Shown here: in pieces, positions 1 to 64,000 of the stretch
How positions within the stretch are numbered: the stretch's first letter is position 1
Layout: every line of letters begins with the position of its first letter
Source: Minisyncoccota bacterium
Lineage (GTDB): Bacteria; Patescibacteriota; Minisyncoccia; Phycocordibacterales; UBA9973
Length of the DNA: 64,000 nucleotides
Direction of reading: 5' to 3'
Assembly: GCA_041662525.1 (NCBI GenBank)
Contig: JBAZSF010000002.1
Span: forward strand, 90,196 to 154,195
Position numbers and translations under genes: made by a program
Notes under the pieces: generated by a model
Told to the model about the DNA's origin: nothing
Database searches by the model: none
The model's input: only the letters and a program-made list of their open reading frames with translations

Positions 1-366
1 GTTTCTACAAGAGCGCTCAATGAACTAAAAGAAATGATGGATATAAAATGGGGATATATGTGTTATGGCGCTTTGTGGTTTGATCAAACCATGGAAGCTA
101 TTAATGCGTTCAATGATTCGGTAAATGAAAGAGTGACTGGAGAGGTGACAGTAAGACTCTATAAAGGAAATCTAGAAGTGGTGGCCATTACTTCTCCTTA
201 CGCGCTTTCTTATACTTCTTTTAACAACAGCGAGGGATATGATTTTAATGTAAACAATAGTGCAGGATTTACAGAAGTGTATACATTGCAGATGAGATTG
301 GCTAAAGAAATAGACGATAAGAAAAATAAACTTGCCCGCCGTGATGGTGGGAACAAAAAAAGTTAA
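1..366 (+). CDS. argG: argininosuccinate synthase, C-terminal part (gene starts upstream of window)
   Basis: The translation (GALWFDQTMEAINAF...VTVRLYKGN...) matches the ArgG C-terminal domain. The reading frame is open to the window edge. Confidence 0.85.
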   Translation, partial: VSTRALNELKEMMDIKWGYMCYGALWFDQTMEAINAFNDSVNERVTGEVTVRLYKGNLEVVAITSPYALSYTSFNNSEGYDFNVNNSAGFTEVYTLQMRLAKEIDDKKNKLARRDGGNKKS

Positions 367-381
367 TTTAAAAAAATATTT

Positions 382-1584
382 ATGAAAAAATTGTGGGACA
401 AAAAAGGAACAAAAAATACTGATAGTAAAATAAGTCAAACCATTGAGGACTACACTGTCGGAGTGGATTATTTGCTTGATTTAGAACTTTTACCTTATGA
501 CATAGAGGGCACAATGGCTCATGCCAAAATGCTTCATAAAATAAAAATACTAAATAAAAAGGAGCTTGATACTTTGATTATCGGCCTAAATAAAATTTTA
601 GCTCTTTGGAAAGCTGGAAAATTTAAAATTGATAAGATTCAAGAAGATGGACATACGGCAATTGAAGCGTTTCTGACAGAAAATTATGGGGAAGTCGGGA
701 AAAAAGTCCATGCTGGACGATCTAGAAATGATCAATCCTTAGTGATGACTCGTCTTTTTAGTAAAGAAAAACTTTCGGAAATTAAAAAAGGAGTGGAGGT
801 TTTAATTAAAGAATTAGGGAAGCAGATTAAAAAACAGGGAAAAATAAAAATGCCCGGCTATACTCACACCCAAAGAGCGATGCCGAGCTCTGTGGGGATG
901 TGGCTTGGTTCTTTTTCCGATAGTTTAAAAGATGATCTAATTTTAATAGAGGCAGTTATGAAAATTATAGATCAAAATCCACTCGGCTCAGCGGCTGGTT
1001 ATGGGGAAAATGTTTTAGGGTTGGATAAAAAATTTACTACGGAAGTTTTAGGTTTCAAAAAGGTACAGGAGAACCCAATGTATTGTGCTATGTCTCGCGG
1101 GAAATTTGAAAATATTGTTTTGCAAGCTGTCTCGAGCGTACTGTTCGATCTCGGTAAAATATCAAACGACCTTATTCTTTTCACTACTAAAGAATTTGAT
1201 TTCTTTACTCTGCCAGACTCATTTAAAACAGGTTCAAGCATTATGCCCCAAAAGAAAAATTATGATGTCTTGGAATTAGTGAGAGGCAACGTTGCCATTT
1301 TTAATGGCTATCAACATCAAATAGAAAACATTATCAAGAATTTATTTTCTGGATACAATAGAGATTTTCAGCTGACGAAAGAGCCGTACATAAAAGGCAT
1401 TAAGCTTGCTGTGGATACTATTCGTGTGATGGTTCTTGTTATAGAAAACCTTGAAGCAAAAAAAATAAATCTGGAAAATGCTTGCAGTACTGAACTTTAT
1501 GCTACCGATGAAGCTTTCAAATTGGTGAAGGCGGGGAAAAGTTTTAGGGAAGCTTATCAAGAAGTAAAAGAAAAATATCAGTAA
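382..1584 (+). CDS. argH: argininosuccinate lyase
   Basis: Fumarate-lyase signatures GRSRNDQ and GSSIMPQKKN are present. It follows argG. Confidence 0.9.
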   Translation: MKKLWDKKGTKNTDSKISQTIEDYTVGVDYLLDLELLPYDIEGTMAHAKMLHKIKILNKKELDTLIIGLNKILALWKAGKFKIDKIQEDGHTAIEAFLTENYGEVGKKVHAGRSRNDQSLVMTRLFSKEKLSEIKKGVEVLIKELGKQIKKQGKIKMPGYTHTQRAMPSSVGMWLGSFSDSLKDDLILIEAVMKIIDQNPLGSAAGYGENVLGLDKKFTTEVLGFKKVQENPMYCAMSRGKFENIVLQAVSSVLFDLGKISNDLILFTTKEFDFFTLPDSFKTGSSIMPQKKNYDVLELVRGNVAIFNGYQHQIENIIKNLFSGYNRDFQLTKEPYIKGIKLAVDTIRVMVLVIENLEAKKINLENACSTELYATDEAFKLVKAGKSFREAYQEVKEKYQ

Positions 1585-1587
1585 AAT

Positions 1588-2568
1588 ATGGAAGACATAA
1601 ATCCTTGGAATTTAAAAAAACAAATGCTTAGAGCCATAAATGAACATGGCGGATTTGTGAGCTGTCATGCGCATTTTGATAAAGCTTATTTTATAACCAG
1701 GGAAGGCCTAGACAAAGCCATGATTGATATGGAAGTAAAATGGTTTATGAGTGATGGCATAAAAAGGAATAGCACTGTGGAAGATATCAAAGTAAGAATA
1801 AGACGAGCTTTGGATTTTCAAATTAAGCAGGGATGTGAAATAACTTGTACTTTTGTAGATGCTTATGATGCTGTCGGACATAAAGCCATCGATGCGGCCC
1901 TAGCCGTGAAAGAAGAATATAAAGATAGAATAACTTTGTTGATTGCTACTCAGCCCCTAGGTGGACTGATAGACGATAACGCTCGTGCGCTTTATGAAGA
2001 AATCACTGCGAAGGCAGATATCGCTGGTGGGCTACCTTCCAAAGATCGTCCAGATGATGAGAAAAGTTTAGATTATCTTTTTGAAATTGCTAAGAAATTA
2101 AACAAGCCAGTGCATGTGCACATCGATCAAGAAAATAATCCAAATGAGCGTGATATGGAAAAATTAATTGCTGCGGTGAAGCGACATCATTATGAGGGGA
2201 GGACTGTCGCCATTCATGGTATTTCTGTTTCTGCGCAACCAAAAGAATATCGGATGAAAATTTATAAAGAAATGGCAGAGCTCGGTATCGCTGTAGTAGT
2301 GTGTCCGTCTGCGGCGCTTTCTATGCGACAGCTTGATCAATACTCTGCTCCGGTCCATAACTCCATAGCGAATGTGCCGGAAATGCTAGAAGCCGGAGTA
2401 CTAGTAGGCCTCGGCGTGGATAACATTGCGGACTTCTATGAACCTTTCGTGGATGGAGATATGTGGGTTGAATTGCGTTTGATGCAAGAAGCTTGCCGAT
2501 ACTACAACCTTGATGAATTAGTGAAAGTCGCTTCCACCAATGGAACTAAAATTCTTTGGTATAAATAA
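1588..2568 (+). CDS. amidohydrolase-superfamily metal-dependent hydrolase (cytosine-deaminase-like)
   Basis: HxH (SCHAHFD), HVHIDQ, AIHG and GVDN motifs are spaced as in CodA-like amidohydrolases. It is translationally coupled to argH, and its GC is higher than the neighbours. Confidence 0.5.
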   Translation: MEDINPWNLKKQMLRAINEHGGFVSCHAHFDKAYFITREGLDKAMIDMEVKWFMSDGIKRNSTVEDIKVRIRRALDFQIKQGCEITCTFVDAYDAVGHKAIDAALAVKEEYKDRITLLIATQPLGGLIDDNARALYEEITAKADIAGGLPSKDRPDDEKSLDYLFEIAKKLNKPVHVHIDQENNPNERDMEKLIAAVKRHHYEGRTVAIHGISVSAQPKEYRMKIYKEMAELGIAVVVCPSAALSMRQLDQYSAPVHNSIANVPEMLEAGVLVGLGVDNIADFYEPFVDGDMWVELRLMQEACRYYNLDELVKVASTNGTKILWYK

Positions 2569-2596
2569 AAAAATACCTTATTCAGGTAAAAGTGAG

Positions 2597-2636
2597 ACAG
2601 GCAGAGCGGGTGTAAATCCTGCTCTGCCTGTTTGAT
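2597..2636 (+). terminator. rho-independent terminator hairpin
   Basis: caggcagagc ... gctctgcctg stem followed by a T-rich tail. Confidence 0.55.
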
Positions 2637-2719
2637 ATCAAACTATAAAAAAATACTAAAACTAGTGCTTAAGCCGGCTGTTTTATGCCAGATCTCTTCC
2701 TTTTGCTTCCCTTAAGAAC

Positions 2720-3076
2720 TTAAGCGGATGCTGCCGTTGGGGGTGTCAGCCGGGCCGTGGCCTCGTTCCTTGCCATCTTCTGTCCCGTGTCTATGTATGC
2801 CAGGTCGAGGGCTTTCTGTCCGGGATCCATTTTCGCCAGGTCGAGCGCCTTATATTCAACGGCTGCTACGTCCCACGTTTGTCCAGTGTCAGTCTTCGCC
2901 ACATCGGGAAGGGCCATCTCTTTTGTGTCAAGCGTCGCAGGTGTAATCGTTGCCACAGAAGGGCATATCACCGTAGGCTCAGAAGCCACAGCCATCGTTG
3001 TTCCAACGCCCGGAACCAACATCAGGCTTACCATAGTCATGCAGCCGAACAGCATCAAAAACAGAAACTTCTTCAT
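2720..3076 (-). CDS. small secreted protein, GC-rich island (~55% GC)
   Basis: N-terminal signal peptide, internal D(T/P)GQ(T/K) repeats and a strong AGGAGG Shine-Dalgarno site 6 nt before the ATG. Composition is very different from its surroundings. Confidence 0.55.
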   Translation of the reverse strand: MKKFLFLMLFGCMTMVSLMLVPGVGTTMAVASEPTVICPSVATITPATLDTKEMALPDVAKTDTGQTWDVAAVEYKALDLAKMDPGQKALDLAYIDTGQKMARNEATARLTPPTAASA

Positions 3077-3239
3077 GTTGTCCTCCTTATGAAGAAAAAA
3101 GTTTTACTCTAAATTTTATCAACAAGTTCTCTAGCTTGTCGACACGGGTTTCGAGTGTTCCCGTTTAGTGATTCAAAGAGCCTCCTCTAATTAGATACTA
3201 TCAAATAACGATTTTTCGTCAATTATGAAGAATCGTTAT

Positions 3240-3250
3240 TGTGGATAACT
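3240..3250 (-). promoter_or_regulatory. AGTTATCCACA box (DnaA-box consensus)
   Basis: Exact 11-mer on the minus strand, ~165 bp upstream of the secreted-protein gene that starts at 3076. A 9-bp inverted repeat (ataacgatt...aatcgttat) lies adjacent. Confidence 0.4.
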
Positions 3251-3264
3251 ATAAAAGTGTTAGT

Positions 3265-4320
3265 TTACTGACTCTCTAAAAACTGAAATATTTTTTCGTT
3301 AGTGAGGACATTTTCGGCGTGCATGCGGGCGCGTTCAGGGTCTGCGTCTTTGTAGTGTTCTAAGATTGCTGCGACTTCGTTGGCTACTTGCTCGTCGTCG
3401 GCGACTATCTTTTCTACTTTCGCTATTTCATTTAATATGAGAGCAAGCTTGGCTTTTTTCTCGGCATCAGTTCTGAATTCTTTTCTTAAATCTTCTTTTG
3501 TTTTATTTAAATGTTTTAGATAATCCTCAAACTTTAAGCCCATTTGGGTGATGTCGGACTCCATGCGATATAAAATCTTATCCAATTCAATTTCCACTAA
3601 AATTTCAGGCAAGTCCACTTGACTACCCTCCACTATTTCTTCAATGATTTTTAAGCGAGTTTTTTCTTTTTGCTGATTCTCTTTTTCTAGTTTTATATTT
3701 TCCTTAAGCTTGATTTTAAAATCTTCTACATCTTTAAAGGGACCAAGGCCTTTCACAAAGTTATCGTTAAGTTCAGGTATTTCTGGTTCTGGATGAACAT
3801 GTTCCTCTCCCTCCTTGTGTTCATGCTCTGCCATATGCACTTTGGGAGCGCGAGATTTCCGGATGTCCATGATGGTATTATCTAAATCTTCATCAGAGAC
3901 AACGATGTTTTTCTCAGTCTCAGTAACATCCCCGATTATTTTTTTAGAGATATTTTTATATTCAGGGAGTTTTATTTCCGGCAAAATAGCAGTTTTAATT
4001 TTAAAACCTAGAGGGTTTTTGCGCGCTAATTTTATAATAGAAATTTCTGGCCTGCCTATAACATCTATTTTCTCATCTTCAATAATTTTTGGATAATGTT
4101 CGCTCAAAGCCATCTCTGCCATTTCTTCCAAAATAGCAATTTCTGGTATATTGGAAAGCAAAACATTCTCTGGTACTTTGCCTTTTCGGAAACCGTCTAA
4201 TTTTACATTTTCACCGAGCTTTTTTAAAGCTTTTGCGTAATAAGACTCAAATATTTCAGAATCAATTTCACCTTCTATTTCTACTTCACTTTGCGGGAGT
4301 TTTTTAATTGTTGTTTTCAT
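3265..4320 (-). CDS. tig: trigger factor (short form)
   Basis: The N-terminal ribosome-binding motif GFRKGKVP is present, together with trigger-factor N and C domains. Confidence 0.8.
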   Translation of the reverse strand: MKTTIKKLPQSEVEIEGEIDSEIFESYYAKALKKLGENVKLDGFRKGKVPENVLLSNIPEIAILEEMAEMALSEHYPKIIEDEKIDVIGRPEISIIKLARKNPLGFKIKTAILPEIKLPEYKNISKKIIGDVTETEKNIVVSDEDLDNTIMDIRKSRAPKVHMAEHEHKEGEEHVHPEPEIPELNDNFVKGLGPFKDVEDFKIKLKENIKLEKENQQKEKTRLKIIEEIVEGSQVDLPEILVEIELDKILYRMESDITQMGLKFEDYLKHLNKTKEDLRKEFRTDAEKKAKLALILNEIAKVEKIVADDEQVANEVAAILEHYKDADPERARMHAENVLTNEKIFQFLESQ

Positions 4321-4359
4321 AGTTTTTTTAGTCTATATTTTTTTATGTTTTTTGTCAAA

Positions 4360-4396
4360 ATAAAAATCCCCGGAATATCCGGGGATTTTTATTTTG
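4360..4396 (-). terminator. rho-independent terminator
   Basis: aaaaatccccgg-aatat-ccggggattttt, a perfect hairpin with flanking T runs. Confidence 0.75.
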
Positions 4397-4402
4397 TGAT
4401 TT

Positions 4403-4618
4403 TTAATTTACACTATTCAAATCTACACCAGTGTTAGTATCTGTCGTTTGTAGATCTGCTTCTAAGGTATTTAGATCAGCAGAATCCTCAATGGTGATAT
4501 TTTCAGATGTGGTCAAATTTTTATTTGACTTCCAGATAAATATTCCACCAATAATAAGAATAAGAACAATCACTACTATTCCAATTGATACCCCGTTTGA
4601 TTTTTTTTCTATTTCCAT
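4403..4618 (-). CDS. small single-pass membrane protein
   Basis: One hydrophobic helix (IGIVVIVLILIIGGIFIW). Confidence 0.4.
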   Translation of the reverse strand: MEIEKKSNGVSIGIVVIVLILIIGGIFIWKSNKNLTTSENITIEDSADLNTLEADLQTTDTNTGVDLNSVN

Positions 4619-4679
4619 AGTTTTCCTCGACTAGCGAGGTAAGTTAAATTTGATTAATAATTTATTGATTATTATTTTC

Positions 4680-5525
4680 TTATGAATTATCTAGTTCCAT
4701 TTTTATCTTTACTGCATCTTTTAATGACTTTACTGCATCTTTTAGTGCTTGGTGAGCATCTTTTATAAGAGTTTGAGTATCTCTTGCAAGAATCACTAAA
4801 TTAGCTTTTTGTGTTGCAGAAAGAGCATTAATTGAAGTTGCTAAAATTGCGTTCATTTCTGTTATTTTTGCGTTAGCGGCATTTAGTTTTGTTTCAGCAG
4901 TTGCTACAAAAATTTTAGCATTAGAGACGTCTACCCCCTTTATTGTTAATTTAGCTATTTGATCATTAACTCTATTTTTTAAATCGTTTATTCTTAGAAC
5001 CGCTGCATTAAATCTCTCTAAAGCATTTTCTCGTCCAACGATTCTTGCTTCTTTAATCTTTGCTTTTGCAGCATCTTTTTCATTTTTAATTAGATTTCTT
5101 AGATCTTCCAATTTATTTTTGACTGTTTCTCTTTGCACTTGATTGGCGCGTAGTACATTATCGTTGCTGGAATTATCAATACGTACCCCAGCTGCGTTAA
5201 AATCTCCACTACCTTGATCTGGAGTTCCGTCGTCATCACTACTGTTGGAAGAATTATCAATACGTACCCCAGCTGCGTTGAAATCTCCGCTACCTTGATC
5301 TGGAGTCCCATCATCATCACTGCTATTACTGGAATTATCAATACGTACTCCGGCTGCGTTGAAATCTCCGCTACCTTGATCTGGAGTCCCATCGTCATTA
5401 CTACTAATACCACTGTTAGAGTTTCCAGAACCTGACACCCCATCTTTTGCTTGAGAATTAGTTACACCCACAATAAACGCTAACATTAAAAAAACAACAA
5501 ATAAACCAAAATATTTTTTTATCAT
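4680..5525 (-). CDS. secreted protein with 3 tandem 28-aa repeats and a coiled-coil C-terminus
   Basis: Signal peptide, then (DDGTPDQGSGDFNAAGVRIDNSSNSS)x3, then a K/E/A-rich heptad region. Confidence 0.6.
   Translation of the reverse strand: MIKKYFGLFVVFLMLAFIVGVTNSQAKDGVSGSGNSNSGISSNDDGTPDQGSGDFNAAGVRIDNSSNSSDDDGTPDQGSGDFNAAGVRIDNSSNSSDDDGTPDQGSGDFNAAGVRIDNSSNDNVLRANQVQRETVKNKLEDLRNLIKNEKDAAKAKIKEARIVGRENALERFNAAVLRINDLKNRVNDQIAKLTIKGVDVSNAKIFVATAETKLNAANAKITEMNAILATSINALSATQKANLVILARDTQTLIKDAHQALKDAVKSLKDAVKIKMELDNS
5160..5415 (-). repeat. 3 x 84-bp near-perfect tandem repeat inside the CDS
   Basis: The unit ...atcaatacgtacyccrgctgcgttgaaatctccgctaccttgatctggagtcccatc... is seen directly three times. 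Confidence 0.85.
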
Positions 5526-5602
5526 ATATATTTTTTATAGAGATTACTAATTAATAATAGTACTTATTGTAAAACAATAACATTAATTTAGTATTAACTT
5601 GA

Positions 5603-6187
5603 TTATTCGAAATTCTTTAGATAAATATCTTTATATCTTTCTTCGCATTCCTTTGTTATTTTTAGAGCTTCAGTTTTGTCAAAAAAACCTTTTGTTATTC
5701 CTGTGCTAGGTTTTTTAAGATGTTTATAATATTCCCAGAAATGAGTAGTTTCTTTTTTAAACTGTTCTCCTAAATCATCAATTGATTTAATGTGGTCACT
5801 TCTTCTATCCTCAGACAACACAGCAATTATTTTATCATCAATTTCTCCTCCATCTTCAAACTTCATTACACCGATAATACGAGCTTCAACCAAACAGCCA
5901 GGTACAAGTGGTTCGGTCACATTGGCTATACAAATATCAAGAGGATCATTGTCATAGTCCCAAGTTTGAGGTATTGCTCCATATGAAAAAGGATAAGCGA
6001 GAGACGAATAACCGACTCGGTCAAGTTTGAGTTGTCCAGATTCTGTGATTATTTCATATTTACTGATAGCGCCAGAATTTATTTCAATTATTGCGTTCAC
6101 GACATCAATCTTTTCTTCTACAAAAGGAGAAAGAGCATGCAATAAATTTAGCATGTATTTCGAGGGTTTTTGATTTATGTTTGCCAT
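5603..6187 (-). CDS. ppa: inorganic pyrophosphatase (family I)
   Basis: DPLDICI and EARIIGVMKFEDGGEIDDKIIAV motifs. Confidence 0.85.
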   Translation of the reverse strand: MANINQKPSKYMLNLLHALSPFVEEKIDVVNAIIEINSGAISKYEIITESGQLKLDRVGYSSLAYPFSYGAIPQTWDYDNDPLDICIANVTEPLVPGCLVEARIIGVMKFEDGGEIDDKIIAVLSEDRRSDHIKSIDDLGEQFKKETTHFWEYYKHLKKPSTGITKGFFDKTEALKITKECEERYKDIYLKNFE

Positions 6188-6202
6188 GTGTTTATTCTAC
6201 TT

Positions 6203-7411
6203 CTATTCCTCACTTTTTTCAACTACAGAGGAATCTTCTGTGGAAACATTTGTATCGTCTCCTTTGATGTCTATTCTCCATCCAGTGAGCTTGGCAGCTA
6301 GGCGTACATTTTGTCCACCTTTACCGATAGCGAGGGAAAGTTGGTCATTTGCTACTTCTACGATGGCTTTATGTTCTTTTTCATCTATCTCAATAGAAAT
6401 AACTTTTGCTGGAGAAAGGGAATTGGATACGAATTGTATAGGGTTTTCGGACCAAGGAATGATGTCAATTTTCTCTCCTGAAAGTTCTGTCGTAATAGTA
6501 TTTACTCGAGTTCCTTTTTGTCCGACACAAGAGCCGACTGGGTCGATATGTTCATCGTTTGAATAAACTGCAATTTTTGAACGAGCGCCTGCTTCACGAG
6601 CAACGGATTTTATTTCCACTATGCCTTTCTCTATTTCTGGCGCTTCGATGGCAAAAAGTTTTTCAACAAATTTAGGGTGAGTCCGAGAAAGACGCAAGTT
6701 TATACCTCGATGAGTGTCTTCTACACTATAAAGATAAGCTCGTATTCTTTGTCCTCGAGCCCAATATTCTCCTGGGATTTGTTCTTCGGTGGGCAATATC
6801 CCTGTCGCTCTATTGAAATCAACATAGACATTTCCACGTTCTACTTTTTGAACTATACCAGAGATAACTTCGCCTTCCTTGGTGCCATATTCGTCTATGA
6901 TAGAAGTACGTTCTGCTTCACGGATTTTCTGGATGATGACTTGCTTGGCAGTCTGTGCAGCAATACGCCCATAATCATCTTTTTGTTCCAATGGAAAAAT
7001 GATTTCATCGTTGAGCTCTGCTCCTTTCTTTATTTTTTTTGCATCTTCGAGAAGGATGTGGTGTTCAGAATTAAAATGTACTCGTTCATCAGTATTGTCT
7101 TTGAGAGAATATTCATCATCATGTTTTTTTTCTCCATCCATAATAGCAATAGTTTCATCTACCACGATTTTTACTTGGAAGAAATCTGTTTTACCAGTCT
7201 CCATATCAAAACGAGCCCGGATGATTTGTCCTTTTTTGCCGTAATCTTTTTTATAAGCAGCAGCCATTGCTTGTTCTATAGCTTCTAATATTTTTGCTTT
7301 TGGAATTTTCTTTTCTTCTTCTAATTGTTCTAAAGCAGATTTGAATGTTTTTATATCTAACATTGATTTTGCGAAATCACGTCGCGCAACCGTCCGATTA
7401 GCGTGACGCAA
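6203..7411 (-). CDS. nusA: transcription termination/antitermination factor NusA
   Basis: NusA N-terminal domain, S1 domain and two KH domains (GQKGTRVN..., GKGGQNVRLA). Confidence 0.9.
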   Translation of the reverse strand: MRHANRTVARRDFAKSMLDIKTFKSALEQLEEEKKIPKAKILEAIEQAMAAAYKKDYGKKGQIIRARFDMETGKTDFFQVKIVVDETIAIMDGEKKHDDEYSLKDNTDERVHFNSEHHILLEDAKKIKKGAELNDEIIFPLEQKDDYGRIAAQTAKQVIIQKIREAERTSIIDEYGTKEGEVISGIVQKVERGNVYVDFNRATGILPTEEQIPGEYWARGQRIRAYLYSVEDTHRGINLRLSRTHPKFVEKLFAIEAPEIEKGIVEIKSVAREAGARSKIAVYSNDEHIDPVGSCVGQKGTRVNTITTELSGEKIDIIPWSENPIQFVSNSLSPAKVISIEIDEKEHKAIVEVANDQLSLAIGKGGQNVRLAAKLTGWRIDIKGDDTNVSTEDSSVVEKSEE

Positions 7412-7505
7412 TTTTTATTAAATTTTATTAAAAAAAGCCCTGTTGCTACAGGACTCATATATAAGAATAGTATCATAGGAGCTATTTTAATGCAATCCCG
7501 TGAAT

Positions 7506-7516
7506 AGTTATCCACA
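7506..7516 (+). promoter_or_regulatory. AGTTATCCACA box within a gtgaat/attcac inverted repeat
   Basis: Exact 11-mer, 48 bp upstream of the ORF at 7564. Confidence 0.4.
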
Positions 7517-7563
7517 CCCCTGATTCACCCTTTTTATTTTTTGTTCTATACTTGAATTAACTT

Positions 7564-7833
7564 ATGAATAAAAATCAAAAGATCGCAATAATTATTTTGA
7601 TTATCATCCTTTTAGGTTTGTTTATCTTTTATTTTATCTTTAAACCGAAATCACCTCCACCTCTTACAGAAATGGAAGCAAAACAAGCTCTCATTGATTC
7701 CATTACTATCCCCACTACTGCACCAATATCAATGAATGAAAAAGAATCAAAGCAACTCATTGATTCCATTACCATACCAAAAAAAACAACAACTATTATT
7801 AATAACAAAAAAATTAAATTTAATGAAAACTAA
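7564..7833 (+). CDS. small membrane protein with duplicated LIDSITIP motif
   Basis: N-terminal TM helix and an internal duplication. It overlaps the next gene start by 11 bp. Confidence 0.35.
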   Translation: MNKNQKIAIIILIIILLGLFIFYFIFKPKSPPPLTEMEAKQALIDSITIPTTAPISMNEKESKQLIDSITIPKKTTTIINNKKIKFNEN

Positions 7834-8776
7834 AATAATCCAAAACATAAAATCAATAATCCTAGCGTTAATGTTGGTAGCCGGAGTTAGTTATGTTTCT
7901 GCTGTTGGTACGTGGAGTGGTCCAACAGCGACTGCACCTGGTAATAATACTGATACACCACTGAATGTAGGTAGTACACTTCAATCAAAAAGTGGTTGGC
8001 TTGGAGTGGGGGGGATCTTTACGCCTTCAGTTTCAATGGATATACGGAATACCGGTGGGTTATTGGGTGGTCTAACTACAACAGGAGGGGCAGTGTTAAA
8101 TACAGGTGGAGCTACTAATGGCCTTATTGTACAAAATGGTAAAGTTGGAATTGGGACAGCGACTCCAAACTCCGCGTTGGCTTTTGGCAATACTTTAAAC
8201 CCTTTAAATATAGCAAGCGGAGCCGCTCGGACAGATTCAAAAATTTTGCTTTACGATCTCGGGGCTTCTAATTGGGCGGGTATTGGCGCTGATCAGGCCG
8301 GAGCACTTTGGTTACGAAATGGAACGTCTGCTTCTAATTATTTAGTAATGTTACCAAGCAACGGTAATGTCGGGATTGGAACAACGAATCCGGTAGCGAG
8401 GCTGGATGTGAATGGAGAGATTAATGCGTATATGAAAATAATATTTGTTGGCTTACAAAAGACTCCAAATCCTGTAAGTGATTACGTGTTTTCTTTTAAT
8501 GTTCCAGCTCAATATACCATAGCTATGGCACAAAAAATTGCAGCTAGATTTTGTAGTCAAGCATTTCCCGTTTACGGAGATGATATATGTTGGTTTGGAA
8601 TCGGCTGTGCAGGACCGAATCATTATTCTGATATTGGAGCTTTTAAAATAAATAAAAATTATCAAGCTAATTTCCCGACGGGTAGTTGGAAAGAATCTGA
8701 TAATATAACCACGCCTACATATATTTTTAAGGATGAGAATAACGTTACTACGACGAATAAATGTAATTGGAACTAG
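7823..8776 (+). CDS. secreted protein with tail-fibre-like repeats and a Cys-rich C-terminus
   Basis: Signal peptide (ILALMLVAGVSYVSA), then VGIGTATPNSAL and VGIGTTNPVARLDVNG motifs typical of phage tail-fibre or glycine-rich beta-helix repeats. Six Cys residues lie in the last 100 aa. The ATG at 7823 was chosen instead of the ORF-track start. Confidence 0.55.
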   Translation: MKTKIIQNIKSIILALMLVAGVSYVSAVGTWSGPTATAPGNNTDTPLNVGSTLQSKSGWLGVGGIFTPSVSMDIRNTGGLLGGLTTTGGAVLNTGGATNGLIVQNGKVGIGTATPNSALAFGNTLNPLNIASGAARTDSKILLYDLGASNWAGIGADQAGALWLRNGTSASNYLVMLPSNGNVGIGTTNPVARLDVNGEINAYMKIIFVGLQKTPNPVSDYVFSFNVPAQYTIAMAQKIAARFCSQAFPVYGDDICWFGIGCAGPNHYSDIGAFKINKNYQANFPTGSWKESDNITTPTYIFKDENNVTTTNKCNWN

Positions 8777-8808
8777 TCTAATTAAGATTAAATTTTTACA
8801 GAAAATAC

Positions 8809-8840
8809 AAAAAACCGGGAATCGTCTCGGTTTTTTGTAT
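8809..8840 (+). terminator. terminator hairpin
   Basis: aaaaaccgggaatcgtctcggtttttt. Confidence 0.5.
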
Positions 8841-8956
8841 TTTGGAGTGCTCTTGATTTTTATTTGTTGGTATGTTAGAATAAAAATTGAAAAAAGAGGG
8901 CCTTGGGCTCTTTGAAAGTACAATAAATAAAAAAAACTAAAAGGGGGTCGAAAAAA

Positions 8957-9649
8957 ATGAAAATAAAAGGGATTGTTTTTTTATTTTTATTTACGTTATT
9001 GGTCGGTTGTGGGGGAGGCGGGTCCTCCGAAATAGTTAGCGTCACCGTAGGCCAGCCTGCGGTGAAAAAAATATGCACAGTTGGCGACAGTAACGACTGT
9101 CGCCTGACTGAGGTTGTATCTGAAACCCAGTCAGGATACGAATACTTAAATTTGGGAGTGGGTGGTTATACCACTGCCCAGATGTTGCAAAAACTGAGGA
9201 GTGACACCTCAGTTAATGGCGAATTTGGCTCCGCTTGGGTCTGGGGAGGAACGAACGATCTCATAACCGGAGTTTCGGTTGATGAGATTAAAAAAAATTT
9301 GCAGGATATTTACAACATCCTGCATTATAGGGGTATAACAGTTGTTGCTTTGACTGTCATGCCCTTCGGAAATTGGAAAGGCGACCCAGCTTTTCCACTC
9401 TGGGGTCCGTGGACTCCAGAGAAACAGGTTCAGCTTGAGGAGCTGAATCATTGGATTATCAATGAAGCTCAGGTTGACCATGTGGTTAATCTGAGCTGGG
9501 TGGCAGATCCAAACAATCCCTTTATTATCAATCCTAGACGGGATCGAGGTGATGGGGTTCATGTTACGGACGAAACCTACAGAGATGTAGGCACGTTCGT
9601 TTTAAATAAAATGCAAAATAAGCCATCGCCAACACTGGCGATGAGATAA
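8957..9649 (+). CDS. SGNH/GDSL-family hydrolase lipoprotein
   Basis: Lipobox LLVGC, GDS block (TVGDSND) and GGTND block. GC is ~50% and a strong GGGGG Shine-Dalgarno site is present. Confidence 0.7.
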   Translation: MKIKGIVFLFLFTLLVGCGGGGSSEIVSVTVGQPAVKKICTVGDSNDCRLTEVVSETQSGYEYLNLGVGGYTTAQMLQKLRSDTSVNGEFGSAWVWGGTNDLITGVSVDEIKKNLQDIYNILHYRGITVVALTVMPFGNWKGDPAFPLWGPWTPEKQVQLEELNHWIINEAQVDHVVNLSWVADPNNPFIINPRRDRGDGVHVTDETYRDVGTFVLNKMQNKPSPTLAMR

Positions 9650-9671
9650 AAGATAAAAAGGATGTATCACA

Positions 9672-9708
9672 ATGCCGGTCAGGTTTACCTGACCGGCATC
9701 TTTTATTT
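9672..9708 (+). terminator. rho-independent terminator
   Basis: atgccggtcagg-tttac-ctgaccggcat followed by ttttattt. Confidence 0.8.
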
Positions 9709-9749
9709 AAAAAACAAAAAATATTAGAATATTTTGAAGTTCAGGGTTC

Positions 9750-9760
9750 TGTGGATAAGT
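9750..9760 (-). promoter_or_regulatory. ACTTATCCACA box (perfect TTATCCACA core)
   Basis: Lies 40 bp upstream of the surface-protein gene start at 9800. Confidence 0.35.
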
Positions 9761-9799
9761 AATTTTGTAGTATTTTTTAATTGGGGATATAATATAAAA

Positions 9800-10966
9800 A
9801 TGAAAATTTCTTTTTTAAAAATCTTTTTTGTTTTAATGTTTGGAATCTTTTGTTTTTCTCCTTTGATGGTTTCAGCAAGTTCTACAGACAGCATGTCTGG
9901 TTGGGCTTGGTCGTCAAATATCGGCTGGATTAGTTTTAATTGTACGAATGATAGCAGTTGCGCGACTTCAGACTATGGTGTAAATAAAAATGCCGATGGC
10001 ACTCTCACAGGCTATGCTTGGTCATCAAATATCGGCTGGATAAAATTTGGTGGATTTATTATTTCTGATTTTCCAACAAACGGGACTGGAACACAACAAA
10101 TAAATGCAAAGATAAATGGTAATAATTTGCAAGGTTGGGCAAAAGCTCTGTCTGGAGGAGATGGTAGTAGTGGTTGGGATGGATGGATTTCTTTTTCAGG
10201 CACTACTCCAAATTATGGAGTGAGTCTAACTGGTGATAATTTTTCTGGGTATGCTTGGGGAAGTGAAGTAGTGGGTTGGGTTGATTTTAGTGGGGTGATC
10301 ATTGGTGCTGCTGTGCCTGCGATGTCTGGTACCCTGACTCCAGCAATTTCTTCTTGTATCATTGCATCAGGAACCAGTAGTTGTCCCATAAATCTATCTT
10401 GGAGTATTATAAATCCTGTTGGAACTCCGACTGCTATCACAGCTTCTGGAATGACTAATGTAAATGTAACAAATACTTTAACTACCCCTCAGTCAGGTGG
10501 TCCTACAGCTTTTACTGTTCCTTGGGGAGGTAGAACATTTTATCTCTATAACAATGGGATTTTGCTTGCTGAAAGTGTTGTTTCTGCGTCTTCTGTGACT
10601 TGCGCAATAGGAACTAGTTGGAATGGAACAATATGTACAGCGACACTTGTAAATGGTTCTTGTTCTTCTCCGGCTACTCACTATACTTGTAACTCAGGGA
10701 CAAGTGAGAATAATTTAGATAATGGTTCTGTTTACACTTGGGATTGTATGGGTTCTAATGGTGGAATGGATGAATTAGGGTGTTCTGAAGACAAGTCTTT
10801 TTCTGGAGTCGGATGTTCTTCTCCAATGATACATTATAAATGTGCTGATAATAGTGATGGCGCAAATCAAAAAGCTAGCCCTTCTAAGTGGACGTGGACT
10901 TGTGGAAATGGGTTTGCGACTTCATTTTGTTCAGAAAAGAAAAGTCCGGGGTATATTGAAAATTAA
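9800..10966 (+). CDS. secreted surface protein with G(Y/W)AWSSNIGWI(S/K)F repeats and a Cys-rich C-terminal half
   Basis: Signal peptide, then four aromatic GW-type repeats, then an S/T/G-rich region with many Cys. Confidence 0.6.
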   Translation: MKISFLKIFFVLMFGIFCFSPLMVSASSTDSMSGWAWSSNIGWISFNCTNDSSCATSDYGVNKNADGTLTGYAWSSNIGWIKFGGFIISDFPTNGTGTQQINAKINGNNLQGWAKALSGGDGSSGWDGWISFSGTTPNYGVSLTGDNFSGYAWGSEVVGWVDFSGVIIGAAVPAMSGTLTPAISSCIIASGTSSCPINLSWSIINPVGTPTAITASGMTNVNVTNTLTTPQSGGPTAFTVPWGGRTFYLYNNGILLAESVVSASSVTCAIGTSWNGTICTATLVNGSCSSPATHYTCNSGTSENNLDNGSVYTWDCMGSNGGMDELGCSEDKSFSGVGCSSPMIHYKCADNSDGANQKASPSKWTWTCGNGFATSFCSEKKSPGYIEN

Positions 10967-11052
10967 CTCTTCGAATTTACTTAGGGCAAATTAATAAAAT
11001 AAAATTAACAAAAAATTCCCTTATTAGGGAATTTTTTGTTATAATACAAGTA

Positions 11053-12837
11053 ATGCAAATCAATGAAGAACAGTTAAAGAAATTTATTTTAGACGAAGGA
11101 CTAGCGTCTAAAACGGACATAGAGGATGCATTTAAAAAAGCCGAAACTAAAAAGCAAAAAATCGGTGATGTTTTATTTTCAGAGGGGAAAATATCTGAAA
11201 CAGATTTAAAACGCATAGAAGCTTTTGTTTTAGGAATACCATTCGTTAGTTTAAACAATCAGAAAATAGATTTTTCTGTACTTTCTTTTGTTCCTGAACC
11301 AATTGCGCGTAACTATAATATTGTTGCTTATAAAAAAAGTGAAAATAGTTTAGAGGTGGCAATGCTTGATGTCGATGACCTGCCGGTAATCGATTTTATT
11401 AAAAAACGCTCTGGTTTAAAAATCTTACCTCGATTAACAGACACAGCTTCTATCAGGTCTGTTTTGGTTCAATATCGACAAAGTTTAGCATCTGAATTTC
11501 AAGATATTATTCAAAAAGAAACTGCCACCTTTAATGCTTCAGGAGGAGAGGACAGCGAAAATTCTATTGAAAAATCTTCAGAAAAAACTGGTGAAAAGTC
11601 TGAATTGGAATTAAAAAAAATGGCGGAAGATCTGCCTGTGGTAAAAATAGTTGATTCTTTGATTTTTCACGCAATTTTACAAAATGCATCTGATATTCAC
11701 ATTGAGCCCGGAGAACGTGAACTCACTGTGCGTTATAGGATAGACGGTATTTTGCATGATGCCATGGTCTTGGAGAAAAATGCTGGTTCGGGGATAACGG
11801 CACGCATAAAAGTATTGTCTAATTTAAAATTAGATGAAAAAAGATTACCCCAAGATGGTAGATTTAAAATAGAACAAAATGGAGAAAAAATTTCTTTTCG
11901 TGTTTCCACTTTGCCTACTTTTTTTGGAGAAAAGACAGTGATTAGAATTTTAAAAGAAAATACCCATGGTTTTTCTTTGGAGGTACTTGGTTTTCATGGT
12001 GAAGGATTGGAGCGAATACATAATTCATTAAAACAAAAAACGGGCATGGTGCTAGCTACTGGTCCGACTGGAAGCGGGAAAACGACTACTCTTTACACCA
12101 TGCTTGATATTTTAAATAGGCCTGAAGTCAATATTTCAACAGTAGAAGATCCTATCGAATATCAAATGCCGAGAGTTAACCAAACACAAGTCAAACCAGA
12201 GATTGGCCTAACTTTTGCCAATGGGCTTCGTTCATTATTACGTCAAGATCCAGATATAGTGATGGTAGGAGAAATTCGTGATGGAGAAACAGCCGGACTA
12301 GCAATCAATGCTTCTCTTACCGGTCACTTGGTTCTTTCTACTATTCATACTAATTCGGCCTCTGGCGCGATCCCTAGACTGATAGACATGGGAGTTGAGC
12401 CTTTTTTGATAACGGCAACAGTGAAGACAATCATTGCACAAAGATTGGTGCGCAAACTTACAGCCAATAAAGAAAAATATTTCTTGTCTTCTGCAGAGAT
12501 AGAGAATCTAGAAAAGATCGTTGATTTGGATAGAGTGCTCACTTTTTTAAAAATTGAAAACATTGTAAACGAAAAAGACACTTGGGATAAGATTCCTTTT
12601 TATAAAGCAGTAAAGAGCACCGAATTTGAAGATGGATATTCGGGTCGTGCTGGGATGCATGAAGTATTAAAAATCACACCTACCATCAAAGAAATGATTG
12701 TTAAAGGAAGCTCTCAGGATGATATAGAGGCACAAGCTAAAAAAGAAGGGATGATGACAATGATTGAAGATGGAGTTTTCCAAGCAGTCCTTGGTGTGAC
12801 TACATTAGAAGAAGTGTTTCGAGTTGTTTCGGAATAG
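11053..12837 (+). CDS. pilB: type IV pilus assembly ATPase PilB/GspE
   Basis: GspE N-terminal domain, Walker A motif GPTGSGKTT and a tetracysteine-less secretion ATPase core. Confidence 0.9.
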   Translation: MQINEEQLKKFILDEGLASKTDIEDAFKKAETKKQKIGDVLFSEGKISETDLKRIEAFVLGIPFVSLNNQKIDFSVLSFVPEPIARNYNIVAYKKSENSLEVAMLDVDDLPVIDFIKKRSGLKILPRLTDTASIRSVLVQYRQSLASEFQDIIQKETATFNASGGEDSENSIEKSSEKTGEKSELELKKMAEDLPVVKIVDSLIFHAILQNASDIHIEPGERELTVRYRIDGILHDAMVLEKNAGSGITARIKVLSNLKLDEKRLPQDGRFKIEQNGEKISFRVSTLPTFFGEKTVIRILKENTHGFSLEVLGFHGEGLERIHNSLKQKTGMVLATGPTGSGKTTTLYTMLDILNRPEVNISTVEDPIEYQMPRVNQTQVKPEIGLTFANGLRSLLRQDPDIVMVGEIRDGETAGLAINASLTGHLVLSTIHTNSASGAIPRLIDMGVEPFLITATVKTIIAQRLVRKLTANKEKYFLSSAEIENLEKIVDLDRVLTFLKIENIVNEKDTWDKIPFYKAVKSTEFEDGYSGRAGMHEVLKITPTIKEMIVKGSSQDDIEAQAKKEGMMTMIEDGVFQAVLGVTTLEEVFRVVSE

Positions 12838-12854
12838 GATTAAAATTATAAATA

Positions 12855-12948
12855 AAACTTTTTTCGGTACGGATTTTTTGAAGCTTAAAAAATCCTGAAG
12901 TTCTTGGCTCGTCAGCCTCGAAACCCCTTCAAAAGTTTATTTTTAATT
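12855..12948 (-). repeat. ~90-bp repeat family 2, copy 1
   Basis: ~85% identical to 47240-47328 in opposite orientation. It has aaactttt/aaaagttt ends and an internal ggatttttt-aagctt-aaaaaatcc hairpin. Confidence 0.6.
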
Positions 12949-12965
12949 TATAAATTAAAAATATT

Positions 12966-14183
12966 ATGCTTTTTTCATACAGCGCAAAATTAAAAACAGG
13001 GGAGATGCTCGAAGGTATTCTGGATGCCACTGATCGATATGCTCTCTCTAGAGAGTTGCGTTTTCGTGGCTATGTTCCATTGTCAATAACAGAAAAAAAA
13101 GAAAGTTTTGTTAATAAATTTTTAACATTATCTAATGTTTTTGTAAAAGTGAAGATCGGAGAAAAAATTATTTTGACTAAAAATTTAAGTGGAATGATTA
13201 AAGCCGGACTCTCACTTTCTAGAGCCTTGTCAGTTTTAAAAAAGCAAACAAAAAATTCTAAACTCAGTATAATATTAACTTCTATAACAAATGATATAGA
13301 TTCTGGAGAAACTTTTTCCTTTGCGCTCTCAAAGTTTCCTGATGTTTTTTCAAAACTTTTTATTTCAATGACTCGCGCTGGAGAAGAGTCTGGCAACCTT
13401 GCTGGAGCACTAACTGACATTGGATTAAATCTGGAAAAGTCTAATTCTTTAAATAAGAAAATAAAAGGAGCGCTTATTTATCCTGGAGTAATAATGTCGG
13501 CAATGGTCGTCATTGGTGTTTTGATGTTTGCTTTCGTGGTACCAACTTTAGCAAACACCTTCAAAGAGCTTGGTGTTAAATTACCCCTATCTACTCAAAT
13601 TATTATTTTTATTGGTAATTTTTTCTCTCATAATTTAATACTAACTTTTATAATCATATTTTGTGCAGCCTTTTGTCTCTTTTCTATTTTTCGCGCTAAA
13701 TTTATGGCGCCGTATATTGATTTTATTATTATGAAAATCCCAGTCGTTAATAATCTAACAAGAGAATTGAATACTGCTCGTACTGCGCGTACTGTTTCAT
13801 CACTTTTGTCTTCTGGTGTTTCTTTAACACGAGCGATTGAAATAACTGAAGATGTAGTACAAAATATTTATTATAAAAAAGTTTTAAATGAAGCGAAATT
13901 GAATATAGAAAAAGGAGAACCATTTTCTAAAGCATTTGAGGCTCATCTTAATTTATACCCTGTAATGATGTCAGAGATGATCCAGGTAGGAGAAGAAACA
14001 GGAAAATTGTCTGATATGTTGCTGGAGATTGCTTTATTTTATGAAGGAGAGGTAGAAAATAAAACCAAAAATCTTTCTACTATTATTGAGCCAGTACTTA
14101 TGATTTTTATTGGGTCGGCGGTAGGATTTTTTGCTATCTCTATGATTTCTCCAATGTATTCAATTTTAGGTAGCATAAATTAA
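12966..14183 (+). CDS. pilC: type IV pilus platform protein PilC/GspF
   Basis: Two GspF repeats and three TM segments. Confidence 0.85.
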   Translation: MLFSYSAKLKTGEMLEGILDATDRYALSRELRFRGYVPLSITEKKESFVNKFLTLSNVFVKVKIGEKIILTKNLSGMIKAGLSLSRALSVLKKQTKNSKLSIILTSITNDIDSGETFSFALSKFPDVFSKLFISMTRAGEESGNLAGALTDIGLNLEKSNSLNKKIKGALIYPGVIMSAMVVIGVLMFAFVVPTLANTFKELGVKLPLSTQIIIFIGNFFSHNLILTFIIIFCAAFCLFSIFRAKFMAPYIDFIIMKIPVVNNLTRELNTARTARTVSSLLSSGVSLTRAIEITEDVVQNIYYKKVLNEAKLNIEKGEPFSKAFEAHLNLYPVMMSEMIQVGEETGKLSDMLLEIALFYEGEVENKTKNLSTIIEPVLMIFIGSAVGFFAISMISPMYSILGSIN

Positions 14184-14674
14184 TGTCAATGATAAATTTT
14201 TTTAAAATCAAAAAAGCCTGCCCGCCAATGAGGCAGGGAATATCGGTGATAGAAATGTTAATTGTGATTACTGTGCTCGGCATCATCTTTTCAATTGTTA
14301 TTCCACAATTTTCAAAATCAAGAGAGATGCAAGTACTTAGAAGTGGAGTGGCTGATATCTTGTCTTCTATGGATAAGGCCCGCGGGGAAACACTTTCATC
14401 CTTTAATTCATCTTCTTATGGAGTGCATTTTCAATCTGATAAGATTATAATTTTTAAAGGCACAGTTTTTTCCGCTTTGGATGTGAATAACGAAACAATA
14501 AATATTGTAACACCAGCAAGTATTTCTAATATTGCATTAGTTGGCGGAGGAAGTGATTTTTATTTTAATCGTCTTTCAGGCTCGCCAAGTACCACTGGCA
14601 TGGTAACAATTTCTACCCCTTCTTATTCAAAAACAATTACAATTTATGCTACTGGAGTTATTAGTTCAAATTAA
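14183..14674 (+). CDS. type IV pilin / pseudopilin (prepilin-type N-terminal domain)
   Basis: N-terminal QGISVIEMLIVITVLGII class-III signal-like segment. The real start is possibly the ATG at 14228. Confidence 0.6.
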   Translation: MSMINFFKIKKACPPMRQGISVIEMLIVITVLGIIFSIVIPQFSKSREMQVLRSGVADILSSMDKARGETLSSFNSSSYGVHFQSDKIIIFKGTVFSALDVNNETINIVTPASISNIALVGGGSDFYFNRLSGSPSTTGMVTISTPSYSKTITIYATGVISSN

Positions 14675-14677
14675 ATA

Positions 14678-15154
14678 ATGAAAAAAATTATTAAAAACAG
14701 AGGGTTTGTGGTGGTGGAAGTGCTAGTAGCTGCTTCTATTATCACTGTTTCTATTTTATCTGCCATGATGGTTGCTCAAAAGTCTATTTATGTTTCTCGT
14801 CAAGCTTTTCATACAACTCAGGCAGGATTCTTATTAGAAGAAGGGGCAGAAGCGGTTCGAATACTTCGAGATAATGCCTGGAGTAATATTTCTAGTTTAA
14901 CTATTGGCACAAATTATTACCCGACTTTTTCTTCAAATACTTGGATTTTATCGCCCACAGCTAGCATTATAGGAATTTTTACTCGTACAGTCGTTATTGC
15001 AAACGTGAATCGTGACAATACCACTAAAGATATTTCTATTGTTGGTGCCGATGATCCTGGCACAAAATTAATTACAGTGACTGTGTCTTGGATGGAAGGA
15101 GGAGCAACAATTACTAAAACTTTACAATTTTATATATCTGATATATTTTCATGA
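14678..15154 (+). CDS. minor pilin / pseudopilin
   Basis: RGFVVVEVLVAASII prepilin-like N-terminus. Confidence 0.5.
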   Translation: MKKIIKNRGFVVVEVLVAASIITVSILSAMMVAQKSIYVSRQAFHTTQAGFLLEEGAEAVRILRDNAWSNISSLTIGTNYYPTFSSNTWILSPTASIIGIFTRTVVIANVNRDNTTKDISIVGADDPGTKLITVTVSWMEGGATITKTLQFYISDIFS

Positions 15155-15669
15155 CCCATTCGATAAAAACTCAGGGTCATAGTGAGCGAAGTAGAACTAT
15201 GATAAAAATTAATAAACAGAAAAATGGTTATGCTGTTCTAGAACTACTTTTTTATATTGCCTTTTTTACTGTTCTTTCCTCAGTAGTAATTAATGCGATG
15301 ATTACAATGACTAGATCATTTAAGGAAACCACAATACAGGCGGAGCTGGTGCAAAGTGGAAATATAATAGAAAGAATGTCTCGGGAAATCAGGCAAGCCA
15401 GTGATATTACCTCAATTAGTTCTACTGATTTAAAACTAAATGCAGTAGAATTTAAACTTTCAGGTTCAGATATTCAACTTTTTGAAAATGATATTTTTGT
15501 TGGGAATTTAAACACACCAAATATTATAGTGACTGCTCTTGCTTTTACCCAAATAACTACAGCAAAAGGTAAAGCTGTTAAAATAGAATTAACCTTAAAA
15601 TCAGCCAACGACACATCAGACAATACTAAAGATTTTTATGACACAATTGTATTAAGGGGTAATTATTAA
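15151..15669 (+). CDS. minor pilin / pseudopilin
   Basis: NGYAVLELLFYIAFF prepilin-like segment. Probable start at 15199. Confidence 0.45.
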   Translation: MTHSIKTQGHSERSRTMIKINKQKNGYAVLELLFYIAFFTVLSSVVINAMITMTRSFKETTIQAELVQSGNIIERMSREIRQASDITSISSTDLKLNAVEFKLSGSDIQLFENDIFVGNLNTPNIIVTALAFTQITTAKGKAVKIELTLKSANDTSDNTKDFYDTIVLRGNY

Positions 15670-15671
15670 TA

Positions 15672-16937
15672 ATGAAAAAAGATTTCAAAAAAATTAAGAA
15701 GAATAGTGGTGCAGCGATGTTGATATCTGTAATTTTCTTCCTTTTTATTTCTTTGGCAATAATTTCAGGACTGGTAGGGGGAACGGTGCGGGAATTTAAA
15801 ATAGCTAATGATTTAATAAAGTCTCGCCAGAGTTTATTTTTATCTGAATCTTCTATGGAAGATGCGTATTTTCGTCTCAAAACTGCTAAAACCATAGGAT
15901 CCAGTGAAACTATTGCTTTGGGAGGTAATTCAGCTACGTCTACAATAACAGATTCTGGTTACAATGAAAAAACTATTTCTTCTTTAGGTGATGTTAATTC
16001 TCGTCAAAGAAAAAATAAACTTATATTAAATACTGGTGCGGGAGTTTCTTTTAGTTATGGTATTCAGTCTGGTATAGGTGGGTTTGTTATTGGTAATGCG
16101 ATAGTGCATGGTAATGTTTATTCAAACGGGACCATTGCAGGATCTAATGGTGCTACTATTACAGGTTCTGCTTTTTCGGCTGGACCTTCTGGTTCTATTA
16201 ATAATGTAGATATTGGGCAGGATGGCGCAGGAGATGCTAGAGCTAATACTGTTTCTAATTCTACAATTGCCGGTAATCTTTATTGTCAAACTGGAATGAG
16301 TAATGGTGGTAAAAGTTGTGATACAGGAGAACCCAACCCAAGTATAATTGATATGCCTATTACTCAATCTATGATCGATAAATGGAAAGCTGATGCTGAA
16401 TTAGGGGAACCTGCTATTGTTGGTAATTTAACAATATCATCCCCAAGAACACTGGGACCCCAAAAAATTACTGGTGATTTAGATATCAATGCCAATCTTA
16501 CTATTACTGGAACTATTTATGTGATGGGCAATATTACTACTTCTAACGGCGCTCAAATTTCTTTAAGTAGTTCTTATGGTTCCACTGGTGGCATCATTGT
16601 TTCAGACGGACGAGTAGTCTTATCCAATAATGTTGAGTTTTTTGGTTCTGGTAGTGAGGGTAGTTATATCTTATTAACAACGACGAGTATTTGTCCCATT
16701 GGATGTTCTGGATTGAATGCTATAGAGATTTTAAATAATGTTGGTGCTATACTTGTAAATGCTCAGAATGGAACAGCTCATCTTAATAATAATGTTGAAT
16801 TAAATGAAGTGGTGGGGAATAAGATTATTGTAGATAATGGTGCAGAAATTCGTTATCTTTCAGGTCTTGCAAACTCTAATTTTTCTTCTGGTCCATCTGG
16901 TGGTTGGAATATAAAAAGTTGGGAAGAGGTGCAATAA
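15672..16937 (+). CDS. PilX-like large pilus-associated protein
   Basis: N-terminal hydrophobic GAAMLISVIFFLF segment followed by a G/S/N-rich beta-rich body. It is the last gene of the pilus operon. Confidence 0.4.
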   Translation: MKKDFKKIKKNSGAAMLISVIFFLFISLAIISGLVGGTVREFKIANDLIKSRQSLFLSESSMEDAYFRLKTAKTIGSSETIALGGNSATSTITDSGYNEKTISSLGDVNSRQRKNKLILNTGAGVSFSYGIQSGIGGFVIGNAIVHGNVYSNGTIAGSNGATITGSAFSAGPSGSINNVDIGQDGAGDARANTVSNSTIAGNLYCQTGMSNGGKSCDTGEPNPSIIDMPITQSMIDKWKADAELGEPAIVGNLTISSPRTLGPQKITGDLDINANLTITGTIYVMGNITTSNGAQISLSSSYGSTGGIIVSDGRVVLSNNVEFFGSGSEGSYILLTTTSICPIGCSGLNAIEILNNVGAILVNAQNGTAHLNNNVELNEVVGNKIIVDNGAEIRYLSGLANSNFSSGPSGGWNIKSWEEVQ

Positions 16938-16959
16938 ATTGTGTTATACTTTGTAAATT

Positions 16960-17742
16960 ATGCAAAATAAAAAAATAATTGTTGGTAATTGGAAAATGAA
17001 CCCACCTACTTCTAAAGAAGCTGAAAAGCTATTTTCTGATGTGGTAAAAGGAATTTCTGCAATAAAAAAAACAGTTAAAAAAACTGAAGTGGTGATTTGC
17101 CCACCTTTTATTTATCTAGAGAAATTAAAAAAAATTAGAACTACTAAAATAAATTTAGGCGCACAGAATGCTTTTGAAGGTGAAGTAGGTGCATTTACTG
17201 GAGAAGTTTCGCCTTATATGCTGTCTAGTATTGGTGTCAAATATGTAATATTGGGTCATTCGGAGAGACGCGCTTTTGGGGAGAGCAATAGTGACATAAA
17301 TAAAAAAATAAAATCTTCACTTGGCGCGGGGCTTAATCCGATATTGTGTGTTGGAGAAAATACTCGTGACGAGAGTCATGGTTATTTTAATTTAGTTAAA
17401 ACACAAATAGAAGAATGCTTGGCGGGAGTTTCTAGAAACTCAATTTTAAAAATTATCATTGCTTATGAACCAGTTTGGGCGCTCTCTAGTACTGTTAATC
17501 GCAAGGACGCCACCGCTTTTGATTCTAGAGAAATGACTCTTTTTATTCGCAAAATTCTTTCTGATAAATTTGGTAAAGATGCAGCCATAATGAGGATTAT
17601 TTATGGTGGTTCTGCTAATGAAAAAGATGCGGAAGATTTTCTCAAAAATGGAGGAGTAGACGGGTTACTCCCTGGTCGTGCTAGTTTGAATGCAAAAAAG
17701 TTTATAGAAATTGTAAAAATATGCGAAGCATCAAGTCAATAA
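16960..17742 (+). CDS. tpiA: triosephosphate isomerase
   Basis: IVGNWKMN and AYEPVWA motifs. Confidence 0.9.
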   Translation: MQNKKIIVGNWKMNPPTSKEAEKLFSDVVKGISAIKKTVKKTEVVICPPFIYLEKLKKIRTTKINLGAQNAFEGEVGAFTGEVSPYMLSSIGVKYVILGHSERRAFGESNSDINKKIKSSLGAGLNPILCVGENTRDESHGYFNLVKTQIEECLAGVSRNSILKIIIAYEPVWALSSTVNRKDATAFDSREMTLFIRKILSDKFGKDAAIMRIIYGGSANEKDAEDFLKNGGVDGLLPGRASLNAKKFIEIVKICEASSQ

Positions 17743-18764
17743 AAAACCTGCCTCGACTAGGCAAGGCGGGTTTAAAAGGGAAGAGGGTGATACTGCGCGT
17801 TGATTTTAATGTGCCTATTAAAAATGGGAAAGTAGAAGATGATTTTCGTATAAAAAGAGCGTTGCCGACAATTAACTTTTTGCTTAAAAAAGGCGCAAAA
17901 ATAATTTTAATCACGCATCTTGGTAAAGATGGCAAGGCAAGCTTAGAACCTGTAATAAAATATTTTTTTGCAATTTCAAAAATAGATCCAAATAAAGTTA
18001 CCTTTTTTGATAATGTTAGAAAATTTCCTGGTGAAATGAAAAATGATCCTGCTTTTGCCAAAAAACTTTCAACCATGGGGGATATTTATGTAAATGATGC
18101 TTTTTCGGTTTCTCACAGGGAACATGCTTCATTGGTAATGCTACCTAAGTATTTACCAAGTTTTGCTGGATTGGAGTTTGAGAAAGAAATAGAAAATTTA
18201 TCGCATACTTTTAAAAAACCTAAACATCCGTTTTTATTTATTTTAGGTGGGGCTAAGTTTTCTACCAAGATGCCTCTTGTAAAAAAATATTTAAAATTAG
18301 CTGACTATGTTTTTGTTGGTGGGGCCCTAGCCCATGATTTTTTGAAAGCAAAAGGTTACAAGATCGGAAAGTCTTTAATTAGTAATGATAATTATGGGAT
18401 TACAGAATTATTAAAAAATAAAAAATTGATTTTGCCTACTGATTTTGTAATGAAAGATGGAGTTATCGTGGACATTGGAGAAGAAACAGTAAAAAATTTA
18501 GCATCCTTGATAAAGAAATCAAAACTCATCCTTTGGAATGGACCACTCGGCAGATATGAAGATGGAGGCGCCGAAGCTACAAAAAAAATATTGAAATTAG
18601 TCGCGAATGCTAAGGCTGAAAGTATCGTCGGCGGAGGAGATACTGTGGCTTTAGTAGATGAAATGAACATGAGAAATAAATTTTCTTTTGTGTCTACTGG
18701 AGGCGGTGCCATGCTTGATTTTTTATCAAATGGAACCTTGCCTGGAATTAAAGCTCTGAAATAA
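17721..18764 (+). CDS. pgk: phosphoglycerate kinase (short)
   Basis: RVDFNVP N-terminal motif and GGGA/GGGD hinge motifs. Confidence 0.85.
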   Translation: MRSIKSIKNLPRLGKAGLKGKRVILRVDFNVPIKNGKVEDDFRIKRALPTINFLLKKGAKIILITHLGKDGKASLEPVIKYFFAISKIDPNKVTFFDNVRKFPGEMKNDPAFAKKLSTMGDIYVNDAFSVSHREHASLVMLPKYLPSFAGLEFEKEIENLSHTFKKPKHPFLFILGGAKFSTKMPLVKKYLKLADYVFVGGALAHDFLKAKGYKIGKSLISNDNYGITELLKNKKLILPTDFVMKDGVIVDIGEETVKNLASLIKKSKLILWNGPLGRYEDGGAEATKKILKLVANAKAESIVGGGDTVALVDEMNMRNKFSFVSTGGGAMLDFLSNGTLPGIKALK

Positions 18765-19140
18765 TTTTATTAGCAGTCTCTATTGATTCTCGGTCTTTAT
18801 ATTTTTTTGTTGGGAACATCGGCAAATTATCTTTAAAATATCTCGGAATTAAGTGAACATGAAAATGCGGAACATCTTTGCCGACGATGGATAATTGTAC
18901 GTAATCGCATCCGACTCCTTTTTTAATCGCAAGCATTAATTTTTTAGCTAATTTAAAAATTTCTGAAATTGTTTCATCATCTGCGTCTTGCATCCAAACT
19001 ATGTGTTTTTTTGGAATTATTAAAAGATGCCCATCGGAGACTGGCTGGATATCTAAAAAAGATAAAAAACTTTCGTCTTCATAGATTTGGGTGCAAGGAA
19101 TTTCTTTTTTTATTATTTTGCAAAAAATGCAGTCTGTCAT
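18748..19140 (-). CDS. HIT-family (histidine triad) hydrolase
   Basis: HFHVHLI triad and CxxC zinc motif. Confidence 0.85.
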   Translation of the reverse strand: MTDCIFCKIIKKEIPCTQIYEDESFLSFLDIQPVSDGHLLIIPKKHIVWMQDADDETISEIFKLAKKLMLAIKKGVGCDYVQLSIVGKDVPHFHVHLIPRYFKDNLPMFPTKKYKDRESIETANKIISEL

Positions 19141-19241
19141 ATAGAAAGTTTTATAAAATCAAAGTTTTCTCAGGTCCTCGGTTCTCCGGGTCCCTATCCC
19201 GGCCAGACCATTCAAAAACTTTATTTTATAAAACTTTCTAT
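19141..19241 (+). repeat. repeat family 1, copy A: 41-nt conserved core (19174-19212) flanked by a ~28-bp locus-specific inverted repeat
   Basis: Core GGTCCTCGGTTCTCCGGGTCCCTATCCCGGCCAGACCATT. The arms atagaaagttttataaaat / attttataaaactttctat are perfect reverse complements. It sits between the divergent HIT and recJ starts. Confidence 0.7.
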
Positions 19242-19263
19242 ATTGTATGCTAAAATTGCATTT

Positions 19264-20940
19264 ATGCAAAGATATGGAGAATTATTGAGAGCACTTCTAG
19301 AAAAAAGGGGAGTTGTTAATGAAGCACAAACGGAAATCTTCCTTAATCCAGATTATGAACGAGATTTTCATGATCCTCTTTTAATGCGAGATATGGAAAA
19401 AGCTTGCGTCAGGATATATGAAGCGATAGAGAATAATGAAAAAATAATTATTTATGCAGATTATGATTGTGATGGGATTCCAGGAGCTGTTATTCTCACT
19501 GATTTGTTTGTCTTATTGGGATATAAAAATTATGAAATTTACATACCTCAAAGAAATTCTGAAGGTTATGGACTTAATCTTGAAGCGATTAAACAATTTG
19601 TAAAATCCAATGTTAAACTTTTAATTACTGTTGACCTTGGTATCACTGCAATCAAGGAAGTAGCTCAAGCAGAAGTAGATGGAATTGATGTGATAATAAT
19701 TGACCATCATTTACCTAAAGAAACATTACCCCGTGCTTATGCAATTTTAAATCCAAAGATAGATGAATATCCAGAAAAAATGCTTTGTGGGGCGGGTGTT
19801 GTTTTTAAATTTGTACAGGGGTTCATTGCTAAATATGGCAAAGGAAATAAGAATTTTGATATAAAAGATGGGCAGGAAAAATGGATGCTCGATATGGCGG
19901 GATTGGCGACACTTTCTGATATGGTGCCACTCGTGGGGGAGAATAGAGCTATCGCATATTTTGGAATGAAGGTATTAAAGAAGTCTCCTCGCCCAGGGTT
20001 GCAAAAACTTTTAGCAAAAATGAAGATTGAACAAAAGTATTTATCGGTTGATGATATCGGCTTTATGGTAACACCTAGATTGAATGCTGCCTCCCGAATG
20101 GATGACCCTATGCGAGCTTATGAGCTTCTTTCTACGAGAGATGAAGCGGAAGCAGGTGCGCTCTCAGACCATTTATCAAAAATAAATGATGAGAGAAAAA
20201 ATATTGTGAAAAGTATTATGCGCGACGTAAACAAACATTTGGATAAAAAATTTGAAAGTGGGAAAGAAGTAAATGTGATAGTGATAGGTAATCCAGAATG
20301 GAAGGTGGGAGTTTTGGGATTAGTGGCAGGAAAAATATCAGATAAATATAAAAAATCTGTTTTTGTGTGGGCGAAAGATGAGAATGATTGTATTAAAGGT
20401 TCTTGCCGAAGTGATGGATCTATCTCTGTCGTGGAGCTTATGAGTGAAAATAGTGAATCATTTGTAGATTTTGGTGGGCATGAACTCGCAGGAGGATTTA
20501 CTGTGCATGATGATAAAATTCATTTTTTAGAAGAAGTTTTGTCTCTTTCTTTTCATAAAGTAAAAAGAGATAAAAAAGAAGACGTTGTAAATTATGATAT
20601 CAAATCCGATTTGGGTATTGTGAATATAAAAAATTGGAAGGAAATAGAAAAGCTCGCGCCTTTTGGAATAGGAAATCCAAAACCAGTTTTTCTCTTTCCT
20701 GACGTCAAGATAGAAAAAATAAAAAAATTTGGCAAGAATGGATCTGGAGAACATTTAGAAATCATTTTTTCTGATTTGTCTAGCAATGCTACAGCTATTT
20801 CATTCTTTTCTGATTATGATTCTTTTGATGTGCCTCTCGCAGAAGACAAAAAGGTGAATCTTCTAGCTACTTTTGACTTATCTAGATTTAGAGGGAGAGA
20901 AGAGTTAAGATTAAGGATAGAGAATATATATGAGGGATGA
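19264..20940 (+). CDS. recJ: single-stranded-DNA-specific exonuclease RecJ
   Basis: DHH motifs (DYDCDG, IIIDHH) and a DHHA1 domain. The start is taken at MQRYGELL. The ORF-track upstream extension merely reads through the repeat. Confidence 0.85.
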   Translation: MQRYGELLRALLEKRGVVNEAQTEIFLNPDYERDFHDPLLMRDMEKACVRIYEAIENNEKIIIYADYDCDGIPGAVILTDLFVLLGYKNYEIYIPQRNSEGYGLNLEAIKQFVKSNVKLLITVDLGITAIKEVAQAEVDGIDVIIIDHHLPKETLPRAYAILNPKIDEYPEKMLCGAGVVFKFVQGFIAKYGKGNKNFDIKDGQEKWMLDMAGLATLSDMVPLVGENRAIAYFGMKVLKKSPRPGLQKLLAKMKIEQKYLSVDDIGFMVTPRLNAASRMDDPMRAYELLSTRDEAEAGALSDHLSKINDERKNIVKSIMRDVNKHLDKKFESGKEVNVIVIGNPEWKVGVLGLVAGKISDKYKKSVFVWAKDENDCIKGSCRSDGSISVVELMSENSESFVDFGGHELAGGFTVHDDKIHFLEEVLSLSFHKVKRDKKEDVVNYDIKSDLGIVNIKNWKEIEKLAPFGIGNPKPVFLFPDVKIEKIKKFGKNGSGEHLEIIFSDLSSNATAISFFSDYDSFDVPLAEDKKVNLLATFDLSRFRGREELRLRIENIYEG

Positions 20941-21418
20941 AATTATGAAAATTTACACAGATGGGGCGGCGAAGGGGAATCCTGGAAGGGCTGGGTGGGG
21001 AGCTGTTTTTATCATAATGGATAAAGTTTTTGAGATTGGTGGAGGGGTAGACCATGCAACAAACAATCAAATGGAATTAACTGGACCTATTGAGGCGTTG
21101 AAGTTTCTAGCTAGGCAAGGCCTAGCTGGGGATGATGTGGAAATTGTCTCTGATTCTAAATATGTAATTTTAGGAATTACAGAGTGGATTTTTAATTGGC
21201 AGAAAAATAATTGGCGAAATGCTAAAAAAGAGCCAGTTTTAAATCGTGTTCTTTGGGAGGAATTATATAAACTTGTCCAAGAGTTTACTTGTTTGCCAAA
21301 TAGGAAGGAAATAAAATGGACTTATGTGAAAGGACATAACGGAGATAAATACAACGAAAGAGCAGATGAAATAGCTACCAGTTTTGCGGAAGGGAATCCT
21401 GTAAAATTGAAAAAATAA
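20930..21418 (+). CDS. rnhA: ribonuclease HI
   Basis: TDGAAKGNPGRAGWGAV motif plus the ...E...D...H...D catalytic pattern. Confidence 0.85.
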   Translation: MRDEIMKIYTDGAAKGNPGRAGWGAVFIIMDKVFEIGGGVDHATNNQMELTGPIEALKFLARQGLAGDDVEIVSDSKYVILGITEWIFNWQKNNWRNAKKEPVLNRVLWEELYKLVQEFTCLPNRKEIKWTYVKGHNGDKYNERADEIATSFAEGNPVKLKK

Positions 21419-21427
21419 TTATTTTTA

Positions 21428-22915
21428 ATGCGCGATAGAGTTTTTTATACAATTTGTTTTGGTTTTTTATTTGGAGTGCTTTTGCGCTCTTTTGTTTTTA
21501 TAGATTTATATTTAATTATTTTATTTAGTGTAATTGCTAGCGCTTTATTTTTGTTTTTTACATTGATTGCAAAAAGTGATTGGGCCTACCTGCGCAGGCA
21601 GGGAATTTTATTTTCAATTTTTGTTTTAACTTTTTGTTTGGGTGTTTTTAGATTTAATATGGTTGATGTTTTTAATCCTGTTGTTTTTGAATCTCAAGTA
21701 AATCAAAAAGTAACTTTTTCAGGGGAAATTATTGATGAACCGAGCATTAAAGAAAATAATCAGCAATTAATAGTAGAAATACAAATCCCCGCCAAAACGA
21801 AAATTATTTTATCGACAAGATTAGATGCTGATTATAAATACGGAGATGAAATAAAGTTTTCTGGAAAATTAGAAAAGCCGGAGAATTTTATCACTAATCA
21901 AGGAAAAGAATTTGATTATATAAATTATTTGCGTAAAGACGGAATTTTGTATGTGATGAGTTATCCAAAAATTGAAATTATTTCACACGGGAACGGTAAT
22001 GCAATTCAAAGCATATTATTTGATGTTAAAGATAAATTTTTAGAAAAAATTAATTTTGCTATTCCTGCTCCTGAGAATCTACTGATGGGTGGGCTTATTT
22101 TGGGTGAAAAATCTTCTTTTAGTCAAGAGTTGAGAGAGAGTTTTGTGAATACTGGTACGATACATATCGTGGCCCTTTCTGGATACAACGTGACGATAAT
22201 TGCTGAATGGATTATGAAATTATTTGGATTTTTACCGAAAACTTTCGGTATTGGGATAGGAATTTTGGCAATATTTTTATTTATCATTATGACTGGTGGT
22301 AGCTCGACGGCTATTCGAGCGGGGATAATGGCGATTTTAGTATTGATAGCCCGCGCGACTGGAAGAAATTATGATGTCGCGCGGGCCCTTGTGCTTGCAG
22401 GGGTAGGGATGATTTTATTTAATCCTTTTCTGCTTGTTTATGATGTTTCTTTTCAGCTTTCTTTTCTGGCAACAATTGCTGTGATATTTATCGCGCCAAG
22501 AATTGAAAAATATTTTCTATGGGTACCGAAAACTTTTGAATTGCGAGACATAGTATCTGTCACTTGCGCTGCTTATTTTTTTGTTTTTCCATTTATTCTT
22601 TACAAAATGGGTAATTTTTCACTCGTGGCTTTGCCAGCTAATTTTTTAATTTTGCCTTTTATTCCTTTCACAATGATGCTCGGATTTATTACTGGTTTTC
22701 TAGGCCTTATTTATTATATATTGGCGGTACCAGTGGGGTATCTTTCCTATTTATTTTTGCATTATGAGCTCGGAGTAGTAAGTTTTTTCTCACATCTACC
22801 GTTTGCCGCTTTTGCTTTTCCTGATTTTTCATTTTGGCTAATAGTTCTAATTTACACCTATTTTATTTATAGACTTTTTGGCAGAAATATAAAAAGTTTT
22901 TTTAGAGAAAATTAA
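21428..22915 (+). CDS. comEC: ComEC/Rec2 DNA-uptake channel (DUF4131 + competence domain, no MBL domain)
   Basis: Polytopic membrane protein with the IHIVALSGYNVTII competence-domain motif. Confidence 0.75.
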   Translation: MRDRVFYTICFGFLFGVLLRSFVFIDLYLIILFSVIASALFLFFTLIAKSDWAYLRRQGILFSIFVLTFCLGVFRFNMVDVFNPVVFESQVNQKVTFSGEIIDEPSIKENNQQLIVEIQIPAKTKIILSTRLDADYKYGDEIKFSGKLEKPENFITNQGKEFDYINYLRKDGILYVMSYPKIEIISHGNGNAIQSILFDVKDKFLEKINFAIPAPENLLMGGLILGEKSSFSQELRESFVNTGTIHIVALSGYNVTIIAEWIMKLFGFLPKTFGIGIGILAIFLFIIMTGGSSTAIRAGIMAILVLIARATGRNYDVARALVLAGVGMILFNPFLLVYDVSFQLSFLATIAVIFIAPRIEKYFLWVPKTFELRDIVSVTCAAYFFVFPFILYKMGNFSLVALPANFLILPFIPFTMMLGFITGFLGLIYYILAVPVGYLSYLFLHYELGVVSFFSHLPFAAFAFPDFSFWLIVLIYTYFIYRLFGRNIKSFFREN

Positions 22916-22929
22916 AAAACTCGTTGAAG

Positions 22930-23030
22930 TCGTAACTTTTAAGAAACATTGCGCAGGCGGGTAGCCGAGCATAGCAAAAAATCAGCAGATTTTTATGCGT
23001 GTTGAGTAAAAGTTATGACGAGAAAGAGTT
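22930..23030. other. long imperfect hairpin between convergent genes (probable bidirectional terminator)
   Basis: gaagtcgtaactttta ... taaaagttatgacgag arms enclose ~65 nt. Confidence 0.35.
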
Positions 23031-23034
23031 TTCT

Positions 23035-23646
23035 CTATTGAGCCTTTTTAAAATTTTCTTCAATCACTTCCCAATTTAGATTTTCAAAAAATGCTTCTAC
23101 GTATTTTTTCTTTTCGGAAGTTGGGTAATCATAAATGAAAGCATGTTCCCACATATCAATACCGAGAATCCAGTCGAGTCCATTTAATTGTCCTAAATGA
23201 TGTTCATCTATCCAGGTGCTAATTAATTGTTTTGTTTCTTTATCATAATAAACTACTGCCCAGCCGACCCCGCGAGTCATCGCTAGGTTTTTAAAGTCAT
23301 CAAGCCACAAATTAAAAGATGGTGAATCTTTTTCGATGAATTTTTTTAATAAAGAATCCGAAGACAGTGTCTTTGCTCCGCCTTCTAGAGATCTGAAATA
23401 ATATTCATGGTTGCGCATACCATTAAATTCAAAACCGAACCTTCTGTGCAATTCTCCTATCACATAAACAACTCCTGGGATTAAGGGTTCCCCAATTTCG
23501 GATAATTTGGTATATTCTTCAAGTTTTTCTATAATCAGATTTGTGTTTTTTACATAACCAGCATAAAGTTTTAGATGTTCCTCAGTGTTTTTCAAAGAGA
23601 TACCTTTCAAGGTTTCGATATTAAATTTTTTTTCTTCAAATTTCAT
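23035..23646 (-). CDS. Fe/Mn superoxide dismutase
   Basis: NHEYYF and D-M-W-E-H-A motifs, with metal ligands present. Confidence 0.75.
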   Translation of the reverse strand: MKFEEKKFNIETLKGISLKNTEEHLKLYAGYVKNTNLIIEKLEEYTKLSEIGEPLIPGVVYVIGELHRRFGFEFNGMRNHEYYFRSLEGGAKTLSSDSLLKKFIEKDSPSFNLWLDDFKNLAMTRGVGWAVVYYDKETKQLISTWIDEHHLGQLNGLDWILGIDMWEHAFIYDYPTSEKKKYVEAFFENLNWEVIEENFKKAQ

Positions 23647-23664
23647 GTGTGTTAGTATTGTAAC

Positions 23665-24534
23665 ATGTCTAGAAATATCAAGCAGTATTGGCTGTTAATT
23701 TTTACATTTTTTCTTTTATTTACAACAGTTTTTCTATTTTATTTAGATTGGCAAAATACTTATCGTAGTTTTACTTTTGCTATGTTGGATGTCGGTCAAG
23801 GTGACGCGCTTTTTATAGAATCTCCGACAGGGACGCAGGTGATGTTTGATGGTGGTCCATCACGTAAAGTTTTAGGTCCACTCGCTCGGGTGATATCTCC
23901 ATTTGATAAAACTATTGATGCGTTGATAATTACTAATCCAGACGCTGACCACATCGGTGGGTTTATAGATATTTTAAAAAATTATAAAGTGGGTGCCGTC
24001 TTTGAGTCGGGTACTTTGACTGATTCTAAAATTTATCAGAATTTGACAGAAGAAATGAAGAGACAAAACATACCCGATGTTTTAGCTAGAAGGGGAATGA
24101 AGTTAGACCTTGGGGGCGGAGTAGTGATTGATATTTTATTTCCAGATAGAGATGTTTCTGAGTGGGCGACCAATGATGGGGGAGTAGTAGCACGACTTTC
24201 TCATGATAAAACATCCATAATGCTTACTGGCGATGCGAGCACAAAAACAGAACAAATAATTCTTTCAGAAAATTCTGAAGTGCAATTAAAAAGTACTATT
24301 TTAAAAATCGGACATCATGGTTCGCGGACCTCTTCCTCTCTAAGTTTTGTAAAAGCTGTTTCTCCAGAATACGCGCTTATTTCAAACAGTAAAGACAATA
24401 ACTATGGTCATCCACATCAAGAAACTTTAGATACATTAGTCAAATTTGGCGCAAATATTTTCCGTACTGATTTATTAGGTACAATAGTCATGAAATCTGA
24501 TGGTCAGAATGTCAATTTTTTATTCCACAAGTAG
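23665..24534 (+). CDS. membrane-anchored MBL-fold hydrolase (ComEC C-terminal-domain-like)
   Basis: N-terminal TM helix, then a metallo-beta-lactamase fold (VGQGDALFIE, NPDADHIGG, GHHGS) as found fused to ComEC in other bacteria. Confidence 0.7.
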   Translation: MSRNIKQYWLLIFTFFLLFTTVFLFYLDWQNTYRSFTFAMLDVGQGDALFIESPTGTQVMFDGGPSRKVLGPLARVISPFDKTIDALIITNPDADHIGGFIDILKNYKVGAVFESGTLTDSKIYQNLTEEMKRQNIPDVLARRGMKLDLGGGVVIDILFPDRDVSEWATNDGGVVARLSHDKTSIMLTGDASTKTEQIILSENSEVQLKSTILKIGHHGSRTSSSLSFVKAVSPEYALISNSKDNNYGHPHQETLDTLVKFGANIFRTDLLGTIVMKSDGQNVNFLFHK

Positions 24535-24562
24535 ACAAAAATAAATATGATATACTCATTTT

Positions 24563-25753
24563 ATGAAAGATAAAAAAATTGAGAGTCTTATTAAAAATGA
24601 AACGAAGAGGCAAAAAAGTGTAATTAATCTTATACCTTCAGAGAATTATGTTTCCAAAGACGTTTTGACGGCTCTTGGTTCTATTTTTGATAACAAATAT
24701 GCTGAAGGATATCCGTATGCTCGATATTATGGAGGACAGAGATATACAGATGAGCTGGAGACTCTTTGCCAAGATCGAGCCCGAAAACTTTTCAAATTAA
24801 AAAAAGATTTATGGCATGTGAATGTTCAGCCACTTTCAGGATCACCAGCAAATTTAGCTGTGTATTTAGCGCTTGTACCACAAGGTGGCAAGATTATGGG
24901 ACTACCTCTTTCTTCTGGCGGACATTTGACTCATGGTCAGAAAGTTTCTATCACTGGTAAGGTGTGGGAGCAAGTGCCTATTAGTTTAGATTTAAAAACT
25001 GAACTTATTGATTATAAAAAAATGAAAGAGGATGCGATTAGAGAAAAGCCGAAGCTAATAATTGTTGGTTTTACTGCATATCCTAGAATTGTTGATTTTA
25101 AAAAATGTCGTGAAGCAGCTGATGCTTGCGGAGCGTACCTTATGGTGGACATGTCTCATTTTGCCGGATTGGTAGCGGGTGAAGCTTATCCAACACCTTT
25201 TGAATATGCAGACGTTGTGACCACCACTACCCACAAGACTCTTCGTGGTCCCCGAGGTGCAATTATCTTTTCTAGAAAAGATAGAAAAGTAGGAGATAAA
25301 GATATTTCAGTTTTGATTGATAAGGCCATCTTTCCAGGCATACAGGGAGGTCCGCATATGGGGCAGATTGCAGGTATTGCTGTCGCGCTCAAAGAAGATG
25401 ATTCACCTGCGTTTAAAAAATATGCAAAACAAATTCTCAATAATGCGAAAGCACTAGCTCTTGAACTTAGCCATTTGGGTTGGAGGATTGTTTCTGGCGG
25501 GACAGAGTCGCATCTTATTTTGGTGGATACTTGGATGGATGGAAAAGGTATCTCCGGAAAAGAAGCCGAGGCCAAGCTAGAAAAAGCTGGGATTATTTGT
25601 AATAAAAATACTATTCCGGGTGAGACTCGTTCACCATTTGACCCTTCTGGTATTCGCATAGGCACACCAGCTGAGACTACTTTAGGTAAAAAGGAAAAAG
25701 ACATGATAGCGATTGCGAGAAAAATAGACAAGGTTTTGAAAGGGAAGAAATAA
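24563..25753 (+). CDS. glyA: serine hydroxymethyltransferase
   Basis: TTTTHKTLRGPRG PLP-lysine motif. Confidence 0.9.
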   Translation: MKDKKIESLIKNETKRQKSVINLIPSENYVSKDVLTALGSIFDNKYAEGYPYARYYGGQRYTDELETLCQDRARKLFKLKKDLWHVNVQPLSGSPANLAVYLALVPQGGKIMGLPLSSGGHLTHGQKVSITGKVWEQVPISLDLKTELIDYKKMKEDAIREKPKLIIVGFTAYPRIVDFKKCREAADACGAYLMVDMSHFAGLVAGEAYPTPFEYADVVTTTTHKTLRGPRGAIIFSRKDRKVGDKDISVLIDKAIFPGIQGGPHMGQIAGIAVALKEDDSPAFKKYAKQILNNAKALALELSHLGWRIVSGGTESHLILVDTWMDGKGISGKEAEAKLEKAGIICNKNTIPGETRSPFDPSGIRIGTPAETTLGKKEKDMIAIARKIDKVLKGKK

Positions 25754-25808
25754 AATAATATTTTTCAAACAATTTTTCATTTTGCCCTTTTTCTGTTATA
25801 TTTTCTAT

Positions 25809-26513
25809 ATGGTCAAGAAGAAACAGAAAGGAAAACTCATAGTAATAGATGGCACGGATGGGAGCGGGAAAGCGACGCAAGTCGAGCTTTTAGCGAAGAC
25901 CCTAAAAAAAGAAGGATACATTGTTAAAATAGTTGATTTTCCAGAGTATTACAAGAATTTTTTTGGAGCTTTTTTAGGTCATTGTCTTTCCGAGCAATAT
26001 TATAATTTTTTAAATGTGCATCCAAAGATTGCTTCTGTGTTGTATGCAGCTGATCGTTTTGAGTCGAGTGAGGAGATGAGGAGTTGGCTCCAAAAAGGAT
26101 ATATCGTGATTGCTAATCGTTATGTTTCTGCTAGTCAAATTCACCAAGGTGGGAAAATTAAAGATACTAAAAAACGCAATAATTTTATAAAATGGCTGGA
26201 TGAAATGGAATACGGAGTCTTTAAAATTCCTCGTCCAGACATTACTTTGTATTTGAGTTTGCCTATCAATATCGTTTCACAGCTTTTAAAACATCGAGAC
26301 AGTAGTAAAATGAAAAGAGCTTATTTAAAAAAGAAAAAAGACGTGCATGAGGCAGATATAAATTTCCTTAAAAATTCCATAAAAAGTGCTTTAAAATTAG
26401 AAAAAGAAGTTCCTAATTTTATAAAAATTGATTGTGCACCAGAAGGGGAAATCTTATCGAGAGAAATTATTCACGAAAAAATTTATGAAAAGATTAAAAA
26501 AGTTTTAAAATAA
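25809..26513 (+). CDS. tmk: thymidylate kinase-family nucleotide kinase
   Basis: P-loop IDGTDGSGKATQ, DRF motif and lid region. Confidence 0.7.
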   Translation: MVKKKQKGKLIVIDGTDGSGKATQVELLAKTLKKEGYIVKIVDFPEYYKNFFGAFLGHCLSEQYYNFLNVHPKIASVLYAADRFESSEEMRSWLQKGYIVIANRYVSASQIHQGGKIKDTKKRNNFIKWLDEMEYGVFKIPRPDITLYLSLPINIVSQLLKHRDSSKMKRAYLKKKKDVHEADINFLKNSIKSALKLEKEVPNFIKIDCAPEGEILSREIIHEKIYEKIKKVLK

Positions 26514-26514
26514 A

Positions 26515-26940
26515 ATGATAATCAAAGTTAAAAAACTTAGAGAAGATGCGAAGTTGCCGACCCACGGACATCCAGGGGATGCAGGGATGGATTTTTATTG
26601 TGTGGAAGATGTGCGTTTTCCACCCGGCAAGCAAGAGATAGTACGTACTGGTGTGGCTATTGAAATTCCAGAAGGCTATGTCGGCCTTATTTGGGATAAA
26701 TCAAGCATTTCTTTTAATTTAGGGTTAAAAGTTATGGGGGGTGTTATAGACTCTGGTTTTAGGGGTGAAATCACAATGAATTTTTTAAACGTTTCAAATA
26801 AAGAAGTATTGATAACAAAAGATCATAAAATTGCTCAAATGATAATTCAAAAATTTGAACATTGTGATATTGTAGAAACGGACGAGCTTTCGGAAACTGT
26901 GCGAGGAGAAGGGAGGGAGGGGAGCACAGGCAAAAAATAG
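26515..26940 (+). CDS. dut: dUTP diphosphatase
   Basis: GVIDSGFRGEI motif. Confidence 0.85.
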   Translation: MIIKVKKLREDAKLPTHGHPGDAGMDFYCVEDVRFPPGKQEIVRTGVAIEIPEGYVGLIWDKSSISFNLGLKVMGGVIDSGFRGEITMNFLNVSNKEVLITKDHKIAQMIIQKFEHCDIVETDELSETVRGEGREGSTGKK

Positions 26941-26987
26941 CGCCACGCTTTAGTGGACGATTGCGCGGCATGATTTCGTAAAATCAT

Positions 26988-28730
26988 ATGGAAAAAGAGA
27001 TAAAAAATTTAATCAAAGATGCGCTTAAAAATCTAAATATAGAGGTTAGTAATATTGTTCTTGAACATCCGGAAAATCTAAGTAATGGAGATTATTCTAC
27101 AAATGTGGCTTTAGCTATAGCAAAAAGTGTTGAGAGAAATCCTAAAGAATTAGCAGAAAAAATAATCGTAGAAATTTTAAGATTAAATGTTGATAAAAAT
27201 ATAGAAAAAGTAGAAGTTGCAGGCAGTGGGTTTATAAATTTCTACCTATCAAGAAAATATTTTTCTAAAAGTGTTGAAGAAATTTTAAATAATCCGGAAA
27301 ATTTCGGGAAAAATGACTCATTAGAAGGAAAAAAAATAATGGTGGAGTATACAGATCCTAATCCTTTCAAGCCTTTTCATATCGGGCACTTAATGAGTAA
27401 TGCCATTGGAGAATCAATCTCGCGCCTTGTGGAGTTTTCTGGGGCAGAGATTGCGCGAGCAAATTATCAGGGAGATGTCGGGCTTCATGTGGCCAAAGCT
27501 ATCTATGGACTTTTAGATAATGAAAAGTTACAAAACAAAAATGGAACTCATAATTTTCAAGCAGGAAATATCGGACAAGCATATGTAGCTGGAGCAGGAG
27601 CTTATGAAAATAATCCTGAGGCTAAAAAAGAAATAGATGAAATAAATAAAAAACTTTATGATAAGAACGACCAGAAAATAAATGAAATATATGATTGGGG
27701 TTTTAAAGTGACGATGGAAGCTTTTGAAGATTTATATAAAATGCTCGGCACAAAATTTGATTTTTATTTTTTAGAAAGCATGATGGCGGATATTGGGCGC
27801 GAAATTGTAAATGAAAATATGGGTAAGGCCGTAGGTCCTGAGAATAATCGAAGGATTTTTGAAGAATCCGATGGTGCTATTGTCTTTAAAGCTGAAAAAT
27901 ATGATCCTAAATTACACACTCGAGTTTTTATTACTTCAAAAAATTTACCAGCATATGAAACTAAGGAGCTTGGCTTAGCGGTAGAAAAATTCAAAACTTA
28001 TCCAGGTATGGATTTATCGATTGTGGTAACTGCTAACGAACAGATGGATTATATGCGTGTCGTAGCAAAAGCGATATCGCTTATTCATCCAGATTTTGAA
28101 AATAAGATGAAGCATGTCACACATGGGATGATGCGTCTCACTACTGGCAAGATGGGGTCTCGAAAAGGGAATGTCATTACTGGTGAATCATTGATAAATG
28201 AAGTTCGCGATACTATTTTAGACAAAATGACCGATAGAGATTTTTCTAATGAAGAGAGGGAAAAGATTGCAACGGAAGTTGGAATTTCTGCGTTAAAATA
28301 TTCTATATTGAAACAAGGAATTGGTGGAGATATTATATTTGATTTTGAAAAATCTATTTCTTTTGAAGGGGATTCAGGGCCATATTTGCAATATTCTTAT
28401 GCTCGCGCAAATTCAATTTTAGAAAAAGCGCAAAAAGAAAATATTTTGCCAGATCCACATGCTTTTCCGCCTGAAATTTTTGAAGTGGAAAAATTATTAT
28501 ACAAATTTCCAGAAGTTGTGTTACGTTCTTCTTCTTTATATGAACCGCACCATGTTGCGAATTATCTAATAGAAGTCGCTCGTGCTTATAGCAGTTTTTA
28601 TGGGAATAATATTATTGTAAATAGAGAAGACCCTAGTTCGTCTTATAAAATTGCTTTAACTTATGCGTTTTCTTTTGTAATGAAAAATGGTTTGCACCTC
28701 TTAGGCATCGTGGCTCCAAAGAAAATGTAG
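26988..28730 (+). CDS. argS: arginine--tRNA ligase
   Basis: HIGH-like PFHIGHLMS motif and a DALR anticodon-binding C-terminus. Confidence 0.9.
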   Translation: MEKEIKNLIKDALKNLNIEVSNIVLEHPENLSNGDYSTNVALAIAKSVERNPKELAEKIIVEILRLNVDKNIEKVEVAGSGFINFYLSRKYFSKSVEEILNNPENFGKNDSLEGKKIMVEYTDPNPFKPFHIGHLMSNAIGESISRLVEFSGAEIARANYQGDVGLHVAKAIYGLLDNEKLQNKNGTHNFQAGNIGQAYVAGAGAYENNPEAKKEIDEINKKLYDKNDQKINEIYDWGFKVTMEAFEDLYKMLGTKFDFYFLESMMADIGREIVNENMGKAVGPENNRRIFEESDGAIVFKAEKYDPKLHTRVFITSKNLPAYETKELGLAVEKFKTYPGMDLSIVVTANEQMDYMRVVAKAISLIHPDFENKMKHVTHGMMRLTTGKMGSRKGNVITGESLINEVRDTILDKMTDRDFSNEEREKIATEVGISALKYSILKQGIGGDIIFDFEKSISFEGDSGPYLQYSYARANSILEKAQKENILPDPHAFPPEIFEVEKLLYKFPEVVLRSSSLYEPHHVANYLIEVARAYSSFYGNNIIVNREDPSSSYKIALTYAFSFVMKNGLHLLGIVAPKKM

Positions 28731-28741
28731 TAGAATAAAGC

Positions 28742-30337
28742 GTGACTCAAAGTGAAGCTTTAAATATTTTAAAAACTGGCGTGAATGTTTTTTTGACGGG
28801 GGAGCCGGGGGCGGGGAAGACGCACACTATAAATAATTTTGTAAATTATTTGCGCACTTGTGATATAGATCCTGCTATTACCGCTTCGACTGGTATCGCT
28901 GCCACGCATATCGGAGGGATGACGATTCATTCTTGGAGCGGTATTGGTATTAGAACTAAATTAGATAAATATGAATTAGATAAAATCGCGAGCAGTGAAT
29001 ATATTTGCAAACGTGTCCGTAAAACACGAGTACTTCTTATTGATGAAATTTCTATGCTCTCTCCTAATATGCTCGATATGGTGGACTTGGTTTGTCGGGA
29101 AATAAAACAAAATGATGAACCATTTGGTGGCATCCAAATTATTTTCGTAGGTGATTTTTTTCAATTACCACCGATTGTGAGAATGGATAATATTAAAAAT
29201 AAACAAAGCTCACTTATCCCACAAGTCGGACATGTGGGAATTTTTGCTTATGATAGCGGATCATGGGATAGAGCAGGATTGGTTGTTTGTTATTTGACTG
29301 AACAGCATCGCCAAGATGATAAAGATTTTCTTTCATTGCTTTCTGGTATCCGCGCGAATAATTTTTCGGAAGTGCATCGAAAATTTATAAATGCTCGGCA
29401 GATTGATCACGATGATATTTCGGAAGAGACTATGAAGATTACCAAACTTTTCTCGCACAATGTGGATGTAGATCGGGTAAATAATATAGAGCTTGCGAAA
29501 TTAGAGGAAGAAGCAAAATTATTTAAAATGTCTGGAAGTGGAAATGATAAAGTGGTGGAAACACTCAAGAAGGGATGTTTGTCACCAGAGAATCTTGAGC
29601 TTAAAATCGGTGCGGTGGTAATGTGTACAAAAAATAATCAAAAGGAAAGATTTGTGAATGGCACTCTCGGGGTGGTGACAGATTTTGAAGAATTTAGCGG
29701 GCATCCTGTTATTAAAACTAAAAATGGAAGAAAGATAACAGTTTCTCCTATGGATTGGATGGTGGAAGAGAATGGAAAAGTCCGCGCGCAAATAACTCAG
29801 ATTCCTCTTCGACTAGCTTGGGCCATTACAGTACACAAAAGTCAGGGGATGAGCATGGACGCCGCAGTGATGGACTTGTCGCAAGTATTTGAATTTGGAC
29901 AAGGTTATGTGGCACTCTCTCGAGTACGCAGACTCTCGGGTCTTTATTTGCTTGGCATTAATGAGCATGCGCTAAAAGTACATCCAGAAGTTTTAGAAAA
30001 AGATATTTCTTTTAAGAAAAAATCAGATGAAGCAGTTAAAGTTTTCGGAGAACTTTCAGAAAACGATCTCAAAAAAATGCATAATGATTTTGTAATTGCT
30101 TGCGGTGGAAAGATAAAAAAAGAGAAAACAAAAGGCGCACCGAGTACGGTGCGCCCAAATACTTTTTCCGAAATCAGAGAAAAACATCCAAATGCATATC
30201 GTCCATGGAATAAAGAGCAAGATGAAGAATTAAAAAAGTTATTTACGTCAGGCGTTAAAGTAGCTGACTTAATGAAAAGTTTTGGCAGAAAAAGAGGCGG
30301 GATTACAGCTAGGCTAGAAAAACTTGGGTTAGGATAG
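28742..30337 (+). CDS. Pif1/RecD-family ATP-dependent DNA helicase with C-terminal HTH
   Basis: Walker A GEPGAGKT, Walker B LLIDEISM and a C-terminal HTH_40-like tail. GTG start. Confidence 0.75.
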   Translation: MTQSEALNILKTGVNVFLTGEPGAGKTHTINNFVNYLRTCDIDPAITASTGIAATHIGGMTIHSWSGIGIRTKLDKYELDKIASSEYICKRVRKTRVLLIDEISMLSPNMLDMVDLVCREIKQNDEPFGGIQIIFVGDFFQLPPIVRMDNIKNKQSSLIPQVGHVGIFAYDSGSWDRAGLVVCYLTEQHRQDDKDFLSLLSGIRANNFSEVHRKFINARQIDHDDISEETMKITKLFSHNVDVDRVNNIELAKLEEEAKLFKMSGSGNDKVVETLKKGCLSPENLELKIGAVVMCTKNNQKERFVNGTLGVVTDFEEFSGHPVIKTKNGRKITVSPMDWMVEENGKVRAQITQIPLRLAWAITVHKSQGMSMDAAVMDLSQVFEFGQGYVALSRVRRLSGLYLLGINEHALKVHPEVLEKDISFKKKSDEAVKVFGELSENDLKKMHNDFVIACGGKIKKEKTKGAPSTVRPNTFSEIREKHPNAYRPWNKEQDEELKKLFTSGVKVADLMKSFGRKRGGITARLEKLGLG

Positions 30338-30358
30338 TATAATTATATAAATAAATTT

Positions 30359-30940
30359 ATGGGAAATAGATGTGAGAGAATTACAACAAAAAAAGATAGT
30401 GGAAAACAGATTCCTTTTTCTGGTCATGATCCAGCAGAAGTTTATGATTTTGCTAGAATGGAATTCATAGATATGCTTAAGAAAATTACTCAGGAAATGA
30501 ATTCCGGTGATAATTTTGATATTATTGATTTTATCGTCGGAAAAGATGGGGCGTCGGTTGAGCTTGCTGATGATATAGAATATTTTATAAAAAAATTAGG
30601 AAATAAAAATATTGTAGTTAATAGCAGTTCTGTGGATTTCATCCGGAATGTTTCTTCCAATATGATGGCTTTGGTTGGTAAAATAATAAGAAAAGCCCAC
30701 GAAGGTGGTCTTCCACATGAAAAATTTGAAGAGTATGCCAAAGATATAAAAGATGATTATGATGCTTTAAAAAAATATTTCAATCTTATGGAAAAAGATA
30801 AAGATTTTCAATCTTTAGAAATAGGGAGTCGCAAAGGTTATATCGCTCATATAAATCCAAAAAATATTGATATAACATCAAAAGATAGAAAGAAGTATGT
30901 GGATTGGCTTGAAAATTATTTATCTAAAAATAAAAATTAA
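30359..30940 (+). CDS. hypothetical protein
   Basis: ORF with good coding potential but no recognisable motifs. Confidence 0.4.
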   Translation: MGNRCERITTKKDSGKQIPFSGHDPAEVYDFARMEFIDMLKKITQEMNSGDNFDIIDFIVGKDGASVELADDIEYFIKKLGNKNIVVNSSSVDFIRNVSSNMMALVGKIIRKAHEGGLPHEKFEEYAKDIKDDYDALKKYFNLMEKDKDFQSLEIGSRKGYIAHINPKNIDITSKDRKKYVDWLENYLSKNKN

Positions 30941-30972
30941 CTTAAATATAAGGGATTTTTATTTGTAAAAAA

Positions 30973-31011
30973 ACGGCTCAATTCGTGGTAATTGAGCCGT
31001 TCAGGTTTTTG
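30973..31011 (+). terminator. rho-independent terminator
   Basis: acggctcaatt-cgtggt-aattgagccgt followed by ttttt. Confidence 0.7.
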
Positions 31012-31029
31012 TGTTAAAATCAGCCAATA

Positions 31030-34000
31030 ATGGCCAAAGAAATTCAGGAAGAAGAAAATAAAAGCGAAGCGGCTTTGCGGGAAGAGCGGATTTTAGAATT
31101 TTGGAAAGAAAATAAAACTTTTGAAAAAACTTTAAAACAAACGGAGGGCAAAAAAGAATTTATTTTTTACGAAGGTCCGCCGACAGCGAATGGCAAGCCA
31201 GGCATTCATCATTTAGAAGCGCGAGCATTCAAAGACGCAATTCCTAGGTATAAAACAATGCAGGGTTTCCATGTTCGTCGAAAGGGTGGATGGGATACAC
31301 ATGGGCTTCCCGTTGAGCTTCAGGTAGAAAAAAAGCTAGGGCTTAATTCTAAAAAAGCTATCGAAGAATATGGTATTGCGAAATTTAATCAAGAATGCAA
31401 AGAAAGCGTCTGGGAGTATTTAGATATTTGGAATAAATTTACTCATCGTATTGGATATTGGGTGGATCAAGAGAACCCGTATGTGACATATCACAACGAT
31501 TATATTGAATCTGTTTGGAATGTTGTTAAAGCAATAAATAAACAAAATTTACTTTATAAAGATTATAAAGTGGTGCCTTGGTGTCCTAGGTGTGGTACAG
31601 CTTTGTCCTCTCATGAACTTGCGCAGGGTTATGAAGATGTGAAAGATTTGTCTGTGTATGTGAAGTTTAAGGTTCGTTCTGTCCCCGAAAGATTTTCTCA
31701 GGTCCTCGGAACTCCCTCTCCCTATCCCGGCCAGACCATTCAAAAACCTTCCGGGGACTTTACTTATATTCTTGCTTGGACGACAACTCCGTGGACACTT
31801 CCTGGGAATGTAGCATTGGCAGTAGGAGAAAATATTATTTATGTAAAAATAGAAAAACCTGCCTCGACGCAAGGCGGGGGAAAAGAATTTTTAATTTTAG
31901 CAAAAGAAAGACTTTCTATTTTAGAAGGGGAATATAAAATAATTGAAGAATTTATAGGCAAAGATTTAATTGGATTGGAATACGAGCCTCTTTATCCATA
32001 TCTTGCTGACACAATTTCTGAAAGTGAAAAACCTAAATTAGAAAAAGCTTTCAAGGTTTATGGAGCGGATTTTGTAACGACAGAAGACGGTACAGGGGTA
32101 GTGCATACGGCAGTGATGTACGGACAGGATGACTTTGAGCTTGGTACAAAGGTTGGTTTGCCAAAGCATCATATTGTCGGTCTAGATGGAAAATTTTTAC
32201 CGGGTACTGGAATATTTGAAGGTAGATTTGTGAGAGATGAAGACGTGGCGGTAGATGTGATAAAAGATTTAGCGCATAGAGGAAATGGAGGGCTTTTATT
32301 TAAAAAAGAAAAATACGAGCATTCCTATCCGCATTGTTGGAGATGCAAAACGGCACTTATTTATTACGCTCGAGATTCTTGGTATATAAAAGTCTCTGAT
32401 CCTAAAATAAAAGAAAGAATGATAGCCGAGAACAAAGAAGTAAATTGGGAACCAGCACATATTCGGGATGGGCGTTTTGGTGAATGGTTAAGGGAGATAA
32501 AAGATTGGGCGATTTCTCGTGAGCGATATTGGGGTACACCTTTGCCTGTTTGGATTTGTGAATCTTGCAAGAAGATTGACGTCATCGGGAGCATTGAAGA
32601 TTTAAAAAATAAAACTAAAAAATTTGGCAATAAATATTTTGTAATGAGACATGGTGAAGCAGAAAATAATGCTCTTTGTATTTATTCTTCCAATCAAAAA
32701 ATAAATCATTTGACAAAGCTCGGACAAACGGAAGTTGAAAAGACATCCCAAGTTCTTTTGAACAAAAAAATTACCAAGATTTATTGCTCGCCCTTTTTAA
32801 GAACACGAGAAACTGCCGAAATCGTTGCAGAGCAGATAAATTTCCCTAAAGATAGAATTATTTACGATGATAGAATTCGAGAATTAGAATTTGGAGATTT
32901 TTCTGATTGTAGAGAGGAGGATTTTTGGGATTTTATAAAAAATAAAGATTGGGGATTTGATACAGTTGTCCCTGGAGGGGAGAGCCACCAAAATGCAAAG
33001 AATCGAATGGGAGATTTTCTTTATGAAATTGATCAAAAAAATAAAGATGAAACGATTTTAATTATTTCGCATGGATTAGCAATAGAAATGATTCCAGCTA
33101 TTATTGAAGGAGCAGATAAAAAGCGTTCACTCGAAATTTTCCATTCACATATATGCGACAAACCAGCTTCATTGCACAAAGAACATGAATTTGTTTTTCT
33201 TCCCCATAACGCAGACTATGAACTTGATTTACATAAACCTTTTATAGATGAAGTTAATCTGATGTGCACCCATTCTACTGGCAGAGGGCAAGTATGTGGG
33301 GGAAAATTAACTCGCACTCGCGAGGTGATGGATGTCTGGTTTGATTCTGGATGTATGCCATTTGCGCAAGATCATTATCCCTTCGATTTCTCTCAGGGCA
33401 AGCCTTTTGAGGAGACCGAAATTTTATACCCTGCAGATTTTATTTCGGAAGCAATAGATCAGACTCGTGGATGGTTTTATACTTTGCATGCTGTTGGAAT
33501 ACTTATGGGGCGAGGGAAAGCATATAAAAATGTAATTTGTCTTGGACATTTACTCGATTCCAAAGGTAAAAAAATGTCTAAATCTCTTGGTAATATTGTC
33601 GACCCTTGGGAGATGATAGAAAAATACGGAGTGGATACATTGAGACTCTGGATGTATTCAGTCAATCAACCTGGAGAATCTAAAAATTTTGATGAAAAAA
33701 CTGTCGCTCTTCTCCACCAACAAGTTTTTGGTTTGCTTTATAATGTGCTCGCTTTCTATGAGCTTTATCGAGATAATTCTATCAATGCCCATTCGACAAG
33801 CTCAGGACAAATATCAAGTACTAACGTTCTTGATATTTGGATTTTAGCACGGCTAGATGAATTGATTAGCGAATCCACAAAAAAAATGGATAATTATAAA
33901 TTGCTTGAACCAGTGCGAGCGATAAAGGATTTTATTGGGGACCTTTCTACTTGGTATTTGCGTCGTTCACGTGAGCGGATAAAGAATGGAGATAGGCAAG

Positions 34001-34629
34001 CGAAAGAAACTCTGTATTATGTATTAAAAACTCTTGTAAAACTTCTAGCACCTTTTGCCCCCTTTACAGCTGAAGATATTTGGATGAAATTAAAAACAGA
34101 AAAAGATGAAGAAAGTGTGCATTTGGCTGAGTGGCCCCTCGCTTCTGCTCGGGGCCTTCAGCCCAAGATTTTAGAGAATATGCAAAAAACAAGAGATATT
34201 GTGACTTTAGGACTTGAAGCTCGTCAAAAGGCTGGAATAAAAATCAGGCAACCTTTGCAATCTTTTTCTTTTGAATCAACAGATTTAGACGAATACAGCA
34301 ATCTTATCAAAGATGAGCTTAATGTAAAAGAGATCATACATGGTGACCTTATGCTTGATACAAATATTACTTCAGAATTAAAACAAGAAGGGGATTGTCG
34401 TGAGCTTATACGTGCCTTACAAGATATGCGTAAAAATCAGGGACTAACACCGAGCGATGCTATTTCAATTGTTTTTGAAACAAATGATAATGGTAAAAAA
34501 TTAATTGAAAAATTTGAAAATGATTTGAAAAAAACTGTGCTAGTTTCTGAAATAAAATATCGTGAAAATGATGGACAGGAAATAAGAATAGACGAATTTG
34601 CTTTTAAAGTGAAAATTAGTAAAATATAA
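31030..34629 (+). CDS. ileS: isoleucine--tRNA ligase carrying two insertions (repeat-encoded loop and a histidine-phosphatase domain)
   Basis: PGIHHLEA (HIGH-like), WTTTPWTLP, WAISRERYWGTPLP, DVWFDSG and KMSKS motifs. At 1199 aa it is ~200 aa longer than typical bacterial IleS. Confidence 0.9.
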   Translation: MAKEIQEEENKSEAALREERILEFWKENKTFEKTLKQTEGKKEFIFYEGPPTANGKPGIHHLEARAFKDAIPRYKTMQGFHVRRKGGWDTHGLPVELQVEKKLGLNSKKAIEEYGIAKFNQECKESVWEYLDIWNKFTHRIGYWVDQENPYVTYHNDYIESVWNVVKAINKQNLLYKDYKVVPWCPRCGTALSSHELAQGYEDVKDLSVYVKFKVRSVPERFSQVLGTPSPYPGQTIQKPSGDFTYILAWTTTPWTLPGNVALAVGENIIYVKIEKPASTQGGGKEFLILAKERLSILEGEYKIIEEFIGKDLIGLEYEPLYPYLADTISESEKPKLEKAFKVYGADFVTTEDGTGVVHTAVMYGQDDFELGTKVGLPKHHIVGLDGKFLPGTGIFEGRFVRDEDVAVDVIKDLAHRGNGGLLFKKEKYEHSYPHCWRCKTALIYYARDSWYIKVSDPKIKERMIAENKEVNWEPAHIRDGRFGEWLREIKDWAISRERYWGTPLPVWICESCKKIDVIGSIEDLKNKTKKFGNKYFVMRHGEAENNALCIYSSNQKINHLTKLGQTEVEKTSQVLLNKKITKIYCSPFLRTRETAEIVAEQINFPKDRIIYDDRIRELEFGDFSDCREEDFWDFIKNKDWGFDTVVPGGESHQNAKNRMGDFLYEIDQKNKDETILIISHGLAIEMIPAIIEGADKKRSLEIFHSHICDKPASLHKEHEFVFLPHNADYELDLHKPFIDEVNLMCTHSTGRGQVCGGKLTRTREVMDVWFDSGCMPFAQDHYPFDFSQGKPFEETEILYPADFISEAIDQTRGWFYTLHAVGILMGRGKAYKNVICLGHLLDSKGKKMSKSLGNIVDPWEMIEKYGVDTLRLWMYSVNQPGESKNFDEKTVALLHQQVFGLLYNVLAFYELYRDNSINAHSTSSGQISSTNVLDIWILARLDELISESTKKMDNYKLLEPVRAIKDFIGDLSTWYLRRSRERIKNGDRQAKETLYYVLKTLVKLLAPFAPFTAEDIWMKLKTEKDEESVHLAEWPLASARGLQPKILENMQKTRDIVTLGLEARQKAGIKIRQPLQSFSFESTDLDEYSNLIKDELNVKEIIHGDLMLDTNITSELKQEGDCRELIRALQDMRKNQGLTPSDAISIVFETNDNGKKLIEKFENDLKKTVLVSEIKYRENDGQEIRIDEFAFKVKISKI
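31681..31758 (+). repeat. repeat family 1, copy B (core 31701-31740), inserted in-frame in ileS
   Basis: Core GGTCCTCGGAACTCCCTCTCCCTATCCCGGCCAGACCATT flanked by gtccccgaaag / cttccggggac inverted arms. It encodes PERFSQVLGTPSPYPGQTIQKPSGD in a variable loop before the editing domain. Confidence 0.65.
32600..33230 (+). other. histidine-phosphatase (PGM/SixA/PhoE-like) domain inserted within ileS
   Basis: FVMRHGEAENN (RHG motif), SPFLRTRETAEIV and LIISHGLAI (second catalytic His). It lies between the WG(T/V)PLP and DVWFDSG blocks, where normal IleS has only ~60 aa. Confidence 0.55.
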
Positions 34630-34631
34630 AC

Positions 34632-35273
34632 ATGAAAATAAAAAAATTTGGGCATTGTTGTTTATTAATAGAGACAAACGGTAAAAAAATAATGGTTGAT
34701 CCTGGTTACCATACTGCGGAGGAACAAGAAAAAGAACTTAATCTAGATTTAATTTTAATAACGCACGAGCATTCAGATCATTTTAGTATTGAATCTTTAA
34801 AAGAAATTATAAAAAATAATCCGAATGCTCTTATTATTACAAATGATGGAGTAGGAAAAATACTAACCAAGGAGGGTATAAAATATGAGGTTTTGAAAGA
34901 CAAGAGCCCTAAAGATTTTTCTGGGGTAGAGATAGAGTCTCATGACTGTAGGCATGAAGAAATTTTTCAAGATTTTGGACAAGTTTTAAATACAGCTTTT
35001 TTTATAGATAAAAGATTATTTATTGGAGGAGATTCTTTTTATAACCCCGGTAAACCTGTTGAAATTTTAGCATTACCTGTTGCTGGTTCGTGGGCTACGA
35101 TAAAAGATTCAATAAAATATGCTTTAGAAATGAGGCCCAATACTTGTTTTCCTGTGCATGATGCAGATTTAAAATCTTTTGGTAGTTCACACAAACTTCC
35201 TGAAATATACTTAACAAGCATAGCAAACATAGCGTTTAAAAATTTCGAAGAAAAGGAAGAAGAGGAATTTTAA
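34632..35273 (+). CDS. MBL-fold metallo-hydrolase
   Basis: HEHSDH metal-binding motif. Confidence 0.7.
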   Translation: MKIKKFGHCCLLIETNGKKIMVDPGYHTAEEQEKELNLDLILITHEHSDHFSIESLKEIIKNNPNALIITNDGVGKILTKEGIKYEVLKDKSPKDFSGVEIESHDCRHEEIFQDFGQVLNTAFFIDKRLFIGGDSFYNPGKPVEILALPVAGSWATIKDSIKYALEMRPNTCFPVHDADLKSFGSSHKLPEIYLTSIANIAFKNFEEKEEEEF

Positions 35274-35851
35274 TGCATCACATTTATCATACTGAGGGTT
35301 TAATATTAGGAAGTAAGAATTCTGGTGAAGCAGGAAAGTATTATTATATCTTTACTCGTGACCTAGGCATGGTTTACGCTACAGCTCAAGGAGTACGCAA
35401 GATGTCCTCTAAATTACGTTTTGTTTTGCAGGATTTTGCTTATATAAAAATCGATCTAGTGCAGGGGGTAAATTTATGGAGAATCACTAGTGCTTCAAAA
35501 ACAAATATGCTGGGACAGCTCACAAAAAATTCTGGAACTTTTGAAGTTTTTTCTAATATCACTAAATTATTAAAACGGTTACTTGCCGGCATTGAACCAA
35601 ATGAAGCTTTGTTTGTTGATTTGATAAATGGTCTAACTATTTTAGAAAAAGCGAAAAAGGAAGACCTACGAAACATTGAAGCCATTATTGTTTTGCGTAT
35701 ACTAAATAATCTAGGATATGTTGGAGAAAGTGAAACATTACAAAATCTTACCAAATCTCCATTTGAAGAAAATTTAGTATTTGAAATATCTAAATCAAGA
35801 CCTGAGGTACTGCATCAAATAAACAAAGCCCTGAAAGAGACGCATTTATAG
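35273..35851 (+). CDS. recO: DNA repair protein RecO (short, no zinc finger)
   Basis: The N-terminal OB-fold aligns with RecO (GLILGS...E...G.V.A.G.RK.SS.L...LQDF). Confidence 0.65.
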   Translation: MHHIYHTEGLILGSKNSGEAGKYYYIFTRDLGMVYATAQGVRKMSSKLRFVLQDFAYIKIDLVQGVNLWRITSASKTNMLGQLTKNSGTFEVFSNITKLLKRLLAGIEPNEALFVDLINGLTILEKAKKEDLRNIEAIIVLRILNNLGYVGESETLQNLTKSPFEENLVFEISKSRPEVLHQINKALKETHL

Positions 35852-35858
35852 AAAATTT

Positions 35859-36134
35859 TTACAATTTATTCTTTTTCTCTATTATTCGTATTTCTTTTAT
35901 AAGTTTTTCAATTTTTTCAGCTATTATCTTCACATCTTGCACTCTCTTTTCTAAGTGTTCGTTTTTTTCTATTTTAGTATTTATTTTCCCAGCTTCAATA
36001 ACCCAAGATTCTAAATCTGCAACATTTTTATCATATTCTTTTATAAGTTTAGCGTGCTCTTCTCCATAATCTTTACTTTTGTCTATTGAGTAATGTACCC
36101 CATCTTTTCTGTATACAAAATCTTTTTTTTCCAT
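35859..36134 (-). CDS. hypothetical coiled-coil protein
   Basis: K/E-rich 91-aa ORF. Confidence 0.35.
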   Translation of the reverse strand: MEKKDFVYRKDGVHYSIDKSKDYGEEHAKLIKEYDKNVADLESWVIEAGKINTKIEKNEHLEKRVQDVKIIAEKIEKLIKEIRIIEKKNKL

Positions 36135-36251
36135 AATTGTATTTTTACGACTTAGTATTTTTGTTTCTGATAATAATCAAATTATACCTAATTCAAATTT
36201 ATTGTAAATGTTTCCCCCTCCTTCTAATTTTTATCCTTAGATGTTACAATT

Positions 36252-38189
36252 ATGTGTATGTCATCAGATGATATGAATAAGCTTAATAGACTTGAAGATT
36301 TAAAAAGTAAGCTTTTTAGTAAGAATTATCAGACTAAAATAGAGCATCGAGATGTATTTTCTAATTTGTATAAAAATGAAGCATCAGATTCCTGGAAGAC
36401 AAAAGAAGAATTTGAATCTAAGGATGAAGATGATTTTTTTATGAAAACATCTAGATTTAAGAAATTTTTTATTTTTTCAATAATTTTTTTTGTTTTAACT
36501 TTAGGTTATGCCGCCTATATTTTTTTTGTTGGAGGAAATACTGTTTCTAATGATAATATTGATATTTCTATACTTGGAAACAATTTTACAGCTGGAGGGG
36601 AGGAGCTTTCTCTTGTTGTTGGGATTATCAACAAAAATAATTCTGCCTTAGATTTAGTAGATCTTGTTGTAGAATATCCGAAAGGGGGAGGAGTGGATCT
36701 TTCTTTTGATACCGAACATTTTCGTACTTCCTTGGGAACAATTCCAGCTGGAGCAACTCGTAATGAGAATTTAAAATTAATACTCTTTGGAGAACAGGGT
36801 AGTGTTCGTCCGATAAAAATAACTCTTGAATATCGAGTAGCAGGGTCTAATGCTATTTTTTTGAAAGAAAAACTTTTTCAAGTGAATATAACTTCCACGC
36901 CGATAAATCTTTTAGTAGATGCCCCTCCTTCTATAAGTCCAAATCAAGACATTACTTTAAACGTAAAAGCTACCTTAAATGCTACAAAAGTAATTCCTAA
37001 AATCCTCGTCAAAGCTGATTATCCTTTTGGGTTTATTTTTAAAAATTCTATACCGGCGCCTTCTTTTGGTAATAATGTTTGGGACTTGGGGGATATAGCT
37101 CCTGGGGCAGAACACAATATTGTGATAACTGGTAAGATGGTTGGTGTTTTTGATGGGGAAGAAAAAACTTTTAATATTTCAAGCGGTTCGCAGTCTGATG
37201 CAGACAAGTCCATCATTAATGTTATTTTCAATTCTATAAAGAATGTTGTGTTGATTAAAAAACCTTTTATTGAGGCGAATCTTTTTATCAATGGCGTATC
37301 TCAAATAGAATATGCCGTAGATGCCAAGACACCAATAAGAGCAGAAATTCGTTATTTAAATAATTTAGAGACGAGGGTGGATGATTTGCAGATAAAAGCA
37401 AAGATTTCTGGAAATGCCTTTAACCGCAGTTCAATAATAGCGCAACAAGGTTTTTATGATTCATCCAAGGATACAATTACTTGGGATAAAAATTCTAAAA
37501 ATCAGTTAAAAGAATTAAACCCAGGGGACTCCGGTTCTGTTTCTTTTTCTGTTTCTCCTCTTTCTTTGTTTTCTGCTTCTGGTGGAATATTAACTAACCC
37601 AAAGATCAACATAGAATTAAGTATCTCTGGTAACCAGGCGATTGAAGGATCCGATCTAAATGAACTTAATAATTCAAATGGAGCAATTATTCATATCATC
37701 TCAGATGTTGGTTTTTCTGGAAAGGCACTTTATTATTCTGGACCTTTTACCAATACTGGTCCAATACCTCCAAAAGCTGAACAGTCGACGACTTATACCA
37801 TCATGTGGACTCTTTCTAACACCGCTAATAGTATTTCAAAAGCGCAAATAAAAGCCACCATTCCTTCATGGATAAATTTTGTTGGACCAATTTCTCCTGT
37901 TGGTGAGGGTTTGACGTACAATGATTCTACAAGGGAAATTATTTGGAATGCAGATAGAATACCGAAAGGTTCTGGGATTACCGGTCCCGCGCGAAGTGCT
38001 TCTTTTCAAGTTTCTTTTAAGCCTTCACTTTCTCAAGTTAATACAAATCCATTAATCATAAATGAGGCAGTTTTGACTGGGCATGATGATTTTGCTAATG
38101 TAGATATTGTAGTAAAAAAAGCAAGTCTCAATACTAGACTCGACAGTGATGTGGCATTTCCTTCTGGTGGAGGGACAGTCGTAAAGTAG
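36252..38189 (+). CDS. large membrane-anchored extracytoplasmic protein (Ig/CARDB-like beta-rich)
   Basis: Single N-terminal TM helix, then ~570 aa of beta-rich sequence. Confidence 0.5.
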   Translation: MCMSSDDMNKLNRLEDLKSKLFSKNYQTKIEHRDVFSNLYKNEASDSWKTKEEFESKDEDDFFMKTSRFKKFFIFSIIFFVLTLGYAAYIFFVGGNTVSNDNIDISILGNNFTAGGEELSLVVGIINKNNSALDLVDLVVEYPKGGGVDLSFDTEHFRTSLGTIPAGATRNENLKLILFGEQGSVRPIKITLEYRVAGSNAIFLKEKLFQVNITSTPINLLVDAPPSISPNQDITLNVKATLNATKVIPKILVKADYPFGFIFKNSIPAPSFGNNVWDLGDIAPGAEHNIVITGKMVGVFDGEEKTFNISSGSQSDADKSIINVIFNSIKNVVLIKKPFIEANLFINGVSQIEYAVDAKTPIRAEIRYLNNLETRVDDLQIKAKISGNAFNRSSIIAQQGFYDSSKDTITWDKNSKNQLKELNPGDSGSVSFSVSPLSLFSASGGILTNPKINIELSISGNQAIEGSDLNELNNSNGAIIHIISDVGFSGKALYYSGPFTNTGPIPPKAEQSTTYTIMWTLSNTANSISKAQIKATIPSWINFVGPISPVGEGLTYNDSTREIIWNADRIPKGSGITGPARSASFQVSFKPSLSQVNTNPLIINEAVLTGHDDFANVDIVVKKASLNTRLDSDVAFPSGGGTVVK

Positions 38190-38202
38190 ATGAATTAATT
38201 AA

Positions 38203-39648
38203 ATGAAAGAAGAAAATAAAAAAGACCCTTCGATGGGCTCAGGGCAAGATAAAAAGAATAATTTGATGGAAAAAATAGTTTCGCTATGTAAGAGGCGAGG
38301 GTTTGTGTATCCGAGTTCTGAGATTTATGGGGGGATGGCTGGTATTTATGATTATGGACACTATGGGATTTTGTTCAAAGAGAATATAAAAAATGCATGG
38401 CTTAAACATATGATTCAGCTTCGGGATGATGTTTATGGTTTAGACAGCGCTATTTTTATGCATCCACAAACCTGGGTAGCTTCTGGCCATGTCGGGGGGT
38501 TTAATGATCCGCAAGTAGATTGCAAAAATTGTAAATCTAGATTTCGAGCAGACCATCTATTAGAAAGTTTTGGAATTATTATTGACGACAAGACACCTGT
38601 TGAAACAATGAATGCTGAACTTGATAAACTACGTACAGAAAAGAAGCTTGTTTGTCCAAATTGTAAATCAATAGATCTGACTCCCGCAAAAATATTTTCC
38701 CTGATGGTTAAATCTAATCTTGGTTCTCCAGTCGATGTTTTAACTGAAGAAAATGTTACATATTTGAGGCCTGAAACTTGTGGTGGTATTTATTTGGAAT
38801 ATAAAAATACTCTTGATTCTCTACATCCCAAACTTCCTTTTGGTATTGCGCAAGTAGGCAAGGCTTTTAGGAATGAAATCGCAGCTCGTCAATATATTTT
38901 TCGCACGCGTGAATTTGAACAAATGGAAATGCAGTATTTTCATCATAAATCGCAGACGAAAGATTTGTATGAGAACTGGAAAAAAACAAGATGGACTTGG
39001 TATTTAGAATATGGTATCCCAGAGGAAAAAATAAGATGGTATAAACATGAGAAGTTAGCGCACTATGCGAGTGAAGCGTATGACATTGAATATGCTTTTG
39101 ATTTTTTTGGAGGTAGTTTTAAAGAGGTAGAGGGTATTCATGCGCGCGGAGACTGGGATTTATCACAGCATTCAAAATTTTCTGGTGTTACGCTTGATTA
39201 TTATGATGAAGAAACAAAAGAAAGATTTATCCCGCATATTATGGAAACTTCTGTTGGTTTAGCTAGATTATTTTTAATGTTTTTAGATAATGCTTATACT
39301 GAAGAAGTTAAAGATGGAGAGACACGAGTTTTTTTGAAACTTGATCCACGACTTTCTCCGATAAAATGCGCTGTTTTTCCACTTTTAAAAAATAAGCCGG
39401 AACTTGTATCGAAAGCTCGCGCGGTTTTTGAAACACTTCGTGAAGAAATTATTTGCGAATTTGATGACAATGGCAACATAGGCAAACGCTATAGAAGACA
39501 AGATGAAATCGGCACGCCATTTTGTATTGTGATTGATTTTGATACTTTGACAGATGATGCTGTGACTGTCCGTGATCGTGATACAGGGAAACAAGAGAGA
39601 GTGAAAGTGGTAGATTTGAAAAATTATATAAAAGAAAAGATTCAATAA
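38203..39648 (+). CDS. glyQS: glycine--tRNA ligase (alpha2 type)
   Basis: GFVYPSSEIYGG, class II motifs and an anticodon-binding C-terminus. Confidence 0.9.
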   Translation: MKEENKKDPSMGSGQDKKNNLMEKIVSLCKRRGFVYPSSEIYGGMAGIYDYGHYGILFKENIKNAWLKHMIQLRDDVYGLDSAIFMHPQTWVASGHVGGFNDPQVDCKNCKSRFRADHLLESFGIIIDDKTPVETMNAELDKLRTEKKLVCPNCKSIDLTPAKIFSLMVKSNLGSPVDVLTEENVTYLRPETCGGIYLEYKNTLDSLHPKLPFGIAQVGKAFRNEIAARQYIFRTREFEQMEMQYFHHKSQTKDLYENWKKTRWTWYLEYGIPEEKIRWYKHEKLAHYASEAYDIEYAFDFFGGSFKEVEGIHARGDWDLSQHSKFSGVTLDYYDEETKERFIPHIMETSVGLARLFLMFLDNAYTEEVKDGETRVFLKLDPRLSPIKCAVFPLLKNKPELVSKARAVFETLREEIICEFDDNGNIGKRYRRQDEIGTPFCIVIDFDTLTDDAVTVRDRDTGKQERVKVVDLKNYIKEKIQ

Positions 39649-39663
39649 GTGTCTAAAAAGTAA

Positions 39664-39725
39664 GAAAGCCCTTCCGTAAGAAGGGCTTTTATGATGAACG
39701 GGATAAATATTATCCCGATTTTTTG
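39664..39725 (+). terminator. two tandem terminator hairpins
   Basis: aaagcccttc-cgta-agaagggcttt and cgggataaatattatcccg followed by atttttt. Confidence 0.7.
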
Positions 39726-39900
39726 CTCTCCCCAGGCGGAGGAGGCATACGCCAACCATTTTTAGTGGATTTGCACTTCCAACCCTATGCGCACTTGGGT
39801 TGATTAGACATCCACTTGTGAACAAAGTTCACTTATAAGCCTGGCTCAAAGCCAAACTATCCGTTTCCACGGATGGTCTGCTCTCGTAGAAGAGCATGGG
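39726..39900. ncRNA. GC-rich (~48%) structured segment of unknown identity (candidate small RNA)
   Basis: Several perfect local hairpins (gtgaac-aaa-gttcac, atccgt-ttcc-acggat, ggct-caa-agcc). No ORF support. No match to tRNA, tmRNA, SRP or RNase P consensus could be confirmed by eye. Confidence 0.25.
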
Positions 39901-40001
39901 AAGATAAGAAAACAACATCTAAATAAAAAATTAGCATATTGAAGACAAAAGTCAAGAAAGCGTTATTTTTATAAATAATTTTTTGTGTTAGAATAGATTT
40001 T

Positions 40002-41270
40002 ATGAAATTCTCCAAAAAAGTTTTAAAGAATGGTCTTCGGGTTATTACGATACCGATGAAGGATAACCCTACTGCTACAGTGCTCGTACTTGTCGAGGCA
40101 GGCAGTAAATATGAAACAAAAAAAGTTAATGGCATTTCGCACTTTTTGGAACATATGTGTTTCAAGGGCACCATCAAGAGACCAAAAGCTATTGATATTT
40201 CAAAAGAATTAGATGCGCTTGGCAGTCAGTATAATGCTTTTACAGCTCAAGAATATACTGGATACTATGCTAAGTCTGATGCGAAACACTTCAGTCAGAT
40301 TTTTGATATTGTATCAGATATTTATCTCAATTCCACTTTTCCAGAAGTTGAAATGCAAAAAGAAAAGGGTGTGATTATCGAGGAAATAAATATGTATGAA
40401 GATATGCCTCAGAGACATGTGCAAGATTTGATGATGCAATTGCTCTATGGTGATCAGCCAGCGGGTTGGAATATTGCTGGCGAGAAGAAAAATATTTTAG
40501 AAATGAAACGAGATGATTTTGTAAAATATAAAAAAGAGCATTATTTGCCAGAAGCTACAGTCTTGGTAGTATCCGGAGCGGTGACAGAGAAACAAGTGAT
40601 GAATGAAGCAAATAGAATTTTTGGGAAAGTATCCAGAGGAAAGAAAATAAATAAAATAAAAGTAAAAGAAATACAAACAAAACCAGAAGTATTAATTAAT
40701 TTTAAAAAAACGGATCAGACACATTTTGTTTTAGGAGTGCGGAGCTTGAATTTATTTAGCAATAAAAATGCTCTCATTTCCGTCCTTGGAGGGGTACTCG
40801 GTGGGGGAATGAGCTCTAGACTTTTTCAAAAGCTTCGCGAGGAGATGGGTGTCGGTTATTATGTTCGAGCCTACAATGATGCTTATACCGATCATGGATT
40901 TTTCCAAATTTCTGCTGGAGTGGATAATAAAAGAATTGAAGAAGTGCTCAAGGCTGTTTTAGAAGAATGTAATAAATTAAAAAATTCTAAAGTGAGCGAA
41001 GAAGAATTAAATAAAGTAAAAGAATGTTTAGTAGGGAACATGAAGCTCTCATTAGAATCAAGCGATGATATTGCGAATTTTCACGGCGGACAAGAACTCC
41101 TAAAACGTGAAATAATTTCAGCCGAAGAAAGAGCTAAAGAAATCCGTAAAGTGACCTCAGAACAAATCCAATCCTTAGCCAAAGATATTTTTCAAAACAA
41201 TAAATTAAACCTAGCCCTCATCGGTCCGTTTAAAGAAAAAGCAAAATTTTCCAAAATATTGAAATTTTAG
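40002..41270 (+). CDS. M16-family zinc peptidase (pitrilysin-like)
   Basis: HFLEH (inverted HxxEH) zinc motif. Confidence 0.8.
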   Translation: MKFSKKVLKNGLRVITIPMKDNPTATVLVLVEAGSKYETKKVNGISHFLEHMCFKGTIKRPKAIDISKELDALGSQYNAFTAQEYTGYYAKSDAKHFSQIFDIVSDIYLNSTFPEVEMQKEKGVIIEEINMYEDMPQRHVQDLMMQLLYGDQPAGWNIAGEKKNILEMKRDDFVKYKKEHYLPEATVLVVSGAVTEKQVMNEANRIFGKVSRGKKINKIKVKEIQTKPEVLINFKKTDQTHFVLGVRSLNLFSNKNALISVLGGVLGGGMSSRLFQKLREEMGVGYYVRAYNDAYTDHGFFQISAGVDNKRIEEVLKAVLEECNKLKNSKVSEEELNKVKECLVGNMKLSLESSDDIANFHGGQELLKREIISAEERAKEIRKVTSEQIQSLAKDIFQNNKLNLALIGPFKEKAKFSKILKF

Positions 41271-41358
41271 GCAGTTTTTTAAATTGATTGACTATTTTAA
41301 AGAATAGAGTAGATTAAAAAAAGAGAAAAAAATTGAAACTTGAAAAGGGGGTAAAAAA

Positions 41359-41829
41359 ATGATTCCAAAAGAATTATTCGTGAAAGTATCGGGTAGTGTA
41401 TTCTTACTGCCTGAGTTCATTAATTGGGTAGCCGAAATTTCTATCGGCTACAAAATAGTTATCTGTGTTGGTGGAGGAACACAGATAAAACACGAATTTA
41501 TGCGTCGTGGGTGGGACACGGGAAAGTTCGGCCCCTTGGGTCGTGAGACTCAACAAAATTCTGAACAATACTGGATTGCTCGAGAGATCCTCGAGGATAA
41601 TAAGAAAAAACTCGAGGAACTGCTTAGGATAGCGGGGGTAGATAACTTCGTAGTAGAGATCCCAATGATCAACATTGGGAAATCTTATCGCCATATCAAT
41701 GGTGATCAATACATTTTGGCGGCCTATTTGGGCTTCCATGTATTGTACATTGCTACTCTCGTAAAAAGGGTAGAGGCAAAAAAACAACAATTTGCTCATT
41801 TATCCAAGATCAGGGTTAAGGCCTTCTAG
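41359..41829 (+). CDS. hypothetical protein, truncated amino-acid-kinase-like
   Basis: FVKVSGSVF ... KIVICVGGGTQIK resembles an amino-acid-kinase fold, but the protein is only 156 aa. It is a GC-rich gene with a strong GGGGG Shine-Dalgarno site. Confidence 0.35.
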   Translation: MIPKELFVKVSGSVFLLPEFINWVAEISIGYKIVICVGGGTQIKHEFMRRGWDTGKFGPLGRETQQNSEQYWIAREILEDNKKKLEELLRIAGVDNFVVEIPMINIGKSYRHINGDQYILAAYLGFHVLYIATLVKRVEAKKQQFAHLSKIRVKAF

Positions 41830-41877
41830 GGCCGAAGGAAGAGCTGAAGCTCCTCCTTCGGCCCTTTCTTATTTTTA
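41829..41877 (+). terminator. rho-independent terminator
   Basis: gggccgaaggaag-agctgaagc-tcctccttcggccc followed by a T run. Confidence 0.85.
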
Positions 41878-41901
41878 TAAATTTTATGCTATGATATTTT
41901 T

Positions 41902-42984
41902 ATGCCAGAAAAAAGTGATTTGACTCATATTTCCATATCCACCAGCACGATATTTAAGTTTTTTCTAGTACCTATTTTTATATTCCTATTATATTTTTTG
42001 AGGGATTTAGTTTTAGTGGTTTTGACGGCCATCGTAATAGCTTCTTTTATTGACTCATCTGTTCCACACTTTAAAAAAATAGGAATTAAGAATAGAATTT
42101 TTGGGATTGTTATTTTTTATACTATCTCTCTTCTCCTTTTGGGTGGCGTGTTTTATCTTTTTGCTCCGCTTTTAATAACAGAAATTTATAATTTCTCCAC
42201 TTTTCTTTCAACCTATACTCAAGATGTTTCATTCTTTAATTTTTTCAAGAACGAAGCATTCTCTGGCGCAAAAGACATAGTCGGGACTCTTTCAGGAAAT
42301 TTTTCGCTCACTACACTTTTATCTGTATCAAAAGCTTTTGTTTTGAATCTTTCTGGAGGATTTGTACAAATTCTTTTTATTGCTTTTGGTGGTCTTTTCA
42401 ATTTTGTTTTAATTATTCTTTTATCTTTCTATCTTTCAGTTCAAGAAAAAGGAATAGAGAATTTTCTTTATATTATTACTCCTCCTAAATATGATAATTA
42501 TGTTGTAGATTTATGGACGCGCTCAAGTCGTAAAATAGGTCTTTGGGTGAAAGGACAAATGCTTTTAGGTCTTGTGGTCGGAGTTCTTGTTTATTTAATT
42601 CTTTCTTTGTTAGGTATCGAATATGCATTACTTTTAGCTATTATTACAGGAATAATGGAAATGGTTCCTTATGGTATTTTAGTAGCGATGATTCCTGTTT
42701 TTGCCTTTTCTTACATTTCAAACGGTATAGGCAGTGCCTTTATGGTGGCAGGAGCTTATATCATTGTTCATGAATTTGATGTATTTCTTTTTACTCCACT
42801 ACTTATAAAAAAGATTGTTGGGCTTTCCCCGATTGTTATTATTCTCTCTGTAGTTATCGGCTTTGAATTAGGAGGAATTTGGGGAGCGATCTTAGCGATT
42901 CCACTCGCGATAATTTTAATGGAATTCTTAAATGATATTGAGAAAGATAAGATTTCGTCCAAAATAAACCAAGACAAACAATGA
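41902..42984 (+). CDS. AI-2E family (PerM/UPF0118) membrane transporter
   Basis: ~8 TM helices at the length typical of this family. Confidence 0.6.
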   Translation: MPEKSDLTHISISTSTIFKFFLVPIFIFLLYFLRDLVLVVLTAIVIASFIDSSVPHFKKIGIKNRIFGIVIFYTISLLLLGGVFYLFAPLLITEIYNFSTFLSTYTQDVSFFNFFKNEAFSGAKDIVGTLSGNFSLTTLLSVSKAFVLNLSGGFVQILFIAFGGLFNFVLIILLSFYLSVQEKGIENFLYIITPPKYDNYVVDLWTRSSRKIGLWVKGQMLLGLVVGVLVYLILSLLGIEYALLLAIITGIMEMVPYGILVAMIPVFAFSYISNGIGSAFMVAGAYIIVHEFDVFLFTPLLIKKIVGLSPIVIILSVVIGFELGGIWGAILAIPLAIILMEFLNDIEKDKISSKINQDKQ

Positions 42985-44444
42985 ACAAAAATAGTTTTTA
43001 CATCACGACGACGATACCCTATGTGAATGCTGATCCTCACATTGGTTTTGCACTCGAACTTGTGCAAGCTGATGCTGTTGCGAGATGTCAGCGTCTCATT
43101 GGTAGGGATGTTTTTTTTAGCACTGGTACTGATGAATATGGTCAGAAAATTTGGGAAGCAAGTGAAAAACAAGGTAAAAAAGTTCAAGACTACGTAGATT
43201 ATTACGCGCAGAAATTTTTAGATTTAAAAAATACTCTCAATCTTTCCTATGATAATTTTATTCGAACTACTAGTAAAGAAAATATCACAGCCGCACAAGA
43301 ATTTTGGCTCCTATGCGATAAAAAGGGAGATATTTATAAAGCAAAATATATAGGACTTTACTGTGTGGGGTGTGAGACTTTTTATACCGAAAAAGATTTA
43401 GTAGAAGAAAAGTGCCCGATACATTTGACTGTGCCAGAGAAAATAGAAGAAGAAAATTATTTTTTTAAATTGAGTAATTACAAAAAACAACTTCTTTTAT
43501 ATTTATCTAATGAAAAAGCGATCTTGCCAGAATGGAGACGCAAAGAAGCAATTTTTTTTGTAGAAAATGCAATGGAAGATTTTTCTATTTCTCGCAGTAA
43601 AAAGCGTGTTTCGTGGGGGATACCTATTCCCGGGGATGATGAACAAGTCATGTATGTTTGGTTTGGTGCTTTTGTAAATTATATTTCAACCTTAGGCTGG
43701 CCCTTCGCTTCTACTCAGGATCTCCGACCAGAAACAAAAGAAAATTTATTTGAAAAATTTTGGGAAAAAGGGGAAAAGATCCAAATGGCTGGTAAAGATA
43801 TGGTGAAGTTTCAATCAGTAATGTGGCAAGGCATGCTCATGTCCGCAGGACTCCCCAATACAGATACTATTGTTTATCATGGGTTTATAACTGGCGATGG
43901 AGGAATTAAAATGTCTAAGTCTTTGGGTAATGTGATTAACCCAAATGATATTGTAAAAGAATATAGCGCAGATGCGTTACGTTATTTTCTTTTGCGTGAG
44001 ATTTCTCCTTTTGAAGACAGTCCGTTTACCATGGAAAGGTTTAAGGAAGCATACAATGCGGGTCTAGCAAATGGATTAGGAAATTTAGCTTCAAGAATAT
44101 TAACTCTTTCAGAAAAATATTTACCCGAGTGTCCGGAAATAAGAGAGGAAATGGATCTAACAGAATTTTTTAGTTTTTTTGAAAAATTTGATGTTAAACA
44201 AGCTGTTGATTTCATTTGGAACGAGATAGGTGAATTAGATAAATTTATTCAGGAAACAGAACCATTTAAGGTGGTAAAAGTTGATGAAGAAAAAGGAAAA
44301 GAATTAATTTCTAATATGGTTGTTCGTCTGTATAAAATTGCCAGGATGTTAAATCCAATAATGCCAGAAACAAACATTATTCTCAAAAAATTAATTAAAG
44401 AAAACAAAAAACCAGACCAGCCATTATTTTTAAGAAAAGAATAA
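42981..44444 (+). CDS. metG: methionine--tRNA ligase (short form)
   Basis: PHIGF (HIGH variant) and KMSKS motifs. Confidence 0.9.
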   Translation: MNKNSFYITTTIPYVNADPHIGFALELVQADAVARCQRLIGRDVFFSTGTDEYGQKIWEASEKQGKKVQDYVDYYAQKFLDLKNTLNLSYDNFIRTTSKENITAAQEFWLLCDKKGDIYKAKYIGLYCVGCETFYTEKDLVEEKCPIHLTVPEKIEEENYFFKLSNYKKQLLLYLSNEKAILPEWRRKEAIFFVENAMEDFSISRSKKRVSWGIPIPGDDEQVMYVWFGAFVNYISTLGWPFASTQDLRPETKENLFEKFWEKGEKIQMAGKDMVKFQSVMWQGMLMSAGLPNTDTIVYHGFITGDGGIKMSKSLGNVINPNDIVKEYSADALRYFLLREISPFEDSPFTMERFKEAYNAGLANGLGNLASRILTLSEKYLPECPEIREEMDLTEFFSFFEKFDVKQAVDFIWNEIGELDKFIQETEPFKVVKVDEEKGKELISNMVVRLYKIARMLNPIMPETNIILKKLIKENKKPDQPLFLRKE

Positions 44445-44445
44445 A

Positions 44446-45297
44446 ATGACTCCCAAATACATAGACATACATTCACATTTAAATTTTAAGGCTTTTAATG
44501 ATGATAGAGATGAGGTTATTAAACATGCCTTAGATAATGATACTTGGGTGATAAATGTAGGAAGCCAGTTTAGCACTTCAAAAAGAGCAGTGGAAATTGC
44601 TAATAAATATTCCGAGGGAGTTTTTGCTATCGTTGGTCTACATCCGATTCATCTTGAAGAATCTTATCACGATGATGAAGAATTTAGTGGTTTAGGTTTT
44701 AAAACAAGAGTTGAAGAATTTGATAAAGATGTTTATAGAGAACTTTTGAAAGATCCAAAGGTAGTAGCGATAGGGGAATGTGGTTTGGATTATTTTCATT
44801 GTAGTTTAGAGACAATAGAAAAACAGAAAAAAACTTTTAGAGAGCACGTTTCTTTGTCTCAAGAAACTGGGAAGCCACTCATGTTGCATGTTAGAAATGG
44901 TTCGACAAGCTCACCACAAGTAATTCCAAAACTAAACGCGTATCAAGATGTTTTAGAAATTTTAAAAGAATTTACTGGGGTAAGGGGAAATGTACATTTT
45001 TTTGCTGGAACCTGGGAAGACGCCAAAGCATTTTTAGATTTTGGTTTTACCTTATCTTTTACTGGAGTTATTACTTTTACGCATGATTATGATGAAGTTA
45101 TTAGAAATATACCACTTGATATGATCATGTCGGAGACTGATTCTCCTTATGTAGCGCCCATTCCGCACAGAGGAAAGCGCAATGAACCTGTCTACGTAAG
45201 AGAAATAGTTAAAAAAATCGCTGAAATTAAAAATTTACCAGAACAGGAAGTGGCAGAGGCAATTGTCGCAAATGCCAAGCGAGTCTTTACTTTTTAA
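44446..45297 (+). CDS. tatD: TatD-family metal-dependent DNase/hydrolase
   Basis: IDIHSHLNF and GECGLDY motifs. Confidence 0.85.
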   Translation: MTPKYIDIHSHLNFKAFNDDRDEVIKHALDNDTWVINVGSQFSTSKRAVEIANKYSEGVFAIVGLHPIHLEESYHDDEEFSGLGFKTRVEEFDKDVYRELLKDPKVVAIGECGLDYFHCSLETIEKQKKTFREHVSLSQETGKPLMLHVRNGSTSSPQVIPKLNAYQDVLEILKEFTGVRGNVHFFAGTWEDAKAFLDFGFTLSFTGVITFTHDYDEVIRNIPLDMIMSETDSPYVAPIPHRGKRNEPVYVREIVKKIAEIKNLPEQEVAEAIVANAKRVFTF

Positions 45298-45312
45298 AGA
45301 GTTTTTGATAGT

Positions 45313-45816
45313 ATGAAACCTATGCAAGAAGTAGAAAATGAAATATTAGAAGAAGGAAATTCTAAGGTTTATGAGCTTGGTTACCATTTGGTGCCGACAC
45401 TTTCCGAAGAAGACGTACCAGTTACTTTTGGTAATTTAAAAGAGCTTATTTCATCATTGGATGGCATCTTCATTTCTGAAGAAATGCCTAAAATGATGAC
45501 ACTTGCTTACCCTATGGTTAAAGTTATAGCCAATTTACGTAATAAATTTAAAAGTGCATATTTTGGTTGGATCAAGTTTACAATGGATTCAGATAAAGTT
45601 CTTAAATTAAAAAAGAAGCTTGATCTTGATCCTAATTTTGTTCGATTTTTGATATTGAAAACAGTTAAAGAAAATACTGTCAACACAAAAAGATTTACTC
45701 GTGGAGAATTTACAAATAGAAAAACAAAGATAGATAAGAGTAGGGAAGATGAAGCATCTGCTCCTATAAATAAAGAAGAAATTGATAAAGAGATAGATGC
45801 ATTAATTTCGGTTTAA
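45313..45816 (+). CDS. rpsF: ribosomal protein S6 (extended C-terminus)
   Basis: YELGYHLVP...MMTLAYPM pattern. It sits in the classic rpsF-ssb-rpsR arrangement. Confidence 0.7.
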   Translation: MKPMQEVENEILEEGNSKVYELGYHLVPTLSEEDVPVTFGNLKELISSLDGIFISEEMPKMMTLAYPMVKVIANLRNKFKSAYFGWIKFTMDSDKVLKLKKKLDLDPNFVRFLILKTVKENTVNTKRFTRGEFTNRKTKIDKSREDEASAPINKEEIDKEIDALISV

Positions 45817-45826
45817 TAAAAAATAT

Positions 45827-46285
45827 ATGTATTTAAATAAAGCAATATTAATAGGAAATCTTACACGTGATCCAGAACTCCGTTCACTACCTTCAGGTAT
45901 AAAAGTTTGCACATTTTCTATTGCCACTAATCGTGTTTGGAAAGATAAAAATGGCGCACGTCAGGAATCAGCTGATTATCACAATATAGTAGTTTTTGGA
46001 CGCCAAGCAGAGACAGTTGCTCAATATATGAAAAAAGGAAGTTCTATATTGATTGAAGGTAGGATGCAGACCAGAAGTTGGGAAGATAAAACAAGTGGGG
46101 AGAAAAAATATCGTACGGAAATAGTCGCTGATCGTACACAATTTGGTCCTAAGGGAGGAAATACAGGTGGAGGAATGAGCACAACGAGTACTGGTTCAAA
46201 GGCTCCAGCATCAGAAGGGGGTGGAGAAATTGATTCTATAGAATATCCAGAAGAAGACATTAATCCAGAAGACATACCATTTTAA
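45827..46285 (+). CDS. ssb: single-stranded DNA-binding protein
   Basis: OB fold and acidic C-terminal tail ending in DIPF. Confidence 0.85.
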   Translation: MYLNKAILIGNLTRDPELRSLPSGIKVCTFSIATNRVWKDKNGARQESADYHNIVVFGRQAETVAQYMKKGSSILIEGRMQTRSWEDKTSGEKKYRTEIVADRTQFGPKGGNTGGGMSTTSTGSKAPASEGGGEIDSIEYPEEDINPEDIPF

Positions 46286-46295
46286 TAATTTAACA

Positions 46296-46362
46296 CAGGC
46301 GCTAGGCGCTAGGCATTAGCAATTAAAAAAGCTAGAGCCTAAAGCCTAAGGCCTAAAGCCTA
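46296..46362 (+). repeat. intergenic hexamer repeats forming an imperfect hairpin (ggcgctaggcgctaggc ... gcctaaagcctaaggcctaaagcctag)
   Basis: Direct repeats of ggcgct/aggc and agccta/aggcct are mutually reverse-complementary. They lie between ssb and rpsR. Confidence 0.5.
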
Positions 46363-46366
46363 GAAT

Positions 46367-46567
46367 ATGAAACAAGATTATTTTTCAACTAATAATATAA
46401 AATACATAGATTACAAGGATATTGAAATTCTAAAGAAATTTTTAAATCCTAATGGTAAGATAATGAACCACAAGCGGACTGGAGTTACCGCTAAGAATCA
46501 ACGCCAATTAACCACAGCCATCAAGCGTGCTAGATTTATGGGTTTGCTTCCGTTTGTAATTAAATAA
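46367..46567 (+). CDS. rpsR: ribosomal protein S18
   Basis: Conserved S18 core (YIDYKD...RTGV...QR.L..AIKRAR). Confidence 0.85.
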
Positions 46568-46580
46568 AAAAGATAAAATA

Positions 46581-46608
46581 AAAAATCCCCGAAAGGGGAT
46601 TTTTTATT
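46581..46608. terminator. bidirectional terminator
   Basis: aaaaatcccc-gaaa-ggggattttt lies between convergent rpsR and efp. Confidence 0.8.
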
Positions 46609-47187
46609 TTAAACTCTCTCTACATATTCTCCTGTTTCCGTATTTACTCGGATAATGTCTCCCTCGTTGATGAACATCGGAGTAGTGAGGGTGGCACCGT
46701 TTTCTAAAGTGATAACTTTATTGCCTCCTTTAGAAGTGTCTCCACGGACAGCTGGAGGGGCTTCTTTAACTTTAAATTCCATTTTGATAGGTAAGGTTAT
46801 TTTTATTATTACTTCTTCATCATCATTGTCCCAGATTAAGGCAGTTACATTTCCATTTTGTTTAAAGAATTTGGCAGTATTTCCAACAAGGTTCTCATCT
46901 AATTTAAATCTATTGCTTTTATCATTTGGGTCACAGAACCAATATTCGCCTTTATTATGATAAAGAAAAGTAATGTCTCTCTTAATAATATCCGCTTCCT
47001 CGGCTGATTCAGCTGCATGAAAAGTAGCAGGGAAGACCTTGCCAGATATTAAACTTCTTAGTTTAACCTGATTTTGTGGTTTGCGTTGTTGGGTACGAGC
47101 AACGTGAGATTCTATCACTTCGCAGGGTTCATCATTATGTATAATTATTTTCTTTTCGCGAATGTCGCTGTATTCTAATTTAGCCAT
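46609..47187 (-). CDS. efp: elongation factor P
   Basis: The N-terminal KOW domain aligns with EF-P, and OB domains follow. Confidence 0.85.
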   Translation of the reverse strand: MAKLEYSDIREKKIIIHNDEPCEVIESHVARTQQRKPQNQVKLRSLISGKVFPATFHAAESAEEADIIKRDITFLYHNKGEYWFCDPNDKSNRFKLDENLVGNTAKFFKQNGNVTALIWDNDDEEVIIKITLPIKMEFKVKEAPPAVRGDTSKGGNKVITLENGATLTTPMFINEGDIIRVNTETGEYVERV

Positions 47188-47239
47188 AGGTAATATACTA
47201 GCAGAAAAATTTATTAAATCAAATTAAAAAACCTTGGAT

Positions 47240-47328
47240 ATAACTTTTCGAAAGGGTTTCGAGGCTGTCGAGCCGAGAATTTCAGGAATTTTTAAGCTTC
47301 AAAAATTCCGTACTGGAGAAAAGTTTAT
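47240..47328 (+). repeat. ~90-bp repeat family 2, copy 2
   Basis: aacttttcgaaagggtttcgaggctgtcgagccgagaatttcaggaatttttaagcttcaaaaattccgtactggagaaaagttt is ~85% identical to the reverse complement of 12855-12948. Confidence 0.6.
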
Positions 47329-47346
47329 ATCCAAAGTTTTTTTTAA

Positions 47347-48420
47347 TTATGCTTCCTCTGCAAACTTCTTCTTAATCTCTTTCAAAATTTGTTCAGAAAT
47401 TTTCTTTTCTTCTTTCAAGAATTTTCGAGTAGAATCATAACCAACACCAAGCTTTACTTTTTCCTTTGCCTCGCCAGAGCCTTTGGCGGAGGCGGGTGCT
47501 TTTTCATTAGCTGATGTATAAAAATATGAATTCCCACTTTTTTCTATAATTTTAAATTTCTCTCCGAGTGCCATTATTTCACCTTCTTTAGAAATTCCTT
47601 CATTGTAAATGATGTCAAATTCCGTTTGTTTGAATGGAGCAGCTACTTTATTTTTGACAACTTTGACACGAGTACGGGAACCCACCACTTCTTCTCCCTT
47701 TTTTATTTGAGCGATTTTTCGAATATCAAGTCGAATAGAGGTATAAAATTTCAAGGCTTTTCCTCCAGGGGTAGTTTCTGGATTACCAAACATTACGCCG
47801 ATTTGCATGCGAATTTGATTTATAAAGATAACAACAGTTTTGGATCTAGAAACTATAGCAGTCAGCTTACGGAGGGCTTGAGACATTAGGCGTGCTTGTT
47901 TACCGACATGGTATGCTCCCATATCACCTTCGATTTCGTCTTTCGGGGTGAGGGCAGCTACGGAGTCTATTACGATAACATCAATCTTTCCGGTTCGTAC
48001 CAAGCTCTCTACGATTTCTAGCGCTTGCTCTCCATTGTCTGGTTGAGAAATAAGCAAGTCATTTATATTTACGCCAAGTTTTTTTGTATAATCTGGATCC
48101 ATCGCGTGTTCGGCATCAATATAGGCACACACTCCTCCTTTTTTTTGTGCTTCAGCGACGATATGGAGAGAGAGGGTAGTCTTGCCCGAAGATTCTGGAC
48201 CAAAGATTTCTATAATTCTTCCACGTGGTATTCCACCCACACCGAGCGCCATATCAAGGCCGATAGAACCAGTCGGTATGACATTGATATCTACTTTGGG
48301 TGAATTACCAAATTTCATTATTGAACCTTCTCCAAATTTTGTTTGAATAGCTTTTAAGGTATCTTCCAATACCGCTTCTCCCACTGTTTTATCTTCCTTT
48401 TTTTCTTTTTTCTTAATCAT
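47347..48420 (-). CDS. recA: recombinase RecA
   Basis: [10 protein letters not shown] Walker A and full RecA core. Confidence 0.95.
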
Positions 48421-48436
48421 TTTTTTTCATTTACTT

Positions 48437-48516
48437 AAATAATTTTACTTTTTGAAATGGTCTGGCTGGGATAGGGACCCAGAGAACCGAGGACCTTTCA
48501 AAAAGAAAAATTATTT
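48437..48516 (-). repeat. repeat family 1, copy C (core 48457-48495, minus orientation), ~25-60 bp upstream of the recA start
   Basis: Minus-strand core GGTCCTCGGTTCTCTGGGTCCCTATCCCAGCCAGACCATT with locus-specific arms aaataattttactttttgaaa / tttcaaaaagaaaaattattt. The ctggg/cccag hairpin is a compensatory variant of copy A's ccggg/cccgg. Confidence 0.65.
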
Positions 48517-48867
48517 TGGTAAATACATTATTTTATAATTTTTCTCATCAATATAGCCAAATTTATCTTTTGCTTTGATATTGATTATATTATACCCTAA
48601 AAGAAGCGCAATTGTTTCAGTAAAGTTACCTTGCTCGTCTACTGAAATATCTCGTCCGTTCAAGGTTAAATTTATTGCATTTTTTGCCTTACCGGTCAGT
48701 TTTATTGTATTGGATGTTACCGTAATGCCATCTTCTAGATTCACATTTTTAATTTTTACACCGAATATTAAATCTTTAGACCCAAAAATTGCATAAATAA
48801 TAATTAAAATAAAAAAAATAGAAATACCAATTATTTTAATTATTTTTTTAGATAATATTTTCTCCAT
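48511..48867 (-). CDS. hypothetical membrane-anchored protein
   Basis: N-terminal TM helix. Confidence 0.4.
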   Translation of the reverse strand: MEKILSKKIIKIIGISIFFILIIIYAIFGSKDLIFGVKIKNVNLEDGITVTSNTIKLTGKAKNAINLTLNGRDISVDEQGNFTETIALLLGYNIINIKAKDKFGYIDEKNYKIMYLPK

Positions 48868-51088
48868 CGGATGTACGTTCTATTTTTTCCAATACTTCTC
48901 TGGGCTTAGCACCGTCTCCAGGGCCGATGACTCCACGTTCTTCCAGTTTATCCATTAATCGTGCTGCACGCGCATACCCTAATTTTAATTTTCTTTGAAG
49001 ATAAGAAGTTGAAGCTTTACCAGCTTCCATCACACAAATACGAGCCTCTTCATACATTTCATCATCGTCATCATTATTTTCATCTTCGAGAGAACTTTCA
49101 AAGATACTTTTATCTGCTGAGATGGATCCGGCGGTTAAGGTTATTTCTTCAGAGACTTCATCTCTATATGCATCAGCTAGATATTTTACAACTTTTTTAA
49201 CTTCACTTTCGGAAATAAAGGCGCTTTGTAGTCGCTCTGGTTGAGCTTCGCCTGAAGAATACAGCATATCACCAGCACCTAAAAGTTTCTCCGCACCACC
49301 AGCATCCAATATCGTGCGTGAATCTATCTGTGAAGATACTTTGAGGGCTACACGGGCGGGGATGTTAGCTTTAATTAAACCAGTAATGACGTTTACTTCA
49401 GGGCGTTGAGTAGAGAGTATTAAATGTATTCCGACTGCTCGTGACATTTGTGCCAAGCGTACGATTGCAGCTTCGAGTTCTCTAGGATAAGTACTCATTA
49501 TGTCTGCTAGTTCGTCTATGATAATAACGATATAAGGTAGACGGTCGGCGCTTATTTCTTCTTCTGTCCCATCAATATTTGTTTTTTTCCTTTTTTGATT
49601 CTTGTTGAAAACATTATTATGATAGGATTCTATATCTCGTACGGATTCTGTTTCTAGGATATCATAACGACGATCCATTTCTTTTGCTGCCCATTTCAAG
49701 GCGAGAATTGTCTTTTTAGCTTCCGTAATCACAGGCGTAAGTAAATGTGGAATATTATTATAAAGAGTAAGTTCTACCCGTTTTGGGTCTATCAATATGA
49801 GTTTCAAATCTTCTGGTCCGTTCCTGTACAAGAGGGAAGTGATGATGGAGTGTATAGTTACTGATTTTCCTGAGCCGGTTGTTCCTGCTACGAGAGCATG
49901 TGGCATTTTAGCCAAGTTTCCAAAAGTTGCTTTACCAGAAATATTTCTACCTAAAGCTATAGTCAAAGGTTTTGCAGAATTTTGGAATTTTTCGTCAGAA
50001 AGGAGAGTCGCAAGCCCGACGATAGATTTTGATTTATTTGGAATTTCAATACCAACTAAAGATTTGCCAGGAATCGGTGCTTCGATACGGATCGGATGAG
50101 CGGCGAGAGAAAGAGAGAGATCATTTTGGAGGCCCACGATACGAGAAAGCTTTACTCCCTCGGCTGGCTTTAATGCATAACGTGTCACTGTCGGTCCGAT
50201 AGTTATTTCATCCATCTCTACCTCGATGCCAAAGTTTGCAAGTGTGCGTTTGATAATATTTGCATTTGCTTTTATGTCGCCAGTATTTGGTTTACCTTTA
50301 TCTTCTTCCAAGAGCGAGAGTGGGGGAGGGACATAAGAACTTAACCCGCTTTTTATTTTTTTAATTGGAATTTCTTCTTCCTCTTCACTTTTTTTAATAC
50401 CCAAAGCTTTTTTGACTTTTTCACTAGCAGTTTCTTTTTCTTCTTCATCTACATCAGGCATAGATTTCTCCACTTCTTTTATCTCTTCTTCATTTAAAGT
50501 ACCTTGAACATCTTCTGGAGTTTTTTTCTTTGAAAAGAAAGACCAAATTTTTGTGAAAAATGGAGCAAAGTTGGGCTTTGCATCGAGCATCATTAGAATT
50601 GAAATTATTAAAATTGCTCCGAGTAAAACAAGACTCGCGTATATATCAAAAAGAGAAACGAACGGTGTCGATAATATTTCTCCGAGTAGTCCACCGGAAT
50701 GAACGCTCGCTTCGGGATCACCAGTACCCCCTGCTATGTTTATTATTCCTAAACCCGAAAGTAAAAACATTATTCCACTCACTGTGCGTGTCCATCCTAT
50801 GTCTGGCACTTCTGATTTTATAAATGAATATCCAAGCAAGAGAAATAAAGTTGGCAGAAGAAAATATCCGACAGTACCGAGAAGCATTTGAAAAATATCG
50901 TAAATAAATACACCGGCCTTTCCTGCGATATTTGCATAAGACATTAAAAAAAATAATGCCAGAACAAAAAAAATTATTGCTATGATTCCGTGTTTGGTAT
51001 GAGTTTGTAATCCCATTGTTGGTGTTGAAACTTTTTTATCATTCTTAACATTTCTACCATTCTTTTTTCCATTTTCATTTTTCGCCAT
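48848..51088 (-). CDS. ftsK: DNA translocase FtsK/SpoIIIE
   Basis: N-terminal TM domain, Walker A GTTGSGKSV and a gamma (winged-helix) C-terminus. Confidence 0.9.
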   Translation of the reverse strand: MAKNENGKKNGRNVKNDKKVSTPTMGLQTHTKHGIIAIIFFVLALFFLMSYANIAGKAGVFIYDIFQMLLGTVGYFLLPTLFLLLGYSFIKSEVPDIGWTRTVSGIMFLLSGLGIINIAGGTGDPEASVHSGGLLGEILSTPFVSLFDIYASLVLLGAILIISILMMLDAKPNFAPFFTKIWSFFSKKKTPEDVQGTLNEEEIKEVEKSMPDVDEEEKETASEKVKKALGIKKSEEEEEIPIKKIKSGLSSYVPPPLSLLEEDKGKPNTGDIKANANIIKRTLANFGIEVEMDEITIGPTVTRYALKPAEGVKLSRIVGLQNDLSLSLAAHPIRIEAPIPGKSLVGIEIPNKSKSIVGLATLLSDEKFQNSAKPLTIALGRNISGKATFGNLAKMPHALVAGTTGSGKSVTIHSIITSLLYRNGPEDLKLILIDPKRVELTLYNNIPHLLTPVITEAKKTILALKWAAKEMDRRYDILETESVRDIESYHNNVFNKNQKRKKTNIDGTEEEISADRLPYIVIIIDELADIMSTYPRELEAAIVRLAQMSRAVGIHLILSTQRPEVNVITGLIKANIPARVALKVSSQIDSRTILDAGGAEKLLGAGDMLYSSGEAQPERLQSAFISESEVKKVVKYLADAYRDEVSEEITLTAGSISADKSIFESSLEDENNDDDDEMYEEARICVMEAGKASTSYLQRKLKLGYARAARLMDKLEERGVIGPGDGAKPREVLEKIERTSDGENII

Positions 51089-51304
51089 TTAGATATTTTA
51101 GCATAAAATAAAAAAATTAGAGTAGTCTTTTAAATGCCTTGCGCAGGAACTTAGAAAATAAAAATGGTAATCCATTTATTATTTTCTTGAGTGACGAGCA
51201 GAGCAAATTTTCAGCAGGAAATTATGTGTGCATTTTAAAGACTACTCTAATTTTTTATTAGTATTTTACCTTGCTTTTTTGGATGTCTTATATATAATGG
51301 ACAG

Positions 51305-52138
51305 ATGTTTAAGGAAGAAAAAAACATCAAAGACTCCATAAAAGACACTTCTTCTTCTCCTGTTCCATATCGAGCCTCAGGTTTTGGCATGATGTCCTAT
51401 ACAAAAACAAATAAGCTTATTACTGCACTTTATATGGTTACGGACATTATAGACAAAGATGAACCACTTAGGAATAAATTAAGGACATTGGGAGTAGAAG
51501 TTATATCAGACATGAATTCTACTTCTCTGAATGTTTGCAGTAAAATATCAGAGATAGTGTCCTTTTTAGACATTGCTTCTGCTGTAAATATTATTTCTGA
51601 GATGAATCATTCTATTCTTAAAAAAGAGTTTTTTGAATTAAATCAATCTGTAAAAAAGTCTGTGGGTGAAGTTAAAACTATAGATAAGCAAATAGATCTT
51701 TCTGAATTTTTTAGAGAGGAATTGCCTCCAGCTAGACAAAGTTTAAGCGAAGAGGGGGAGAAAGGAAATTATATAGGACATCATAACGGACATCAATATT
51801 CTACTAGAGTTGGGGTCCAGAAAGGAAGCACTTTGATGAAAGCCTTGTCCGATAAGATTAATAATAAAAGACTCCAAGATTTACATAATTCTTATGCCCA
51901 AAATTTTGACATATTTAAAAAACAAAGACGTGAAGATATAATAAATATTATTAAAGCTATTAGTGGAAACGGCACAATAAAGGACATAAAGGACAGAGCA
52001 AAGAGTTCCCCTAACGAATTTAAATCGCTCGTTTCTTCAAGTGAAAAGACGCTTCAAAGAGAGCTCGTTTCTATGGTAAAAGATGGTGTCCTTAAAAAAA
52101 CAGGGGAGAAGCGTTGGAGTAAATATTTTTTAAAATAA
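51305..52138 (+). CDS. hypothetical protein with C-terminal winged-helix-like segment
   Basis: The C-terminal LVSMVKDGVLKKTGEKRWSKY resembles a wHTH recognition helix and wing. Confidence 0.4.
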   Translation: MFKEEKNIKDSIKDTSSSPVPYRASGFGMMSYTKTNKLITALYMVTDIIDKDEPLRNKLRTLGVEVISDMNSTSLNVCSKISEIVSFLDIASAVNIISEMNHSILKKEFFELNQSVKKSVGEVKTIDKQIDLSEFFREELPPARQSLSEEGEKGNYIGHHNGHQYSTRVGVQKGSTLMKALSDKINNKRLQDLHNSYAQNFDIFKKQRREDIINIIKAISGNGTIKDIKDRAKSSPNEFKSLVSSSEKTLQRELVSMVKDGVLKKTGEKRWSKYFLK

Positions 52139-52158
52139 ATTTTATTCAACCCCTTCAA

Positions 52159-52228
52159 CCTCCCTTGTTAGGGGAGGCGTGAATATTCCCCCTGACAAGG
52201 GGGATAAAGGGGGTTGCGTTTTTATTTT
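52159..52228 (+). terminator. paired GC hairpins followed by a T run (probable terminator)
   Basis: cctccc-ttgtta-ggggagg and ccccct-gaca-aggggg, then gtttttatttt. Confidence 0.45.
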
Positions 52229-52302
52229 CTGTTCTTGCTTTTTCTCTAAAAATAAGATAAGATGAACTAGTGGATATTGGTTTCATATGGTTTATTTGAC
52301 CC

Positions 52303-52313
52303 AGTTATCCACA
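52303..52313 (+). promoter_or_regulatory. AGTTATCCACA box
   Basis: Exact 11-mer in a 590-bp AT-rich intergenic region upstream of the surface-protein gene. Confidence 0.4.
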
Positions 52314-52600
52314 TAATATATTGCTATATTTTTTAGAGATATATTATAATGTTGTTATGTTCATGAGTTACACATTCTTTGTGTAGTTTGTGTTCGAAAG
52401 TTATTTATTTTTTATTCAAGATTTCGTCGAAAAAATCTTGGAAGAAAATAGATCCCTGCTAAACATCCTGAAGTTTTACTAAAGGATTTTGGTTGGGTAA
52501 AGAAAGGTCATTGAAAACCGAATAGCTATGTTTTCAATGTTAGTTTATCTCTGTTCATTATTTATTTGTCCACCCCATTATTAGCAATTATTAATTTATT

Positions 52601-52610
52601 GGTGGATAAG
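52601..52610 (-). promoter_or_regulatory. TTATCCACC box (one mismatch)
   Basis: Second DnaA-box-like site in the same intergenic region. Confidence 0.3.
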
Positions 52611-52727
52611 AAATAATGATAGGAAAAAATACGCTTTTAGTTTTGTCGAAACTAATTAAATGGCGTAAAGTTTTGTAGTTTAATTTTAAAAAGAATTTTA
52701 TTACAAAACAAAAATTAGAAAAAATTT

Positions 52728-54797
52728 ATGAGTAAATTATTAAAATCAAAATTTCTTCTTGGAGTTATGGCTGTAGCAGTTATGTTTGTTGGTGTCGTTG
52801 CAATTTCTGCAGAGACAGCTTCAGCTGATACTTGCTCAACAGGTACAACTACATTAAGAGTAGGTTCAAGAGGTGCTGCAGTAACTTGTCTTCAAGCTAC
52901 TTTGGATGCTGGAATCGCCGCTGATGGTGTTTTCGGTCCAAAGACTCAAGCTAGAGTTATGGCTTGGCAGTCAGATCATGGTCTAGTAGCTGATGGAGTA
53001 TTCGGTCCTAAATCAAGAGCTGTATTTGTTGCTGGTGGTGCCGTAGTAGTTGTTCCTGGTCTTCCAGCAGGTTGTACATCAACCGCAGGATTCAGTTCAA
53101 CAACTGGCGCATCATGTGCAACAGGAGCAACTGGTCCTTGTACTGGTGGAGCATTATTTAATTCTGTAACAGGAGCTTCATGTTCAAGTACTCTTCCAGC
53201 AGGTTGTACAACAACCGCAGGATTCAGTCCAACAACAGGAGTTTCATGTTCTTCAACAACACCAGTTATAAGTGCAAGTGGTGAAGGTTCAATTGCAGTA
53301 ACCTACAATCCAACTCCTACAAATAGCCTTGCTATTAATAAAGGAGAGGAAAAAGAAGCCTTTGGTATAAAAATCAAAGCTTCAGGTTCTGATATGACAG
53401 TCAATCGTGTTTGGATCAACCTTACTGATGGAACAAGTGCTAGCCCACGTATATGGCTATCTGCTGACAAGGCAACCTTGTTAGACGGTTCAACTGTTCT
53501 AGGAGAAATTGCGCTTTCATCTTCAACAGTAACAGAAATTACTGCAGGAGCTGAATATCAACTTCAATTCAATGGTTTGAATGTTACAGTTCCAAAAGAT
53601 GGTACAAAAGTATTGTCAGTTAAATTCCGTCGCCCAACTCTTACTTCAGACAGTGGAACAATCTTAATCGCTGCAAACGGAGTTTCTGTAAGAGCAACTG
53701 ATGGTGCTGGTCTTTCAGATGCATATACAATTGCAGCAACACGTACTTTGAATTTTGCTAACGTTGCAGGAGCAACAGGTACATTGACAGCTACATTGGC
53801 TTCAACCTCACCAGCAAATCGAGCAGTTAATGGTCTTAGTACTACTTCTGGTGTTACCACTGATGTTAAATTGATGGATTTCAATCTTAAGGCAACAGAT
53901 GGAGCAATCAATGTTTCTGCTCTTTCTGGTACTATTACTAACGCTGGTACATGTGCTGATACAGGTACAACATCAGAGTGTCTCTCTTCAATAGAGCTTC
54001 GAGATGGTTCAACTGTTCTTGATTCAGTTACAGGAGCTAACGTTTTTGCTTTCGCTGACTTGAGTGTTGATATCTCAGCAGACACAACAAAGATGTTGTC
54101 AGTCTGGGCTAAAGTAAATCCTGTATTGGCAAGTAACGTTGTTGCAGGTGATTCAGTTTACGCAGTTGTTAACTCAATTACCGCTACAACTGGTACTGAC
54201 TTTACCGCTATCGTTGATTCCTTTAGTGTAACTGGAAACGCTCAAGTTTTCTATGCTGATGGTATAAATGTAAGCTTAGTATCAAAGAGCGCAACAAAGA
54301 CAGTTTCACCTGATACAGCAACTACAACTGATTCTGGTTCATATGTCATCAATTTTGACGTAACCGCAGTCGGTGCAGACATGTATCTTGATAAATCATC
54401 AACACTTAATATTGTTGCTGGTGGCGTAGATGCTGCTGCGGGACAAGGTGTATTGTTTGAAATCTATAAGAATGGGGTAGCTGTAGATCAAGCTGTAGCA
54501 AACTTTGCAGCTGGTCCAGCATCTGTTCTTAGTGTTGATGGTTCTACAGTTGGAACCGTAGACAACCTTACCAACAAGTTCAAGATTACTGAAGGAGAGA
54601 CTCGTCATTTTCATTTGACAGTTGCCGTCGGTCTTGATACTACAGGTACAAATGGTGATGGATTCTACCGAGTAGGTATGCCTTCTATCAACTGGACAAG
54701 TGTAACAACAGATAATGACCTAGCAGCTAACTACTACACATTTGGTCTTAGTGATTTCGTAACACCTGACTTGACTCTTAGTGACTACGCTCTTTAA
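52728..54797 (+). CDS. secreted surface protein: N-terminal peptidoglycan-binding (PG_binding_1-like) tandem domains + Cys-motif repeats + T/S/A/V-rich beta region
   Basis: Signal peptide. LRVGSRGAAVTCLQATLDAGIAADGVFGPKTQARVMAWQSDHGLVADGVFGPKS matches the PG-binding domain. Three copies of a GCT(S/T)TAGFS.TTG(A/V)SC motif follow. Confidence 0.7.
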   Translation: MSKLLKSKFLLGVMAVAVMFVGVVAISAETASADTCSTGTTTLRVGSRGAAVTCLQATLDAGIAADGVFGPKTQARVMAWQSDHGLVADGVFGPKSRAVFVAGGAVVVVPGLPAGCTSTAGFSSTTGASCATGATGPCTGGALFNSVTGASCSSTLPAGCTTTAGFSPTTGVSCSSTTPVISASGEGSIAVTYNPTPTNSLAINKGEEKEAFGIKIKASGSDMTVNRVWINLTDGTSASPRIWLSADKATLLDGSTVLGEIALSSSTVTEITAGAEYQLQFNGLNVTVPKDGTKVLSVKFRRPTLTSDSGTILIAANGVSVRATDGAGLSDAYTIAATRTLNFANVAGATGTLTATLASTSPANRAVNGLSTTSGVTTDVKLMDFNLKATDGAINVSALSGTITNAGTCADTGTTSECLSSIELRDGSTVLDSVTGANVFAFADLSVDISADTTKMLSVWAKVNPVLASNVVAGDSVYAVVNSITATTGTDFTAIVDSFSVTGNAQVFYADGINVSLVSKSATKTVSPDTATTTDSGSYVINFDVTAVGADMYLDKSSTLNIVAGGVDAAAGQGVLFEIYKNGVAVDQAVANFAAGPASVLSVDGSTVGTVDNLTNKFKITEGETRHFHLTVAVGLDTTGTNGDGFYRVGMPSINWTSVTTDNDLAANYYTFGLSDFVTPDLTLSDYAL

Positions 54798-54855
54798 TTA
54801 GAAGCTAGTTTACTTAGATAAATCAGTTCTGGTTAATACGCCTTAAAAAGTATTC

Positions 54856-54890
54856 AAAAAACCACTCTTAATTGAGTGGTTTTTTGTTTG
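54856..54890 (+). terminator. rho-independent terminator
   Basis: aaaaaccactc-ttaatt-gagtggttttt. Confidence 0.8.
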
Positions 54891-54922
54891 TGTTTTTTAA
54901 ATAATTTTTTTATTGGAAAATA

Positions 54923-54933
54923 AGTTATCCACA
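54923..54933 (+). promoter_or_regulatory. AGTTATCCACA box
   Basis: Exact 11-mer, 114 bp upstream of the surface-protein gene at 55047. Confidence 0.4.
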
Positions 54934-55046
54934 GTACATGATGATGTGATTATTTCTATTTGATTGTATAATTATAATGTTAATTCTAAATTAAGGTTGT
55001 GTTTTTTATTATTAATGTCGATTATTATTATTAATTTATTTTTATT

Positions 55047-57032
55047 ATGAAATTTAATTTAAAAAATGTTTTTCTATCAATCGGAGTTCTTGTTTTATCT
55101 TTTGTGATGTTCGCAGGCAAAGCAGATGCCGTAGCGATATCTTCTAATGGTACAGGTGGTGGTGCTTTCGGGAGTACTAGTACATGGGCGGGGGGTGTCG
55201 TTCCTTCTGCAGCCGACGATATAACAATCGTTTCGGGTGATACTGTGACCGTGGCAGATGATACTACTGATACCACAGGATCAATAACCATTGATGATGG
55301 AGGTGCTCTTACAGTTAGTGGTACTCTTACAGTTACTGACCCAGCCTTTGTGGCCAACAACGGTACCCTTACTGTTACGACTTCTTTAACAGGGGACGGT
55401 ACAGTCACAAATGGTGCTACTGGTGTATTGAACATCGGGGGAGCAGTTGACGTAACGACTCTTACTGCCACAGTATCTGGTAACATCGTAAATTACACAG
55501 GGGCTGGACAAACTTGTAAGGCAACGACTTATTACAACTTGAGATTTACTGGAAGTGGTTCAGTGACTTGTGCTCCAGTAGCTACAACTAATATTCTAAC
55601 AAGTGGTACTCCATCTTGGACTTTGTCATCAGCTTTCACTAATGCTGGGACTTTGACTGTTGGATCAGGAACTACTATCATTACTGCTGGTTTTGCTTTT
55701 ACAGTATCTGGTGTTACTACTATTAATGGTGGTACTTTGACTTTAACGAACAACACTGGAGCAAAAACATTTACTGGTCTTGTTACAGTAAACAGTGGAA
55801 CTTTAAATGGTGCAAGTACTAACATTATTACTTCAGCAGGTATTGCCAACGTTGCCGGAACAGTTTCTATTACAGGAACAGATACTATAGGTACAGCTGG
55901 AGCTACATTTAGTGGTACTAACGCTATTGCGAACTTGATTATTTCTACAGGAACAACTACTAACTCTGGAACTATGACTATTAGTGGTGCTTTGACTGTT
56001 AATGGAGCAATGACCAACAGTGGTACTTTGACTGCTGCTGCTGTCGCTGCAAGTAGTAATACACTTACAAACAGTGGAACTGCTACTATCACCACTTTTT
56101 CTGGCACATTAGTCGGACTTACAAACACTGGTACTTTAAATCTTGCGGGAGCAACTACCGCTGCCGCTGACATTACAACTTTGACTGCAGGAACAGCAGG
56201 TACAGTTAATTATAATTTAGCAGGAAATCAAACTATTAAAACTGGAACTTATTATGATCTTACTCTAAGTGGTGGTGGTTCTGCAGTAAAAACCATTTTA
56301 GCTACTACGACTGTTGTTCATGATTTAAGCATAGCTGCTTCAACAATAGCTAGTTTAACAAATGGTGGTTCTTCTACTGCTAATGGTTTGAAATTTGCTG
56401 GAAATTATCAACATGGAGGTTCATGGGGTGGTGCTGATTCTGCCGCAACACAAAAAAGTGCTACTTATTTTGCAGGAACTGTGACTGGTATTGTAACTGT
56501 TGCTGTAAGTCATACTGGTGGTAACCCAAATGAAGAAACTATAATAGTTATTCCAGCTACTCCAGCCGTTGCGCAAAGTACTGTACCTGTAACCATTCAA
56601 ATTACTCCAGAAATTACTATGGTTACGACATCTCCAGGTTGTTCTGGTGGAAATTTGTTTAATACTTCTACTGGTGCAGCTTGTGTAAATAATCCTGCAG
56701 TCCCAGAAGGATGTGGGGGAGGGAAGGCTTTTAGTCCTGTCACCGGTCAAGCTTGTCCAGCAAGTTCAACTACGACTGTCACCACTACTACAACAACAAC
56801 CACAACTTACAATTTCGGTACCACAACTCTTAAAAATGGAAGTAGAGGAGAAGCGGTGAAGGAACTTCAGAGATTCTTGAATGCTAAATTGAGTCTTGGT
56901 TTGGTAGTTGATGGAATATTAGGTCCAAAAACTATTAAAGTGATCAAACAATGGCAAAAAGATCGTGGTCTAGTAGCTGACGGTCTCATCGGTGCAAAAA
57001 CAAAAGCAAAGATGAATGCAGAAGCTAACTAA
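55047..57032 (+). CDS. secreted surface protein, T/G/S/A-rich, with C-terminal Cys-motif repeats and a peptidoglycan-binding domain (paralogue of 52728..54797)
   Basis: Signal peptide. GCSGGNLFNTSTGAACV and EGCGGGKAFSPVTGQACP motifs, a poly-Thr linker, and LKNGSRGEAVKELQRFLNAKLSLGLVVDGILGPKT...DRGLVADGLIGAKT matching the PG-binding domain. Confidence 0.7.
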   Translation: MKFNLKNVFLSIGVLVLSFVMFAGKADAVAISSNGTGGGAFGSTSTWAGGVVPSAADDITIVSGDTVTVADDTTDTTGSITIDDGGALTVSGTLTVTDPAFVANNGTLTVTTSLTGDGTVTNGATGVLNIGGAVDVTTLTATVSGNIVNYTGAGQTCKATTYYNLRFTGSGSVTCAPVATTNILTSGTPSWTLSSAFTNAGTLTVGSGTTIITAGFAFTVSGVTTINGGTLTLTNNTGAKTFTGLVTVNSGTLNGASTNIITSAGIANVAGTVSITGTDTIGTAGATFSGTNAIANLIISTGTTTNSGTMTISGALTVNGAMTNSGTLTAAAVAASSNTLTNSGTATITTFSGTLVGLTNTGTLNLAGATTAAADITTLTAGTAGTVNYNLAGNQTIKTGTYYDLTLSGGGSAVKTILATTTVVHDLSIAASTIASLTNGGSSTANGLKFAGNYQHGGSWGGADSAATQKSATYFAGTVTGIVTVAVSHTGGNPNEETIIVIPATPAVAQSTVPVTIQITPEITMVTTSPGCSGGNLFNTSTGAACVNNPAVPEGCGGGKAFSPVTGQACPASSTTTVTTTTTTTTTYNFGTTTLKNGSRGEAVKELQRFLNAKLSLGLVVDGILGPKTIKVIKQWQKDRGLVADGLIGAKTKAKMNAEAN

Positions 57033-57058
57033 CTAAACTTAATTTCTAAAGTTTATTG

Positions 57059-57100
57059 AAAACCCCGTCGCTCACGAGCGACGGGGTTTTGTTTTTGTGG
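57059..57100 (+). terminator. rho-independent terminator
   Basis: aaaaccccgtcgctc-acg-agcgacggggttttgttttt. Confidence 0.85.
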
Positions 57101-57112
57101 CTTTATTTTGAT

Positions 57113-57313
57113 ATGATATTAAATATGTTTGAACTTTTTTTTAAAATTTGGTGGATGATCGCAATCCTACCAGTTCTTATCTTTTTTGAAGCTACTAAAA
57201 AGTTTTCAGATTTCTTAAAGAAAAGAAACATCTATTCACACTGGGATTCCTGGCATTCTGGTGTCATTGTTCTAATCATTTTAATCATTATTCTCCTCCT
57301 AAACGGGTATTAA
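57113..57313 (+). CDS. small two-TM membrane protein
   Basis: Hydrophobic ORF. The ORF-track TTG start lies inside the terminator hairpin, so the internal ATG was chosen. Confidence 0.3.
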   Translation: MILNMFELFFKIWWMIAILPVLIFFEATKKFSDFLKKRNIYSHWDSWHSGVIVLIILIIILLLNGY

Positions 57314-57335
57314 TTAACATTTCCCCTAAGCTGTT

Positions 57336-57354
57336 TCGGACGTCCAACGTCCGA
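57336..57354 (+). repeat. REP hairpin copy 1
   Basis: tcggacgtccaacgtccga, preceded by tttcccctaagc. Confidence 0.8.
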
Positions 57355-57433
57355 ATAAGAATATCCACAGAAATGCGGGTATTCTTATTATTTTATGAGA
57401 TAATAGATAAATTATATTTATATTTTAAAACTT

Positions 57434-57452
57434 TCGGACGTCCAACGTCCGA
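57434..57452 (+). repeat. REP hairpin copy 2 (extended arms aaactttcggacgt / acgtccgaaa..gttt)
   Basis: Identical 19-mer, 21 bp upstream of the RAYT start codon. Confidence 0.8.
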
Positions 57453-57472
57453 AAAAAAGTTTATTATTTTGT

Positions 57473-58132
57473 ATGAGAAAAGATCCACTTATAACCAACC
57501 AATATTATCATATCTATAATAGGGGAGTTGATAAAAGAGATATTTTTATGAATGAAGCTGATCTTAATAGGTTTGTTTTAAGTGTTAAGAAATTCAATGA
57601 TATTGATCCTATAGGTAGTATAAAAGATTTAATGCTGAAAAAACCAGAGGATTCGGACGTTGGACGTCCGAATCCTCTGGTTTCGATAGTTTGTTATTGT
57701 TTTAATCCAAATCATTTTCATTTTATTATAAAACAGGAGGTGGACGGTGGTATTTCTGAATTTTTAAAGCGTTTGCTTGGTGGATATACAAAATATTTTA
57801 ATTTGACCCACAAAAGAAGTGGTGCATTGTTTCAAGGAAGGTTTAAATCAAACTTAATAGACGATAATGCATATTTTTTAAAAATTCGACCGTATGTTCA
57901 TTTAAATTATTTAGTGCACGATATTCCAAAGGAAAAAATGCACTTAGTTTTATCAAGTGAAAAAGAATACAATATGGGTGATTTCGTTATTGTTGAAGAA
58001 AAAGAGGCAAAAGAACTTTTAGATTTTTATAATGGTAACGAAAATTTTAAGAAAGAGTGTTTAGATGTAATTTCTTTTATTAAAGAAGAAAGAAAATTAA
58101 ATTTTTCTTTAGAAGAGGATCTATTTATATAA
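57473..58132 (+). CDS. REP-associated tyrosine transposase (RAYT; IS200/IS605 TnpA-like, HUH/Y1)
   Basis: YYHIYNRG N-terminal motif, HUH motif NHFHFII and GGYTKYFN...ALFQGRF (Y...Q.RF) C-terminal catalytic-Tyr motif. It is flanked by REPs. Confidence 0.7.
   Translation: MRKDPLITNQYYHIYNRGVDKRDIFMNEADLNRFVLSVKKFNDIDPIGSIKDLMLKKPEDSDVGRPNPLVSIVCYCFNPNHFHFIIKQEVDGGISEFLKRLLGGYTKYFNLTHKRSGALFQGRFKSNLIDDNAYFLKIRPYVHLNYLVHDIPKEKMHLVLSSEKEYNMGDFVIVEEKEAKELLDFYNGNENFKKECLDVISFIKEERKLNFSLEEDLFI
57647..57677 (+). repeat. REP copy 3: 31-bp perfect palindrome inside the RAYT ORF (in-frame)
   Basis: gaggattcggacgt-tgg-acgtccgaatcctc, encoding PEDSDVGRPNPLV. Confidence 0.8.
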
Positions 58133-58135
58133 AAT

Positions 58136-58154
58136 TCGGACGTCCAACGTCCGA
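58136..58154 (+). repeat. REP hairpin copy 4
   Basis: tcggacgtccaacgtccga, 4 bp after the RAYT stop. Confidence 0.8.
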
Positions 58155-58212
58155 AAGAAAAGTTTTCCACAATTTTTTTTGTAATTTATTTTATTTTTTA
58201 TATAATTTAAAA

Positions 58213-58851
58213 ATGGAAAAAATAAAAATGTTGTTCGCCCACAGAATTTTTAAAATATTTTGGTGGGTTTTTTTAATTTTGGCTGGTTTATTTATTATTT
58301 TAGTTATTGTGCGTGCTTTTCATTTTTATAATTTAGATAAGACAAATGCGCAGGTGGAGAAAATTCATGCGACGAAACTCACACTCGATGACGTAATGGG
58401 TAAAAATCTTCCACCAGATCCGGGTGCTGAAGCAGATAAAACTGTGGCGGGTATTGATGCAAACAATAACGGTATTCGGGATGATGTAGAGCTTGCGGTC
58501 TTTAAAGAATACCCAAACTCTGCGAAAACCAGAGCGGTGCTTTTGCAGTATGCATTGGCTTTGCAGATGGAGGTGATACAGCCGATGATAAATACAACTA
58601 TAGTAGATAAGGTGATAGGAGAACAAAGCAGGGGAAGTTCTTGTGTTGCTGATATTCTTGTGCCAAGGGAAAGCCCTGAATCTAGTAGAAATGATAAAGA
58701 TATGGAAAAAATTGATACATATATTAATTTTATTGAAAATAAACAATTCAATACTGAAATTCGAATTAAAGCACGGGAAGATTTTTATAAAAATCTTGGA
58801 AATTTTGCTAATTCAACAAAAGATGAAGATTGTGATCTAGATGTTTTTTAA
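58213..58851 (+). CDS. hypothetical membrane-anchored protein
   Basis: N-terminal TM helix and an acidic extracytoplasmic domain. Confidence 0.4.
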   Translation: MEKIKMLFAHRIFKIFWWVFLILAGLFIILVIVRAFHFYNLDKTNAQVEKIHATKLTLDDVMGKNLPPDPGAEADKTVAGIDANNNGIRDDVELAVFKEYPNSAKTRAVLLQYALALQMEVIQPMINTTIVDKVIGEQSRGSSCVADILVPRESPESSRNDKDMEKIDTYINFIENKQFNTEIRIKAREDFYKNLGNFANSTKDEDCDLDVF

Positions 58852-58882
58852 TTACAAAATTAAAGTTTCATAATTTTTTTAT

Positions 58883-61800
58883 ATGAAAAATAGAATATGG
58901 TTTATTTTTGTTCTGGTTTTGTTCTTTTTATTTTGTTTTAAAGATGTTTCAGCGAGCGAACTATGTTCACCAAAAGGATATAGTATTTTTACTGTAAATG
59001 GAATATTGAATAGTGAAATTGATGCTATAAAAAATAAAGATAAATTAAAAAGTAAATTTCCGCCCACTTACAATAACGAACCTTTGATTATTGACTACCT
59101 CTACAACCCCACCCATCTTGCTGGAGCAGGGGATTTGATTGATGCAGTAAAACAAGGGCTTTTTGATCAAAAATCCGATTATGATTTAGTAGAAATGTTG
59201 AATGATGCAAGTCAAAAAGTTACCACTCAAAAAGTATTACTCGTTGCTCATTCGCAGGGTAATTTTTATGCAAACAATTTTTATGACAAAGTTGCCGACC
59301 AAGAAGGGGGAGTCCCTGGTCAGTCTATAGGTATATATGGCGTAGCAAGTCCCGCAAACCGTGTCGCTGGCGGAGGAAAATATTTAACTTCTAATACCGA
59401 TAATGTTATTGCTACTATGGTAGCACGTTATATTAAAATTTTATCACCCAATATTCACATATCACTTTCAAGTAATGATGATAGAAATGGTCATGATTTT
59501 TCTGGCGTGTATTTAAAATATCAAGGAGACAGAATCGTTTCTGATATTAAATCCTCACTTAATAAATTAAAAGATAATGATGAGCAAGATTCCAGAGAAC
59601 CTTGCATATCTCCGCCAGAACTTTCTACGCTTCACAAAGTGCAAGGTCTAGCTTTTGCTGTGGCTGATCCAACAGCCAATTTTACTAAAACAGTTGCTGT
59701 TAAAACTGCCCTTGGTTCATATAAAATTGCTTCAGCCATTGGAAATGGTGTGTTAGGAGGGGTGAATTTAGTTGCTAATTCTATTTCTTCATTTACCAAA
59801 AATACAAAAGGATTGGTACCTAACAACGACGCGGGAGTAGTTTTATCTAATGGCGAGACATCTTCAAATACTAATAGTGCAAATCCAACGAACAGTACCC
59901 CAAAAAGTTCTATTGTTTCACAGATTACAAATAAAATAAAAACATTAGCGATGGGGATAGTTGATCCAAATTCTGTATCAGCTGAGAATAACGAAGATTC
60001 TTCTTTGCCTGCGCCTGTATCTATTCCTGAGAATATTGATAGCATTGATTCTATAAGTAGTGAAAATAATACAAGCGGGAGTAATGGCGGTGGTAGTGGA
60101 GGGGAAGTTGTTTTACCTGTTGAGCCTACTTTAGACACTATTCCTCCCGTCGTAATTGAACCCGAGATTATTCCTCCAGTTGTAGAACCCACACTAGTTG
60201 TAGATATTATTTCACCCGTCATCACTATTCTCGGAAATAATCCCACAGAAATTATAAAAGATACTATTTACACTGATGCTGGAGCGACTGCGCTGGATGA
60301 TATTGATGGAGTACGAGATGTCGTTGCTACAGGATTTGTAGATGTTGCTGTTGTTGGCACTTATATTATAACTTACACCGCGACTGATTTGTCTCAAAAT
60401 ATTGCGACCGTGACACGAACTGTAAATGTTGTTGCCCTTCCAGTGGTTGAAGAAGAAATTATTCCAATTATTCCACCGGTTCCAGAGGAAGAAGTTTTGC
60501 CTCCGCTTCCACCAACTCCTCCTCCGCTCAATACTGTTACGATAAATGAAAACACTACATTAGCTCCAGGCGAATACAATTATGATAATTTAATTATCAC
60601 TAACAATGCAGTTTTAACCCTCGAAGGAGACCCAACTTCTTTAAACGATTTTAAAGGAGTAAAAATAAATGCTGTGAATATTACCATTGATGCTGGTTCA
60701 TTAATTTCTGCTGATGGAAAAGGATATGGTCCCAATCAGGGTCCGGGTGCCGGGGAAGATGTATCTGCTATTTCAAACCCTGGCGCAAGTTATGGAGGAG
60801 CTAGTTCTGGTAATTCTAATGAAACAATTTATGGTTCAGCCACTCATCCAATTGATTTAGGTAGTGGTGGAATTACATATGGTGGCGGAGCTATCCGTAT
60901 TATGGTCTCTGATACTTTTACAAATAATGGAATTGTTTCTGTTAATGGAAATACCTCAAGTAGTGGTGGCAGTATTTATGTGACAGCGAAAGACATAGGA
61001 GGTAGTGGAGTATTTCGATCTAATGGTGGAGGTCTTTATGCGGGGAATTATTGGAAAAGCCCGGGCGCAGGAGGACGAGTCGCTATTTATTATCAGACTT
61101 CATCTTTTGGTGGAACTGCCGAAGCAAAAGGAGGATGTGGTAGTTATGATGGATGGAGCATGTCTTGCTCGCAAAATGGCACTGTAGGTCTTTTTGATGA
61201 ATCGGCAAATAATCTTTATATTAATAATTATTGGAATTTCCAAAAAAATGATAGTCCATTTAATTTCAATAATATTATTTTAACAGGAGCGAAAGTAATA
61301 ATTGATGATGGTACAGAAATTAATGCGAGTGGTATTATTCTCGACAAAGCTTCAACATTTACTCTTTCTGGCGAAGAAATTATTAACGTAGGAACCCTTT
61401 CTCTTTTAGGAAATTCAGATATTACTATAATTCCTGAAAAGATACTTTCTTTGAAAGTTTCAAATCTTAATATTGAAAAAGGTTCGACAATCTTTGCTGA
61501 TGACAAAGGGTACGTTAATGGACCCGGAACTTCCGAAATATATGGTGAAGCTGGGGCGAGCTACGGAGGTAAAGGAGGTGGCGCAACAGCCAAACCAGCT
61601 TATGGTTCTGATGTAGCACCGGCAGACTTCGGTAGTGGGACGGAGGGTCGTCGTGGTGGCGGGGCTATTCGCTTAATAGTGGATAATAATTTTAAAAATG
61701 ATGGTATCGTTTCAGCTAGTGGAATTTCAGAGCGTGTTAGCGGAGGCAGTATTTATGTAACAGCAAATAATATAAGCGGTAACGGTGTTTTTAAAGCAAA

Positions 61801-62671
61801 TGGTGGAAGTAGTTCTTGGCCTTATGGACCTATCGGGGGTGGGGGTGGAAGAATAGCAATTCATTATAAAACTTCTGATTTTTCTGGAACGACAAATGTT
61901 TTGTCTGGTATTTATTGTTTTTATGGTTGTGCTCCAGCGGGAGAGGCAGGCACTGTTAAAATGATAGATGATTCAATTCCAATTCTACCTCCGCCGGCTT
62001 CTCCGATTCTTAGTTCTGCAAAAATTATCACAACATTTAATTTTTCAAACTTAACACTGAACGTTATTGGAGTTCTAGATGAAACTAATCACAATGTTTC
62101 TTTAACTGTTCCTTTTAGTACTGATGTAAAAACTCTTGTTCCTACTATTACAATTTCAGAAAAAGCTTCAATCAATCCAAACACAGAGGTAGCGCAAGAC
62201 TTTACTAGTCCAGTTACTTATACAGTTACTGCCGAAGATGGCTCTACACAGAATTATGTTGTGGCGGTTTTGATTACTCCTGCTCCTGAACCTGAGCCTG
62301 AACCAGAACCTACTCCAGACATCACTCCGCCTTCAATTACGAGTTATACGTTCAATGGCGTAGCGGGTAACATTACGACTGATCCGTTAACAAATCCTGT
62401 GTCTATTGTTTTAACTGCCAATGAAAAAGTAAATTGGACTTCTATAAAAATTGAAAATCAAGATAATCCAAGCATTCATAAATATTTTTATGACGGTGCA
62501 AATTGTGTTAACGGTACTGATACTTGTACTAAAATTTGGAACGGAGAAACTTTTGGCGGAACTTTGCAAAATGGCATATATAAAATTAAAATAAAAATGA
62601 AAGATTTAGCTGGCAATGATTTCAATGATTATCTTTTCCCTTATGTAATTACAATAAACACCCATATTTAG
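58883..62671 (+). CDS. giant secreted surface protein (N-terminal alpha/beta-hydrolase-like GxSxG module, duplicated Gly-rich beta-helix modules, PEPEPEPE linker, Cys-containing C-terminal domain)
   Basis: Signal peptide. LLVAHSQGNFY nucleophile-elbow motif. Two ~140-aa internal paralogous modules (…DGKGYGPNQGPGAGE…GGAIRIMVSD… and …DDKGYVNGPGTSE…GGAIRLIVDN…). The PEPEPEPEPTPD motif follows. Confidence 0.7.
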   Translation: MKNRIWFIFVLVLFFLFCFKDVSASELCSPKGYSIFTVNGILNSEIDAIKNKDKLKSKFPPTYNNEPLIIDYLYNPTHLAGAGDLIDAVKQGLFDQKSDYDLVEMLNDASQKVTTQKVLLVAHSQGNFYANNFYDKVADQEGGVPGQSIGIYGVASPANRVAGGGKYLTSNTDNVIATMVARYIKILSPNIHISLSSNDDRNGHDFSGVYLKYQGDRIVSDIKSSLNKLKDNDEQDSREPCISPPELSTLHKVQGLAFAVADPTANFTKTVAVKTALGSYKIASAIGNGVLGGVNLVANSISSFTKNTKGLVPNNDAGVVLSNGETSSNTNSANPTNSTPKSSIVSQITNKIKTLAMGIVDPNSVSAENNEDSSLPAPVSIPENIDSIDSISSENNTSGSNGGGSGGEVVLPVEPTLDTIPPVVIEPEIIPPVVEPTLVVDIISPVITILGNNPTEIIKDTIYTDAGATALDDIDGVRDVVATGFVDVAVVGTYIITYTATDLSQNIATVTRTVNVVALPVVEEEIIPIIPPVPEEEVLPPLPPTPPPLNTVTINENTTLAPGEYNYDNLIITNNAVLTLEGDPTSLNDFKGVKINAVNITIDAGSLISADGKGYGPNQGPGAGEDVSAISNPGASYGGASSGNSNETIYGSATHPIDLGSGGITYGGGAIRIMVSDTFTNNGIVSVNGNTSSSGGSIYVTAKDIGGSGVFRSNGGGLYAGNYWKSPGAGGRVAIYYQTSSFGGTAEAKGGCGSYDGWSMSCSQNGTVGLFDESANNLYINNYWNFQKNDSPFNFNNIILTGAKVIIDDGTEINASGIILDKASTFTLSGEEIINVGTLSLLGNSDITIIPEKILSLKVSNLNIEKGSTIFADDKGYVNGPGTSEIYGEAGASYGGKGGGATAKPAYGSDVAPADFGSGTEGRRGGGAIRLIVDNNFKNDGIVSASGISERVSGGSIYVTANNISGNGVFKANGGSSSWPYGPIGGGGGRIAIHYKTSDFSGTTNVLSGIYCFYGCAPAGEAGTVKMIDDSIPILPPPASPILSSAKIITTFNFSNLTLNVIGVLDETNHNVSLTVPFSTDVKTLVPTITISEKASINPNTEVAQDFTSPVTYTVTAEDGSTQNYVVAVLITPAPEPEPEPEPTPDITPPSITSYTFNGVAGNITTDPLTNPVSIVLTANEKVNWTSIKIENQDNPSIHKYFYDGANCVNGTDTCTKIWNGETFGGTLQNGIYKIKIKMKDLAGNDFNDYLFPYVITINTHI

Positions 62672-62699
62672 TTTCCCCTAAGCCGGGCTTAGGGGAAAC
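62671..62699 (+). terminator. hairpin gtttcccctaagc-cgg-gcttaggggaaac
   Basis: Perfect 13-bp stem. The same tttcccctaagc half-site precedes REP copy 1. Confidence 0.5.
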
Positions 62700-62724
62700 C
62701 TGTCGGGTGTTGGACACCCGACAG
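62700..62724 (+). repeat. REP-like variant hairpin (ctgTCGGGTGTtggACACCCGAcag) with compensatory substitutions
   Basis: Relative to the REP, a>g and c>t changes in one arm are matched by g>a and t>c changes in the other. Confidence 0.6.
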
Positions 62725-62914
62725 CTGTTCTTGCTTCAAATATTTGAATTATAGTATAATTAAACCATGGTTACCAAACATTTCTTTAAGGTTCTGACGA
62801 TTTTTGCATCAATGATAATTCTAGGATTAATTGTGCTTTTAGCTACAGAATATTTTGGTGAGCAGGCAGTACAGGCAACGAATACAGATAGTCAAAATCA
62901 GGTTGCAAAGTAAA

Positions 62915-63025
62915 GGGAATATGGTATATTAATGATACCGCAGAGAAAGCAGGCAAACCTTAAGTCCTGTTTAGTGGGTCGATAAAGCGGTTTTTACCGT
63001 TTTTTTAATTTTATATTTAAAAAAA
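62915..63025 (+). promoter_or_regulatory. possible L10 leader / promoter region
   Basis: A 110-nt untranslated region upstream of rplJ with a small attenuator-like hairpin. The position is the one expected of the L10(L12) autoregulatory leader. Structure not verified. Confidence 0.25.
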
Positions 63026-63508
63026 ATGCTATTAAAAACAAAAAAAGAAGAAATGATCAAGGACTTGGAAGGAGTAATTAAAAACTCTGAATCTTTAGTC
63101 TTTGTTAATTTTCATGGTTTAAAAGTAAGCGATGAAACGATGCTTCGAAAGAATCTTCGAGATCAAGGCGTGAATTATAAAGTTTCCAGAAAAACATTAC
63201 TGGCCCGTGCGCTCAAAGGTAAAGCAGAGGGAGAGATCCCAGAGCTTGCCGGAGAAGTTGCTATTGCATATTCCAAAGATGCTATTTCTTCACCACGAGA
63301 AGTGTATAATTTCCAAAAAACTCACAAAGGGGCTCTTAGTATTTTGGGTGGTATTTTTGGAGGTAAATTTGTGGATGGTGCTTATATGATGGAAATGGCA
63401 ACGATCCCAAGTAGGGAAGTCTTGCTTTCCAAGATTGCATTCTTGCTCAAGTCTCCTATGCAACGTTTGGCTCTCGCAGTAAACGAAGTAGCGAAGCAAA
63501 AGAAATAA
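63026..63508 (+). CDS. rplJ: ribosomal protein L10
   Basis: L10 family pattern, followed by rplL. Confidence 0.85.
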   Translation: MLLKTKKEEMIKDLEGVIKNSESLVFVNFHGLKVSDETMLRKNLRDQGVNYKVSRKTLLARALKGKAEGEIPELAGEVAIAYSKDAISSPREVYNFQKTHKGALSILGGIFGGKFVDGAYMMEMATIPSREVLLSKIAFLLKSPMQRLALAVNEVAKQKK

Positions 63509-63544
63509 TCAGAATAATATTAATAGTTAATTATATAAAAATAT

Positions 63545-63910
63545 ATGTCAAAATTTGATTCATTTATGAAAGACCTCGAGAGCGCATCAGTCTTGGAACT
63601 CAATGACTTGGTGAAAGCAATCGAAGAAAAGTTCGGAGTATCAGCTGCCGCTGTCGCTGTGGCTGGTCCGGCTGCTGCTGCCGAAGCAGTGGAAGAGAAA
63701 GATTCATTTAGTGTTGTTCTTACATCTGCTGGTGAGCAGAAGATCGCGGTAATGAAAGTTGTCAAAGAAGCACTCGGTCTCGGTCTTAAAGATGCTAAAG
63801 ATCTAGTGGATGCTGCTCCTTCAAATCTAAAAGATGGAATGAAGAAAGCTGAAGCTGAAGATCTAAAGAAAAAGATTGAAGAAGCAGGAGGAAAAGTCGA
63901 GTTAAAATAG
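63545..63910 (+). CDS. rplL: ribosomal protein L7/L12
   Basis: Ala-rich hinge and conserved C-terminal domain ([22 protein letters not shown]...EAGGKVELK). Confidence 0.9.
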
Positions 63911-63964
63911 CAAAGCTATTTTAACGAGATACTGAACGAAGTGAATGTATAAGAGTTGAAATTT

Positions 63965-63997
63965 AAAAAAAACGGAAGCATTGCTTCCGTTTTTTTT
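63965..63997 (+). terminator. rho-independent terminator
   Basis: aaaaaaaacggaagc-att-gcttccgtttttttt. Confidence 0.85.
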
Positions 63998-64000
63998 GTG

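What the first reader, a model, noticed from the sequence alone, without database searches (positions are those of the whole stretch)
32600..33230. Isoleucyl-tRNA synthetase with an inserted histidine-phosphatase (SixA/PhoE/PGM-like) domain
About 190 aa are inserted between the conserved WAISRERYWGTPLP block and the DVWFDSG block of IleS. Other IleS proteins have ~60 aa there. The insert carries both catalytic signatures of branch-1 histidine phosphatases: VMRHGEAENN (RHG) and SPFLRTRETA, then LIISHGLAI (second His), with appropriate spacing. The reading frame is continuous and the flanking IleS motifs (HIGH-like, KMSKS, anticodon-binding C-terminus) are intact, so this is a genuine fusion and not an assembly join. 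I know of no described aaRS carrying a phosphohistidine-phosphatase-type domain. It could dephosphorylate a nucleotide, a phosphoprotein or a tRNA-linked intermediate. Together with the in-frame repeat insertion, ileS here is ~200 aa longer than normal.
Basis: partly seen in the sequence, partly recalled or inferred. Interest (0 to 1): 0.8.

Follow-up and report, generated by a model that had tools for sequence, protein, structure and literature searches.

The report
Isoleucyl-tRNA synthetase with nested histidine phosphatase
The isoleucine-charging enzyme of this tiny uncultured (Patescibacteria) bacterium has a complete, apparently active phosphatase domain built into the middle of its catalytic body; hundreds of related genomes share this undescribed feature, and its substrate is unknown.

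Summary
Confirmed. The ORF at 31030-34629 (+, 1199 aa) is a type-2 isoleucyl-tRNA synthetase (TIGR00392, 872 bits). It carries a ~193-aa Pfam His_Phos_1 domain (E 1e-28, residues ~530-722, nt 32617-33195) nested in the zinc-knuckle CP3 subdomain, between WAISRERYWG and DVWFDSG.

It is not an assembly join. All 120 best full-length homologues, from Paceibacterota/Nomurabacteria MAGs in many assemblies, have it, and about 200 clusters at 50% identity share the flank-insert-flank arrangement.

The insert evolves faster than the synthetase core (49% vs 75% identity). Even so, R540, H541, R591, E651 and H681 are invariant and E618 is nearly so, down to ~30% identity.

AlphaFold folds the insert confidently (pLDDT 96). 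Its nearest structures are small-metabolite phosphatases (PspA, GpgP, PhoE, CobC), not SixA or true mutases.

Other IleRS lineages carry extra intact copies at three further loops. One low-coverage ValRS contig carries four copies, and eight close relatives add an HD domain.

No paper describing this was found. The substrate is unknown. My best guess is a nucleotide or tRNA-end phosphate met at the synthetase. The "in-frame repeat insertion" was not found.

The parts
31030..34629 (+). ileS: type-2 isoleucyl-tRNA synthetase, 1199 aa, with the nested phosphatase domain
   Evidence: ORF. TIGR00392 ileS 871.9 bits against a cut-off of 621.4. Pfam architecture. AF2 model pLDDT 87, pTM 0.80. Best PDB match is P. 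megaterium IleRS2 8c8w, E 1e-83. Identical to NCBI MFA6257681.1, Candidatus Paceibacterota MAG.
31201..31212 (+). Class I signature motif in its non-canonical form, G58-I59-H60-H61 (G/AXHH instead of HXGH)
   Evidence: Sequence. G/AXHH is the natural IleRS2 variant linked to mupirocin hyper-resistance (PMC10485003).
31582..32346 (+). CP core zinc pair (C185/C188 ... C436/C439) enclosing the CP1 editing domain, with the WTTTPWT motif at residues 250-256
   Evidence: Sequence read directly. High pLDDT in the full model.
32506..32547 (+). CP2-CP3 linker WAISRERYWGTPLP, which lines the tRNA CCA / reveromycin pocket in yeast IleRS
   Evidence: Nearly invariant in homologues. Role of the equivalent ARDWNVSRNRYWG segment is described in PMC7955072.
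32548..32616 (+). N-terminal part of CP3: beta-hairpin with C510/C513 and helix IEDLKNK
   Evidence: A zinc-binding CP3 also occurs in T. thermophilus IleRS (PMC7191050).
32617..33195 (+). Nested His_Phos_1 (branch-1 histidine phosphatase) domain, residues ~530-722
32647..32655 (+). R540-H541-G542: phosphate-binding Arg and the nucleophilic His
   Evidence: R and H invariant in 121 close and 112 distant homologues and in every extra copy.
32800..32802 (+). R591 (SPFLRTRET motif), second phosphate-pocket Arg
   Evidence: Invariant.
32881..32883 (+). E618, predicted proton donor
   Evidence: 121/121 in close homologues and 105/112 (+6 Asp) in distant ones. Its spacing from H541 equals that of Glu83 in PhoE (own knowledge of the family).
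33070..33072 (+). H681 (IISHG), second catalytic His
   Evidence: Invariant.
33196..33330 (+). C-terminal part of CP3: LPHNADYELDLHKPFIDEV, second zinc pair C746/C756, and a 7-aa loop (STGRGQV, 749-755) absent from 105-111 of 112 distant homologues
33331..33351 (+). DVWFDSG, start of the second Rossmann half
33571..33585 (+). KMSKS loop
33832..34260 (+). Anticodon-binding domain (Pfam Anticodon_1, residues 935-1077)
34351..34623 (+). Type-2 C-terminal tRNA-binding domain (DUF5915, residues 1108-1198)

Best explanation
This is a type-2 isoleucyl-tRNA synthetase that looks like the housekeeping enzyme, from a Candidatus Paceibacterota (Patescibacteria/CPR) bacterium. A complete, independently folding PhoE/PspA-like branch-1 histidine phosphatase domain (residues ~530-722) is nested in a surface loop of its zinc-knuckle CP3 subdomain. 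SHOWN: the architecture; intact synthetase motifs (GIHH, editing WTTTPWT, KMSKS, anticodon and C-terminal domains); a confident phosphatase fold; invariance of the catalytic set across relatives whose inserts are only ~30% identical; and recurrence of intact extra copies at other loops in other lineages. INFERRED: both activities are real. The phosphatase would work by the family's two-step mechanism. R540, R591 and H681 hold the phosphate, H541 attacks it to form phospho-His, E618 protonates the leaving group, and water releases phosphate. It is a hydrolase, not a mutase. MORE WEAKLY INFERRED: the domain stays on the synthetase because its substrate is met there. That substrate would be a terminal phosphate on a nucleotide-type ligand, such as a 2'/3'-(pyro)phosphorylated tRNA acceptor end or a nucleotide by-product or inhibitor at the ATP/CCA pocket. 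Tethering, rather than a conserved binding cap, would supply the specificity. My confidence is about 0.9 for a bifunctional enzyme with a catalytically competent phosphatase, about 0.5 for functional coupling to aminoacylation, and about 0.2 for the tRNA end specifically.
For: Architecture and significance.

Real and ancient: all 120 best full-length hits carry PF00300. 199 representatives of 50%-identity clusters reach E<=1e-30, and nearly all of the 150 listed span flank-insert-flank in one stretch. Carriers include Paceibacteria, Minisyncoccia, Yanofskybacteria, Spechtbacterales and Peregrinibacteria/Peribacteria MAGs.

Selection on catalysis: the insert averages 49% identity against 75% for the core, yet R540, H541, N547, R591, E618, E651, R659 and H681 are invariant in 121 sequences. 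R540, H541, R591, E651 and H681 are 112/112 in relatives whose inserts average 30% identity.

Coupling: intact copies occur at four different loops of IleRS, namely two points in CP3, one after WFESGSMPYA, and one at the SC-fold/anticodon-domain junction. There are up to three copies per IleRS, plus four in one ValRS, and all keep the catalytic set. The double-insert forms recur in several assemblies.

The substrate cap (residues 620-650) is the least conserved part of the domain, as expected if specificity does not reside in it.

The insert starts 23 residues after the linker that lines the tRNA CCA pocket.

From my own knowledge, prompted by structure titles and family names, His_Phos domains attached to nucleic-acid or nucleotide enzymes are known: mycobacterial MutT1 (Nudix + HP domain), RNase H/acid phosphatase Rv2228c, and TFIIIC tau55.
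Against: No activity has been measured, and the substrate inference is indirect.

The insert is not basic (median pI 6.3; this copy 5.9, net charge -4.5), so there is no signature of RNA binding.

Its nearest structural relatives all act on small metabolites.

The four insertion sites are not obviously equidistant from the active site, and I expect the SC-fold/anticodon-domain junction to be remote. That argues against precise channelling.

The apparent restriction to IleRS/ValRS may be an ascertainment effect, because the searches were seeded with IleRS flanks.

The ValRS example rests on a single contig at ~2x coverage, and a targeted scan found no more.
Confidence: 0.5

Rival explanations
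1. Hitch-hiking metabolic phosphatase. A broad-specificity PhoE-like housekeeping phosphatase became lodged in permissive loops of an essential, constitutively expressed gene in reduced genomes. It works on free cytosolic metabolites with no mechanistic link to aminoacylation.
For: The nearest structures are all free metabolite phosphatases. The cap is variable and the family is known as 'broad specificity'. The surface is acidic to neutral. The insertion sites coincide with loops that vary in length among IleRS, for example the low-pLDDT loop at 783-792.
Against: Unlinked fusions are usually terminal. Here intact copies are nested at four different internal points, with up to three copies in one IleRS, and have been retained across deep lineages. 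The other synthetases in the same window (ArgRS, ProRS, MetRS) have no insert.
Confidence: 0.22
2. Cis-acting protein phosphatase. The domain removes inhibitory phosphates placed on the synthetase itself, for example near the KMSKS loop, by HipA/HipT-like toxin kinases. This would make IleRS self-repairing.
Confidence: 0.08
3. The missing phosphoglycerate mutase. The nested domain supplies dPGM activity for lower glycolysis in Parcubacteria clades where no PGM is detected.
For: Jaffe et al. [quoted passage not shown] The window encodes phosphoglycerate kinase. The best NCBIfam hit for the insert is the short archaeal dPGM model, and S. pombe PGM is among the PDB sequence hits.
Against: All mutase models are far below cut-off: dPGM_arch 75.6 against 225, GpmB 52 against 261, PRK01295 33 against 316. 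The sequence lacks the dPGM substrate residues (no ERxY after the Glu, no RR pair, HGL instead of HGN) and the C-terminal tail (direct reading against my knowledge of the family). Two to four copies per synthetase make little sense for a glycolytic enzyme.
Confidence: 0.07
4. Non-hydrolytic role. The domain is a phospho-ligand sensor or an oligomerisation/structural module that modulates IleRS, with the pocket kept for binding or for a stable phospho-His state rather than for turnover.
For: Family members commonly form dimers or tetramers and dPGMs rest as phospho-His enzymes (own knowledge). The linkers are modelled with high confidence, which suggests rigid packing.
Against: The proton-donor Glu and the whole catalytic set, not only the phosphate-binding residues, are conserved in every copy. 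Pseudo-enzymes normally lose some of these residues.
Confidence: 0.08
5. Artefact: a chimeric assembly, frameshift or mis-joined contig.
For: None beyond the prior that MAG contigs can be chimeric. GC dips slightly to 0.33-0.34 in the insert.
Against: The frame is continuous. The same junctions occur in >120 full-length proteins from NCBI, JGI, ENA and Logan assemblies on contigs up to 672 kb. The GC dip is within the window's range. No flanking repeats were found.
Confidence: 0.01

Closest known systems
Stand-alone small branch-1 histidine phosphatases (B. stearothermophilus PhoE 1h2e, H. thermophilus PspA 4ij5, Rv2419c GpgP, CobC, riboflavin-pathway HFP 9mmh)
   Different: Those are free-standing enzymes with defined metabolite substrates. 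This one is nested inside another enzyme, is only 18-27% identical to them, falls below every curated family cut-off, and has a poorly conserved cap.
Bacterial type-2 IleRS (P. megaterium IleRS2 8c8w; T. thermophilus IleRS 1ile with a zinc-binding CP3)
   Same: Same domain order, C-terminal DUF5915 domain, zinc-knuckle CP3 and G/AXHH motif class. 33-35% identity and target-normalised TM 0.73 (8c8w) and 0.83 (1ile).
   Different: No described IleRS has a catalytic domain in CP3. CP3 there is ~60 aa (PMC7191050).
Known bifunctional proteins containing a His_Phos_1 domain (PFK-2/FBPase-2; Rv2228c RNase H/acid phosphatase; mycobacterial MutT1 Nudix + HP domain; Sts/TULA; TFIIIC tau55)
   Same: A histidine phosphatase domain joined to another enzyme or nucleic-acid factor. 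Several appear as structural or family hits. From my own knowledge, the MutT1 HP domain removes a terminal phosphate from a nucleotide.
   Different: In all of these the domains are joined end to end, not nested in a loop of the partner's catalytic domain, and none involves an aminoacyl-tRNA synthetase.
Synthetases with nested or appended catalytic modules (CP1 editing domain of IleRS/ValRS/LeuRS; ProRS INS; NCBIfam NF040702 'isoleucine--tRNA ligase, N-acetyltransferase domain-containing')
   Same: An extra catalytic domain carried by a synthetase. CP1 is likewise inserted into the Rossmann fold. A curated model for an IleRS with an extra enzyme domain already exists.
   Different: Those modules are aminoacyl-ester hydrolases or acetyltransferases acting on the amino-acid moiety. 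Here the module is a phosphohydrolase, a chemistry with no known role in aminoacylation.

Membership tests
Isoleucyl-tRNA synthetase (class Ia, type 2) | Curated equivalog model above its cut-off | tested here: met
   TIGR00392 scores 871.9 bits against a cut-off of 621.4, matched in two stretches interrupted by the insert.
Isoleucyl-tRNA synthetase (class Ia, type 2) | Class I signature motifs: HXGH (or the IleRS2 variant G/AXHH) and KMSKS | tested here: met
   GIHH at residues 58-61 and KMSKS at 848-852. G/AXHH is a natural, active IleRS2 variant (PMC10485003).
Isoleucyl-tRNA synthetase (class Ia, type 2) | CP1 editing domain, anticodon-binding domain and type-2 C-terminal domain | tested here: met
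   WTTTPWT and GTGVVH motifs are present. Pfam Anticodon_1 and DUF5915 match. The fold matches IleRS2 8c8w at E 1e-83.
Isoleucyl-tRNA synthetase (class Ia, type 2) | Aminoacylation of tRNA-Ile | not testable with these tools
   Needs an enzyme assay. I also could not establish whether this is the genome's only ileS, because only 64 kb is available.
Histidine phosphatase superfamily, branch 1 (Pfam PF00300) | Profile match above the gathering score | tested here: met
   100.7 bits against 21.7, E 1.1e-28, profile positions 2-168 of 194.
Histidine phosphatase superfamily, branch 1 (Pfam PF00300) | Catalytic set: RHG nucleophile His, second Arg, proton-donor Glu, second His | tested here: met
   R540/H541, R591, E618 and H681 are present and conserved.
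Histidine phosphatase superfamily, branch 1 (Pfam PF00300) | Alpha/beta fold with the two His side by side in one pocket | tested here: inconclusive
Histidine phosphatase superfamily, branch 1 (Pfam PF00300) | Phosphatase activity | not testable with these tools
   Needs biochemistry.
Cofactor-dependent phosphoglycerate mutase (dPGM) | Curated mutase models, plus dPGM substrate residues (ERxY, K100, RR116/117, HGN) and the C-terminal tail | tested here: not met
   dPGM_arch 75.6 against 225, GpmB 52.2 against 261, PRK01295 33.3 against 316. The sequence reads RELEFG and SHGL, with no RR pair and no tail (residue list from my own knowledge).
SixA phosphohistidine phosphatase | TIGR00249 above its cut-off; minimal ~155-aa fold without a cap | tested here: not met
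PspA phosphoserine phosphatase / CobC alpha-ribazole phosphatase | Equivalog models above their cut-offs | tested here: not met
   PspA 66.8 against 350; ribazole_cobC 74.9 against 162.9. These are nearest neighbours, not family membership.
Mobile insertion (intein or transposon-borne cassette) | Splicing (Hint) motifs, flanking repeats or a compositional break | tested here: not met
   No other Pfam family was found in the insert. Only A-rich chance repeats were found. GC is within the window's range.

The most novel reading that the evidence does not exclude
Class Ia synthetases of Patescibacteria have recurrently acquired a third catalytic site. This would be a tethered phosphatase that removes a blocking 2'/3'-phosphate or pyrophosphate from the tRNA acceptor end, for example after attack by toxSAS-type pyrophosphokinases or end-cleaving tRNases, or that destroys a phosphorylated nucleotide inhibitor at the CCA/ATP pocket. 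The synthetase would then carry a built-in repair or counter-defence activity. The extra HD phosphohydrolase domain in eight close relatives would belong to the same theme.
Probability: 0.15. Interest if true: 0.9.

Novelty: new variant of a known kind. Interest (0 to 1): 0.68.

Why it matters
Aminoacyl-tRNA synthetases are among the most conserved enzymes. New catalytic domains inside their core are rare and have historically revealed new biology, such as editing. This one is a phosphohydrolase, a chemistry with no known place in tRNA charging. It has been retained with every catalytic residue intact across a large part of the Patescibacteria, and in some lineages it has multiplied at several loops of the same enzyme.

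If it acts on tRNA ends, nucleotides or the synthetase itself, it would define a new quality-control or defence layer in translation in the most abundant uncultured bacterial radiation.

There are also practical consequences. The insert makes NCBI's pipeline name these essential genes only 'class I tRNA ligase family protein' or 'histidine phosphatase family protein'. Metabolic reconstructions could also mis-count the domain as a phosphoglycerate mutase.

Tried and rejected
- **In-frame repeat insertion.** Tandem Repeats Finder found nothing relevant in ileS. The only extras are short loops that most relatives lack (residues 749-755 and 791-800) and a low-confidence loop at 233-239.
- **Assembly chimera.** Rejected on the basis of independent assemblies.
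- **Mobile element or intein.** No flanking repeats, other domains or compositional break.
- **A close stand-alone ancestor.** The best 'PhoE' hit, P0378 (43% identity), turned out to be a piece of an ileS split into four gene calls. True stand-alone relatives are <=34% identical, and the gene contexts of the two looked up (P0380, P0385) are uninformative.
- **Conserved ileS / His_Phos gene adjacency.** Seen in only 1 of 58 insert-free loci (Urinicoccus, 21% identity).
- **More ValRS examples.** A metagenome pattern scan (WCISRQxWWGH ... RHG) returned 120 loci, but none of the 119 ValRS ORFs has the domain. The pattern was swamped by ordinary ValRS.
- **Domain tree.** It is star-like and resolves only that the two Peregrinibacteria copies are old and distinct, and that the ValRS copies cluster together.
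- **RNA-binding signature.** Not found; the insert pI is not basic.
- **C-terminal HD domain of relatives.** No informative family or PDB match.
- **afdb50 fold search.** The library was not available.
- **Geometry.** Model coordinates are not exposed, so distances between the phosphatase pocket and the synthetic and editing sites could not be computed.
Full report
**The observation**

The window holds one long ORF, 31030-34629 on the + strand, 1199 aa. Pfam finds tRNA-synt_1 (E 3e-115, split in two), Anticodon_1, DUF5915 and, between the two halves of the catalytic domain, His_Phos_1 at residues 537-702 (E 1.1e-28, 100.7 bits against a gathering score of 21.7). NCBIfam's ileS equivalog scores 872 bits against a cut-off of 621.

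I compared the region with IleRS sequences whose CP3 is uninterrupted, for example P0317...GSLIELQKKSQKELPRNDAGEVDLHRPYID.... The native sequence resumes at LPHNADYELDLHKPFID, so the insert proper is residues ~530-722 (nt 32617-33195). The two flanking blocks are 275 aa apart here against 76 aa in P0317.

Tandem Repeats Finder reports nothing relevant in ileS, and the insert alone accounts for the extra length.

**Where the insert sits**

The segment between the W-x-ISR-x-RYWG linker and D-x-W-F-D-S-G is the CP3 subdomain of IleRS. In T. thermophilus IleRS it contains a zinc-binding motif, and its topology differs between IleRSs, so it is a variable region (PMC7191050). The linker just upstream lines the pocket where the tRNA CCA end and reveromycin A bind in yeast IleRS (PMC7955072).

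Here the two Cys pairs of the knuckle (C510/C513 and C746/C756, conserved in 119 of 121 close homologues) bracket the insert. The enzyme itself is a bacterial type-2 IleRS. The best structural matches of the AlphaFold model (pLDDT 87, pTM 0.80) are Priestia megaterium IleRS2 structures (E 1e-83, 33% identity).

**It is real and old**

- The exact protein is in NCBI as MFA6257681.1, 'class I tRNA ligase family protein [Candidatus Paceibacterota bacterium]', on a 160-kb contig.
- All 120 best full-length homologues (64-82% identity; NCBI, JGI, ENA and Logan assemblies; contigs up to 672 kb; labelled Paceibacterota, Nomurabacteria or Patescibacteria) also carry PF00300.
- An exhaustive HMMER scan of 1.84 billion cluster representatives, using flank + insert + flank as query, gave 199 proteins at E<=1e-30. 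Nearly all of the 150 listed match in a single stretch across the whole query, and those of full length (~1100-1270 aa) match at the equivalent position.
- In species-representative genomes, carriers include Paceibacteria, Minisyncoccia, Yanofskybacteria, Spechtbacterales and Peregrinibacteria/Peribacteria MAGs. At least one other Patescibacteria genome has an ordinary CP3.
- GC content shows no break and there are no flanking repeats.

An assembly artefact is excluded.

**It looks catalytically alive**

In 121 aligned sequences the insert is much less conserved than the synthetase core (49% against 75% mean identity to the query). Even so, R540, H541, N547, R591, E618, E651, R659 and H681 are invariant.

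In 112 cluster representatives whose inserts average only 30% identity to this one, R540, H541, R591, E651 and H681 are still 112/112. E618 is 105/112 (six Asp) and R659 is 110/112.

These are the residues of the branch-1 histidine phosphatase mechanism. Two Arg and one His hold the phosphate, the RHG His is the nucleophile, and a Glu is the proton donor. Their spacing matches PhoE (own knowledge of the family).

Folded alone, the domain gives pLDDT 95.9 and pTM 0.92. Inside the full model it has pLDDT 93-98, including its linkers.

**What kind of histidine phosphatase**

| Comparison | Nearest matches |
|---|---|
| PDB by sequence | H. thermophilus phosphoserine phosphatase PspA (E 1e-10), S. 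pombe PGM, Shb17, CobC, PhoE, TIGAR |
| PDB by structure, protein phosphatases | SixA (15.8), PGAM5 (15.0), Sts-2 (14.3) |

Every curated NCBIfam family is far below its cut-off: dPGM_arch 75.6 against 225, CobC 74.9 against 163, PspA 66.8 against 350, GpmB 52 against 261, SixA 38 against 74.5.

The sequence lacks the dPGM-specific substrate residues and the C-terminal tail. It has a PhoE-like GxFxGK segment after the Glu. It is therefore best described as a distinct PhoE/PspA-like clade of capped, metabolite-type phosphatases. It is not SixA and not a mutase.

The cap (residues ~620-650) is the least conserved part of the domain. The domain is not basic: median pI is 6.3 over 300 copies, and 5.9 for this one.

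True stand-alone relatives are <=34% identical. The one closer 'PhoE' hit is a fragment of an ileS that had been split into four gene calls.

**Unexpected extension: more sites, more copies**

Scanning all retrieved proteins with an HMM built from the insert, then reading the junctions, shows four distinct insertion points in IleRS.

| Site | Position | Examples |
|---|---|---|
| A1 | In CP3, before DLHxPxID | This protein and most others |
| A2 | In CP3, after DLHK...W and before MKR..EVLDCWFESG | P0324; second copy of P0344 |
| B | After WFESGSMPYA..PF.N and before FPADFIAEG | P0324, P0362 |
| C | After FFxTYAxIDxW.P, at the stem-contact-fold / anticodon-domain junction | P0317 (only there), P0362, P0368, P0324 |

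Peregrinibacteria/Peribacteria IleRS (1470-1490 aa) carry A1 + A2 (L017-L020; P0344 cluster). The IleRS with B + C (P0362) is found in six assemblies, on contigs up to 1.06 Mb. P0324 has at least three copies.

One partial ValRS (P0371) has four copies, one before and three after its WCISRQxWWGH linker. It comes from a single contig at ~2x coverage. A targeted metagenome scan found no further ValRS cases, so I treat it as anecdotal.

Every complete copy at every site keeps the core catalytic residues (R, H, R, E, H); the only departures in the wider eight-residue set are N547→Ala in one ValRS copy and E651/R659→Gln in one P0324 copy.

A neighbour-joining tree is star-like. It does show that the two Peregrinibacteria copies are old and distinct lineages, and that the ValRS copies group together.

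Eight close relatives of this protein (1317-1365 aa) additionally carry an HD-domain phosphohydrolase in the C-terminal region. It is not assignable to a characterised HD family.

**How it most likely works**

What is shown is a synthetase with all its own motifs intact, plus a nested domain with an intact, strongly constrained histidine-phosphatase active site.

From that I infer a bifunctional enzyme whose second activity is hydrolysis of a phosphomonoester, or of a terminal nucleotide phosphate, through a phospho-His541 intermediate.

Why it sits in IleRS is not shown. Three facts argue that being attached to this synthetase is what is selected:
- insertion is internal and repeated, at several loops;
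- copies have multiplied;
- catalytic residues have been retained over deep divergence.

The variable cap argues that specificity is not encoded in the domain. This fits a substrate presented by the synthetase. The most plausible candidates are a phosphorylated tRNA acceptor end or a nucleotide at the ATP/CCA pocket, which is adjacent to the insertion point in sequence.

Precedents for histidine phosphatase domains joined to nucleotide or nucleic-acid enzymes exist: MutT1, Rv2228c and TFIIIC tau55. They appear as family or structure names, and their biology is from my own knowledge.

Several things count against this. The surface is acidic to neutral. All the nearest structures are metabolite enzymes. 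I expect site C to be far from the active site. My searches were seeded with IleRS flanks, so specificity for IleRS is not proven. I could not measure the geometry because model coordinates are not exposed.

My confidence is about 0.9 for the bifunctional, catalytically competent architecture, about 0.5 for functional coupling, and about 0.2 for tRNA-end dephosphorylation specifically.

**Rivals**

- **Hitch-hiking broad-specificity metabolic phosphatase (0.22).** Supported by the structural neighbours. Weakened by the nested, multi-site, multi-copy pattern, and by the absence of inserts in the ArgRS, ProRS and MetRS of the same window.
- **The 'missing PGM' of Parcubacteria (0.07).** Jaffe et al. 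note that PGM is undetected in several shallow Parcubacteria clades (PMC7304191), and the window encodes PGK. However, the domain fails every mutase criterion tested.
- **Cis-acting protein phosphatase against Hip-like kinases (0.08).**
- **Non-hydrolytic sensor or structural module (0.08).**
- **Artefact (0.01).**

**Novelty**

Six full-text searches found no description of this. Neither the 2023 phylogenetic and structural study of IleRS1/IleRS2 nor a 2026 preprint on IleRS domain evolution mentions a phosphatase insert or Patescibacteria.

The proteins have been in public databases for years. One relative (P0208) is held by UniRef and NCBI under the name 'Isoleucine-tRNA ligase' from a Nomurabacteria MAG, while others carry only automatic names such as 'class I tRNA ligase family protein'.

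Synthetases with extra catalytic modules are a known kind: CP1 editing, ProRS INS, and an NCBIfam model for an IleRS with a GNAT domain. A nested histidine phosphatase is a new variant of that kind.

**Verdict**

I score interest at 0.68. A synthetase specialist would be surprised by it, and it is directly testable, but its function is still open.

Noticed in passing
window 31201-31212 (IleRS residues 58-61): The class I signature motif is GIHH, the non-canonical G/AXHH form. In IleRS2 this form raises the mupirocin Ki by up to ~1000-fold (PMC10485003). This enzyme is therefore predicted to be mupirocin hyper-resistant.
   Followed up: partly
P0133, P0148, P0169, P0174, P0176, P0193, P0217, P0222 (close homologues, 1317-1365 aa): These IleRS carry the His_Phos_1 insert plus an HD-domain phosphohydrolase (PF01966/PF13023) in the C-terminal tRNA-binding region, starting after ...GLNPxDKM. 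The HD part matches no characterised family or solved structure by sequence.
   Followed up: partly
P0324, P0362, P0368, P0317, P0344, P0327, P0364; L017-L020 (about nt 4500-8980 of each locus): Other IleRS lineages have intact His_Phos_1 copies at three further loops (second point in CP3; after WFESGSMPYA; SC-fold/anticodon-domain junction), with two or three copies per protein. Peregrinibacteria/Peribacteria IleRS are ~1480 aa with two copies in CP3.
   Followed up: yes
P0371 = L086/L087 366-3851: A ValRS (PPPNVTGNLHLGHA, WCISRQIWWGH) has four His_Phos_1 copies, one before and three after the CP2-CP3 linker. It is known only from one contig at ~2x coverage, assembled twice. A pattern scan for more found none.
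   Followed up: partly
L071 4708-7806 and 7810-8418 (Urinicoccus massiliensis): An insert-free ileS is followed, 3 bases later, by a stand-alone 202-aa His_Phos_1 gene (21% identical to the insert). This is the only such adjacency among 58 insert-free loci, so it may be coincidence.
   Followed up: partly
L081 219-3563: In one metagenome contig the insert-bearing ileS is split into four consecutive gene calls (tRNA-synt_1 / His_Phos_1 / tRNA-synt_1 / Anticodon_1). The cause could be frameshifts, sequencing errors or a different genetic code. The middle piece is annotated as 'broad specificity phosphatase PhoE'.
   Followed up: no
window 31030-34629; database names: Automatic annotation calls these essential genes 'class I tRNA ligase family protein', and calls fragments 'histidine phosphatase family protein, partial'. 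This is possibly because the insert interrupts the ileS model match. Metabolic reconstructions could mis-count the domain as a phosphoglycerate mutase.
   Followed up: no
window 31678-31758, 33274-33294, 33376-33429 (residues 217-243, 749-755, 783-800): Short surface loops: residues 749-755 and 791-800 are absent from most relatives, and 233-239 and 783-792 are low-confidence in the model. The last one coincides with insertion site B of other lineages.
   Followed up: partly
window 26988-28730, 38203-39648, 42981-44444, 17721-18764: ArgRS, ProRS and MetRS lie in the same 64 kb and have ordinary architectures without phosphatase inserts. A phosphoglycerate kinase gene is also present.
   Followed up: partly
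window 11053-14183, 21428-22915, 52728-57032, 58883-62671: The gene content is typical of Patescibacteria: type IV pilus ATPase and platform protein, ComEC competence channel, two large proteins with peptidoglycan-binding domains, and a 1262-aa surface protein with Ig-like domains. Several ORFs (9734-10966, 15672-16937, 30359-30940) have no Pfam match.
   Followed up: no
L208 (contig carrying P0362): The IleRS with inserts at sites B and C sits next to DAHP synthase, a phosphoribosyltransferase and an SLH-domain protein, and related contigs reach 1.06 Mb. This lineage may not be a typical Patescibacteria member. Its taxonomy was not determined.
   Followed up: no

Follow-up and report, generated by a model that had tools for sequence, protein, structure and literature searches.

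In the stretch of CPR (Paceibacteria) DNA analysed here (64 kb; hereafter, the window), we have identified a locus that is probably a REPtron-like module, namely a resident gene for a RAYT-type Y1 HUH enzyme together with a short, perfectly palindromic repeat that the enzyme would recognise. A preliminary description of this DNA had proposed a REP/RAYT system, and the core of that reading was borne out by the Y1 profile, the TnpA_REP-like fold, the cognate flanking hairpins and the single syntenic gene. The features of the locus, together with a further pair of hairpins in the window, are as follows.

57335 to 57355, plus strand: U1, upstream repeat copy TTCGGACGT-cca-ACGTCCGAA, a 9-bp perfect stem (fold -9.6 kcal/mol, z -5.2)
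57354 to 57389, plus strand: imperfect inverted repeat AATAAGAATATCCACA/TGCGGGTATTCTTATT, read from the sequence
57361 to 57369, plus strand: DnaA-box-like 9-mer ATATCCACA within this inverted repeat, by sequence resemblance
57432 to 57454, plus strand: U2, upstream repeat copy TTTCGGACGT-cca-ACGTCCGAAA, a 10-bp stem (sequence and DNA fold)
57462 to 57467, plus strand: putative -10-like hexamer TATTAT between U2 and the ATG, 5 nt before the ATG (sequence)
57473 to 58132, plus strand: Y1 HUH (RAYT-like) gene, 219 aa (ORF, profile, alignment and fold)
57641 to 57683, plus strand: copy I, the internal perfect palindrome of 43 nt with the loop TGG (palindrome search, fold and covariation)
58135 to 58155, plus strand: D, downstream repeat copy TTCGGACGT-cca-ACGTCCGAA (sequence and DNA fold)
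58163 to 58171, plus strand: DnaA-box-like 9-mer TTTTCCACA, 8 nt 3' of copy D, by sequence resemblance
62671 to 62724, plus strand: two abutting perfect hairpins directly past the stop of the ORF 58883 to 62671 (hairpin scan)

One 19-nt hairpin, TCGGACGT-CCA-ACGTCCGA, was found in the window at 57336-57354, 57434-57452 and 58136-58154, and a fourth 19-nt copy at 57653-57671, lying inside the ORF 57473 to 58132, is the exact reverse complement of the outer three. The preliminary description had called all of these hairpins identical, which holds for the three outer copies; the internal core, with the loop TGG in place of CCA, is inverted relative to U1, U2 and D and hence not identical to them. 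Also, the internal palindrome had been given as 31 bp at 57647-57677 and is actually 43 nt long, its arms of 20 nt each occupying 57641-57660 and 57664-57683. As had been stated, copy I leaves the frame open; it encodes K57-V70 (KPEDSDVGRPNPLV) of the 219-aa product. The chance expectation of the 19-nt hairpin was 0 copies in 100 dinucleotide shuffles, and no fifth copy was found when up to two mismatches were allowed across the whole 64 kb, a half-site search having also been done. The remark that these are GC-rich hairpins in low-GC DNA was confirmed, with a G+C content of 63% in the hairpin core versus 35.5% in the window. When folded as single-stranded DNA, the outer hairpins gave -9.6 to -10.5 kcal/mol (z -4.5 to -5.7) and the internal hairpin -24.3 kcal/mol (z -9.1). 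U1 begins 22 nt past the stop of a small upstream ORF, the 3' end of U2 is separated from the ATG by 18 nt, as is typical for the family, and D begins 3 nt past the stop codon of the Y1 gene. The segment 57354-57389 is kept in the locus L190 (TTATCCACAGAAATGTGGGTA) and is followed by a conserved -10-like element, tttatgagataata, and the arrangement with a DnaA-box-like 9-mer 3' of D is common to L003, L122 and L190. As a separate observation, the 8-mer T[ATG]TCCACA is about 4-fold enriched beside Y1 genes.

Both of the motifs by which the 219-aa ORF had been recognised in the preliminary description, YYHIYNRG and HFHFI, were located (residues 11-18 and 81-85, respectively). The third, "Y...QGRF", had been mistaken for the tyrosine motif: it corresponds to the core motif LFQGRF (residues 119-124), and the invariant tyrosine is Y141. 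The proposed check against a Y1-transposase HMM was passed, in that the protein matched the Pfam profile Y1_Tnp (PF01797) with 26.4 bits versus the cutoff of 23, aligned only over residues 70-143; all 92 of 92 diverse family members matched Y1_Tnp, and nothing else in Pfam. With the equivalog model REP_Tyr_transpos of NCBIfam (NF047646), the score of 24.9 bits was below the cutoff of 80. A search of the PDB with the family profile gave nothing at E up to 1, and a fold search was needed instead; the closest solved structure was then the REP-associated transposase of E. coli (PDB 4ER8), at an identity of only 13-15%, and the fold, which also matches 2vhg and 2ec2, is nearer TnpA_REP than the TnpA of IS200/IS605 (IS608). 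In an alignment of 92 sequences reaching down to 36% identity, H81 and H83 of the HUH motif and Y141 are invariant, and so are S162, E165 and Y166 in a C-terminal helical extension. Y141, which the AlphaFold model (overall pLDDT, 85) places on a helix (residues 132-143) after the last core strand, is presumed to be the catalytic tyrosine. In the same model, residues 57-65, encoded by the hairpin, form the sole internal stretch with a pLDDT below 50, and this places the in-frame copy I in a surface loop, predicted as disordered, that precedes the HUH strand. The designation of the product as a RAYT-like Y1 HUH nuclease, with cognate GC-rich palindromes flanking its gene, is therefore essentially right. 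The family is a large one: 3759 matches were obtained, mostly of exactly 219 aa and with 67-87% identity, their source labels being Paceibacteria, Nomurabacteria or Zambryskibacteria and their products being called "transposase" or "RayT". An exhaustive search (E up to 1e-3) gave 14,865 representative clusters, and relatives are encoded by at least 567 species genomes.

The 64-kb window contains one Y1 gene, and its neighbours recur elsewhere; the C-terminus of the 661-aa protein encoded upstream is found ahead of the Y1 gene in L001, L003 and L004 as well, and the downstream genes for proteins of 212 and 1262 aa also follow it in L002, L003, L007 and L078. This conserved synteny argues for a resident gene and not a hopping insertion sequence (IS), and, on the evidence of the compared loci, the Y1 gene is resident, single-copy and vertically inherited. 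We thus regard as distinctly unlikely an autonomous IS200-type IS, an element of about 0.8 kb, delimited on the left and right by the U and D hairpins, that would still transpose as a unit. Such an element would account for the Y1 fold of the protein, for the tight abutment of the hairpins on the ORF and for the size of the hairpin-ORF-hairpin unit (about 720-820 bp, that of IS200), but the same neighbours are found in several genomes at 42-76% protein identity, the window has a single copy, and copies of the repeat without the ORF are present in other genes. Its ends, furthermore, would be identical perfect palindromes with free loop orientation, unlike the differentiated LE and RE, and the fold stands nearer to TnpA_REP than to the TnpA of either IS608 or IS200. 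An association with phages or viruses was also considered and rejected, as no Y1 gene of the family was found in viral contigs (IMG/VR).

The layout of hairpins around the gene is a property of the family. Eighty loci were retrieved from the genomes of species throughout Patescibacteria and scanned for perfect stem-loops, some of the counts being given over 81 loci. Across 81 loci, the hairpins were situated directly before the ATG, within the ORF and at the stop codon. The gap between the upstream hairpin and the ATG had a median of 19 nt (IQR, 14-24) in 42 of the 81 loci, and the downstream hairpin started at a median of 5 nt past the stop family-wide. The internal hairpin was at about nt 175 of the ORF and, in some branches, at about nt 445, with a few loci having both; the second internal site (about residues 148-156) is the loop after the Tyr helix. 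All three positions were occupied by perfect copies of one repeat family in 23 loci, and, in a scan that covered perfect stems only, 23 of the 81 loci were without a repeated perfect hairpin. Within the 96 nt before the HUH strand, a perfect stem of at least 7 bp was present in 46 of 80 loci (57%) versus 8.9% of control windows, which were taken from the same ORFs and had their matches clustered at the second internal site. Among the 46 internal hairpins there were 40 distinct inner stems, and for 32 of the 46 the stem recurred within 300 nt outside the ORF at the same locus. Comparison of the loci thus shows the repeat to vary in sequence between lineages and to match within a locus at all positions. 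Different repeats accompany two paralogs in one genome (L003 vs L065, L016 vs L027). Every combination of loop orientation was found at U, I and D. This agrees with loops that are often inverted, or converted from one perfect palindrome to another, and speaks against a set REPIN-like geometry at the gene; the possibility that I is always inverted versus U and D, as in a REPIN, was accordingly rejected. Also rejected was the idea that internal hairpins are systematically longer than flanking ones (median, 10 bp each; p = 0.4).

The preliminary description had taken the internal REP as domesticated in this particular genome, which should be revised: the internal copy is a feature of the family, present in 46 of 80 loci and covarying with the flanks. 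It is consequently very unlikely that the palindrome represents a recent and accidental in-frame insertion of a REP in this genome only. Such accidents do happen, as in-frame copies of the repeat in many unrelated genes show, and the extension of the stem to 20 bp is local to the lineage of the window; nonetheless, the same site holds the lineage's own repeat in those 46 loci, in proteins with as little as about 35% identity, 24 of 24 aligned close homologs have the segment, and other branches have the second conserved internal site at about nt 445.

We examined covariation in the window's 20-bp stem with 10 close relatives, in an alignment registered by codons and not fitted to the structure. 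In 12 of the 20 stem pairs both partners were changed, in no pair did just one partner change, and pairing of the inner helix was 100% in these relatives. The compensation was entirely Watson-Crick, with no G-U cells or intermediates among 20 pairs in 10 sequences. The covariation score was 0.329 versus 0.153 +/- 0.024 for shuffles, of which 0 in 500 reached the observed value, and slid controls scored 0.07-0.16. The peptide follows the DNA: among the variants SDVGRP, SDVQRP, SGVGHP and SGVQHP, the G or Q tracks the loop TGG or CCA, respectively, and the stem TCGGACGT/ACGTCCGA gives D..R, the stem TCGGGTGT/ACACCCGA G..H. An apparent intermediate, SDVGHP, is seen in P0108. This tracking, together with a pLDDT below 50, indicates that the peptide is dictated by the DNA. 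That SDVGRP and its flanks are instead selected as protein, the palindromy of the DNA being incidental, would agree with the presence of the segment in all close homologs but is extremely improbable, given that the 40 different stems encode unrelated peptides, that G/Q flips with the loop and D..R with G..H according to the stem, that the same nucleotides recur in the non-coding flanks, and that no other internal stretch of the model has such low confidence.

A -10-like or extended -10-like element is placed directly 3' of the upstream hairpin in L001, L003-L006, L117 and L122, and in relatives such elements (tgatataat, tataat and tacaat) are located 6-8 nt before the ATG. This arrangement suggests a leaderless promoter, the -35/spacer zone of which would be occupied by the hairpin. 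Since U abuts the -10 element, an enzyme bound at U would repress its own gene. Autoregulation through U is nonetheless the least certain step of the model, and we put it forward tentatively, as somewhat doubtful; the gene is possibly autoregulated through I as well.

Could the hairpins instead act as RNA? The element IS200 limits its expression through mRNA hairpins, and the 20-bp internal stem would make a very stable RNA helix. Moreover, D is situated at the 3' end of the ORF like many REPs (Di Nocera 2013, PMC3733652). We nevertheless consider it unlikely that the hairpins work at the RNA level (as terminators, as mRNA stabilisers, or as an RNase III or translational brake), unrelated to any activity of the enzyme on DNA. 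A function as intrinsic terminators was rejected because no T-tract follows the hairpins on the plus strand, in contrast to the genuine terminator at 57059-57090, which has one. U is upstream of the -10 element in many loci and hence probably outside the transcript. Compensation that is strictly Watson-Crick, with zero G-U in the 20 pairs of the 10 sequences, also argues against such elements, as does the fact that unrelated genes contain copies in either orientation and in each of the six reading frames. A search of Rfam gave no family match, only noise below the threshold, and a known RNA family was rejected on this basis. Copy I may still exert an additional RNA effect within a REPtron-like module. 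We also observed that D, when read on the minus strand, looks terminator-like; there is no gene there.

Dispersed copies, the lack of which the preliminary description had named as a refutation, were demonstrated only in relatives; there, repeats of this kind are not confined to the vicinity of Y1 genes. In the remaining 63 kb of the window, we found no copy of the same type and only the two hairpins of other types at 62671-62724. The first of these, GTTTCCCCTAAGC-cgg-GCTTAGGGGAAAC, is of a type (62671-62699) with no match in any fetched locus; the second, CTGTCGGGTGT-tgg-ACACCCGACAG, belongs to the CGGGTGT sister type, known from the flanks of the L001-L004 Y1 genes. The two are probably dispersed repeat copies of related families. 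In relatives, 23 copies of other repeat types were found on the contig of the Y1 ORF at a distance of over 300 nt from it, in a total of 735 kb; this is a density of 0.031 per kb, at which zero copies in 63 kb is unsurprising. Nine of these 23 far copies lie inside frames of at least 150 aa, and the copy number in relatives is extrapolated to tens per genome, not hundreds.

When metagenomes were scanned for the window-type stem with any loop, at least 119 stretches were obtained, and about 40 of the 119 matches listed had the loop CCA or TGG versus 3% by chance. Among the matches listed, the loci with these loops were mostly low in G+C, and most had no Y1 gene in the stretch. The copies occurred as singlets and as inverted doublets 3-6 nt apart, many of them in frame in real genes, namely those for GatB, PurH, AtpD, AtpG, GuaA, MurE, IscS, a TrxB-like protein and a glycosyltransferase; Pfam domains span the inserts. 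These in-frame copies come from contigs of relatives, and in the window only the Y1 gene itself carries one. The 21-nt unit is free of stops in six frames, and each of the six translations occurs among the host ORFs. Between two GatB orthologs the difference is exactly 7 aa, that is, 21 nt or one unit; PurH orthologs have the repeat in some cases and lack it in others; and at a second GatB site, an intact copy in one ortholog is matched by a sequence of the same length but decayed appearance in others. A 307-kb contig (Ga0172379_10000042) contains both a Y1 gene with seven surrounding copies (L122) and the copy in PurH (L118).

These observations fit a REPtron-like module that would operate as follows. 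The E. coli TnpA_REP and the TnpA of IS608 have been shown to nick and rejoin DNA. Fold and covariation together lead us to infer recognition of the hairpin in single-stranded DNA and the same chemistry for the enzyme described here: it would bind the hairpins that the repeat forms by extrusion in single-stranded DNA, and Y141 and the HUH-bound metal would nick and rejoin them, as in those two enzymes, thereby copying or moving 21-nt units and doublets. Copies that land in protein loops could survive in gene-dense CPR genomes, presumably tolerated there because the unit is a multiple of three and has no stop in six frames. Copies near the gene would stay matched to the specificity of the enzyme either through selection on cis sites or through homogenisation driven by the enzyme, and enzyme on U, beside the -10 element of the probably leaderless promoter, would repress its own gene. 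We further propose, as a rather doubtful possibility, that the intragenic and promoter-abutting copies are functional self-targets: the enzyme would bind or nick the hairpins extruded in its own promoter and coding sequence and so sense and control its gene, and throughout Patescibacteria it would actively write 21-nt stop-free units into essential proteins, at their surface loops. If this proposal is true, the system would be a transposase-linked and still-active counterpart of the palindromic elements of Rickettsia, and a minimal REPIN-RAYT system that is experimentally tractable.

For questions on the function of RAYTs, the copying of REPs and REPINs and the persistence of the pair, the CPR family offers a very small system: an enzyme of 219 aa, a perfect hairpin of 19-21 nt and, by extrapolation from what relatives show, a few tens of copies in each genome. 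The stem variants, at least 40 in number and matched at three or four sites per locus, are natural covariation data that can be used to read the recognition code and to design assays of binding and cleavage. Peptides encoded by hairpins in core CPR proteins (AtpD, GatB and PurH) bear on annotation and on CPR phylogenies based on alignments, and they also bear on the survival of repeats where a genome has next to no space between genes.

Among the closest known systems is the REPtron of E. coli, TnpA_REP with its flanking REPs (Nunvar 2010; Ton-Hoang/Messing 2012). The CPR family resembles it in having a single-copy gene bracketed by cognate palindromes and repeats specific to each paralog. It differs from the E. 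coli system in that the repeats are short perfect palindromes of low copy number, that copies are often intragenic, with one or two inside the Y1 gene itself, and that the protein, at 13-15% identity and missed by the equivalog model, has a C-terminal helical extension. In classical REPs, a GT[AG]G foot guides cleavage. In the window the hairpin has TCGG as its foot and no GT[AG]G, and GTAG is seen at the equivalent position of the stem only in some lineages (L006, L013 and L014, as GTAG...CTAC). The architecture had been described as canonical REP-RAYT, a label that we would not retain in view of the equivalog score (24.9 vs 80), the missing foot and the short palindromes in low copy. The TnpA proteins of IS200/IS605 elements (IS608 and ISDra2) share with the CPR enzyme the catalytic fold, a comparable element size and, by analogy, the probable recognition of hairpins in single-stranded DNA; the CPR gene differs in being syntenic and not multi-copy, without differentiated ends and without TnpB.

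Palindromic elements of Rickettsia (RPEs) were reportedly described by Ogata in 2000, and to our knowledge they have no known transposase. The CPR copies are similar to RPEs and intragenic REPs as small palindromes, singlets and dimers, that sit in frame in housekeeping genes and add peptide segments; compared with RPEs, the CPR units are much shorter (21 nt) and linked to a cognate Y1 gene. REPs and REPINs are extragenic by definition and RAYTs single-copy, and RAYT paralogs in one genome carry different repeats (Bertels & Rainey 2011, PMC3116915). REPs inside genes have been catalogued, and among in-frame cases the RPEs are the classic example (Di Nocera et al. 2013, PMC3733652). Frame-preserving REPs within tnpA_REP genes, furthermore, are known from subclass 2.4 of Cyanobacteria and Bacteroidetes, where the inserts occupy a peripheral region of the protein and the REPs are of the "double-foot" form GT[AG]G...C[TC]AC (Quentin et al. 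2018, PMC6006769). The CPR family is like subclass 2.4 in its in-frame REP in a RAYT gene and, in L006, L013 and L014, in the double-foot form. It differs in belonging to another phylum (CPR) and in having sites fixed family-wide before the HUH strand (residues 57-70) and after the Tyr helix; also, as compared by description only, subclass 2.4 lacks a core extension, whereas the CPR family has one with the conserved S162. As REPs inside RAYT and other genes have been published, the locus is not new in kind, and the word "unusual" in the preliminary description was too strong with thousands of family members already labelled RayT and with the precedent of subclass 2.4 (PMC6006769). No description of the CPR family was found in the searchable library of literature that we consulted. 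In conclusion, what sets the family apart from the known systems is the occurrence in CPR, the fixed and conserved internal sites, the C-terminal extension with its conserved serine and the short perfect palindromes.

Two unlike hairpins lie side by side in the window, downstream of the gene for the RAYT-like Y1 HUH transposase (Y1 gene), and are listed here with the other features considered below.

Features of the window
57059-57090, classical intrinsic terminator after the 661-aa gene: a 14-bp G+C-rich stem, then a T-tract
57127-57313, small ORF with a hydrophobic product (MFELFFKIWWMIAILPVLIFFE...), 5' of the Y1 locus and inside the listed ORF 57056..57313
57361-57369, DnaA-box-like motif TT[ATG]TCCACA
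58163-58171, DnaA-box-like motif, second occurrence
62671-62724, two different perfect hairpins, abutting, in the gap that separates the stop codon of the 1262-aa ORF from the promoter of the next gene

One hairpin of the pair at 62671-62724 is of the CGGGTGT type, a sister stem type to the window's repeat that is also found around the Y1 genes of four fetched loci (L001-L004), and the other is CCCCTAAGC-cgg-GCTTAGGGG, for which no match was found among the 199 fetched loci. The presence of two unlike hairpins suggests further repeat families in this genome and, perhaps, additional Y1 paralogs. The internal segment of the homolog P0108 in the alignment reads SDVGHP, which corresponds to a CGGACGT-type 5' arm and a CGGGTGT-type 3' arm, and would apparently represent a mismatched intermediate or a recombinant of the two repeat types.

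In CPR-like metagenome contigs (L094, L118, L149, L150, L156, L159, L160/L126, L165, L175, L176, L184, and L192), furthermore, 21-nt hairpin units and inverted doublets occur in frame within housekeeping genes, the hosts being PurH, GatB, AtpD, AtpG, GuaA, MurE, IscS, and a TrxB-like protein. Across orthologs, these units are present, absent, or decayed. A CGGGTGT hairpin stands beside a CGGACGT hairpin in IscS (L126/L160), which hints that new copies insert next to existing ones.

In some relatives, namely L190, L122 (P0052), and P0092, the stop codon of the Y1 gene is shifted and the ORF runs through the downstream hairpin, appending a C-terminal ...FGRPTSE or ...SDVGRPN. The 48-aa ORF 57373..57519 of the window (KTFGRPTSEKK) is simply the upstream hairpin copy U2 in translation. 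When the window was compared with L078 (Yonathbacteria), the Y1 genes were just 42% identical, whereas the adjacent 212-aa genes were 65% identical; either the Y1 gene would be evolving much faster than its neighbor, or a different paralog would occupy the same site.

The DnaA-box-like motif is placed 6-10 nt to the 3' side of hairpins flanking the Y1 gene, and we also found it in L003, L122, L190 (in the perfect form, TTATCCACA), L198, and L144; in other loci, it is located at about -52 and +35 to +48. Its 8-mer appears 22 times in the 32 kb adjoining Y1 genes (0.68 per kb), as compared with 0.16 per kb in the remaining parts of the fetched loci, and the majority of these 8-mers are on the same strand as the Y1 gene. 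Domain and fold searches detected no DnaA-type domain in the Y1 protein.

Further upstream, the small hydrophobic ORF is conserved in L003 (68% over 47 aa) and, as judged by eye, upstream in L004; it is probably a genuine gene for a small membrane protein. The start assigned to the listed ORF, a TTG at 57056, is probably incorrect; it overlaps with the hairpin of the terminator. This classical intrinsic terminator, in turn, provides a useful contrast, illustrating the form that terminators take in the window's genome.

Follow-up and report, generated by a model that had tools for sequence, protein, structure and literature searches.

The window, i.e., the whole 64,000-nucleotide stretch of Minisyncoccota contig JBAZSF010000002.1 that was analyzed, carries a RAYT transposase gene with several short palindromes around and within it, and a surface-protein gene that is directly followed by two further palindromes, termed here hpA and hpB. 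The features are as follows:

57320..57331, forward strand: 12-mer TTTCCCCTAAGC, 4 nt before REP copy 1, where the RAYT cassette has its left edge; putatively what remains of the left arm of a REP-A hairpin
57335..57355, no strand assigned: REP-B1 copy 1, TTCGGACGT-cca-ACGTCCGAA, upstream of RAYT1; kept in locus L037 with its loop flipped
57432..57454, no strand assigned: REP-B1 copy 2, 39 nt upstream of the RAYT1 start codon
57473..58132, forward strand: RAYT1 gene, 219 aa, Y1/HUH transposase with H81, H83, Y141, and K107
57641..57683, no strand assigned: in-gene REP-B1 copy, in frame in RAYT1, a perfect palindrome with 20-bp arms that encodes …KKPEDSDVGRPNPLV…
58135..58155, no strand assigned: REP-B1 copy 4, 2 nt past the RAYT1 stop, at the right edge of the cassette
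58883..62671, forward strand: surface-protein gene, 1262 aa, Ig-like and DUF5018 domains, upstream of the doublet
62671..62699, no strand assigned: hpA, perfect 13-bp stem, GTTTCCCCTAAGC-cgg-GCTTAGGGGAAAC, a putative REP-A family copy
62700..62724, no strand assigned: hpB, perfect 11-bp stem, CTGTCGGGTGT-tgg-ACACCCGACAG, a REP type B2 copy
62767..62913, forward strand: conserved 48-aa ORF downstream of the doublet, with homologs in L037 and L173

Read directly from the sequence, positions 62671-62724 form a doublet of two abutting perfect hairpins, hpA and then hpB, both extragenic between the surface-protein stop codon and the 48-aa ORF; the TAG stop lies at 62669-62671 and its G is the first base of hpA. 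Folded as RNA, 62660-62745 reaches -40.8 kcal/mol (z = -6.0; matched by 0 of 200 shuffles), and both hairpins are predicted as drawn, in keeping with their description in the initial annotation. As DNA, the doublet folds at about -27 kcal/mol on either strand (z about -9). An Rfam scan of 56.5-64 kb (E <= 1) returned two chance-level matches only, neither of them at hpA or hpB.

The local palindromes are designated REPs because of the RAYT gene at 57473-58132, which the initial annotation does not mention. Its product matches the Pfam Y1_Tnp profile (E = 8e-6, 26.4 bits, above the curated cutoff of 23) and, weakly, the NCBIfam REP_Tyr_transpos profile (24.9 bits, below the cutoff of 80), and one source annotation already labels it 'REP element-mobilizing transposase RayT'. 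A phmmer search of the PDB sequences with the RAYT1 sequence gave no match; a RAYT1 profile gave weak matches to ISDra2 TnpA (2xm3, E = 0.07) and TnpA(REP) (4er8, E = 0.38). H81, H83, and Y141 do not vary among 18 RAYT1 homologs and correspond in the alignment to the HUH motif and the tyrosine of IQKYI in ISDra2 TnpA. A motif TT[AT]TCCACA, which lies 8-10 nt from some REPs, was considered as a DnaA box or oriC element and set aside: it is confined to RAYT-proximal copies, and at 58163 it is part of a conserved stretch preceding the next gene, outside the dispersed REP.

The B1 core, TCGGACGT-NNN-ACGTCCGA, occurs at four sites in the window (57336, 57434, 57653, and 58136), against 0.02 expected by chance. 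The initial annotation quoted this REP with a TGG loop, which is true of the copy at 57653, but the remaining three have CCA; among REP-B copies in general the loop flips freely between the two orientations. It had further proposed that hpB is related to these REPs through base changes that preserve pairing, and both points are borne out: allowing one mismatch or none, the scaffold TCGGNNGTNNNACNNCCGA is found at exactly five window sites, the four B1 copies and hpB (0.01 expected), and relative to the B1 core the left arm of hpB changes AC>GT and the right arm GT>AC with pairing kept in both. The next pair outwards is likewise compensated, being T-A in the REP copies and G-C in hpB. These differences do not make hpB an evolving variant of the local REP, as had been suggested. 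It is an exact copy of a core, TCGGGTGT-TGG/CCA-ACACCCGA (B2), which has its own RAYT variant elsewhere, and the family occupies two states rather than a continuum.

The family is as dispersed as that annotation had supposed. In a metagenome scan, the B2 core was present in at least 161 copies on at least 119 contigs, several of them clustered or arranged as inverted doublets, and GTDB genomes yielded 52 loci with the B1 core, for the most part in Patescibacteria. The flank CTG…CAG of hpB is the commonest B2 flank (22 of 151 among the matches listed), and the full 25 nt of hpB are identical to the commonest B2 form in unrelated metagenomes, again among the matches listed. Of 246 non-redundant scaffold matches, 243 have AC/GT or GT/AC with complete pairing, and one is a genuine intermediate. 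The scans of the genome and metagenome collections used the B1 and B2 cores and accepted perfect palindromes only, an ascertainment effect that accounts in part for the scarcity of intermediates; the further copies in these loci, which had not been selected in this way, are the only unbiased ones. One G·T-type intermediate comes from L153; a degenerate L037 copy also has AT at the positions that distinguish B1 from B2. Both types stand side by side in L046, L082, and L105. We regard B1 and B2 as two discrete specificity types of one family, two compensated stem pairs apart, with hpB an exact copy of the sister type B2 and not a drifted local REP.

The genomic placement of the B family shows two tendencies. 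Copies between co-directional genes lie at a median of 16 nt past the upstream stop codon, and 43-49% of all copies lie deep inside long ORFs, where the host genes of the in-frame copies include those for UvrB, GatB, TopA, LeuRS, a Mur ligase, LepA, PurL, and a NifS-like protein. The REP copy number appears low: the one sampled relative whose genome is nearly complete has about 15 exact copies, and the 64-kb window has only five.

The RAYT genes themselves carry the distinction between the two types. Around the window's RAYT1, the flanking B1 copies lie at -137, -39, and +663 relative to the gene, and four B1-only RAYT1 loci are known, the window included. Fifteen RAYT1 homologs, 70-84% identical to that of the window, have B2 copies only, at about -43 or -150 to -170, at +180 (in-gene), and at +664. 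At +180, the type of the in-gene REP matches that of the flanking REPs in every case. That all REPs of a RAYT locus are of one type indicates that the types are inherited or propagated as units. Residue 107 co-varies with the REP type, the B2-flanked homologs carrying N107 and the window RAYT1 K107. In a neighbor-joining tree of the RAYTs, the B1 types do not group together, but the resolution is too low to show repeated type switching, and the K107N change could go back to a single historical event. The in-gene copy also allows the structural constraint inferred in the initial annotation to be assessed at an orthologous site: across 12 orthologs, 9 of the 20 stem pairs are changed on both sides, and the covariation score is 0.242 against 0.115 for shuffled alignments (none of 500 reach 0.242), with far lower scores in slid registers. 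The variant positions are accordingly paired compensatory changes, and the constraint on the stem that had been proposed is upheld by them as by the fully paired scaffold matches.

The companion hairpin, hpA, leads to a different family. The 12-mer TTTCCCCTAAGC occurs exactly at 57320, 62672, and 62687 (reverse strand), the latter two being the arms of hpA. The hairpin before hpB does, as had been noticed, share this 12-mer with the sequence preceding REP copy 1, but no half-site of that REP is involved: the hairpin points to a third family that goes with another RAYT clade. This family, REP-A, has the form TTTCCCCT-variable inner stem-AGGGGAAA, and hpA shares its outer stem, which in L173 and in L113/L155 both flanks and lies inside the genes for RAYT2, a protein 37% identical to RAYT1. 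RAYT clades sharing only 33-37% identity retain an in-frame REP within the gene. On this pattern, hpA appears to be a member of the third REP family, cognate to RAYT2. Exact or near-exact hpA had no match in 1.2 Mb of retrieved loci or in IMG/VR viral contigs. The family membership of hpA emerged only from the outer-stem pattern and L173. Where the window has the 12-mer at 57320, L173 and L155 have a full REP-A hairpin, after a homologous gene for a small membrane protein; the 12-mer is hence most readily understood as a truncated REP-A relic at the edge of a swapped RAYT cassette. In total, the window has a single complete B2 copy and one and a half copies of REP-A.

Comparison with the relatives separates the histories of the two hairpins. 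L173 is syntenic with the window at 78-84% nucleotide identity and has an hpA-type hairpin, TTTCCCCTTCAC-tag-GTGAAGGGGAAA, 5 nt past the orthologous stop, with no hpB; the spacer after the surface-protein gene measures 47 nt there against 95 nt in the window. Since L173 has the hpA-type hairpin without hpB at the same spot, hpB is found only in the window lineage. L037 also lacks hpB, and it provides no clean empty site because its hairpin at the orthologous site is unrelated. A strong hairpin thus stands directly past this stop in the window, L173, and L037 alike, with a different sequence in each. For hpB, the comparison gave no clean pair of empty and filled sites showing a target duplication or a defined junction. 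At the other end of the region, homology between the window and L173 stops at 57328 and restarts at 58159; compared with L173, the whole REP-bounded RAYT cassette, 57329-58158, was swapped in one piece. The RAYT locus is syntenic with L037, L173, and L155 and its cassette type is different, which indicates replacement.

Taken together, these observations make it highly probable that 62671-62724 is a doublet of two different REP-type palindromes tied to RAYT (Y1/HUH) transposases. Within this scenario, hpA would be a REP-A copy at a site already occupied in the common ancestor with L173, and hpB, directly 3' of it, a REP-B2 copy confined to the window lineage. By analogy with IS200/IS605 and the TnpA(REP) of E. 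coli, REP hairpins of this kind would presumably be recognized and moved as single-stranded DNA by a RAYT; the co-variation of K107/N107 with the REP type is the one indirect hint of such binding and cleavage. The 64-kb window contains no B2- or A-type RAYT, the resident one being of the B1 type, and hpA and hpB are therefore without a cognate enzyme in view.

This last point is what gives some room to a passive origin, in which hpB, or the whole intergenic tract, was acquired from a B2-RAYT-bearing relative by homologous recombination or horizontal transfer and persists as a relic. The resident K107 enzyme, the block exchange of the RAYT cassette at its own locus, and the poor conservation of the 3' end of the surface-protein gene and of its spacer among relatives all agree with such an event. 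However, a second RAYT may exist outside the visible 64 kb, the resident B1 enzyme might also act on B2 copies, and mixed B1 and B2 neighbors in other genomes suggest that both types can be active or tolerated together; we consider this origin unlikely, though it is the most credible of the alternatives. Far less probable is the literal model of the initial annotation, whereby hpB arose in place from a resident B1 by stepwise compensatory mutation. In its favor are the short distance between the types (only two compensated pairs, or three with the closing pair), the G·T-type intermediate in L153, and the AT-bearing degenerate copy in L037. Nevertheless, intermediates are nearly absent (1 of 246 scaffold matches), the hpB site of the closest relatives is free of B-type hairpins altogether, the single REP type per RAYT locus indicates that types pass on as units, and the 25 nt of hpB are those of the commonest B2 form in unrelated metagenomes, among the matches listed.

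We give as little credence to the possibility that hpA and hpB are a purpose-built Rho-independent terminator of the surface-protein gene, with only a coincidental likeness to REPs. Their position right past the stop codon, their GC-rich and very stable stems (the -40.8 kcal/mol noted above), the listing of hpB as terminator-like by a consensus scan (5 T in the 8 nt past the stem), and the presence of a hairpin at the same position in L037 and L173 would all suit a terminator. Against this, hpB is base for base a member of a repeat that occurs on more than 100 contigs and flanks RAYT genes, the outer stem of hpA is common to RAYT2-flanking REPs, neither hairpin has the A-tract/hairpin/T-tract architecture of the genome's clear terminators, and about 45% of the family copies lie inside ORFs, where termination would be harmful. 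The remaining proposal, that the palindromes are binding or uptake signals such as DNA-uptake sequences or operator sites of a regulator rather than transposase substrates, is more improbable still. Patescibacteria are thought to depend on DNA uptake, and this presumed reliance, along with the occurrence of short, exact, over-represented palindromes, often as inverted pairs at gene ends as in DUS/USS, lends it some appeal. It is contradicted by the tight type-matched linkage of the palindromes to RAYT genes, down to the in-gene copy, by the existence of three unrelated palindrome families each with its own RAYT clade, and by the freely flipping loops, which fit a hairpin-structure element and not an oriented sequence signal.

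The evidence against a purpose-built terminator bears only on an origin independent of REPs, and not on an exapted terminator role. REPs of E. coli protect upstream mRNA. As the doublet directly follows the stop codon, two very stable hairpins would form at the 3' end of the transcript; these would probably shield the preceding message from 3'-exonucleases and may help to terminate transcription. Such a role as terminator or mRNA stabilizer is plausible. The tail after hpB, CTGTTCTTGC, has 5 T in 8 and passes a loose terminator scan, but its T-tract is interrupted, and hpA has no T tail; the clear A-tract/hairpin/T-tract terminators of this genome lie at 4356, 11006, 46574, 54855, 57059, and 63965. 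The doublet resembles Rho-independent terminators and the REPs that stabilize mRNA 3' ends in its GC-rich, stable stem-loops right past a stop, and departs from the former in lacking a proper U-tract and in looking different from the genome's typical terminators.

The closest parallels lie in the REPIN-RAYT systems of Proteobacteria, such as TnpA(REP) of E. coli and the REPINs of Pseudomonas (Nunvar, 2010, PMC2817692; Bertels, 2011, PMC3116915, and 2017, PMC5581495). Shared with these are GC-rich short palindromes in many copies, a Y1/HUH gene flanked by cognate repeats, the pairing of distinct REP types with distinct RAYT variants, a RAYT at a conserved syntenic locus, consistent with vertical inheritance, the formation of doublets, and the concentration of intergenic copies at gene 3' ends. 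In contrast to them, the palindromes here are perfect, with a 3-nt loop flipping between TGG and CCA, about 45% of the copies are situated in frame within genes, RAYT carries an in-frame copy of its own REP, the apparent copy number is low, and the doublet is heterotypic, combining two unrelated families. Neither a GTAG nor a terminal CGTC tag is present, hpB being flanked by CTG/CAG and B1 by T/A, which places these elements outside the classical GTAG and CGTC superfamilies (PMC3733652). From IS200/IS605 elements (IS608, ISDra2 TnpA), with which RAYT1 shares the catalytic HUH and Tyr residues and the cassette shares hairpins at both gene ends and a compact, block-exchanged unit of about 0.8 kb, the present system differs in that the hairpins far outnumber the gene, tnpB is missing, and the RAYT is syntenic across lineages and not scattered. 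Each window or genome sampled showed one RAYT locus, always the same one, and in the MAG JBAZRK01 L012 is the only RAYT locus among the REP-bearing loci.

A further likeness is to the Rickettsia palindromic elements (RPEs), which also insert in frame into housekeeping genes without destroying them and also inhabit small, reduced genomes of host-dependent bacteria (Di Nocera, 2013; PMC3733652). The comparison concerns the B family at other loci and the in-gene copy of the window RAYT1, not hpA or hpB, and is one of function with no homology claimed; no sequence similarity between these REPs and RPEs was found, nor would any be expected. The RPEs are longer and CGTC-tagged and have no dedicated transposase (PMC3733652), unlike the elements described here, which are free of a CGTC end tag and linked to RAYT genes.

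To our knowledge, work on REP/RAYT systems has dealt almost exclusively with Proteobacteria. A full-text literature search found no description of REPs in Patescibacteria/CPR, and an in-frame REP inside the RAYT gene was not found described for classical RAYTs. The doublet represents the familiar REP/RAYT class of elements, here with uncommon traits and in a phylum that has received little study, and palindromic REPs of the hpA and hpB families appear, from the loci recovered, to be widespread in Patescibacteria. For annotation, this means that hairpins such as 62671-62724 should not be taken for ordinary terminators. More broadly, and with somewhat less than even confidence in the proposal as a whole, we suggest that Patescibacteria carry a distinctive REP-RAYT system in which every RAYT gene would have an in-frame, structurally constrained cognate REP, the REP types (ACGT/GTGT inner stem) would switch with a single K107N beside a conserved YxxYFN motif, whole RAYT+REP cassettes would replace each other at one fixed chromosomal locus, and REPs would colonize essential housekeeping genes in frame. 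Under the same tentative proposal, the doublet would be a fossil record of successive RAYT regimes in this genome, A and then B2 and/or B1.

The in-gene REP of RAYT may represent a regulatory or 'master copy' arrangement, and the system offers a parallel to the Rickettsia RPEs in ultra-small genomes, here with an identifiable candidate transposase. More specifically, the sister REPs, two compensated pairs apart and matched to RAYTs that are 75-80% identical with one consistent residue difference, constitute a natural specificity pair; B1/B2 together with K107/N107 would offer a straightforward experimental route to the reading of hairpins by Y1 transposases.

The hairpin pair at 62671-62724, directly 3' of a surface-protein ORF, is real and truly linked to the REPs; heterotypic REP doublet is the best description for it. 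Its two abutting members, hpA and hpB, are both copies of REP families. The features on which the argument turns are as follows.

Features of the window
4356-4396, 11006-11041, 46574-46611, 54855-54886, 57059-57090 and 63965-63997: terminator-like gene-end hairpins with an A-tract, GC stem and T-tract
57362-57370 (ATATCCACA) and 58159-58171 (GTTTTCCACAATT): DnaA-box-like sites
57641-57683: in-gene REP, a perfect palindrome with 20-bp arms, in frame and encoding …EDSDVGRPNP…
57791-57793: residue 107 of the putative REP-associated transposase (RAYT)
58179-58206: predicted promoter of the gene after the RAYT gene, TTGTAA-16-TATAAT
58883-62671: surface-protein ORF, 1262 aa, with Ig-like and DUF5018 domains; TAG stop at 62669-62671
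62671-62699: hpA, perfect hairpin GTTTCCCCTAAGC-cgg-GCTTAGGGGAAAC
62700-62724: hpB, perfect hairpin CTGTCGGGTGT-tgg-ACACCCGACAG

RNA folding of the doublet region returned exactly the hpA and hpB stems (-40.8 kcal/mol, z = -6.0), and DNA folding gave about -27 kcal/mol on either strand. The scaffold TCGGNNGTNNNACNNCCGA occurs at exactly five sites in the window against 0.01 expected. The half-site that the initial annotation saw in common between hpA and the flank of REP copy 1 is real, as the 12-mer TTTCCCCTAAGC is found exactly at 57320 and in each arm of hpA. Its other sequence statements were likewise correct on checking, with the qualification that the TGG loop quoted for the local REP is that of one of the four copies, the other three having CCA.

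The local REP type, B1, is TTCGGACGT-NNN-ACGTCCGAA, and its four copies surround and enter ORF 57473-58132: two precede the start codon, by 137 and 39 nt, one is at +180 within the ORF and one is 2 nt past its stop. This ORF matches Pfam Y1_Tnp with a score exceeding the cutoff and, weakly, NCBIfam REP_Tyr_transpos; H81, H83 and Y141, invariant in 18 homologs, align with the HUH motif and catalytic tyrosine of ISDra2 TnpA, and one source annotation, in a Candidatus Paceibacterota MAG, reads 'REP element-mobilizing transposase RayT'. The ORF encodes a Y1/HUH transposase, and the local REP is a genuine RAYT-associated repeat. The in-gene REP is a copy of the gene's own flanking REP; in the homologs 70-84% identical to the window's RAYT, from about twenty loci, it stands at the same codon position and is always of the flank type. 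RAYT clades just 33-37% identical (L031/L033, L155, L173) also carry their own REP in the gene, at other positions.

The RAYT association is type-matched. No homolog locus mixes types among its REPs, whether upstream, at +180 in the gene or at +664 downstream: four loci (the window, L037, L012, L053) have B1 only, and fifteen others have only the sister type, B2. The in-gene peptide is SDV[G/Q]RP in the former versus SGV[G/Q]HP in the latter. Across 12 genes compared at this orthologous site, pairing of the core stem is never lost, the two type-defining pairs change together, and lineage-specific compensated substitutions occur in the outer stem (e.g., GAGGAT/ATCCTC, GCCCCG/CGGGGC, GCCTTG/CAAGGC). 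Both sides have changed in 9 of the 20 pairs, and the covariation score is 0.242 versus 0.115 for shuffles, with none of 500 shuffles reaching the observed value and slid registers falling far below the true one. Between the window and L037 the loop (TGG/CCA) is inverted at all three shared REPs (57336, 57653, 58136) with identical stems, changing the encoded residue in the in-gene REP from G to Q; since orthologous copies differ in this way, the loop inverts freely. On the protein side, GGYT-K-YFN accompanies B1 in 4/4 loci and GGYT-N-YFN accompanies B2 in 16/16, residue 107 being the sole position in the conserved motif that separates the types and is not itself REP-encoded. K107N is thereby a candidate specificity determinant; Lys at 107 is also present in L100 and in RAYT2, a distinct RAYT clade, and a rough neighbor-joining tree of weak resolution does not group the B1 genes.

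hpB belongs to the second, abundant type, B2. The initial annotation had seen in it two pairing-preserving substitutions per arm relative to the local REP and proposed an evolving family; the substitutions are real but mark discrete types rather than gradual drift, because the variable pairs are AC/GT or GT/AC, always complementary, in 243 of the 246 non-redundant scaffold matches in all the DNA collected, with a single genuine intermediate, a G·T wobble, although both collection scans demanded perfect palindromes and the unbiased part is the additional copies within loci. A metagenome scan found the exact hpB core TCGGGTGTTGGACACC[C/T]GA in at least 161 copies on at least 119 contigs. Those listed (788 kb in total, median GC 37%) hold only three B1 copies; the loops of the listed hpB-core copies are TGG in 80 and CCA in 78, and the CTG…CAG pairs flanking hpB are the commonest flank of this family. 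In GTDB genomes the exact B1 core was located at 52 loci, the majority in Patescibacteria (Paceibacterota, Saccharibacteria, Nomurabacteria and others). Roughly one in four B copies is accompanied, within 45 nt, by another unit, full or partial, and B1-B2 heterotypic neighbors occur at L046, L082 and L105.

B copies lie deep inside long ORFs in 43-49% of cases versus 70-73% of random positions, and in co-directional gene pairs they stand at a median of 16 nt past the upstream stop codon, RAYT-proximal copies included. Those within ORFs are in frame and free of stops (UvrB, GatB, topoisomerase I, LeuRS, Mur ligase, LepA, PurL, NifS-like desulfurase), and in some cases several contigs share one insertion site in the protein. 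In-frame copies in essential genes were observed at L046 (1202-1258), L055, L108, L119, L168, L058, L083 and L084, and further at L002, L028, L062, L074, L118 and L128; their translation uses several reading frames (SGVGHPT, VGCPTPE, FRVSNTR and others).

hpA as such has no match in the other 1.2 Mb of loci collected or in viral contigs. Its outer stem is found in hairpins (TTTCCCACATGT-cag-ACATGTGGGAAA, TTCCCCTATGT-cag-ACATAGGGGAA, GCCTTCCCCTACAC-ctg-GTGTAGGGGAAGGC) flanking genes of the RAYT2 clade, which is 37% identical to the window's RAYT (L113, L123, L130, L155, L159) and also holds a related hairpin internally. L173, found via the window's L7/L12 protein, is a syntenic relative of the window at 78-84% nucleotide identity. 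Its RAYT locus has a RAYT2 gene with this third REP family, REP-A, upstream (plus a half copy), in frame in the gene (TTTCCCCTAAAC-ctg-GTTTAGGGGAAA) and downstream. A hairpin, TTTCCCCTTCAC-tag-GTGAAGGGGAAA, stands 5 nt 3' of the orthologous surface-protein stop codon in L173, a conserved 48-aa ORF starts 15 nt past it, and the spacer between the two genes is 47 nt versus 95 nt in the window. As L173 has this REP-A-type hairpin and no B-type hairpin after the same gene, hpA is a REP-A copy and the positional ortholog of the L173 hairpin, with compensated inner-stem differences, whereas hpB is restricted to the window's lineage, a presence/absence difference.

The two loci also differ at the RAYT gene. 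Homology between the window and L173 ends at 57328, within the 12-mer, and restarts at 58159, just past REP copy 4, leaving non-homologous cassettes (window 57329-58158 with RAYT1, the window's own type, and REP-B1 versus L173 3851-4627 with RAYT2/REP-A) in syntenic surroundings; the breakpoints are a REP arm at the left and a point just beyond the 3' REP at the right. The small membrane-protein region upstream aligns with L173 at ~80% nucleotide identity, and the L155 counterpart of its gene is 52% identical (E = 1e-22). The 12-mer is therefore what survives of a REP-A hairpin, its left arm, at the edge of a RAYT2/REP-A to RAYT1/REP-B1 replacement, which explains the shared half-site.

Several neighboring features were also observed. 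At a distance of 8-10 nt, RAYT-proximal REPs are accompanied by a DnaA-box-like motif, TT[AT]TCCACA, in the window, L037, L011, L012, L155 and L173, and the site at 58163 is kept upstream of the next gene's predicted promoter despite the differing cassette type. The 48-aa ORF (62767-62913; hydrophobic core MVTKHFFKVLTIFASMIILGLIVLL…), which has no Pfam match, is conserved in the window, L037 and L173, each time with the surface-protein gene on one side and rplJ on the other. A conserved non-coding stretch upstream of rplJ, 62930-63010 (…accgcagagaaagcaggcaaacc…tagtgggtcgataaagcggtttttaccgttttttt), also present in L037 and ending with a small hairpin and T-run, is probably an L10 leader; it has no Rfam match at E ≤ 1. 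In L037, additional hairpin-rich DNA has been inserted, separating the counterpart of this stretch from rplJ.

For the surface-protein mRNA, the doublet could serve as a weak terminator or as a stem-loop barrier at the 3' end. What comparison offers in favor of this is a strong hairpin immediately past the stop codon in all three of the window, L173 and L037, although the hairpins are different. That of L037 (908-941, corresponding to window position ~62672) is a third, unrelated 14-bp hairpin, GGAGGACTGGCCTC-ctagat-GAGGCCAGTCCTCC, whose A/T-run is on the flank suited to terminating antisense transcripts. The tail 3' of hpB, CTGTTCTTGC, satisfies a loose terminator scan and is dissimilar to the window's clear terminators. 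The usual gene-end hairpins of this genome are symmetric and resemble bidirectional terminators; they differ clearly from REP hairpins.

From IS200/IS605 and TnpA(REP) biology (PMC2817692; PMC3479197; PMC3733652), a RAYT would recognize the REP hairpins as single-stranded DNA and mobilize them in that form. The window's system works like known REP/RAYT systems and shares most of their defining features; unlike classical REPs, it lacks the GTAG/CGTC tag, and the B family as a whole is not confined to extragenic sites. Rickettsia RPEs likewise colonize genes in frame, but they, among other CGTC elements, have no transposase (PMC3733652), whereas the window's REPs have a linked one. Our literature search, of limited coverage and hence no proof of absence, found no description of REPs in Patescibacteria. 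The 64-kb window encodes neither a B2-type nor an A-type RAYT, so either the two hairpins are relics or they may rely on a RAYT encoded elsewhere. The greatest interest lies in the surrounding RAYT biology, more than in the hairpin pair itself.
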